Part shown: positions 1 through 46,467 of the stretch, piece after piece
How the letters are laid out: every line of letters starts with the position of its first letter
How positions within the stretch are numbered: position 1 is the first letter of the stretch
From: Catajapyx aquilonaris
Lineage: Eukaryota
DNA length: 46,467 nucleotides
Assembly: GCA_000934665.2 (NCBI GenBank)
Contig: JYFJ02003097.1
Location: 1 to 46,467 of the forward strand
Direction of reading: 5' to 3'
The notes under the pieces: generated by a model
What the model saw: only the letters and a program-made list of their open reading frames with translations
Database searches by the model: none
What the model was told of the DNA's origin: nothing
Made by a program: the position numbers and the translations under genes

Positions 1-336
1 TCTCCAGAAGGGTGTTGTCCTTCTAGCTGATAAGGAACCCGAAAAAAAATATTTCACCTTGAACTTCGAGTGACACTTCGAGAGGTTCCCTTGTCAGTTG
101 AATGCCTTGAGGTGATAAATTAAAATTTAATGATGGTCAGGATGCATGAAGAAATTACCGACGTGTACGGTGACTATGCCTAAAATTAGAGAAAGACTTA
201 CCCTTTCATATAATTATGTATGTCTCAGTTTGAGTTTCTCTAGTGAAACTTCTTAATTAAAAAAAGTTTTCAATTACTTTCTGATTCGCCCTCGTATTTT
301 GCCTGTGTTAAAACTTTTTCTTTTTCTTTTTTTCAG

Positions 337-3300
337 GATGAAGGAGATTAACTGCGTGATAGGAGAGATCAATGCAGACGTTCACAGAAGTCAAAGGTCT
401 TGTCACAAGATGCATGCCATCTTCATTGAAAGTGAGAAAAAAGACTTCAGGGGCATGGAAAAGACATTGTCTGCAGTGGCTAAAGCAACAAGGAATACAA
501 ACTGGGAGAGGATAAGGAAAGGTTTTGAGAGGAAGATGGATCAGACTGAGACACAGCAGCAATCTGAATTTGAAAAGCAAAAGGAACAACACTTGGCTAG
601 TGTTACCGAGCTTGAAAATATTACTGGTGATGATGCCAGTGTCTCTGAGAAAGAAGGCCTTATTAAGAAACTGGAAAATGCTGTGAAGGCAAAGGATGAT
701 GAACTGATGGAAGTGAAGGCTCGGTTTGATAAGGTAGGCTACTCCTCAATGACTACAATCATGTTCATTCGTTGTTTTTTTTAAACAAGGGCATGCTGAT
801 AATTTTTGCCTCCACGGCCATAGAATTTTTACTACATGTCACAGGACAATAAGAGGGACATTAAATGAAAGCCTGGAATCTCCTCTTCAAAACCATTTAT
901 TTACATTTTTACATAACCGCCACCCACAACAGTAAACTTGCACCAACAATGTATAGTAAAACTTTTATAAGTCGAAACTCCATGGGACCAGGGAAAAACT
1001 TCGAGTTATAGAAGATTTGAGTTAGAGAAGTTTGGCTTTTTAAAGCACAGAACTCTATAAGGAAGCCTACCTTTATGTCCAGTGACGAAGGGTGTTCAAA
1101 ACTTGAGTTATAAAAATTCGAGTTAGGGAAGTTTATTTCTTATTATTTTATATTGTGACCAACCAAGTTCATCATGTTCTTCGACTTATAGAGAACTTCG
1201 ACTTAGGGAAGTTTGACGTATAGAAGTTTGACTGTCCTAGTTTTTTCCTCCAGTCAACATACAACTCTCGGTTGTGGGAGAGGCACCAAGCCCAAACAGC
1301 AGCCTCAATTTCTTCATTGGAGCTGTATACCGATTGCCCTTCAGGTGTGTCTACATTTTTGGAGAAAGAAAGAAAGAAGTCGTGAGGCTCGAGATATGGG
1401 CTGTATATGCTGGATGAAGAAATGCAGGGGAATTGAGTTTTTGGATGGCATCTGCACTTCTGCAGTGTGATTACGTGTTTTCGTGATCGAGCATTATTGT
1501 GGTGAACAATGATATCCTTTCCTAGGCGCTTCCTGTTCACTTATGCCTGAAACATCTGCAGAGTGATGCACCTCAGAATTCACAGTTTTGCGACTGGTCA
1601 GGAACGCAACATGAACGACACCTTCTCCAGAGACTCGAATTCCCTGCACTTCATCATTCAGCCTACATTCGGTCTACAGCCCATATCTTGTGACCTGCGA
1701 CTTCTTTTTTTCTCCAAAAATGAAGACACATCTGAAGGCAAATCGGTACAACTGAAGAAATTGAGGCTGCTGTTTTCGCTTGGTGCCTCTCTCACAGCCG
1801 GAGGAAAAAACTAGTACATAGTTGGCACAGGTTTACTGCTGTGGGTGGTGGTTATGTAGAAATGTAAATATTAAAAATTCTATGTGCATAGAAGCAAAAA
1901 TGATCAGAATGTCCTCGTATATACTGTGTATAATTCCACACTAATATTCATAAATACAAAATATCATAATCCACCGATATTGGGATAAGGAAGCCATCAA
2001 TGGGCCCTTGTAAAACCTTTTATGCATAAGTGAACTAACTATGTGAAAACATGCAGTGACTGTATGATGTCAATGTGTAATAAAATTACTCTACCTTATG
2101 CTTGTTTCAGATCATAACAGAAGCTTCAGATGCTGAGACCAAGATAAAGCAGGACATTGCTGTGTTGTTATCAGATTTTAATCAACTTCAGGGCAAACTG
2201 CTGAACGAAGAGGAAAAGTGAGTTTCTAGCTATTTTTTTGTGAATCCCTAACAAATACGGTATAATTTAAATTCTAGGATTAAAGGTTTTGAGCTGTGGT
2301 TGCATCAGATGGAGATTTATGATGAAGATTATTCAATCATCATAAACAATTTGAATTCTGAGAAAGAGAAAGAAGCAAAACGTATTGAGATAACTCGAAC
2401 AGCCATAGAACGGGTGACAAAGGTGATTAATGGAATTAAGATAATTGGCAAGGAGTAATGTGAATTAAATCATTTCAGGACCTGGAACTGCTGAAACTCG
2501 AGGAAGAATCAATGGTTTCTGACAATACGCAGCTGAAAAACTGTATTGCTGAGATGAGTTCAGTAGAGAAGGAGGTGTGTGAGTTACAACAGAGTATGGG
2601 TTGGCTCAAGATTGGGGAAGGAAATTTCCAGGAGAAGGTCAAGTGGATGAAAGGAATGTATAGCGATAATGAAACTGCAAAAACTGAGGAATGTGACCAG
2701 GAAGAGGAGGTTGCAAAGTCAGAGTCTGAACTTCAGGCACGTGCAAAGTATGCGACTGAGCTAAAATCAAGATTGGATGAAGTTTTTCAAGACAGCTCTC
2801 GCATGATGGAGGCAGCAGGTATAGTCACACTCAAGCTATTCTTATTTATTAAGATGTACAGGTCTTTATGAACGAGGCATATTTTTCAGTCTCCTTTTAC
2901 CTGATGTGAGTCATTCTGAAAGGTTCCTATTGACAATGAAGGTATGAGGCAATGACAGGTACAAGTTAGTGTGGCAATGTAACATGTATAAGCTTTATTT
3001 GAGCTCTGAAATGTAACACCTGTCATGTTCAGGTAATCACATCAGAAGCACTAGATTGTGCATATCTGTGCCCTTTTAAAGCTTTATGAAAAGTAACAAC
3101 ATGCTGCAAAAAATCACCGTGATTAGTTAAAATATTGTTTTGCAAAATGATGCTTAATTATCTTGACAATCTCACACTCCCTGCGAAAGGATTCTGAACC
3201 TGTGCTTCTCTTTCCCAACCAATGTTTTGAAGTTCCTCTTTACAAGTTAATGACAAAGAAGAGGAACTTCTCCATCTAGTGGAAAATAGGTAGTCCATGA

Positions 3301-6300
3301 GTATGTTTACATGGGCTAAAAATTGGCCTGACCCAGGCTTCCTAAGCAAGGCCATCGCCTTATTAGGTCGCCCGATCCAAAAGGCTTGGGCTGCGCCCGA
3401 CAACGGCTCAAATAAGGCCGGTCTATCGTAGGCCCAGCGGCTACATGGGAGTAAACCGGTTCGCCTAGCATAGGCGGCCGTAGCTAGGCTGATTTTTAGT
3501 CCCATGTAAGCGCACCCTATGTGAATTGACCTTGAAACTGTTGCCGAGATTATTAAAAAAGCTGCATTTTATTTTTTGTCATGAAACAGTTTTGGGCTGG
3601 GACTAACAAGCATTACTTATTTGCACCAAAGAGATATTCAGTATTGAACTGTCATTAATTCCAATACAATTGCCAGTGGAATAACTGCACCTGCTAATTT
3701 ATGCATATTGTACCATATTGTAATAACTCCATTTTAGTTTTCAATTTTTTTTCCTCATTAGTAATTTGAACAGAGAGGGATTACTAACAACATTACTAGG
3801 CTCTTTTGTATGTTCTGGGGATGGATTATAAAATTGCACACATAATTATGCTTTCCCATTTTCATTGCATAAGGGGAAGTCTATGGGGTACCAGGTACGA
3901 TTGTTAGAATGTTCCTGAAAACCACTGATTGTCTGTCTTGCATCTCATGCACTTCACTTGGTAGGCTACCCGATAGATGTCATATTCATTTTACAGAAAA
4001 GAACAAGTCTAGATGTGAAAATTACAATATATTCCTGAACCTTAATTTTCGAGGATTATAAAGAGACAGTGTTGTCATTAAAATGAGATTTTCTTGTAAC
4101 ATATTTTTCTTTGAAAATAATACAAGCATTACTTCACATATCCCATATTTCACAGNNNNNNNNNTATAAGACCCCCCCCCCCCAATGGCTCAAAAAATCG
4201 CCCTACATCGTACATGTGAAAATATACTAAATACATTTTTTTCCTGAATATGACCTTCTGAAATGGGGTGCCCGTGCCTCTTATATGCCATCAAATATGG
4301 TACTTGATTAGAATAAGATTCATGTAACATTTTCAGCCCCCAATCACCCACCCACATATGCACTGGTGCTGCATGCTGGGTTACAAGGCTATTTTTTCCA
4401 GTGTACTGATTACAGAAATACTATGGAGTCAGAATAACCTGTTTTGTTAAACTTTTTTTGACATAATGTAGTAGCTTATGTGCAATAAGCAGAAATTAAA
4501 TTTAGTTTTCCTATTTTCTAATTGTGTAGTCAAGAAGAATATGGAGCTGAAAGAGGAAGAGTCTATGTTGAAAACCCTCTATGATAGTGTGAAGTGTGTC
4601 GCTGATGAGCTTATGAAAGAAGAAAAAATCAAGCAGGAAAGGGCTGAGTCACTGGAGGCAGAGGTGGTCATGTCGAAAGAGGCTGTTGACAAGGAAAAGG
4701 GAAATTATGAAAAACGTGACCAGCTCCTGAAGTGTAAAGAGGCCGAACTGACTCAGGCTCAAATGTCTCTCGAGAAAGTACAGACTGTCTTGGAAGAAGA
4801 CAGGTCAAGAAATACCATGTTGCAGTCTGCGGTGACGGAGACAGAGAAGGTTCTGCGCGAGGAAAGAGAGAAGACCAGAGTCACAAAAGATGATCATGCG
4901 AAGGTTCTGACTGCAATTGAAACTGGAAAGACCATGGAGGGTGCTATGGCCAAGCTGGAAGAAGCAAAGTTGAATTTGCAGGCAAAGGAGCATGAGGAGG
5001 CAGATATTGAAGCCCTAATTCAGAAGGCTCGTGAGAATATTAAGGTAATGCAGGAAGGAGTAAAAGCAGCAGGAAAAGACATGAAGAAAGCTGTGGCCAA
5101 ATTAGAAAAGGAAGCAACGATTAACAGGGAGAGGATGATTGGTGCTGTGAAACATAAGGAGCAGTTAGAGGAAAAAGAGAAGAAATGCAGGACAACAAGA
5201 GAGTTATTAGCAGCTGATGCTTCAAGGGCTGAAGAGGAATACAGACTACTGCAGGAAGACTTGTGTAAATTTGAAGAGACGGAGAAGGATGTGGATTCCA
5301 GAGCTAGAAGAGAAGTGGAGGATATGACGAAGGACTTGGTTGCAGCTGTAAACTCTCTGCATGTATACAAGGCTACTGTGGAGGAGCTACGAGCAGTTGT
5401 GAAAGCCAAGAAGCAAGCACTAAGCAAGAGCATTACCTCAGCAAGGGATGAATGGGCTAAGCTCATGGGAGAGTCAGAGACGGATATTGAAGACTACAAG
5501 AGAGAACGGGCAGCTGAATTGGCAAAAATTAACCTGGCAGTTGAGGAGAAGAAGGCGCTAGTTTCCAAGTTTTCTGAGGATGAAGAGGTAATGCAGAAGT
5601 CAATAGAGAGAGATTAAAACATTTGGGGTCGCCCTTAATTCCAGAGTTAAGTGTTCCATATTGTGCAGTCACAGGGAAGCATGTACACAACACAAATGAC
5701 CTGGCTATTAGGAAAGACGGTGCAATGGTGCAATGACATAAATGTCGTGGAGAGCTAGTCAGTCCTATCCAAGTTGCAGGACTTGATTTCTGCATCCAAC
5801 CTGTCATGATCCAGCTCCTGTCCACTCTGTTTAATTCCGTAGAACAAAACTTGATGCACTTACTACTCCATGATCACTGTAAATGCACCCTTGTGAATAT
5901 TAATGAATATAAGTGCTTGTACTGGGGAAATTTTAAGCCACCGCATTTTCCTCAGTAATATAACTAAGTATTAGGTGTCGTAAATAGCTTTTAGAGATGC
6001 ATATTTTGTAGGGGTAATTGACATTGAGCCCTTCATTGTTAACATACGTAAAATATGTAGAAAATAGTTTTCGTATAGGTTCATCATATTTATAATGAGG
6101 GCCCGGAATGGGCACAAAAAGTCCCGAAATTACTGCAAAAAGTTCAAAAACCATCCCCAAAAAGGCCGAATAGGCATGAAAAGTCGCAAAAAGGCAGAAA
6201 AGGCAAAATAGTTCCCAAAACCACGAAATAGGCCATTTTAGGCACTATAAAACCTACATTTTCCACATCCTGCACTTCTGAAACGGATAGATCTCTTCAC

Positions 6301-9300
6301 AAAATGATCCCAACTGTTAAGGGACTAAATAGGCATTTGCCTAAAAATCCAGACTCTAGTTATAACCAAGATCTGTTATAGCCAAATCGCCACTTTTGCA
6401 AAGAATACACAGGTTTTCTGCTTTCCATATGCCTGTAATGCACACTACGGCATTTATTAAATGAAACTATCCACAAAAATGCAAAATTAGCTCGCCCGTA
6501 AATTAGGAAGGACCAAAAGAAAATCCATAATTTTCTTGTCACCTTCTTGTTGCCAAATACACCAGAAAAAGGATGATTTTGAGTATCATAGATCAGTGAG
6601 AGATGCGAAAATCACCCCCGCTCCAGTATTCTCTGCTTTCCTGGTGTCCTCTGCGTCCATGGTGAATAATAATCATTGCACTGAATCATGTAGAGTGATT
6701 ACTACTTCGTCTACATTTTATGGGTTGTTTTACTTGCATCATCTGCTCTGTCAGTACTACCCCTTTCACAGTGGAATGTGACAACTTTTGCTCATAAAAT
6801 GTTTGTGACAGATGCAAAATAAGTGCTGTACTTATATTTAGTCATAGTGTTAGTAGTATCCTTTCCAGTAATGCAATATAAGCTGATGTTCGTAAGTTTT
6901 GAGAAAACAGTTGATATTTTTACCCTCTTTACTGTTTAGTGTTTACATATTTCAAATTGCAAAGTGAGTGATCCAAACAAAGCTAATGTGCACATTGTAT
7001 GGCACAAAATTCATGTGATAACTGCAGTGAGTTTCTTTCTCATATGGCATGATGCACAGATGAGACATGAAATTTTAGGTTTTTTTTTGGAACATCCCAA
7101 ACACCAGCAGCTGAAAGTTTCAGCTTTCAACTGTTGGTGATGATAATGGGGTTTCAATCAGCTTGGGGATTAAATGAGTAAAAAATATATTGTATACCCT
7201 TTTTGTGTATTACTTACAGATGTACAAGCATCAAATATCTCAGAAAGAAGAGGCATATCAGACTTCCATCAGAAACATTGCTAAGAAGCTGGAAGCAGAC
7301 AAAGAAGCGGCGGCTAAGTTGAAGAAGGAGATGGGCTCACATGCACGGTCTGTTAAGAAGATTCAGAAGGAGCTAGCGAAGACCCAAGACGTTTTCAAGA
7401 ACAGTGAAGTTGACCTGGTGAGTCATGGTGAAGTTTCTCCCATTGCCCGCTTCTGGCACCAAATCCTTTCCACAAAACCTGTCACATAGGCATGGGGAGG
7501 AGTAAAATGTAGTCTTTTGATACCCAAGAACCAAAAAATGCACATGGCGATTCAGTGAAATAGAGGGGTAACTAGTGGTTACTCCTCAGCATACATATTA
7601 ATTTAAGTTGAAATACAACTAGTACAATAGTTGTAGGCATAGGGGTTTGATGAGAACGAAAATTGTGATAATGTATGGGTGGAGGTGGTGAGTCCTAAGA
7701 AGTATGTCAAGAAAGAACTGGTGACTAGAATCATTTGTTTGTGACAAGAAAATTGACATGGGTGCATTTTGTCTCCCAACTTTTTTGTTACTTTTCTGCA
7801 GTAATGTCACTATATTCTGAAAGGTGTTCCTGTACTATACTGTACTGAGCAATTGTGCATTGCATGGGGCAGAAATGCATTAAAATTCTAACTTAGAACC
7901 AAACAGAAGTTTCATTATGGACTAACTTTTGCTGTATCAAGGGTCTGCTAGACTGTATACATTACATCATTTGAGGGGTGTGGTGGAAAAACACGATAAC
8001 CCACAAAGATGTAATTTTTCAGGATCGAGCGAATTTAAGAGTTTGCACTCTTGTCACAAATCAGCATATTACCTGAACTTGTAACACTGGGTTTTATTAT
8101 GTGTATACCCTGACTGTCTGTCTTGTTGTCTATAACTTTTGGATCACTCATTCCTGTAATTAATAGCGATACAGGGTGTAACAAAAGTTTCCACCGCTAC
8201 TCCCGCCGCATGACGTAATCGTAAAGTAAAAAATCAATGTCTCACCAACAGCTCGTGTTAGCCCCATGCCGCCAAGAGCTCTTGATGCTACACATATCAC
8301 TTGAACCGCATTGAAAGACCGCTCCGCCAGATCTGCGCAGCTCCCATAGTCTGGCCTTGCGTAGCATATAACAGCTATGACTATTTCTATGCTACTATTC
8401 GGGGATCAGAAAAAACGTAGTGGTGGAGTTTACTGGTTCAAAGAACGATTATATGCAAAATATTGCTTAGAAACCGATCTAATTAATTGCTAAATTACGA
8501 GAATTAAGCTAAGCTTCATACAATCTCTATCATTGCGCATAGAACCTTTTCCAATATAGCCGCCTTGTAGCCGCCAGAAGATGGCGTCATACGAAAAAGT
8601 CCGACAAAGCACTCGAGCATGTGATTTTTGTGGTGAATTCTGCTTGTTTCGTTTGTGAATACGCCGAAAACCGCATTCATTTACGATTTATAGATTCTTC
8701 GCACAAAATAATCTCAAAGTGAGTGTCCATAAATCCCGAACATGGCGGCCAGAGGGTTAATAATGTCTGAATACAATACATGTAAAACTCTCATATATAT
8801 GAGAATTTTACATGTATTCAGACATGGAAGGATGTAAGGTGTGTAATACATTCAGTATGCATACCATTTCTGTCCAAAGACTGAGCTACACCTCTTCCCA
8901 AACTGTCCACAAGTTTGAATGTACCTCTAGTGTGACAGTTGCTCATTCCTGGTCAACTCTCTTATTAACTGGTCATGATTTTTTAGCGTGGCTTGCTTAC
9001 AGACACTGTCTTACACCTGGCCCACAATATTATTATCAGGCATTGATAACAAAGCACTTGCAAAGAATCTTATTGACAGACAACATTTGCATTGGACATC
9101 TCTCATTCATATGAGCACAAAAGCAGAGTCAGTGAGGATATGGATGGGAACATGAGTCATACAGGGGACAGCATAATAATTGTTCTGGTGATTATGGGAG
9201 TAAAATATAAACATAAAAGTTGAGAGTAACTTTAAAAAACTGAGAATATCCCTTGTATAATATTGAATGGGCCAGAAACCTTTGTTACACCCGGTATTAA

Positions 9301-12154
9301 ATGGAAGAATGTGAAGGGTATAAAAATATGGTGGGTTGTCTGGTTTTTCCGCAAGAGGAAGTGCCAGAAAATATGGTGGGTTATCCTGTAGCCCGTGTTG
9401 CCGTCTCGTCTCTTGTGCGCGATATGTGAACTTTGAGTATACCAAAATGTTTTTCATGTCTTTTACATAGTTGAACTATGTGTTTAGGTCAAAAATGACA
9501 AAAATGTGGGTTATCGTGTTTTTCCACCACACCCCTCATTTATTGTCCTATTGCTATCAACACTGCAGGTTGCACAGAAATGAATAATAATGGTTTTTAG
9601 CTAGACTGGTAATGGTACAACCTGGCCTTTGTGATTTTCTATGCTTATATTCACAGGAGGGGGAGTTGGAGAGCCACGAGAAGATTATTGCAGATATGAA
9701 GCAGTTGTTAGTGACAAAGGAGGGAAAAATGGAAGAGCTCATCACTTCCATGGGCCATGTCAAGAAGCTTGCGGAGGAGCAAAAGGTAGCAAAGGATGCT
9801 GACTTCGCCACAGAAATGTCTCATGCATCCCCTAAGATGACCATGTTTAGAAGCAAGATTTTAGCAAGCCCTGCCAAGGCTCCTACATCAAAAGTGGTGG
9901 CTTCTCCTGCAATGACTCAGAAGCCGTCCTATTTCCTACCTTCAATGACTGGTTCATCCACCACTGCTGCTTCTGGTTCACAGAAGGGATTTACCCCACT
10001 CAACATCATCCAGGTCATTCCAAAGACGAAGAGGCACACCCACGTGTCCAGTGAACCGAGTGCCATTGAGCCAAGGGGCACTACTGAACCTGTGAAAGCA
10101 GTCACACTCCTGGTAAATGTACCCCTAATTTGCAGACTAACATACAATCTTAGTAGACACATTGTGTGGTAAATCCATATGAAGCCGATAACTTTCAGAG
10201 GAAAAATTTTCTGTCCCCACCAATTTTGACAGTGCATGCGCCACTTGAAGGTGTCCTCAGTGAATCTGGCCAAAATTATTTTCTGTAATTGACTTGTCCA
10301 CAGACTTATAGGGTCATGTTTAATGCACAACTATTGTGATTTTTCTTGAATAATTTTCTGTGGCACATGAGTGAAATTAAGCATGGTTGTTTGTAGAGTG
10401 CCCAACACCCCCTTTTGCAAAGTGATAACAACAAAATGCAACTTTCAATGGAATGGTCCATTGCAAAAATTGGTATTCCAGTCCACTTACTTTTTTGGGA
10501 AATCACAAAAAACAGTTTACTGAGACGAAACAAGCTTTTCCTCCTTCTCATGCAGCGTCCTGCTTCTGTTCCTGTTTATGCAGCCAGAGAATAGGAGTGA
10601 TGCCACAATGGGCAAACATTCAACTAACAATTAAAGACTGACACCACTGCTTTCTGGCTGCATGAACAGTAGTCACAATTCTCCTATGACCTTTTTCATG
10701 AAGTTCTATGAGTACTAGCTGTTAACCAAGATAGGCTACTAACAGTGGGTGAATATTCCAACCTTGTGACTTTTTTGTCCTTCTTGTGAGGGTAAGTCAA
10801 TTAGCATGTGATTTTGTGCAGTTTCTTCGCAGCTCAATGACACCTTGACGTATGCCAAGTTAAGTCAATTTGACATGAAGTTGACTAATCACTGCACATA
10901 ACATTTACTGTACACCTGAACTAAATCCAAAATCCTAGGACAAATAATGATTCTTTATCGTTATTTATGGTGCACTGAAGCCACCGCTGCTATTGTGCCA
11001 CAAAAAGTCTAAGTAACAAACAAGTAGGAACTCTTAGTGGCATGCTAGGTAAGATGAATTCGCCTCCTGGTATGTACTATATCGCCCAAAAAGATAGAGA
11101 CGATTTTGCATTTGACTCAAGTGCAACTTGCACTTGAATCAAATGCCAATCGTCTCTATCTTTTTGAGCGATATAGTACTACTTACAATCAATCAGGTCT
11201 TATTTTCTGTGAACTGTAATTAACTTATTTCTGCAGTGTAAGGATTAAATGGAACTGTCTTTATCTACCTTACCATTACCCTTACATCTGTGCAGGACCC
11301 TTCTGAGATCAAGGAAGAAGTCATCTGGGATTCTGATCCTGATGATAACCCGCCCACAACAACCCCAATATTTGGAGATGGAAATAAGAAGCATGTACCC
11401 GAATGTGCACCTTCCAAGTCAAAGAAGGCAAGGAAGCAAGTCCTCTCAGGACTGCAGTCATTTGCCTCCCTCTATCCTCATGGAAACATCCAGCAGGTGA
11501 GTCCATGTCCATACCATACTGACAAACTAATGTGGATTGTCAGATGCATGGTTCATCGTTATGCCTGTATTCCAGTCCTGGGAGGTGCACCCATATTTAA
11601 TTTTTCTGAAATATTTGCTTCACTTTGCTTACTTAGTTCTAGTTGAAGTCGTTGTCTCCTAACTATACCTATGATTCCTTTTAACTCCTTATTCCCTCAG
11701 GTACAACCAGCAAGAGAGATGGTGTCGTTTCATTTGTACTGTTGCGTAAATTGTAGTTCTGCCAAGTTAGAAATTACTCTAGTAGTCATTTTCAGGGCAC
11801 AACGAATGCTTCAGCTAATTCTCCTTGATTTCAATGTACTTTTCTCCAGAAAATTAGTGCATGAATATAGAACCCTGCTTTTATGCATAAAATTGCACCA
11901 GTTCAGTGCTGCACAATTTACCTATGCAGCTGGTTTCATTCACTTGACCATGTTCTTCAGATTGAGACACACGCTTGTCTTTTCCTCAGCCCGTCCCTCC
12001 AGTGCAGGCAACCAGGCGACTTCCTACTGTTCAAGATGCAGAGATGTTCAAGCGTTCGTTGGACAAAGTGTCTTCCAGGCAGAGGAAGAAGAGCTCGGCT
12101 GTAGTGAACAAAAATGGACAACCCATAGAGTGTTTAACCCTTGACTCAGATTGA
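337..12154 (+). CDS. Long coiled-coil protein (~1,020 aa), possibly SYCP1/Zip1-type transverse filament; an upstream exon may lie outside the window
   Basis: GT-AG exons join in frame: 337-733, 2111-2217, 2278-2422, 2479-2818, 4530-5587, 7220-7417, 9657-10112, 11296-11496, 11990-12154 (TGA 12152-12154). ATG at 338 follows an acceptor. E/K/A/L-rich heptad body, then an S/T/P/K-rich tail ending PIECLTLDSD*. Confidence 0.75.
784..1921. mobile_element. Fold-back mariner transposase relic (two inverted degenerate copies of the 3' half)
   Basis: The - strand gives IIVHHNNAR...YSPYLEPHDFFL...SNEEIEAAVWAW, matching mariner HDNARPH and YSPDLAPSDF motifs. 1237-1405 is the reverse complement of ~1675-1814, 898-953 of 1815-1870, and 785-830 of 1873-1920. 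Confidence 0.75.
952..1236. mobile_element. pogo/Tigger-like MITE inserted in the mariner relic
   Basis: Termini TATAGTAAAACTTTTATAAGTCGAA and TTTGACGTATAGAAGTTTGACTGT are inverted; internal TTCGA(G/C)TTA(T/G) subrepeats; it interrupts only the left arm of the palindrome. Confidence 0.6.
3299..3517. mobile_element. ~220-bp MITE with PIF/Harbinger-like termini
   Basis: Left GAGTATGTTTACATGGGCTAAAAAT versus right ATTTTTAGTCCCATGTAAGCGCACCC (imperfect TIR); GC-rich interior in an AT-rich intron. Confidence 0.55.
4165..4282. mobile_element. Partial pogo/Tigger-like MITE end beside an assembly gap
   Basis: Ends GGGGTGCCCGTGCCTCTTATATGCCATCAAATATGGTA; the inverse motif TATAAGACCCCC follows the N run at 4156-4164. 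Confidence 0.3.
5920..6362. mobile_element. Degenerate non-autonomous DNA-element relic
   Basis: Repeated AAAAGGC/AATAGGC subrepeats and terminus AAATAGGCATTTGCCTAAAAATCCAGACTCTAGT; the left end is degraded. Confidence 0.3.
8172..9294. mobile_element. TA-flanked Tc1/mariner-type MITE nested in the Sola-like element
   Basis: TA|CAGGGTGTAACAAAAGTTTC ... GAAACCTTTGTTACACCCGG|TA inverted termini. Confidence 0.6.
8763..8826. repeat. Short palindrome
   Basis: ATGTCTGAATAC(AATAC)ATGTAAAACTCTCATA followed by TATGAGAATTTTACATGTATTCAGACAT. Confidence 0.65.
11074..11179. repeat. 106-bp near-perfect palindrome (hairpin MITE-like)
   Basis: GTACTATATCGCCCAAAAAGATAGAGACGATT...TCAAGTGCAA / TTGCACTTGA...AATCGTCTCTATCTTTTTGAGCGATATAGTAC. 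Confidence 0.8.
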
Positions 12155-12289
12155 AGGAGGAGTCAGTTGCCTCATGATGGCCGTCAAAAAGGGAGTTGTT
12201 TTTTTCTAAGCCAGAGTAAAAGTCCCAGTTTGATAAGTTTTTGTGCATCGTAATAAGCATCACTTTTGCTGTTCATGCGTACATGCTGA

Positions 12290-12790
12290 TTTATGCTTTA
12301 ATGGATTTGCTAACATATTTTTGGTTGCACCTGTTGCATTGATTTTTGTAGTAATTTTCAATGAACTTGGGCGAATAGTTTTGATGTATAGCTTTTGGTG
12401 ATTTGTTGCACATAGCAATCATTGCAGTTCAGTGCACATAATGTATAGATTTTTGTGTTTTTGTTCTCATTTTCAATGAACCTGGGGAAATGCTTTTGGT
12501 GTATAAGTTGGTTACTTTTGTTGCTAATTGCAAATATTGTGTACAGTGTACAAAATTTATTAATTTCTGTGTATTATTATTTTGTTGCTCACTGCAACCA
12601 CTGCAGTTTGGTATGGAAAATGTATTAATTTAATTGTCTATTATTATTTGTAGCCCATTTCAAGTACTGCAGTTTGAACAGTCTGTGAAATTTATTAATT
12701 TCTGTCTATAATTTCGTGTATTTGCCATGAATTTGGGAGAATGCTCAGTTCCGTCAATGTGGTATTTTTGTTGCACTTCGCAGCAACTAT
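12290..12790. repeat. Degenerate ~120-bp tandem repeat downstream of the coiled-coil gene stop
   Basis: Recurring TTTTCAATGAAC(T/C)TGGG..AAT..TTTTG.TGTATA and AAATTTATTAATTTCTGT blocks. Confidence 0.45.
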
Positions 12791-13446
12791 AAGTTACTTC
12801 TGTGTTGGAAATAATATGAATTTCTTTGAAAATATGTGTTCTCATTCATGAAGACAGGTCATTGAGGTAATGTGAGAAAAACTGTCTGTATCCACATCAG
12901 ATATGATAAAATTCACTCTTCAATTGATGCTGATTATCTCAATAATGAGTCTGCTTGACCAAATGACACCTATCTATGAATAAGTAAGCTTCCGGTGCAG
13001 AGTTCATGTTAGAAGTTGTAGTGTGAATCATTATTATCATTGCACGTGCCTGTATGTTATTTTTAATGTTGAATTTTTATTGTTGAATTTTGAAGCTTGC
13101 TATAAAGGGTATTATTTTGTGTTTACCCATTTGATATTTCCTGGTATTATAAATGGCCATCCTGGCTGATACAAGGAAGTATCACATGCGTACACATCAG
13201 ATTAAAGGGTCATGGTGGGTTTTTAAATTTCAATGATAAATCAAGGAAATAACAACTGAATGTAATCTACAGGATAGACACAGATATATCAGTGGATATG
13301 GGCTGGAGGATATTGAGTACCTGTTCTCTTACACAAAGTCCTGTATAAGTAGGAAAGCAGCAAAAGGGTATTTCCAAGCAAAAGAAAGTGCGGCTAGTGC
13401 GTAGTACTGTTACATGTACAATTACAGTATTATTAAGTCAGGCACC

Positions 13447-14900
13447 ATGCTGGTTCATGTTATGAAGTTGGTGTTGCCGATGTTCCTCTTCGCAGTCACT
13501 GCCACTTCTTCACCATACATTGAGTGAGTAGTAGCGTACAGAGTATGCACACAAAAATCTTCAAGGCTTACATTTTCCACTTCACATTACAGCAATGACT
13601 GCAAGCTCCCGGATTGTCGCCGCATGGGCACAGACATCCCAGGAGGACTACACCCAGCAGACACTCCGCAGATGATATTTATAGGATATACTGGCTACAT
13701 CACAAGTAGTGATGTGTTCAAATATATCCAGGATGTTCTTAAAGGAAGAACAAACCCAAATGGTTGCCCCATAGCCATGACATTCTTCATGTCTGAGCCG
13801 TCCAAATCACTTTGCCAAATGGTCCAATACCTGTCGCAGGAGGGAAATGAATTTGTCTCCAACTCCATCAAGTATGTATATCGACTGCAATTACAATTTT
13901 TATATTTTCAGAAAAATTTAGATTGATTGTACACTTGGTATCTTTACAGCATGACGTTCAATTACACATCAGCTCAAGCCTGGAAGGATGAAATGGTTGG
14001 AATGGCAAACTTTATTAAACAATGTGCAAATGCGACTGACAAGATTTTAGTGCGTACTTCTGCTGATATCACTGCAATACTAATTACAGCAACTCTGAAA
14101 TAATGGCCAGCATTTTTCCAAATCTCCCTAGGGAATGAGAGCACCCAACTTAGAAATGGGAGGCAACGTCATGTTCAGCATGGCCCAAGATAACTTTCTC
14201 TGGGACAGCTCCTGGTCCACCCAAGAATTTTCAGAGCATCCCATCTGGCCTTACACCCTCGACTTCAACACAGAAAATCCTCATCAGGTTAGGCTTGCAC
14301 ACTGAAACTGCATATCGTATAATTTAAAATATTCAGGATTGTCCCTTAGGTGGATGTCCTACTCGGAATTTTTCCAAGCTGTGGGAAATACCCTTGGTTG
14401 ACATGTACAGCTTGAACCGCACATTTTGCATCAACCCTGCCTCGTGCACGCCATTGTAAGTGTTGTATCCAGCATCCTCAGTTTCCCAGAGGTAAAAATT
14501 AATCTGTGCTGTTATTTTGTATATGCTATTACCCCAGGCCCAGAAGTGGTGAAGAGGTCATCCAGTTTCTAGACAGCAACTTCAAGCGTGTCTATGAAGG
14601 AACAAGGGCACCTTTTGGCCTCTATTTGGGCCTGTCCTGGTTCAAGCAAATACTGGAACATGATTACATATTCCCATCATATCTGAAGTGGCTGGACGCA
14701 CAGCTTGAGAAGGGGGATGTGTATGTGGTCACTGTTTCCAAGGTCAGTTAGCACTCCACAGGTATACAATTTATTAGGGAAATGTTTTAAAATGTTACAT
14801 GTGATTTCAGGGACTTGAATGGATCAGATACCCGCACAAATTGAGTGACCTCAAAAATTTTAAACCTTGGAGTTGTAATAAAATCGTACGCAACATCTAG
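13447..14900 (+). CDS. Secreted chitin deacetylase-like protein (CE4/NodB fold, no chitin-binding or LDLa domain), 341 aa, predicted catalytically inactive
   Basis: Exons 13447-13523, 13593-13871, 13950-14049, 14132-14287, 14337-14455, 14538-14742, 14811-14900 total 1,026 nt and stay open. Signal peptide, then arthropod CDA motifs CKLPDC, DIPGGL..TPQM, NPNGCPI.TFF, GMRAP.L, WPYTLDF, LWEIP, RAPFGLY, KPWSC. Confidence 0.9.
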
Positions 14901-15287
14901 TTGGCATATGTAATCACTATGTGATGCCAAATGAGGAAAAATGTGTTAAAAGCAAGTCTGTAGTAGGGAATAGAAACTGGAATTTGCTTTTTGCTCCAAT
15001 GAATAGTGGAACCTATTTTACAATCCTCAAATGTTATCATGTTAAGTTGAAACAATAAGGCGGGTTTTTCTGAATTTGGTAAGAAGGGTTTTGTATCAGT
15101 GTATCACCAGTCTACAATCGTAAGAACAGATAGACTACAACTTGACCTTTAATCAATGGCACTCAAACCTGTGTGTATTTAATCTGGTCAGATACGGTAC
15201 CACCTTTAGATAAACAAAACTCCCTTTCATGAAGATACGTGATATATTTCAAGGACATGTCACTGATGTTATGGAAGTAACATTAGT

Positions 15288-16964
15288 TTATGCAGACTTG
15301 GCCACCCCAACCCTGTTTTGGCCCATGTCAAAGGCGCAGTAATAAGGGCCGATGAACACGTCACCCAGAATCCACTGAGGCATACCTGGTCCCATATCCA
15401 TTGCCATGAAGCTGGACATGCACATGTTTTCACCTTGCTGCAAAACGTTGCAAATTATTACTAAAGCATAAGTCCATCATGCATGTGTACTCACCCTCAA
15501 AATGTAATCATTTCCAGACAGCACGAAATTAGCATCGCCAAACACGAACGAGAGAGGGGGCAGGGAGTCTATGGTGTCACAGTTCACCTAAGGAGAGTTG
15601 CAATGAGTTGCAATAAATGTTGTAAGGCTGGCGGTGTACGGTACGTACCATGTAGACCTGCTGCTCTGGATCGTACTGGGCGTTGATAAGCTGGTTGATG
15701 GCCTGCACATCGCTGGTCGGCCCAGCGATGAGACTGGTGCCAGTGTCCACAATGATCTCGCAGCCTCCACTGCACCCAATTCCGTCTCCATTGGACTCCA
15801 GGCTGTCCATGTGCAGCTGCCAGTAGCCCACCTGGGACAATGGAAGCCAGGTGAAGTCTCCTGTGTAGTGGTTTGGGTCTGTTCCGCCCAGAATCAGCTC
15901 TCCTCCAGGGGTTCCAGATGGATCCCTGAAAAAGTGTGCATCATATGTTAAATGTTGCTTCATGCATCACCTGTGTAAAAGCAGTACCTGTTGAGGTAGA
16001 AGGAGAAAATTGGCTGGTCAACAACTCCCTGTTGCACCATAGCCATGAAGACTGGAGGAACACCACTGACTGCCAAGTCTTGGTATGCCATTCCCATGAT
16101 GCCGTCCATATGTCCGTACACAAAAGCATCTCCAACAGTGTGGGTGATCTCAGCAAAAGTCTGACTTTGCACGGGAATTCCTGCCACCTGCATTGTATAA
16201 ATAAATTAAGAGAATGAACGATATTGAATTCAATACATCGTTCATTCTCTTAATTTATTTATACATTATTTATATAAGATATGAAGTACCCTAACAAAGA
16301 TTTCTCTGTCACATTATTTGGCCCTGTCGAGTTATGCACTTACATCAACATTGTCTCCGGACAGGAATCCGGTTGCAGGGCCTGAACCGTAGGAGAATGA
16401 AACCGGAGTTCCATTAGGAGTGTAGCTACTGGATTTGCTGGAGTCATACTTCTTATGGTTGCCTGCAAGTAAATTGCTGGGAGTTAACAAATCAAGCAGA
16501 CGTTTGCTGGATAAGTACTGCACTTACTGCAAGCAGCTTCGCTCGCAGGGCATTGCGAGGAGTACACCCAGAGGTCGGAGGATCCTGTGTCGAAAATGAC
16601 GTTGAATTCCTGGGGTGGGTTCCCGAGGCTTAGTGGGCCGTAATATTCAGCCTGAAAGAAAGTACTTCATTGTAAGAAAGGCTTCCTGTTATAAAGCAGA
16701 GGCGGATACTTACATTTCCGTAATTTTGCAGAGGGTTGATTACAGGGTCTCCTACCCCTCTGTAAACGGGCTTGAAGAGGCGGCCATTTTCACGAGCAAC
16801 CTGAGCTGCCGATTTCGTTTTTTTAAGGGGAATCCTGCGGAAGACATCAACGCAGAGGTAAAATAAACCAAGTGTTTCGCAACAATGGCGACGATATTGT
16901 ACCTGATAAAAGCGTCGCAGGTAAGGGCGAGCAAGCCCACCACGATTACGATTGTTGTCTGCAT
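15288..16964 (-). CDS. Cathepsin D-like aspartic protease copy A (381 aa, soluble, DTG/DTG intact)
   Basis: Exons 16964-16903, 16834-16714, 16651-16528, 16462-16344, 16187-15988, 15925-15649, 15587-15495, 15437-15288 total 1,146 nt. Signal peptide, RIPLKK propeptide, [14 protein letters not shown] flap, [20 protein letters not shown]. Confidence 0.93.
16194..16265. repeat. Copy-A-specific inverted duplication in intron 4
   Basis: TGTATAAATAAATTAAGAGAATGAACGAT ... ATCGTTCATTCTCTTAATTTATTTATACA; the homologous intron of copy B has only one arm. Confidence 0.8.
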
Positions 16965-17010
16965 TTTCGCTCGTAAGCCTCAAGACTTCGAGTCTTCGTC
17001 AGAAGCAATC

Positions 17011-17057
17011 TTTTATAGCTCATGTTATAAGAGTATCTTATCAGGATCGAGGTTATC
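17011..17057 (-). promoter_or_regulatory. TATA box plus GATA sites upstream of protease A (same arrangement at 20848-20897 for B)
   Basis: Minus-strand TATAAAA at 17017-17011, ~50 bp above the ATG, preceded by TGATAAGA and GGATAAC. Confidence 0.55.
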
Positions 17058-17656
17058 CTATAGTTACGCATGACAGGTGAGAACATCTTTGCCCGAGGTT
17101 CTAAAGAAACTTTGCTACTAATACAGGCGACAGGCCCGATGCATCTGTTCTGAATATTCCAAGTCTGCTTTATGCAAAGCAATCTTCAACATCTTTATTA
17201 GACTTCATTATGTGTACCGTATGGTATTTTATGGCAAACCACTTCCAACCAACTGTTTTGGATCTACACACAATTATCATCCTTGGTTTTTTATAAACGT
17301 ACGAAGGTCAATAGTGAAGGATATTCGACCTACAATCTGTGCCTTTTGAAGTTGTCAGTCTATTGTACGAGTTATCCGACTCATGTCTTTTAAAAGATTA
17401 TATAGTTCATAACCCACTTAGACTTTTAGACGTCAGTGTCAACTATTGAGTTTCATTAAGAATGCATCAAAATCATAATTGTCGTCAGTAATGGTATCAA
17501 AGTACTTCCATCTTGAGAACATTAATGCAGGTAAAATTACAACACTTTATGCCCCAGACAGAATGATACTGTCTCGAGAAAAAGATTGAGACAAATAAAT
17601 GGCCAGAATAGATCGAGACACATCTGGAATGCTGGGAGACAGTACTATACTGTACT

Positions 17657-17810
17657 CAATGAATGAATGAATGAATGAATGAATGAATGAATCAATCAAT
17701 CAATTATTTATTTATTTAACCTCCTTGTTTCAATACAAGGAGTCTAACCCAGGACCTCCCTTGTAGCAGTCGGACCCCATATCCCCTCCTCCAACCTTCT
17801 TTGGTTTTGG
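17657..17810 (-). mobile_element. Probable LINE 3' end with an (AATA)n/(ATTG)n/(ATTC)n tail
   Basis: + strand (GAAT)n-(CAAT)n-(TTAT)n microsatellite adjoining a short unique segment; a simple-repeat tail is typical of L2/CR1 3' ends. Confidence 0.4.
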
Positions 17811-17825
17811 GTTATAATATTATAA

Positions 17826-19025
17826 TGTGCTGGGAGAAGTTGGCGCTACATCAGATGATCTAATGGAGGCAGCTACAACCTATTTCATCGCTTTATACGT
17901 TCAATCGCTTATGACATCACTGGAATCTGCTAGATTCAAGATATATTCACTAACATGAAGAAAAGTCCCAAAGTCATGGCCTTGCCACCCACATCCTCTA
18001 ACTTGCTGCAGCATGTTCTTCGGGCCCATCTTCAGGTTATGCTGTGGAAAGCTTGTAACCAGAATGCACCCCCAGCTGAATCAGATGATAATTATAACTT
18101 GATATGGATGGAATATGAAGGATGGAATCTCCGTTCCTGTAATTGATAATGGTGACCCATCTCCTTCAGAGCTCATTGATATATTGAAATGCCAGTGTAA
18201 GGCACAAGGGAAAATGTGTGGCAGTCAGGCTTGCGGCTGCCACAAAGAACATAATTTTCATGCACGTCATACTGCTACAAATGACTGCTCCAGCAAAGAC
18301 TCTCGAATCAGTAGCAACGAATGCAGGTGAGGTTGATCAAGACGATTCTGAAGATATGGACCAGATAGATGATATTGATTGTCCTGATGATATTGATTGC
18401 CATGAGAATTGCCATGAGGATGATAATGAGGATGAATCTACTCAATCTGATTTCATGAATGAGTGGGTCTAAATTAATTTAAATTCTTTCTTTGTGTCAT
18501 TATTGCCATTCTTTAGATATGGTTACTTGTGTAATGATTATTTTCTGAGTTACTGTTTTGTCATTCTAATGAATACTCTTTCATTATGTGTACTTGGTTA
18601 ATATATATTGCAAAATAATAATCAGAATAAATAACAGGTTCTTAATTTTATAATCCAGGCGTTTATTATGATCTTTAATGTATCTGAAGGTTAGGCTACT
18701 GTATGTAATGGGTGGCCATCTTGCAATATGGCCTCTTAGTTTCATTTTGATCATTAATGATGTTTCCAATGAAGTGCTGGGTCGGAAATGGAACAGATAA
18801 ATGAAAAAAAAAAAACTGCCTATGTGCAATACAAGCCAAGAATATGACATTCACACTCTTTTGGTCGGCCATATCTTGGATATATGGTTATTGCTGTAGT
18901 TGCCCAAAGTTGTAGACTCGACAACCAAATTTAATTTGTTGAAGGACCTCATTGGTGTATACAAATCAATCAAAAAAGTTAATAGGAAACGACATTTCCA
19001 GGTTACCAGCCCACCTAATCCACTA
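17826..19025 (+). mobile_element. 3' fragment of an AcademX-like DNA transposon (frameshifted ORF C-terminus plus right terminus)
   Basis: Frameshifted peptides ...ARFKIY..LPPTSSNLLQHVLRAHLQVMLWK..GW..VPV...LKCQCK..C.S..CGCHK, a Cys-rich finger recalled from XPG-type Academ proteins. The element ends ...CCACCTAATCCACTA, just before homology to the protease duplication resumes. Confidence 0.6.
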
Positions 19026-19173
19026 TAAGTCAATGGCACTCAAACCTGTGTGTATTCTGATCAGAATGATACGGTACCACCTTTAAATAAACAAAACTCC
19101 CTTTCATGAAGACACATGATATATTTCAAAGACATGTCACTGATGTTATGCAACTGATGTATGTAACATTAGT

Positions 19174-20801
19174 TTATGCAGACTTGGCTATCCCAACCCT
19201 GTTTTGGCCCATGTCAAAGGCGCAGTAATAAGGGCCAATGAACACGTCACCCAGAATCCACTGAGGTGCACCTGGTCCCAAATCCATTGCCGTGAAGCTG
19301 GAGACGCACGTGTTTTCACCTTGCTGCAAAACGTTGCAAATTATTACTAAAGCATAAATCCATCATGCATGTGTACTCACCCTCCAAATGTAATCATTTC
19401 CAGACAGCACGAAATTAGCATCGCCGAACACAAATGAGATAGGGGGCAGGGAGTCTATGGTGTCACAGTTCACCTAAGGAGAGTTGCAATGAGTTGCAAT
19501 AAATGTTGTAAGGCTGGTGTACAGTACGTACCATGTAGATCTGCTGCTCTGGATCGTACTGCGCGTTGATAAGCTGGTTGATGGCCTGCACATCGCTTGT
19601 GGGCCCAGTGATGAGACTGGTGCCAGTGTCCACTATGATCTCACAGCCTCCACTGCACCCAATTCCGCCTCCATTGGACTCCAGGCTGTCCATGTGCAGC
19701 TGCCAGTAGTTGCCCACCTGGGACAGTGGAAGCCAGGTGAAGTCGCCTGTGTAGTGGTTTGGGTCTGTTCCACCCAGAATCAGCTCTCCTCCAGGGGTTC
19801 CAGATGGATCCCTGAAAAAGTGTGCATCATATGGTAAATGTTGCTTCATACATCACCTGTGTACAAGCAGTACCTGTTGAGATAGAAGGAGAAAATTGGC
19901 TGGTCGACAACTCCCTGTTGCACCATAGCCATGAAGACTGGAGGAGCACCACTGACTGCCAGGTTTTGGTATGCCATTCCCATGATGCCGTCATTCTGTC
20001 CGTACACAAAAGCATCTCCAACAGTGTGGGTGATCTCAGCAAAAGTCTGACTTTGCACGGGAATTCCTGCCACCTGCATTGTATAAAGAAATTAAGAAAA
20101 TGAACAATATTGAAAATATGAAGTACCCTAACAAAGATTGCTCTGTCACATTATTTGGCCCTGTCGAGTTATTCACTTACATCTACGTTGTCTCCGGACA
20201 GGAATCCGGTTGCAGGGCCAGAACCGTAGGAGAATGTAACCGGAGTTCCGTTAGGAGTGTAGCTACTGGATTTGCTGGAGTCATACTTCTTATGGTTGCC
20301 TGCAAGTAAATTGCCATGAGTTAACAAATCAAGCAGACGTTTGCTGGATAAGTACTGCACTTACTGCAAGCAGCTTCGCTCGCAGGGCATTGCGAGGAGT
20401 ACACCCAGAGGTCGGAGGATCCTGTGTCGAAAATGACATTGAATTCCTGGGGCGGGTTTCCGAGGCTTAGTGGGCCATAATATTCAGACTGAAAGAAAGT
20501 ACTTCATTGTAAGAAAGGCTTCCTGTTATAAAGCAGAGGCGGATACTTACATTTCCGTAATTTTGCAGAGGGTTGATTACAGGGTCTCCTACTCCTCTGT
20601 AAACGGGCTTGAAGAGGCGGCCATTTTCACGAGCAACTTGAGCTGCCGATTTCGTTTTTTTAAGGGGAATCCTGCGGAAGACATCAACGCAGAGGTAAAA
20701 TAAACTCAGTGTTTCGCAACAATGGCGATGATATTGTACCTGATAAAAGCGTCGCAGGTAAGGGCGAGCAAGCCCACCACGATTACGATTGTTGTCTGCA
20801 T
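19174..20801 (-). CDS. Cathepsin D-like aspartic protease copy B (382 aa, soluble, DTG/DTG intact), recent duplicate of A
   Basis: Exons 20801-20740, 20671-20551, 20488-20365, 20299-20181, 20073-19874, 19811-19532, 19473-19381, 19323-19174; near-identical to A including introns; 3-nt insertion (QVGNYW). Confidence 0.93.
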
Positions 20802-21305
20802 TTTCGCTCGTAAGCCTCAAGACTTCGAGTCTTCGTCAGAAGCAATCTTTTATAGCTCATGTTATAAGAGTATCTTATCAGGATCGAGGTTATCTTATAG
20901 TTACGTATGACAGGTGAGACCATCTTTGCCCAAGGTTCTAAAGAAACTTTGCTACTAATACAGGCCAGATGCATCGGTTCTGAATATTCCCAGTCTGTTT
21001 TATGCGAAGCATTATTCAATACTTTTATTAGACTTCATTATGTATACTGTAAGGTATTTTATGGCAAACCACTTCCAACCAACTTCTTGGGATCTGTACA
21101 TAATATATTATATCATCCTTGATTTTTTTTATAAACGTACGAAGGTCAATAGTGAAGGATATTCGACCAACAACCTGTGCTTTTTGAAGTTGTCCAGTCT
21201 ATTGTAGGAGTTATCCAACTCATATCTTTTAAAAGATTATATAGTTCACAACCCACTTAGACTTTTAGACATCAGTGTCAACTATTGAGTTTGATTAAGA
21301 ATGCT

Positions 21306-21995
21306 GCCACCAACTCTGTGATCAGACTATTAATCCCATCTTCTACCGACAGATTTTGCCAAGGACCTCGTATCACAAATGCCAGATTGGGGAGAAAAAC
21401 CTCACTAAAGTGATTCGACCAAGTCTCATCAGAAATCGTGTTAGGCTAAGTCTATGGTACTTCATCCATTTTTTTGCCATACAGGTAAAGTCACCAAAAA
21501 TGTCGTTATGGGTAGTACCGTTTATTGGTTTTAGGGAGAGGTATTCTAAGTAATTATAAGTATCCTTCCCCTAGTTGACTATTCTGTCTCTGGAGCGAGT
21601 TTCTAAGGTCGGGGTCATCAGCACTGAGATGGAACCGGCCTATTCGGGCGTTGAAGTCACCAATGATCGACAAGGGTTTATTATGTAAACCTTTTGTATC
21701 TATCTCCTTGAAAAAAATCGTGTAATAGACCGTCATTACTCCGAGTCGGAGGAAAGTGGAAGGCTTTAGCTGTTAGCTCCAATGTCAACTAATGTTCGAA
21801 ACGAGCAATCAGTGTGCATTTTATCGAAGGGTGGCAAAAAAGACTAAAAGAGCAATATTCCACCAGACGGTCTGCCCACCTGGAATTATTTTCATAATGG
21901 CTGGGACATGAAAGATCACGTTATCATTTCACACTTTTAAGGAGGGTGGATCCTCTCGCCAGGTTTCAGTTAAACCCAAAGACTCGATCTCAAAT
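21306..21995 (-). mobile_element. Non-LTR retrotransposon fragment (APE endonuclease region)
   Basis: Minus-strand peptide KPLSIIGDFNARIG (21554-21736) contains the GDFN motif of LINE endonucleases; it interrupts the duplicated promoter block. Confidence 0.7.
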
Positions 21996-21997
21996 AG

Positions 21998-22790
21998 TTA
22001 TCTTATAGTTACATATGACAGGCGAGAACATCTTTGCTCAAGGTTCTAAAAAAACTTTCCTACTTATCCAGGCCAGATGCATGGGTTTTGAATATTCCAA
22101 GTCTGCTTGATGCAAAGCAATATTCAATATTTTTATTAGACTTCATTATGTATACCGTATATGGTATTTTATGGCAAACCACTTCTTGTAGCGAATAATA
22201 TATTGAAGACTTCGGGAGAAGAACGATTAAGGTCCACCTCAGGTGTTTCTATTTCTATTTTCTATTTTCTATTTCCTATTTTAAATTTCGAAGGCCCATA
22301 TGGGTCCATCGAAAATCCCACTTTCGCGGCCTTCCATTGTGACCTATGATCATTGCTCAACAACCACGACCACCGCACCGGTTCCAACCAACTGCTTTGG
22401 ATCTACACAATATAATAATCGTCCTTGATTTTTTTTATGAACATACGAAGGTCAATAGTGAAGGCTATACGACGTACAACCTGTGCTTTCTGAAGTTGTC
22501 AGTCTATTGTAGGAGTTATCCAACTCATATCTTTTAAAAGATTATATAGTTCATAACCCACTTAGACTTTTGGACATCAGTGTCAACTATTGAGTTTGAT
22601 TAAGAATGCATCATAATCATAATTGTCGTCAGTAATTATGGTCTCGAAGTACTTCCATCTTGAGAACATTAATGCAGGTAAAATTACTATATGCCTCAGA
22701 CAGAATGATATTGTCTCGAGAAAAAGATGGAGACAAATTAATGGTCAGAATAGATCGAGATACACCTGGAATGCTGGGAGACTGTACTGT
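21998..22790. repeat. Third copy of the protease A/B upstream block, with a ~195-bp insertion at ~22186-22381
   Basis: Aligns by eye with 17051-17645 and 20890-21305 (GTTACATATGACAGG..., GAAGGTCAATAGTGAAGG..., CTGGAATGCTGGGAGAC). Confidence 0.85.
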
Positions 22791-23276
22791 CAGTACTTAT
22801 CTGAATTAAGATACACTGTCTTATCCCCTTTGCGTTTTTTAGTCGCCTGTGCTCCTCCAATTCTGTGTAGTAAACATGAACACAAGCAGTATATGTTTGC
22901 ACTCAATGATACATTGTGAGGAAGGTACTGTGCATATGAAAAGTATTTCTCCACGAAGGCAATTTTTCAAAACCTTTATTTTGGGCTGGAAAGCATCAGC
23001 ATCTTAGAGCTATAATTATTATGCTAGTAATGTTATCCTTCACTAAATGACTGTATTACATGATACTAACTGTTTGCATGTGTTCATATTTTTGTATTTT
23101 CAGCGGTTAGAAGACAGTGTCATAAACGTATATGAGCAGTAAGACAGAGCAATAGGCCTGCAGTAAATGATAACCTTTCCACACTTCTCCTTCTGCAGGC
23201 AACATTATGACTTCTCAAAAATAAATGGAATCAATTATGCAACATGGCAATAGACTTAAAAAAGCTCATTTTATGT

Positions 23277-24952
<1,676 letters not shown>

Positions 24953-25412
24953 TTTTGACTTCATTATTCCTGATTGTCTCGTTTATAGGCTTTTATACCT
25001 GCTCGCTATATTATCTTATCTCCAAATCATTATCTTTGAAGAAAACGCCTCAGTTTGTAAATGTCATAAACTGTATCGTACTTTTCCTTTAGTGCCTAGT
25101 TTTTTATATATTTCCTGTAATGTAAGAATATTATGCCGCCTGGCTGTAAACACGAGAGGGAAAGCACCTCTCTTTTCCTTTACTACATGTTTGATGTACA
25201 CAAAAGCAAATAGATTTTACAATGAGCAATAACGCAGTAAATCACACATACTGTTGCACAGGTGCTACGACAATGTATTTATTCAACTCGCGATCGTCAC
25301 TGACACTCAACCATTTATTACACGCAATAGTCAGCAACCTGTACTGCACTCCTTGAAGTATCAACCAGAGAGTGGCTCCATATGCATTAAAATCAAGCGT
25401 TTCCCCGCGTGT

Positions 25413-27551
25413 TTAACGCAACACCGTGGTGCAGGCCAGCAGTAAAAAGACAATGCTCCTTCCGCGCGTCGAAACGCGTCTGGCCGCGCTCTTCTCGAAG
25501 GTGTCATTCGTCCTACTTACTTCCCCAGTCGTGGGGACCGTCTTCTTTTTAACTTTGGCCAGTCCAATCCGTTTGTTTCCGGCGTCGAATGCGCAGTATA
25601 CCTCTTTGAAGAACGGTGATCCCAGCCTCCATTTCGGGTAATCAAACATTTGGTTCCTTCCTTGGAACAAGCCAACGCATCTGCCACCCACCTTTGAAGA
25701 ATAAAAAAGCCTGGAATTTATCATGTAACGGCTACACTGCAGGCGTTTAAACCGTTGCGGAACGAACGCGCATAATGAATCGGACTAAAGTGTCTGCCAG
25801 AAGTTTGATACATTTTGTCTTTTTTTAAAAAAAAGTCTGTTTCGTTGCGTTTTTTTCCGTCGCGTTTTGAACCCATAGTGTGGTAGGCTTACTTTCATGA
25901 TGTAATTCTCGCTGGTGATGCTGAAAGACACTTCGTTGAAGTGGAACGAGATCGGCGGCAGTGTGTTCATAGCATCGCAGTCAACCTGAGAAACATAGTT
26001 CCCACAACTCAGTGTCTGAAAAAAACTGCCAATTTTTTTAATATATTTACCTCGAAGACGCGCATATGGTTGTTCCATCTGGCTTTAATCACTTGTTGGT
26101 AAATGTAATCGATGTCGATTGGAGGTCCCAGGATGTGGTTGGTGCTGGTGTCGAACATTGCGTAACACCCTTTGGTGCACGCTACTGCTTTGTGGTCCTG
26201 ATGGGACGACACCAGGTCCATTCGAGCCTGCCAATATCTGTCCCCGTCATTGTTAACCCAGGTCATGGGATCGTAGAAGAGACCCGTGTCCACCTGGCCC
26301 AAGATCACCTCCGGTTCGTACCCCCACATGCTCCTGTAGCAAGGAAAAATGACTGTTCATACAACCTCTACATATAAACACTAATTGTGTCAACTCGAAC
26401 TGGTCATGAGCCGTACTTTGCACAGTAGAAAGAGAATACTGGTGGGGTCACGGACTTATGGAGCATGGAAAGGAAGACACCAGACCCACTTGCTGATTCA
26501 TCCTTGGGAAAGCTCATTCCCAATACGCCACTGAACTGGTATTTGGTCGATGAAAATTTTCCGGTGACGTCATTCACCTCCAGAAAAGTTGAATTCTCAT
26601 TATAATCTGCAATCTGGAGCGAATCGGATCAGAATATTTTAGTTGATTAGTTGTTCTATTAATAAACTTGCATATTAGAACTGTCAACAAAGGCTACTCA
26701 CGTAAATGGTGTCCTTGGACGTCACTCCCATCACTTTCCCTGACTGATACTTGACAGTAGCAGAAAACCTACCACCTGTTACATGAGTTGTGGAGCTTCT
26801 CCAGTTGTACTTATTATGCGAGTCTGAAAAGGTTGGGAAAGTGCAATCCACCCACCCACTGTAATAATAAAAATAAAAATTTACCCTCCTCTCAAGTACA
26901 GCGAACTTACCGCAGGGAGGTCCCTGGCAATCCTGAGAGAAGACCCAAGTGTCGGCTGATGCTGTATCAAAAACCACCTGGAAACTTTGGTAGTTGCTGC
27001 CTATGTGGATGTAACCGTAGTAGGGGGTCTGGAGACAGTATGAATGAATGCTTATTATTCAACAAGTCACTGACACGTACACTCCAATATATAACAGAAA
27101 AATATTAAACTTATTTGTAATACAAATGGTTATTTCATAATGTGCGGCAGATATTCACTTATCACCAAGAGTAACGATGGTTGCATTGCTTTTGGCTGCA
27201 TTTTTTTATATACTTATGCTGCTCCTAATGACACTTTTGTTACTTACGCCCTTTTCGGGCAGGAATTCGGACTAATATAGTCGAATGTGAAAGCTCACGT
27301 AATCAAAGTTCTCCATGTAGTCGACGCCCGCTATAAGGTCCGCTTCATCGTAAGGTTCTCCAGAACCGTAGGCACTCTCTATAGGCGTAGGCCTAATCTC
27401 AAGTAGTCCAATCCTTTAGAGGTAAAAGACGGAGAGAGCAGTTTCATTGTAGCAGATACAATCACTGACAGTGATTGGACAAAACAATGTACCTGTTAGA
27501 CATATCCTTGCCAGAAACCACAAGCACCAGCAGGAACACTCCAAGGATCAT
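25413..27551 (-). CDS. Divergent aspartic protease homologue D (DTA/DTS motifs, GPI-signal-like tail); probable pseudo-protease
   Basis: 8 exons in the same phases, ORF open. FDTASADTWV (motif at 26957-26968), flap YQSG, FSGVLGM, FDTSTNHILGP (motif at 26141-26152), WRLGS in place of WILGD; ~45-aa extension ending SIVFLLLACTTVLR*. Confidence 0.85.
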
Positions 27552-27949
27552 TCTGACTTTGCGATTATAGGAGCAATTATTATCCAGATGTTCAATATAT
27601 ATATTAGGACAGGGATATTTCTAACCGAACTATTGAAGACAATACGAGCGTGAAAGTGTCTTTTTGCGTATCATAGCAACCCACTTTTTGGAGCAACATC
27701 AAACAGTAGACAGCCTTTCTACATCTGACATGGAGCCATCGTGACACGCAGAAGAACTCAAGTGCAATAAATCAGGATAATAGTGTTTTAAACATTTCCT
27801 GCAATTAAAGTTGGAATTATGCCATTTTCTTATAGTCAAGCATGTGGGGCCTTGCCTTGAACAAGACGATGCAGTCTTCGAGGAATGAAGCGTCGAATTT
27901 ATCATGTCACGGCAATTATTCTGGTGTAAAAGTATATATGCTTGTCGTG

Positions 27950-29646
27950 TTACACTTTTGCAACCCACTTTTGGAACAGCATTAGTAGACACGTAACAAA
28001 TATGAGAGCAGCTGCATGAGAGGCGCTATTCGTGCTTCCTGATGAAGCCTTCGTGCTGTAGTATTCGTTGTTGACCGATCGTCCAATACCGATGCGTTTC
28101 TGGTCCATGTGGAATGCTACGTACTGGTAAGTGACAAACACGTCGCCCAGAATCCATCTCGGTCCTATGGGAGTGGGAAGCGTCACAGCCGACTGGAATG
28201 CACTCAGACAGAGCCTCTTGTCCTGCGTTTTAAACTCTCAATTAATACCGAAACAGCTCCTACAACCTCGCCTATACAACGCTTACCCTCAAAATGTAGT
28301 GTCTGCCAATAAGTGTGAAACTCACGCCGTCAAACACGAACGAAACGGGCGGCAGCGATTCTATCTTGTCACAATCCACCTGTTGAGTTGATGTCATTTA
28401 AGTGTTCACAAATAATGTACATTGATTGCTTACCAAGTAGGCTTCGGTTCTGGGGTCGTATTCAGCTTTAATTTTCTTGTTAATTGCGTGTACGTCCGTT
28501 TTGGATCCGATGATGAGGCTGATTCCGGTGTCGAACCTGACGTCGCATCCTCCTTTACAAGCCTGCTCTTCTCCGTCCACACGCAGGCTGTCCATACGCA
28601 CCTGCCAGTAACCTTCGTAGCTCACTGGCAACCAGGTTAAGTCGCCAGTGTACCTATCGGTTGCCAGCCTTCCAATCAGAAGCTCACCGCCAGGATCCTC
28701 CTGTGGGACCCTACAGGGTGAGTCAATCGGGTATGATTTTTTAAACGAGCGCAACCGAGCGCACTCGGTTAATGACAGTAAGTGCATCCACCTGCGTACC
28801 TGTTGAATGAGAACGAGAAAACAGGGTCTACAAGTACTCCTCGCAATACCATGGTCTTGAGCACTGGAGGAGCCTTGCTCTCCGCAAACTCTTCGAAGCC
28901 CAGTCCACATATTCCGTCAAACATGTCAAGGAATGAAGTTCCTCTAGTTGAAGTGATTGCAGCAAATGTTTGGCTTTTGGCCACCACGCCTTGCACCTGA
29001 AATTAAAATATGAAATGTAATTATTTATTATTGTGAGATTGACCTGTCGTTTCTCACCTCGACGTCGTCCTGAGTAAGTGATCCAGATACGGTGACAGGG
29101 TCCGATCCAGAATCGTATTTGATTTCAAATGGTATGTCGACCATAAGGTTAGTGGTGGAGTTTCTTGCGTCGTACTGATTGTGGCTACCTGCAATTAGGC
29201 AAAATCTGTCATGGAAAGTTAATATGTGTCAAAAAGAGGTTACTTACTGCATGCAATCTCTGGGGCGGCACATGTGGATGAGTAGACCCAGAGGTCGGAT
29301 GACCCGGTGGCGAATATGACATTGAACACCTGTGGAGGACTGCCTATACGTATGGGACCGACGTACTGACTCTGAAATGAACAAATAGACAGTGAAGTGA
29401 CAGCATACACTCGATCAGACGTAACTTGCATTTCTGTATTTCTCTGGAAGCATGATTGGCTTGGATGGTAGGCTGCGACCTTCAAGCACATCATCACGGT
29501 GCTTGACTCTCTGAAGAGGAACCCTTCCAATAATAACCTTATTATTGACAGTGTCCAGTGCGATAATGCAAGTGAGCGTACCTGATCAGCAGTGAGTTAC
29601 AAGAAGAGGCCAGCATGAGACAAATTATGGTCAGAGACTGCCACAT
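27950..29646 (-). CDS. Aspartic protease homologue E with first catalytic Asp replaced by Ala and a GPI/TM-like tail; pseudo-protease
   Basis: 8 exons, open if intron 2 uses a GC donor at 29429-29428. [11 protein letters not shown] (GCC ACC GGG, 29311-29303), flap [25 protein letters not shown]; tail ...[32 protein letters not shown]. Confidence 0.87.
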
Positions 29647-29898
29647 TTTACTATCACTGATGGACATAATTATTTTTCTTTCGTGGAGCGATTGTTGACA
29701 TTATTTCATTTCCATCGTTTCGTATATTGATAGGGAGATACAAGGTTGCCATAATTATGACTTTATAGCTCAGACCCCCACAGAGAGCGGTATGAGGATT
29801 TGAAGTGAAAATTACACAACACATATATCCTAACATGTTTGTTTTATTGCAAATATTTCACTACAAGGTTGAGATAATTTCTATTTGAGAAAATAATG

Positions 29899-31563
29899 CT
29901 AATGTAGCAAAAGTATTATTAACAAGCCAAGAGAAAAATGTATGAACTTAGGCGAAGTCCTGCTTCCTAAAGAATAGTGGTTGACTGACTTGGCAATTCC
30001 AACCCTGTTTTGTCCCATGTCAAAGATGCAATAATACGGACCAATGAAGACATCTCCAAGAATCCATTTCGGACCGAACTGCGTGTCCATAGGTTGAAAG
30101 CCAGAGACGCAATATCCGTTCATCTGCAAACGTGCGAAATTAAGAGTCAAATCTGCTGTAAAATTTGAGTCCTACTTACTTTCACAATGTAGTCCTGACT
30201 TGTCAGATGAAATTCTGTGTCACCGAAAACCAACGATATTGTAGGCAGTGAGGCGACACTTTTGCAGTTTACCTGCAGAACAAAAGTGTCAAAAACATGT
30301 ACTGTGTTGTACAGGGGTGTTAGAATACCAAGTATAACTGGTAGCGACGATCGAACTTTGCTTTCAGAAGAGAGTTAATGTTTGCCACATCCTTGGATGG
30401 CCCTGATATCAGGCTGGTCCCAGTGTCGATTATAACTTCACACCCAGAGATGCAGGCATACTTATTGTTTTCCAAGACTATGCTGTCCATATGAACTTGC
30501 CAATAACTCATATCGGTCACAGACAACCATGTGATGTTCCCTGTGTAGTAATCTGGATCTGATCCACCCAAAATCAGCTCACCTCCAGGTTTCTGATCCT
30601 CCCTCCTATACACATTGAGATACAGCTCGTATAAGCATGATTGTCCACAATAATAATATTTTTTCTGATAACCCTTACCTGCTAAGATAAAAGGAGAAAA
30701 CGGGCTCTTCAACAAGAGTTTGTTTCATCATGGAGACAAAAACAGGCGGATATCCACTGGCTGCAAGACTCTGGTAGGCCATCCCTAATATTCCGTCAAA
30801 CATTGCGGTTTCAAACAAGTTTCCTTCAGTGTATGTAATTTCTCCGAAGCCTTGATGAAATGTAATTATTCCTGCCAGCTGCATAAATAAATAAAGGTCT
30901 CATTTGATAATCTGAAAGTTAACAATGGCGAATACATACATTCACGATATCCATGGATAAGAATCCGTAAACTTGTCCTGAACCATACTTGATGGATATT
31001 GGTCGCCCATTTCCAGTGTATGTGGCAGATTTGGATGAGTTGTATGTACGGTGCTTTACTGAAAATATGACAATGCTTCATTTGAATATTTCTCGGTCTA
31101 TTTAAGTACAACTACCGCATGCAAATTCCGTACACGTAGAAGAATATACCCACAAGTCAGAAGATCCGGTGTCGAAAATCACTTGAAACTCTTGCAAAGG
31201 GTCGCCAATGCTGATGAGTCCCATGTATTGCGCCTGAAAATCACGGGATGTAAGTACAATTACCACGCATAATATACTAATGTTTCAATATACATTATAG
31301 TAGTTGTGAAGTAGAATAGCTGGCGTATCTCTAAGGTGGTCGCTTGTATTAGTATAATCCTTCAGAGACTGACCATTTTCGATTGCAATTTCGGCCACAG
31401 ACTTGAATTTTTTGAGCGGAATTCTGCATATATAAAAAAATGAAAACACATTTTGCTTTAGGTTGGTTAATAGTCATATTGGGAATAAACTGTGACTGTA
31501 CCTGACCAATGCATTACATGACATGCAGAGCATAATCGCGGTAATCAATGTTGCAAACAGCAT
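29899..31563 (-). CDS. Cathepsin D-like aspartic protease F (DTG/DTG intact) with GPI-signal-like C-terminus
   Basis: 8 exons. Signal peptide, [52 protein letters not shown]; tail [29 protein letters not shown]. Confidence 0.92.
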
Positions 31564-32629
31564 GTTTTGTTCGTGACTGCTGCAGTTCCACTGTCACTAC
31601 ACGCCTACCTTAAGTATATGTGGAGTACTTCCTATCTTCCATGATAAAGTGACAGATTAGATTACTTTAGTAGCTCATATTATGCATGTCATCGTCATTT
31701 ATTTATCTACTGTAAGTATAATTTTCCAATTAAAAAAAAATCCTTCCTTAGTTTCAACCTATTACAGTATATACCGAGATGTGTAGCAAACAGTCATCCA
31801 GACAATGAAAGTGTGGCAAGCTGGATTTGAGCAAAAAAGTCATTTATTATTAATATTGTAAAATATTTTCCCGTCTGAGAGGAAGTTATTTTTATGATTT
31901 AAACGGCATTACAGGGTCCATGATAAATGTGAAAAATCTGTAATAAAGAAGTGTAATAAAGGAATGATTAGTTATTGGTAACACAGAGGTGATCCAAAAT
32001 ACTTGTCCGATTTCTGTTGCGATTTTAGCAACTATTTCAGCACTGAACTGCAATGAATTTCCCATAGTAAAAGTGGAACAATTAGCATAGAAAGTCAGTT
32101 AAAATTTAGTGTAGAATTTCTCAGAGGCAACCTTAGCATTTACCAACATTGTACCCAGGCATTTGACCATAGAGATAAGCAAATCCGGAGTGGGGTGGGT
32201 GTGGGGGTCCCCCCACCCAACCCCCCATCACCCCGAGCCAGCCCTGTGTGCAGCCAGGTACTCCCTGGTGCAGCTCTCCCTCTTTTCACCTTGATCACCA
32301 AAGAAGACGGACGTGCCAGGTCTGCAGACAACTGCAGTACGAGTACAGGTACGTGCACACCATTTAGATGGGGGTTACTTGCGAAGGCTGTGGACTACAA
32401 AAGCACAATTCAGATTCATTCATTTAGCCACGAAAATGTCCGAAGTTATACAGGCAGACACTTATTCATTTTTTAAAGTGCAAAGCAATATTTTAATTAA
32501 CTCCATTTGCAGGGGATAATGAGGCACTGTCAGCGATGCAGTACTAAGTGGACCGAAGATTGATGTCTCGTCCTCAGTCAAGTGGGGTCAAGTTGGACAT
32601 CGGGTTAAGCCACGCACACCTAGCACTAG

Positions 32630-35600
32630 ACAGGCCTGGAGTGCATAAATGGTGAGTACAGCAGCGATTAAAAATCCGTCATTTACAGGTTTACATCACG
32701 CAGCAATTAAGGGTCGGTTGTACCAGGTCAGATAATATCGGATTCTTGCCTACTCATATCTGTATTTGGCACGAAAAACATTGCCTTAAGCTGTCAAATA
32801 ATTTGGTCAGGCAAGAATCTGAGTTAACAGACATGGTGCAGCAAGAACAGTATAAGGAGAAAAAAAAAACGCAATTGCAATGGGCAGTAAAACCAATAAT
32901 TGGCGACTAGCTCCATTAGAAATACTGGATTAATTTGTGCAATAAAATGGGGCTGGACGAATAACACTTGACCTTGGCTCATTGAAATGCAGCAGGGATG
33001 CCATTGAGTAGCATAACTGCATATTGGCCTGTTAAATGCCACAAAATGGAATTAAATGTTAATGTAAAGATGTTTAAAAAAGTGCAATCTTGACTATACC
33101 GAATGAGATGACTTCCTAGCACTCAACAGTCAAATTGCCTCAGTCATGCCTAGTGCCCACAATGTTATGGGAATTAAAAGAAAAACCACTAGAAAATTGC
33201 GATTAAATTGCCAAATTTGCTTTGACCTTGTGCTACCCCTGATGCAACTAAGTAGGGCCATTTTGCGACAAAGACTATCACCGACATGCAATGGCGGCGG
33301 TTGGTAAATTTGCATTGTTACCTGGCTGAATTGTTGGCCATTTATAGAACATCAGCCCTATATATTGCCATATTTTACCAAATTTAATTCCCTTCAAAAT
33401 GCTTGTTTGCAAATAGCAAAATTTCATATTTAATGCAATAGTGTTAGTTTCTTGGATCCATTCAAATTTCAAACACCAGGCATTGTAATGGGACCTTTTA
33501 TAGCACTAATTGTCTGTCTGGGGACATTAAAGTTGAATCGATTGTTGGATCATGGGCAAGAGTTGAACATAGGACAGTTGTGCTGTCTTCTGCAGACATT
33601 CATAATAATTTATGAAATTTTTATATAATTATTAGGCTATATCAAAATTTGTACTTGAGTAATTGTGGTTTGACATGCGTTATTTTACTAAATGCTTTCT
33701 TTTATGCAGGTGCAGCCTTGAGATTAAGGTCTGACACGTCTACATTAACATACTCTGCCTCCTTCACAGCCCTAAGCAAGCATCACCAGCATCCTCTACA
33801 ATGACTACATGATCATTGGTCTTTCATCGCATCATCCAGCATCTCGATGGTCTTCGGACACAACCATGATCTGGTGAGCATTTCTCTTGATTATTTTGCA
33901 CTGCATAAGCCATGGTGACATGAAACGTAGCAGCTGAATCTGAACTTGAGTGAGGGCAACAAGGGATGGGTTTCAAAAATTCTCGACTGTTCATAAAATG
34001 AAGCACTGAAGTCACAAGCCTTTTGGGGTAGTTGTTGGAGTCATGCTGTGTATGTAAAGTCAGCAGTAATAGTGTGAGTCTGAATACTGAATATTAAGGG
34101 TAATATACTAAATAATATTCTGGATCGATGCAGCTCATCGAGGTGCTGTTGCATTAGGGTCATTCCTTTTTCTCAAGCGAACATTGCTCATTTTTATACA
34201 GTAATGAGCTGACAACGTAATATATAGTTCAAAAAGATGGCTAATATTTTGCTATGAAACCAAATGCAAAATTGTTGTATTTGAAGACCAACTTGATAAT
34301 ATAAGCAATATTACATGAAGGTGCAGCCTACCTTTGCTCGAGTGCTGTAAATAGAAAATAATTTGCATTTTTCCTGAGAACATATTTGGAGGTGTGGAAT
34401 ATCCCCTTTAGTTGATAAGAAATTGTGCTTTTTACTGCTATAGTTTATTAGTAACTTGTAGCCTGACTTTTATCTCGCACAATCCGCCATTTGCAGAAGC
34501 AGCCTCAAACATCTGTGCTGCTCTGGAGACGTGACTACCTGCTGCGATGGACAACTCGTTTGGCTGAGACTCCAACAACCGACATGGTCATCTCATTTCA
34601 TCGCCTGCCCCCAGCGCAATTATGGTTCTTGGGAGTGACTTCTGATGCCAACACTGCCGCACTTATTGGTGAGTTCTATTCTCTTGCTTTCATTTATTGG
34701 TGCTGCGTCATCGTGTCTTGATTGGAAATAGGATAATCCACGTACAGTTTGAGTTGAAGGATCGAAATGTGAAGGCAACTTAGAAGTGAATTATTATCTA
34801 TGTCAGGTTCATTCAAACATAGGCCTGCAATCTGATTAGTGTTTGGTGGCTGCATCACTTTAGGCGGAATCACTGCTGCAAACTCGCCCTAGACATTCAG
34901 AGCACTTGTGTGAGGCTTGTCTAGTGGGCTGCAGAGACATTTGACTAATTTCAGTGCAAAATAGGGCATTAATATTTGAGACCCAGTCCAAGGGTACATG
35001 TGATGAAGGCTTCTAGACATTAAATGTGAATTGCTGTGGTGGTTCCGAATGATTAACTTTTGCATTAAAATGAATGGAAGCCTAGTTATCAACAGGTGCT
35101 TAAAATTGAAATGAATCAAATAAGGTCAGTTGAAATGGGATATTCAGTTTGAGGGTTGCTCTCGTCAAAAACATGTGCCTCGAATACTGTAATCTATTTT
35201 GACATTTGACAATCGAAAGTTAATTCTTATGCTTTGACAAGCCACCTGTAATTTGTTCACGTGTGTATACCACCCTTGAAAAATGTCCTGGCAGTGCTAA
35301 TTTGTAAAAAAAAAAAAGTTGCACTGGAAACTTAAATCTGGCAGATGGAAACTATTAGTGGAGTAGCATTGGTATAGCCTTCTCACAAAATGTAGTGGTG
35401 GTTGTTGTGTATTCATTGCAAAGCATACTTAGCCACTTGATTGAACATGTGAGGAAATGGTTACATGGCAAGTTAACGAGCATTGTGACATTTATGGTTA
35501 TGTTTTACTCCAAGGCTTAATTTCGCGATGAATATGCACGTACTGTGCATTTGTCTTTCAGTTAAGTCTTCCCTTCAATTTTCTCTCGTAATTGCACTAT

Positions 35601-37850
35601 AACCTGCTTATTATTTAGCAGTGTCTTTTTAGTGGCTATTTAAATCGCTTCCCAATATAATCAGGGCACCACTGCACTTTCCCAAGTGAGGTTCACCTAG
35701 CATGAAAATCACCTGCATGCTCATCTTATATGAATTAGTAGAAAATGAATCATGTTTTAATAACACCTTGTGGCCCCAACATCTCTTCCATATGCTTCAT
35801 TAGAATGTAAGTTGTATGATTATAACACTTGTTATTAGAATTTAAGTATCGATAGGAGACTAGATTACATTATTTATAATTCAAGTTGTATGGTATAGCA
35901 TTTATTAGAATTAAGTATAGTAGACTATAGATAACATTAGGATTAGATTATAACTGGTGTAATATATTGTAACATTTGTTATAATGTAATTTATATTCTA
36001 ATGAGGCATATGGAAGAGATGTTGGGCCCTATACAAGTGTGTTAAAACATGATTCATTTTCTACTAATTCATATTTGTGACAGACATGCGGGTGATATTA
36101 GACTAGGTGCCCTGATTATATTGGGAAGAGAGAATAGCCACTCAAGATACTGCTAAATAATACGCAGATTAGTTATGAAAAATGCAATTGAAGGTAAGAC
36201 TTTACTAAAAGACATGCACAGTGCGTGCATTTTCATCGCGAAATTGAGCCTTATTGGAGTAACACACAACCATAAGTGTCACAGTGACCTTGCCATTGCT
36301 AGTTAACTTGCAAACCTCGCAGGTTCAATCAAGTGTCGCATGCTTCGCAGTGAAAATGTCGTAGCCCCATAGCGAAATTGGGCACTTCATGAAATGTCGA
36401 CTGATATTGGACACATGCTGTAGTGCAATCTCCCGTGAAGAATTACAGCATATTATGCCCAGTAATATTGGGACTGTTCGCAAAGTGTCAGCAACGGGTT
36501 GGACTGATTCTGTAATTCAGAATCTAGATCCACTGTACACATGAGCAGCTGAGCAAAACCAGAAGGTGTGGAGGGCATCAGGAGATGCAGATGAGTGCCT
36601 CTCCATACCATACCTTGGCTCAAGAGTCAGGACCAACTCCTGGACTTCCAGACATTCCCTCCAGGTCATGCTTTGCATCTCCTGATGCCCTCCACACATT
36701 CTGGTTTTGCTCTGCCATTGGGCAAGTATAGTGGGATGTGGCCTAGAAAAAAGGTTGTAAATTTATGCCTGACATGCAAAGGGTCATTACTAAAATGTAA
36801 TGCTGGATAATAGGCTTAATGGTGTTAAATGTGGAAGAAGATTAGTCATGTAATTTACAATGCACTGTCCAAATCTGCAGTAAAACAGTGAAGCTCATAG
36901 TCACTCCCTTCAGAGAATTGAATGGTATTAAGGCAACTCGTATTCCCAGCTGTGGCAGTCATTATCATCAGTACTGTTGATCGCCCATAGCTGTTTGTGA
37001 TAGCAAGTGTCATGCATAGTGTAGACGAATATTGGTCGTTTGGAACTTTTCTAATTGCTTATGTACTGTCATTTCATGTTTCTATCGCACGACTTGGCAC
37101 TTGAGTGTATATTTGGTCTTGCATAACAATAATTGATTACACATGTTAACTGTTTCACCTGATTTGATTTACATTATTGCATCTCTGTTGCTTTCAGATT
37201 TCTTTCGCCCAGAGGAAGAGCAGCAGTGGTTACCAGAGGATGATGCCCATAACGAGATGTTGCTGTAGGTCAGTATCATTAGGATCAAGGTCTCAATGCA
37301 GTTGCGTGGATTTGAGTGTTTGCTCCTGTGCAATGTTGGCTATAGTGAGAGAATAACCTGACAGCAATAAAATGACTATTCTGAATGTATCTGCTTTCTA
37401 TTGGGAAATGAGAGGTAACCTTTTTGTGTTGCGCGCCAATTCTTTGCAGGTGGAATTGCTCATTGCCTTTACAGCATTTCCACTTAATCAGTTATGCTAC
37501 AGATGTCTTCAACTTGGCCGTTATCAGCTTTGGCATTGCTGTCGATGAAAATGGACGAGATCATGTAAATTAATATATTTTTTGGTGTTGTATGTGGCTG
37601 GGAAATATCCAATGACAGGGTGCTAAAATTTGCTTAATTTCTGTGCACAGGAAGCAATAAGTTCGCTTGCCATGTAATTGCATTGACCATTTCCTATTAT
37701 GTTTTCGAATTAATTTTTTTTTCTCTTTTCAGGTCAAGTAATTTGCAGCCTGCTGCTGAGATGGTGCCAGTCATCAGCAGCATCCTTTCCCACCCTAAAA
37801 ATCTTCCAATTTTTGGCATCATGTGCTAACACTTCTTGGCACATGGTGTT
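32630..37850 (+). ncRNA. Possible spliced lncRNA or microprotein gene
   Basis: Candidate donor ATG|GTGAGT (~32651), exon 34497-34668 (ttgcag...G|GTGAGT), exon from 37198 (ctttcag), acceptors at ~33709, ~37449 and ~37732; no recognisable domain. Confidence 0.25.
35410..36355. repeat. ~950-bp imperfect inverted repeat (arms ~400 bp, AT-rich spacer)
   Basis: For example CCCAACATCTCTTCCATATGC / GCATATGGAAGAGATGTTGGG, TGAATTAGTAGAAAATGAATCATGTTTTAA and its inverse, CCCAATATAATCAGGGCACC and its inverse, CACTTGATTGAAC / GTTCAATCAAGTG. Confidence 0.88.
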
Positions 37851-38146
37851 GAAGAGAGGAAGATTTACCGCCTGCATTTTTAGGCTCCCCCCTTCGACGT
37901 CATGTGCCAAGTGCATGACGTCGAAGGGGGGGGGAAACTTGCNGGGGGGGGGGGAAACTTGCAGGCTGAAAAATCGTAGTTTTAGTCGTCGAAAAAAAGG
38001 CCGGGGTCGTCCGGGCGTAATTTCGGGCGGCCCCGGCCGCCCTGCATTCGCAAAGTCCGCTGTCGCGGAGCCTATCTTGTTAGCTCCTCCCCTTTATTCC
38101 AGTAAACTTTTTTCAGAGGCCAGTGATAGTCTCATTCGTTCACTTC

Positions 38147-38385
38147 AGTGCCTTGGCCCCTCTGCCTGCTGATGGTTGGGGTGAGTGAGGCTTGGATGGA
38201 TGTGGGTGCATGTAATGGGCAATGTAAGCTACGTTGCTCCTCTTCCCCTATCCTCTCGGGGCTTGCCCTGGGAGGATAGGGGAAGAGGAGGCAACGTAGC
38301 TTACATTGCCCATGGGGTGCCCCCATCATCCAAAGCCTCTCTCCCTGGCCATTAGTAGGCGGAGGGGGGAGAGACAAGGTTGCAC
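38147..38385 (+). ncRNA. ~240-nt GC-rich fold-back hairpin (candidate hpRNA or miRNA precursor)
   Basis: Inner stem 38215-38313 is nearly perfect over ~41 bp. Outer stem CCCCTCTGCCTGCTGATGGTTGGGG pairs with CCCTGGCCATTAGTAGGCGGAGGGG using only Watson-Crick and G:U pairs on the + strand. Confidence 0.5.
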
Positions 38386-38689
38386 TTTCTTTATACAGCC
38401 AATATACACTGTACAAAAATCGCAATAAAGATGTTGACAATAATAGTTCTGACTGCTGTTTTTTTCCCAGGATGTTCCAAGCAACTTGTGTGTTATAGGC
38501 TACGTGATCCTTTCCAGGCTGTGCAATAAAGATGTCCACAATAATGGCTGCTCTTCTGATTGCTACTGCATCTTTTCCAGGGTGTACAAAAGTTATGCTG
38601 GCCAACAATCTAAAAAAAAAATTTAAAAAACTTAGAATTTTTAGGATGAATTAAGAGCTATTAACTGCAGAAGGAGAATTCATCCAATG

Positions 38690-40705
38690 AATTTTACTGG
38701 AAATACAGAAAGCTATATGTAACTTATTCTCGAAAATAGTTGACATTAAAAAACTTATGAATTTGCTCAATCACCATGATGCTGTCGATGGTACAAATTC
38801 CTTTAAGTTAATTTGCTGCCTGCAAACAACCCAGAACATCCTGAACTACTGTACTGTTATCACTTCTACATATGAGTCAAATAACCTTGACTTCAATTGG
38901 ACTCAAGACAAATGAAGCAAATGGGGAATTTTTAAAGCAATGGATCCAGGTATGACTGATTGAATTAATTTGTGAATTAGGAAATGGCCTATGATTGCTC
39001 AAGAATGGGTAAAACACATTGGATGTGTGTCAGCCAAATATCTTCATATAAAGACAGTTGATTTTTAATGGCCATTAAATTATTCACAGCTGTAAACAAT
39101 AATACAAGGACATATTTCTGCTGCAGTATACACGACATGTGATTGTTTGCAAAAAATCTTACAAGATGTCCTATTTTGATGCCATTACATAATATTATGA
39201 GCTCAATGAGCTGACAGTTGCTCATCACATTTTTTCATGAAATCTCCCAGTATAACGTATTCTGACTACTTAAAATAGTACTGACATCACACTAGGCAAC
39301 TTCAGCAGTGCAATTAACAAATACAGGCTTGTGACATCTTTGGGAAATGAACTTGACAATTTTCATTGTAATGATTGCTTTGGCACAGAGTGACGTAATA
39401 ACTTTCAAAGAAGGGTCTTTAATTCTCAGCCACAGTGAATACAATACATTCATTACAGCATAAAAATTTAGCATCAAGAGACATTTTTCCATGATTATTA
39501 TGACCAACACTGCTACAAAGTATAATTATACACGTGTAATGCTTACCATTTTCATGTCTGGTCTGCCAGGCTAGTAGATGGCAAGTGAAGGGTTGAGGCA
39601 TCTGCTGATGACAGCACCTCGCATCGCTTGATTCCACAAGTTGATTAGGATGAGGCCAAAGTGGTTGCTGGTTTGGCAGAAACAGGCAGGTGATGTCCAG
39701 AGACCAATCAGATGCATCATCATCATTCTGTAAGGTGTAATGAGTACAGGTCATTGAGTGCCAATTGCCTCATTGTGGTAATTATATATGTTTCGCCATG
39801 CAGTGACTTTTGCACAGTTACATGTAATATAATATGTATAATAGTTGTTATTAAAAGAATTAGCTAGGCTAATAATTGTAGGTTGCATAGCCACACAATC
39901 AAGTGTTTTGTCTTAGAACTTTTTAATGCCATTAGCAGACTACAAATTCCACCAAGATATATTTGATGCCTGCAAATAACCCAGAACCTTAACATAAATG
40001 AGACTGGATGAACTTCTGCAAGATCAACACCTTTGTCACCATTAATTGTGGGCAGTCTTGAACTACTCTACTTCAAATCCTGCAATTAAGTTATCATCCC
40101 TTGATACAATCAAGGTCACAGCTATTGCCAAACACACAATTTCAACCTTATCAGTTCAGCAGATGTGTCAAAGAACCTTTCCTTTGACTTAATTGGCGAA
40201 TTAATTCACTCTGGCAAACTGAAAACAATGGACGCAAGAGAAAATAGGAAGTTAACGGCGAATGAAAACCAATGGATCCAGTTACCACTTGTGTTGAATT
40301 AATAATTTGCCAATTAGGTCCAATGGGCTTAAAGTGCTCAAGAACTGAAGACATATTGAATGTGTGTCAATGAAATATCTTTTATTGCCTTCAACACTGC
40401 ACATTAAGTTGCCACTATTCACATCTGTGAATAATAATAATACAAATTTCTGCTGTGGTGTGGCTTGAAAATAATATATTACCTGGGAGCATGGAATGCT
40501 AAATTACATGCTACAAATTACATGCTGGCAGAGTATTACAGAAATGTTATTGTTTGCTCAAGAAATCTTTCAAACTGACATATTCTGAAGCCAAAATGGC
40601 ACTGCATGTGATAGTTGCTCATCATGACTTTAGCATCACATGCAATCTTGAAATCTCCCCAGTCAGCCTTAGAAAGTTAGAATGCAGTAGTAATGGCATC
40701 ACATT
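38690..40705. repeat. Old diverged direct duplication (~38690-39300 versus ~39850-40705)
   Basis: Colinear shared blocks ATTTG.TGCCTGCAAA.AACCCAGAAC, AATGGATCCAG, ATGTGTGTCA, TTTCTGCTG, AGTTGCTCATCA, AATCTCCC. Confidence 0.65.
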
Positions 40706-41689
40706 TAACTTGTAACCATGAAAATGCTCTTAACTGATCATGGCAGCTAACAATAACACTGCACTGACATTGACAACTATTAATACGGTGAATTTGGAAC
40801 ATTAAATGTGTGACCTTATTACTTCAAAAAATTCAAGGATATTCCATGGAGATAACTGAATGTAAAAGATTCAGGAAAACTTCCACTGGACTTATTGCAG
40901 CCTAGTAATTAATCCAATGACACGGGAAAGCAAAATTTAAATTTTGAGGAACTAATCAAGCTTATGCAACTTTTCAAAGGAATGACAGTTATTTTCTGGG
41001 TCCAGTCCAAAATACCATAATGCAAAGATAATGTCAGGCACTCGGAATACGACCAGGGCTCGTGCAATGAAAAAGGAGGCTACAGCTGTAATAATCACCA
41101 TGTGATTGCTCTCCACTGCCTCCAGACTAGGTGAACGGCAGTCAAGGTTGGAGCATCTGATACGTATGAAATACGCAGCTCAGCAGTCGGCTCTAGGCAG
41201 AAGACCACAGTGAGGACAGCTCCTGTTAAAAGATTTGGAATAAGGTCAGTGGCCAGGACATCCAATGGTAGTTGACACTTCAAGCAAGTGAGTGTGACCC
41301 CCATCCGTTTCACAGTGAAATTAATCTGCAAATTCTGCAATTTGACTTACAAATAATTGTTCCGAGTAGGTATGATGAGTGATGACTTTCCAAGAAAATC
41401 GAAATACTTGACATCTTGTATAATGTATTTTGGGTCACATTTATATAAATAAAATTAAAATATTTAATTTAGTATGTCATTATATAGTTTAAGTTTGAGA
41501 AAGCATTTAAATCAAAATAGCGTAAGCAGTATCATTTTATAGTTTTCGCGTAAACGCAATTTTTTGGCATTTCCAAAATGACAAGACATTTTTCAAAATT
41601 AAAGTCGGTTACCCAGCCCGGATTTTTTTAGAACTTTTCACTGGACGTATATACCGCAACTCAACTCACCGTTAATTGCAGTTACATCC

Positions 41690-42560
41690 AAGGTCGTTGA
41701 GCCTCATCCTTGTCCAGGGTGCCTTGCGACCAACGTGACAGCAGTGGCCTACGTTCTTGGTGTCAACGATGGTGCTTAGTTGTATCCCAGCAGTACACCA
41801 CAAACCCAACCAGCACCAGAAAACGCATTTAATAGGGACACTATTATTCTGCAATTAAATTCACCCCAATTTGACTGTCCCCCATTGTCACACATTCTAG
41901 GGAAATTAACATACTTCTCATGGACAAGTCTACTTAATGAACCTGATGAGACTGTATGTTAGTCCTATTATTACATACCGGTACGTCGACTTTTGCTGTC
42001 CTTGCCTCGTCATCAGTTGTACCTGCATCGTGACCTGCACACACTCCCCTCCTTCCACCAGGTCGAAGCTAGGAATGGTCGCCATTGGCCGATTTGCACC
42101 CAAGTTTGTTACAAGGTCGTTGAGCATCATCTGTTCTTGTCCAAGCGGTCCCTTTTTGACCAACCTTATACTGCGGTTCTGGAGGCTCACTAGTCTGTTG
42201 CCCAAGGCCAAGGTGTACCCCCAGCAGCATACCACAAGCACAATCTATACATAATAAATAAGAGTGCATTTTATTACCCTGGAAATGATTATCTCGGAAT
42301 TATTTAATTCGCCCCAATTTGACTGGGCTACTGTTCATCAACATATGTCTCTCTCTGGAATTATGTTTACTTAACTGTAACCTCATAAAAATCGCAATTA
42401 GTCTTGTGCATTACGTACCGGTACAACATCGTTGTACAGTTGCGGTGAAGGTCTCGTCATTCGGCACACGCACACTCTTCACCTTCCCAGGTCGAGGCTA
42501 CGAATGGTCGCCATTGGACGATTCAGACACCCGCCTACCTACCCACTCAGGACGTAAGCC
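41690..42560. repeat. Diverged tandem duplication with a ~440-bp unit
   Basis: AATTC(A/G)CCCCAATTTGACTG at ~41859 and ~42307; CCAGGTCGA.GCTA.GAATGGTCGCCATTGG.CGATT at ~42058 and ~42487; CCCAGCAG...ACCACAA twice. Confidence 0.75.
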
Positions 42561-42767
42561 CCCTGACTACTCTGAGAAAACGCAGCTGATACGACGCCTT
42601 ACTAGCTACCGATATGAATATATTGCAATAGGCTCGAAAATAATTATTAAATCCGCATCCGCCACGATTATTTATAATGCGAAATGTGTCACTTGCTGCA
42701 CATTATGTGAAGTATGACTCCCTGGGTGCTGAAGGCATCATGTAAGCAGATTCTCCGAGATCCCTAC

Positions 42768-42770
42768 TAT

Positions 42771-42800
<30 letters not shown>
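42768..42800. repeat. (TATT)n microsatellite
   Basis: About eight TATT units. Confidence 0.85.
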
Positions 42801-42801
<1 letters not shown>

Positions 42802-43229
42802 CAATGTTATCGAGTAAATCGCAAATCGGCGGCTCTCTTTCAGTGTGATATTAATGTCGCAATGTATTGGTCACGCTTGGCCCGAAGGGGTTCGCTCAAT
42901 ACTGGCAGGTGTGTTTTTGTGCATGTGGCTGCCAACAAGCCGCGCACCTGGCCTTGTAAGTGACGTGTTGTTACTTTCGACAGTTGCTTATTATTATAAA
43001 AAAAATATTTGTCAGTGCTAATATTAGTAGGTCTGGGCAGCTTGATTATTTATTAGAAATTTTTAAGAAAAGGTAGATAAAACAGACTTGGAGCAAGCCT
43101 CATTTAATTAAACCCGAGCACAATCTGCTTGATAACACAAAATGGCATTACTGTGCTAGTCAGTGTTGCCAGGGTGTCGTCATGGATCCCCCCTTTTCAA
43201 ACTATTGATCCGACGAATAAGCCCCAAAC

Positions 43230-44190
43230 ATGGTGGAAGAGCCGAATGAGTCTCGTCCGTCAGATACTGGCGATGGTCCTCCTAAGCGACGTCGACGACG
43301 CAAGCCAGTTCGAAGCACAGACGATGAAGCTCCAGCACCGCCGCCACCACCACCACAAGAAGAGGAAGAGCCGAAGAAACCACGTCGAGTCAAGAAACGT
43401 CGTAAGTCCAAATCCGATCCTGATCCGACTCCGATCGTGTCCGCACTTCGAGATCTGGCAGAGGACGTCCAGAATTCGCCCATCAGGACGAAACCGGACA
43501 CTCCAAGAAGCATAAGCTACACAACAGGCAAAAGAGTCCAACCGGACATCCTGTACGTGGAGGGACCAAACAAGTTCGTGGCAGTCAGACGAGACAAGCT
43601 CATACCCAGAGTGGACAAGGAGGAACAGGAGGTGAAGAAATCGGATCCGGTCACTTTCGCTCTATGGACACAAAAATGCTTCTTCAGGTTGACCAACTGG
43701 TCAGCCGGAGTCCTCGCTGGGATTGCTATCTGGCACTGCATAATAGTAAGTGTGCTACAAACTGGAGGAAAAAATGTATAGTTAACCACCTTACTTACAG
43801 GTCTACATGAGTGGTCCAGATTGGCGAAGGTATGCAGACCTATCACGTCCCCTGCACTCTTTGTTCTACATACTGACCACCTTCTGTGTTGTGAGTGCCT
43901 TAGACCGACGCAAACAATCGTTCGGCGTGATCCAATCGGGGTCAGTTCTGCTTCTGGTCTACGTCTGCACTTTAGGACTGACATTAGCCACGTCCAGACT
44001 AGACGACAGGTTGGTCATCGCAGCATCCAACTCGACATGGTCAGATGAGGACCTACCAGAAATTGGTCTCTGGAAGGATCTCAACTTGTCTCGATGCGTG
44101 GCAGCAGTCTTGGGTTGGATTCTGCTCTCGATGAAGCCTGGAACTGATTACCTTTACAAGCATGTGGCGACTTTTAAGGAAGTCAATTGA
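43230..44190 (+). CDS. TMEM237: Transmembrane protein 237 (ciliary transition-zone protein, JBTS14 family), 301 aa
   Basis: Exons 43230-43745 and 43801-44190 (55-bp GT-AG intron). Basic/Pro-rich N-terminus, LYVE..KF, FAL...F...GVLAGIAIW, Y..L..PLHSLFY.L...VVSALDR, DDRL, W...NL...LGWILLS.KPG.D, matching the remembered TMEM237 pattern with 4 TM segments. Confidence 0.85.
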
Positions 44191-44583
44191 AAAGTATTGC
44201 ACGTAATGTCAGCACTTGCGCATCAGGAGTTGTTTCTGACAAACTCTTGGTGCGAATATGCACATTATTTTATTCATTGTTACAATTGTTTCCATGAGTG
44301 TTGACACACACAGAAAAAAAACAACAACATATGGCCACGTTTCACTTGCTGCAAAAGTATCACAATTCTACTCCTGCTACAAGTACAAACTGTCGATTTG
44401 TACTAAAAATATTTTTTAGACGCACTTTTCTTTAAAAAAATTCTTTGGTTAAAACATACATTATGTATACAGCGTATAAAATATGATGGCTTGGCCCAAA
44501 AATTGCTAGTACATTTTTGCACATAAAATGACACATCACGTTTATTATTATTTTTTTAAAACTGCTCGTTCATTTCTTTTCAC

Positions 44584-45651
44584 TTACTCGTGCTCAAAGT
44601 CCTTTAATTTGACGTACAAGCAACAGGAGAAAATCATCCCAAAGACTTGCACCACGCATATTCCGAGCCCAACCGCGCCCAAAATCACTAGATGTTCTCG
44701 GATGCTGGATGAGAAGTGATATATGCAGCCCTGTAAACAAGTTGGAAATTGCATGTATTTATATATGACAAGAAGAGGAAACAAAATCCAAAGGAAAACT
44801 TTTCTTGGGAATATGAAAAATGGTTCTACATGAAAGTTGCAAAATGTCTCTCTCTTCCTGACACAGAAAACCTTTCCCGTTTATTTCCCCCCTCCACAAA
44901 TAATCTCAGGTTCGGTCCAAAACTTTTCGATTTATCAGAACACAAACTCTAATGACCTGAGGGCTTGGAAAAAAGATATTTTTCCACCTTTTGATAAACG
45001 AGCAAACTTTTTTTTTCTTCTTTGTGTGTGCAAATAGTGTGGTAGAAAAAATTGCGGAAAGGTGAAAAATTCCTAGTCAGGAAGCGGTCTGAATTGACTT
45101 ACACTGTAATATATATTGCTCGGATGATCCCTGACTCCACAGCCTGGGCTTTCTGACTTGCAGCATGAATCTGGAACTTTGGTTGAAGGATGCTTCTCGT
45201 GCATCCAGACGCTGTAAGGCCAGTCTTCGAAACCAAAAGCACCACAGCATTTAAACTGTAATGCAAAAAAAAAGTTCAATTACGAGTCGTATTTGCAAAG
45301 GGAAACATAATCACAAGACATAAGCCATGACACAATGTGTGGAATTTTCGCCACATTGGTAGTTACTAGTTACTGCTAGGAGTAACTAGCAGTGGGACAA
45401 AAATATTCGTAACCAAATCACATTATTTTTGCAGTGATATGTTGACTTACGTGCAGATAAATTAATCTATAGTTTACCTTTCTTTGCATCTCATCGATGG
45501 CTGACGTTTTGACTTGGTCGACCTGGTAGTTGTCGAGAAACGTGGAATTGAGATGCACTTCCAGCTCGTTCACTACTTGCTCTTCGTACACGTACGATAT
45601 AATTCCAGCCTTTGCCTCCAGCAAGAAAATTAGCAGCAGAAGAAATGTGTA
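44584..45651 (-). CDS. CD151: Tetraspanin, CD151/TSPAN11-like (last three exons; 5' exons beyond the window)
   Basis: Exons 45651-45478, 45255-45103, 44730-44584: TM3, [27 protein letters not shown]4 ending FSCCLY. Confidence 0.88.
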
Positions 45652-46033
45652 CTGAAAATAATGTAACCCAAAAAATGGGATTAATTCACAGATATTTTGA
45701 CAGCATAGCGTTCAACAACTTCTTTTTCATTGGCAATCATTCACAAAATACATTATCAGGCAGTTTATTGGTTACCGAATTTTTGCTAAACTGCGCACCC
45801 TTTCATATTGGCAGCTAACACCTTTTGATAACCAGGAAAAAAAAGTAAACATGAAAAATATGTATTGAAATTACAAGAAACTAATATTATTGCCACACAC
45901 GGGCACCTGAAGGAGATTCAACCAGTAAAGGTGTAAACCTAATGAAAATTCATTCTCATACAGAGGTGTCTGATAAAACATTTTATTAAAATCAAATTAT
46001 AATTATAATCTTCAATTATATGTATATGTAGAA

Positions 46034-46371
46034 TATGTATTGGAACATTTTCGATACATAATTACAGAATTAATCTCCGATTAAGTATTGGAACATTTCC
46101 GATACATAATTAGAGAATTAATCTCCGATTATGTATTGGAACATTTCCGATACATAATTAGAGAATTAATCTCCGATTACGTATTGGAACATTTTCGAAC
46201 ATATTTAGAGAATTAATCTCCGATTACGTATTGGAACATTTCCGATACATAATTACAGAATTAATCTCCGGTTAAGTATTGGAACATTTCCGATACGTAA
46301 TTAGAGAATTAATCTCCGATTATGTATTGGAACATTTTCGATACATAATTAGAGAATTAATCTCCGATTAT
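46034..46371. repeat. 48-bp minisatellite, 7 copies
   Basis: GTATTGGAACATTTCCGATACATAATTAGAGAATTAATCTCCGATTAT repeated at 46037, 46085, 46133, 46181, 46228, 46276, 46324. Confidence 0.95.
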
Positions 46372-46467
46372 ACAGGGTGTTTATTGTAACTCTGCAAAGA
46401 CTTTAAGGGGTAATAGAGGGGACCAAGACAAGTATTTTTGACATAGGAACCCGTGTCCGGAAACGCC
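46371..46467. mobile_element. Start of a Tc1/mariner-type element, truncated by the window edge
   Basis: TA|CAGGGTGT terminus, the same as the element at 8172. Confidence 0.45.

What the first reader, a model, noticed from the sequence alone, without database searches (positions are those of the whole stretch)
15288..31563. Six-gene aspartic protease array split into soluble enzymes, an anchored enzyme and anchored pseudo-enzymes
Seen: six head-to-tail genes with identical 8-exon phases and open frames. A, B and C end right after the fold and keep DTG/DTG. D, E and F carry C-terminal extensions ending in a hydrophobic stretch. Only F of these keeps both DTG motifs; E has ATG and D has DTA/DTS. 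Known: animal cathepsin D and pepsins are soluble, GPI-anchored A1 proteases are best known from fungi (yapsins), and inactive A1 members include PAGs and Bla g 2. Inference: this is a lineage-specific digestive or cell-surface system in which dead anchored paralogues act as peptide-binding receptors, inhibitor decoys or scaffolds beside active ones.
Basis: partly seen in the sequence, partly recalled or inferred. Interest (0 to 1): 0.85.

Follow-up and report, generated by a model that had tools for sequence, protein, structure and literature searches.

The report
Anchor-tailed cathepsin D paralogue array
Six neighbouring copies of a pepsin-type protease gene in an arthropod-like animal have split into three ordinary secreted enzymes and three versions with a likely lipid-anchor tail, one with an intact active site, one almost certainly dead and one heavily altered, which is an unusual twist on a known kind of digestive gene expansion.

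Summary
In detail: six minus-strand A1 protease genes, 8 exons each, identical intron phases. They form one clade (100/99), although D drifts out when long-branch outgroups are added. D, E and F end in tails that pass a rule-based GPI test, which about 1% of non-coding read-throughs pass. The tails are too short for a BACE-type helix.

E (D32A plus three more core changes) is very probably dead yet kept by selection (omega about 0.04). D keeps both aspartates, so 'dead' is unproven, and a strong splice donor in its tail could remove the anchor. One spliced run supports the A/B/C/F models.

Tandem cathepsin D expansions with dead members are known in bugs, and anchored A1 proteases in fungi and as BACE. 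One unnamed database protein (P0039) also combines a dead site with such a tail. I found no paper on GPI-tailed animal cathepsin D paralogues. The scan noted another dead cathepsin D elsewhere in this genome, but not this architecture. Anchoring, tissue and ligand are untested. Verdict: new variant of a known kind, interest 0.45.

The parts
15288..16964 (-). Gene A: soluble A1 protease, 381 aa, DTG/DTG, mature-domain pI 4.05
   Evidence: model; spliced joints in run X5, partly cross-mapped with B; 0 of 16 core positions changed
19174..20801 (-). Gene B: recent duplicate of A (96% aa; 92% DNA over 2.3 kb including introns and flank), 382 aa, soluble
   Evidence: spliced joints in X5
23277..24964 (-). 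Gene C: soluble A1 protease, 393 aa, DTG/DTG, 72-74% identical to A/B
   Evidence: X5 pieces over exon 6 and the 3' end
25413..27551 (-). Gene D: most diverged paralogue, 421 aa, 31-36% identical to the others. Keeps Asp32, Tyr75 and Asp215 but has G34A, G76Q, I213M, G217S, D303S (pepsin numbering)
   Evidence: omega 0.066-0.073, omega=1 rejected
25413..25553 (-). D tail (46 aa): GPI-type signal with candidate omega site S-A-A, basic spacer and a 13-residue uncharged run. A strong donor-like site at 25520 could splice it away
27950..29667 (-). Gene E: non-catalytic paralogue, 424 aa. D32A (codon 29311-29309, GCC), G76D, I213R, T218I and a 4-residue insertion in the flap; intron 2 is GC-AG
   Evidence: omega 0.035-0.039
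27950..28078 (-). E tail (42 aa): Ser/Gly-rich omega region, 14-residue uncharged run, 7 residues after it
29899..31563 (-). Gene F: A1 protease with an intact active site, 407 aa, DTG/DTG; only 4 of 75 conserved positions lost
   Evidence: X5 pieces end at the exon 6 and exon 8 acceptors with more record letters beyond, as splicing would give
29899..29988 (-). F tail (29 aa): GPI-type signal, 11-residue uncharged run at the very end; it starts with S-V-N like E's tail

Best explanation
An old tandem expansion of a cathepsin D-like (A1A) gene in an arthropod-like animal, separate from its lysosomal cathepsin D, most likely serving extracellular acid proteolysis in the gut. Shown from sequence: one clade, shared exon plan, signal-peptide-like starts, no lysosomal proline loop, intact active sites in A, B, C and F, loss of Asp32 in E, GPI-type tails in D, E and F. 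Inferred: A-C are secreted acidic enzymes. D, E and F have their tails swapped for a GPI anchor in the ER and sit on the outer (probably apical) cell surface. F is a tethered protease. E cannot hydrolyse and, like D with its rebuilt cleft, uses the retained two-lobed cleft to bind peptides or proteins. I think the likeliest job is to capture substrates or dietary and microbial aspartic-protease inhibitors beside the active enzymes. New basic residues lining the cleft (E Arg213, D Arg300) suggest an acidic ligand; their position in the cleft is recalled from pepsin structure, not modelled here.
For: Clade of six at 100/99 among 24 rows, ABC nested at 96/98. GPI rule passed by 3 of 3 tails, 0 of 3 of A-C and 1 of 57 database A1-type proteins; non-coding read-through passes in 135 of 10758 starts in the array region and 13 of 900 starts just past the six stops. 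Of 16 core positions E changed 4 and D 5, against 0 in 22 of 24 DTG/DTG references and in A, B, C and F. Branch omega 0.035-0.039 (E) and 0.066-0.073 (D); omega=1 is rejected with 2dL 36-43 and 10-13. An intact frame limits neutral drift to about 2-4% divergence, in which that many core changes have p 0.005-0.05 (E) and 0.0006-0.01 (D). Proline loop absent in 6 of 6; its absence marks secreted digestive cathepsin D in flies and most Rhodnius gut copies (PMC3886914, PMC4826915 passages). The Atlas's best feature matches to E's last exon are plant A1 C-terminal fragments (0.94 and 0.90; recognition was below threshold, so a lead only).
Against: No direct test of anchoring. The GPI rule is my own and was written after I had seen the tails. 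F's linker before the omega site is only a few residues. D's tail can be read as an intron: donor 25520 with AG sites at 25352 and 25339 upstream of two AATAAA signals, which would give a short soluble end. Synonymous sites on the D, E and F branches are saturated, and omega averages over time before any loss of activity; for D, omega 0.5 is not rejected (p 0.051). Losses of conserved residues are not enriched in the cleft for D (p 0.20) or E (p 0.76). The proline-loop rule has an exception (TiCatD2, PMC3886914). In the 39-row quick tree D joined an unrelated long branch instead of the array. Tissue is unknown.
Confidence: 0.5

Rival explanations
1. D and E are dying duplicates, and E's D32A is a fresh single-base null in an otherwise normal enzyme lineage.
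For: D32A is one base change (GAC to GCC). E keeps Thr33-Gly34-Ser35, Trp39, Tyr75, Asp215 and both psi-loop motifs, and has a GC donor where the other five genes have GT. E's overall loss of conserved positions (15 of 75) is like that of a DTG/DTG Drosophila paralogue of equal divergence (18 of 80).
Against: Three further core changes in E and five in D with fully intact frames and splice sites; p 0.005-0.05 (E) and 0.0006-0.01 (D) under neutral decay. Low omega.
Confidence: 0.12
2. The tails are not working anchors: they are clipped C-terminal propeptides or sorting signals, or (in D) are spliced out, so all six proteins are soluble.
For: Strong donor in D's tail. Uncharged runs are only 11-14 residues. 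T-rich 3' sequence easily yields hydrophobic read-through (recalled), and F's tail DNA is 36% GC, near intron level.
Against: All three tails pass the omega-spacer-hydrophobic rule, against about 1% by chance. D's tail DNA is 55% GC, like its exons and unlike its introns at 37%. E and F tails start alike (S-V-N-x-Y), which suggests a kept ancestral tail.
Confidence: 0.2
3. D is not a pseudo-enzyme but an anchored protease with narrow or shifted specificity, a sheddase or maturase in the manner of yapsins or BACE.
For: D keeps Asp32, Thr33, Ser35, Trp39, Tyr75, Asp215, Thr216 and Thr218. Its mature-domain pI is 6.3 against about 4 for A-C, which suits a less acidic site. Yapsins are GPI-anchored, specific maturases (PMC4079213 passages).
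Against: Both glycines of the D[TS]G hallmarks are replaced, as are Gly76 and Asp303; 25 of 75 conserved positions are lost. G34A is recalled as inactivating in bovine PAG-1 (paper not held).
Confidence: 0.2
4. The array serves a non-digestive job, such as yolk processing, moulting fluid, reproduction or immunity, and the anchored members act as receptors there.
For: Arthropod cathepsin D-like proteins also act in yolk degradation and immunity (BYC, THAP, BmAP, IrCD3; PMC5307778 passages). No tissue data are available here.
Against: Proline loop absent in all six; similar expansions in bugs and flies are gut-expressed (PMC3886914, PMC4826915 passages); the neighbouring gene's best structural relative is chitin deacetylase 5z34, recalled as a midgut enzyme.
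Confidence: 0.2

Closest known systems
Digestive cathepsin D expansions of Heteroptera (Rhodnius prolixus A1 family; Sycanus bifidus SbCAD1-9) and flies (Lucilia, Musca CAD2/3)
   Same: Species-level clade of cathepsin D-like genes, partly in tandem, lacking the proline loop, with some members lacking a catalytic Asp (RP-2091, SbCAD6, SbCAD8; PMC3886914, PMC5736985 and PMC12653315 passages).
   Different: No GPI or anchor is mentioned for those proteins: the term GPI has 0 occurrences in the main texts of PMC5736985, PMC11978366 and PMC12653315 (supplements not read). The window's genes form their own clade; no heteropteran gut copy was in my trees.
Fungal yapsins and other GPI-anchored A1 clades (clades IV, V, VIII, IX of PMC4079213)
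   Same: A1 domain plus a C-terminal GPI motif, with duplicates that have lost or lack the anchor sitting beside anchored ones.
   Different: Fungal. The window's proteins have pepsin-like Cys45-Cys50 spacing without the insert of the Saccharomycete GPI subclade, and their best matches are animal cathepsin D-type proteins. Yapsins are active enzymes.
BACE1/BACE2 (memapsins)
   Same: Animal membrane-attached pepsin-fold proteases.
   Different: BACE has a full transmembrane helix and a cytosolic tail (recalled). Here the uncharged runs are 11-14 residues with 1-7 residues after them, and the core is cathepsin D-like.
Inactive soluble A1 homologues: ruminant PAG-1, cockroach Bla g 2
   Same: Fold kept, catalytic motif or flap altered. 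Sheep PAG-1 (P0093) shows DTG/GTG with Phe75, and the bovine PAG-like P0096 is changed at positions 76 and 213, as are D and E.
   Different: They are soluble and of separate origin: P0096 groups with pepsin at 100/100. Bla g 2 was not in my set; its features are recalled.
P0039, an unnamed 433-aa protein from a 1473-base Logan contig
   Same: A1 domain with lost Asp215 (DTM/ASN) plus a tail that passes the same GPI rule.
   Different: Only 27-36% identical to the window's proteins and not inside their clade; organism unknown and undescribed. It shows the architecture exists elsewhere, probably by convergence.

Membership tests
Peptidase family A1 (pepsin), fold and homology | Pfam PF00026 match above the curated cut-off | tested here: met
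   7 of 7 exons tested from D, E and F pass; A-C align at 43-56% with E and F
Active A1 peptidase | Two Asp-Thr/Ser-Gly motifs (PMC4079213): genes A, B, C, F | tested here: met
   DTG/DTG in 4 of 4
Active A1 peptidase | Two Asp-Thr/Ser-Gly motifs: gene E | tested here: not met
   ATG/DTG
Active A1 peptidase | Two Asp-Thr/Ser-Gly motifs: gene D | tested here: not met
   DTA/DTS: both Asp kept, both Gly replaced. Activity is therefore doubtful, not excluded
Active A1 peptidase | Tyr75, Trp39, hydrophobic-hydrophobic-Gly psi loops, three disulphides | tested here: met
   Tyr75, Trp39, Gly122, Gly302 and Cys 45/50, 206/210, 249/282 in 6 of 6; D has Arg at 300 in the second psi motif
Active A1 peptidase | Proteolysis at acid pH, blocked by pepstatin | not testable with these tools
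   needs recombinant protein
Lysosomal cathepsin D | Proline loop DxPxPx(G/A)P (PMC3886914) | tested here: not met
   0 of 6; E has a partial Pro-rich loop
Lysosomal cathepsin D | Groups with named cathepsin D of fish, bird and lancelet | tested here: not met
   the six form their own branch, 100/99, apart from P0045, P0046 and P0066
GPI-anchored proteins | N-terminal signal peptide | tested here: inconclusive
   hydrophobic h-regions of 2.35-3.47 in 6 of 6; no SignalP available
GPI-anchored proteins | Small omega/omega+2 residues, polar spacer, C-terminal hydrophobic run, 17-31 residues removed | tested here: met
   D, E and F pass a hand-written rule; null about 1%. Not a trained predictor
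GPI-anchored proteins | Anchor actually attached | not testable with these tools
   needs PI-PLC release or mass spectrometry
BACE-type type I membrane A1 proteases | About 20-residue transmembrane helix plus cytosolic tail (recalled) | tested here: not met
   uncharged runs of 11-14 residues
Yapsins | Insert between Cys45 and Cys52 of the Saccharomycete GPI subclade | tested here: not met
   no such insert in the alignment; yapsins were not placed in the tree
Pregnancy-associated glycoproteins | Descent from the pepsinogen F/A line | tested here: not met
   PAG-like P0096 joins pepsin, not the array
Bla g 2-type cockroach inactive proteases | Orthology, Tyr75 to Phe, zinc site (recalled) | not tested

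The most novel reading that the evidence does not exclude
The array encodes a cell-surface system built from a digestive protease fold. GPI-tethered E and D are true ligand-binding receptors or inhibitor traps whose clefts were re-tuned for acidic ligands (Arg213 in E, Arg300 in D). They work beside a GPI-tethered active F and secreted A-C, and D may switch between anchored and soluble forms by a splice inside its tail. With P0039 as a second case, anchored pseudo-cathepsin Ds would be an undescribed class that has arisen more than once in animals.
Probability: 0.2. Interest if true: 0.75.

Novelty: new variant of a known kind. Interest (0 to 1): 0.45.

Why it matters
Animal pepsin and cathepsin D-type proteases are treated as soluble, with BACE as the membrane exception. 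If the tails are used, this array shows that the cathepsin D line itself acquired GPI anchoring and turned it into both a tethered enzyme and tethered non-enzymes. Many arthropod genomes hold dead cathepsin D copies of unknown role. Here an active soluble form, an active anchored form and a dead anchored form sit side by side with one exon plan, which makes that role testable. Each ingredient is known separately, and nothing functional is shown yet.

Tried and rejected
No whole genome is held, so copies elsewhere could not be counted.

Expression: no run is on record as RNA. Run X5 shows splice joints but has no cover over D and E, and the listed pieces do not reach the hydrophobic part of F's tail (346 pieces not shown). 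One contig set of unknown tissue shows presence only, so this is not used for or against.

Orthologue searches: D exon 6 by word index, 0 hits among 19 candidates; by full phmmer, 44 hits at 28-43% identity, one of them (P0002) a repeat protein and spurious. E exon 6, 3 hits among 103 candidates at 46-48%, all vertebrate cathepsin D. A profile of the D/E/F last exons gave 41 hits among 1416 candidates; none of the 30 that were 340-490 aa long passed the tail rule. The metagenome scan gave 1 locus, L001, a 69% GC gene with an insert where plant-type enzymes have theirs, not an orthologue. These were single-exon queries, so sensitivity is limited.

Atlas search on the TMEM237 exon gave nothing useful.

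Rejected readings: tail gain or loss has a known direction (a D+E+F clade is not rejected, p-AU 0.50); D and E changes cluster in the cleft (not significant); A and B are two alleles assembled in tandem (X1 depth near both is about the single-copy level of 35, not half, and D-F show no bubbles; not proven); D's first model with a donor at 27247 (early stop; the donor at 27298 restores the shared phase).

Literature: searches showed no GPI-tailed animal cathepsin D paralogue. For some searches I saw only 25 of 313, 20 of 282 and 12 of 214 listings. PMC52905 is not held.
Full report
OBSERVATION. Six A1 aspartic protease genes lie head to tail on the minus strand: A 16964-15288 (381 aa), B 20801-19174 (382), C 24964-23277 (393), D 27551-25413 (421), E 29667-27950 (424) and F 31563-29899 (407). 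All have 8 exons with intron phases 2,0,1,0,2,0,0; 41 of 42 introns are GT-AG and E intron 2 is GC-AG. Seven of seven exons tested from D, E and F pass Pfam PF00026. Identities are A/B 96%, C 72-74% to A/B, F 55% and E 47-48% to A-C, and D 31-36% to the rest. A and B share 92% DNA identity over 2.3 kb including introns, so that duplication is recent. No seventh copy was seen in the window. From recall, not from a call: human cathepsin D has nine exons with phases 2,0,1,0,2,2,0,0, so the six genes would share the loss of one ancestral intron.

READ SUPPORT. DNA run X1 covers 23903-29003 and 29296-32000 in single contigs with no differing letters, which includes D, F and E's Ala32 codon at 29311; X1 may be the window's source. 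Run X5, whose kind is not on record, shows joints across minus-strand GT-AG introns of A, B and C, some cross-mapped between the near-identical A and B. Two pieces on F end at the exon 6 and exon 8 acceptors with further letters beyond. So the models of A/B, C and F have transcript support. Contig depth cannot rank genes, and uncovered parts are listed only under Tried and rejected.

ORGANISM. I did not determine it. Earlier notes of this scan on the same genome point to an arthropod (TTAGG telomerase template, e1-7594793) and disagree on the class (crustacean-like in e1-7832639, probably springtail in e1-7708741); these are unchecked. My only check is that the adjacent gene matches chitin deacetylase structures 5z34 and 5zns (E 4e-14 and 1e-10), recalled as silkworm enzymes.

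PHYLOGENY. In a careful tree of 24 rows (6 window, 18 database; I left out the long-branch rows P0041, P0030, P0039, P0035 and near-duplicates) the six genes form one branch at 100/99 and A, B, C a sub-branch at 96/98. In a quick tree of 39 rows, A, B, C, E and F group at 99 but D joins the long branch P0041, flagged as possibly false. Holding D, E and F together is not rejected (p-AU 0.50). The tail may thus have been gained once in a DEF ancestor, or be ancestral and lost in ABC. Among 57 database proteins of 340-490 aa (of 97 fetched by then), the best identities are 50% to A, 47% to F, 43% to E and 33% to D. No orthologue was found, so 'lineage-specific' cannot be bounded.

ACTIVE SITES (numbering from human pepsin A, P0040). 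A, B, C and F keep all 16 core positions of a list I drew up from recall. E has D32A, G76D, I213R and T218I plus a four-residue flap insertion. D has G34A, G76Q, I213M, G217S and D303S, also S219N, L220H and I300R, but keeps both aspartates and Tyr75. Of 24 DTG/DTG reference proteins, 22 have no core change, one has 1 and one has 3. All six keep the three disulphides. The hallmarks are as given in PMC4079213 (passages). Loss of Asp32 removes half of the catalytic dyad, so E is very probably inactive (established knowledge). Against a targeted remodelling: losses among 75 conserved positions are not enriched in the cleft (D p 0.20, E p 0.76), and E's total of 15 resembles an equally diverged DTG/DTG fly paralogue (18 of 80).

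SELECTION. A codon model on 332 columns gives branch omega 0.039 for E and 0.066 for D, and 0.035 and 0.073 on a second topology. Omega=1 is rejected for both (2dL 36-43 for E, 10-13 for D); omega=0.5 is rejected for E but not for D (p 0.051). Synonymous sites are saturated and the value averages over the whole branch. A separate argument addresses the late stage. An intact frame with 14 splice sites survives neutral drift only to about 2-4% divergence, depending on the assumed indel rate. In that span four or five core changes have p 0.005-0.047 for E and 0.0006-0.011 for D. The core changes therefore most likely built up while the frames were under selection. D32A itself is a single base change and could still be recent.

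TAILS. D, E and F extend 46, 42 and 29 residues past the fold. A rule for omega site, spacer and terminal hydrophobic run is passed by all three, by none of A-C and by 1 of 57 database proteins. Read-through of non-coding DNA passes in 135 of 10758 starts on the minus strand of the array region, 94 of 10758 on the plus strand, 0 of 7300, 6 of 10000 and 134 of 10000 elsewhere in the window, and 13 of 900 just past the six stops. The starts overlap and the rule was written after I had seen the tails, so this is a rough control. The uncharged runs are 11-14 residues, too short for a BACE-like helix, which favours GPI over a transmembrane anchor. One caveat concerns D: a site at 25520 scores 9.5 bits as a donor, in the upper range of the 42 real donors, and AG sites at 25352 and 25339 lie before two AATAAA signals. 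Splicing there would give a short soluble end. The 55% GC of that stretch, against 37% in D's introns, argues that it is coding.

HOW IT MOST LIKELY WORKS. All six have signal-peptide-like starts and none has the lysosomal proline loop. A-C are very acidic (mature pI about 4.1). This fits a secreted, gut-type cathepsin D expansion like those of flies and bugs (PMC3886914, PMC4826915 passages). I infer that A-C work in the lumen, that F is a GPI-tethered protease, and that E and probably D are GPI-tethered binders that hold substrates or soak up aspartic-protease inhibitors at the cell surface (confidence 0.5 for the whole). Rivals: tails unused (0.2), D an active specific protease (0.2), a non-digestive setting (0.2), and decay (0.12). 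These are not mutually exclusive.

COMPARISON WITH WHAT IS KNOWN. In Rhodnius, 13 aspartyl proteases form one clade thought to come from a tandem array, and one lacks the first catalytic residue (PMC3886914 passages); tandem placement is also noted in PMC5736985 (passages). Sycanus has copies with a lost Asp (PMC12653315 passages). GPI-anchored A1 clades, with duplicates that lack the anchor, are well known in fungi (PMC4079213 passages). BACE1/2 are membrane-anchored in animals (PMC13389413 passages). Sheep PAG-1 is an inactive soluble A1 (P0093). The unnamed P0039 combines a lost Asp215 with a GPI-type tail outside this clade. Ten literature searches showed no GPI-tailed animal cathepsin D paralogue. 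I read keyword passages only of PMC3886914, PMC4398375, PMC5736985, PMC11978366, PMC5307778, PMC4079213, PMC13389413, PMC3969231, PMC4826915, PMC12653315 and PMC2805697, and no supplements. The Rhodnius and Hemiptera supplements could hold tailed sequences, and subscription journals are not covered.

VERDICT. The feature is real. A, B, C and F are new members of family A1A. E is a non-peptidase homologue under selection, and D is undecided. The new element is the GPI-type tail on cathepsin D-line paralogues, shared by an intact enzyme and one or two non-enzymes in one array. That is a new variant of a known kind; interest 0.45, rising to about 0.75 if anchoring and a binding role are shown.

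Noticed in passing
window 13447-~15340 (+): Chitin-deacetylase-like gene, tail to tail with gene A; best PDB match 5z34. In the aligned exon the metal-binding TFDD motif reads GYTG and the following His region reads NS, so it may be another dead enzyme. It is spliced in run X5, whose loose ends point to paralogues.
   Followed up: partly
window 29003-29296: DNA run X1 has extra contigs over E intron 4 and exon 4 with other letters and a 3-base insertion at 29103, at depth 50-66 against about 35 for single copy. This suggests further E-like segments or paralogues elsewhere in the genome.
   Followed up: no
window 15723-16591 (loose ends and joints in X5): A different A1 protease transcript, matching A only around the two catalytic motifs, is present in X5, so at least one more family member is expressed from another locus.
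   Followed up: no
window ~340-12150 (+): Long multi-exon coiled-coil gene with a Ser/Pro-rich basic C-terminus. It resembles synaptonemal complex protein 1 by eye (recalled); its largest exon has no Pfam match.
   Followed up: partly
window 43230-44190 (+): Two-exon TMEM237 (ciliary transition zone) gene; both exons pass PF15383.
   Followed up: yes
window 17750-18970 and 21300-22400: High-copy repeats inserted between A and B and upstream of B (X1 bin depth up to 3900). The first looks like a transposon remnant; the second interrupts a flank shared with A and B.
   Followed up: no
window 16194-16265: A 72-base near-perfect palindrome inside intron 4 of gene A that is missing from the same intron of B (156 against 107 bases). 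Several other inverted repeats (898-1870, 7972-9538, 35412-36354, 38157-38367) look like miniature transposons.
   Followed up: no
P0039 (Logan contig, 1473 bases): Unnamed A1 protein with DTM/ASN motifs and a GPI-type tail, an independent example of the same architecture.
   Followed up: partly
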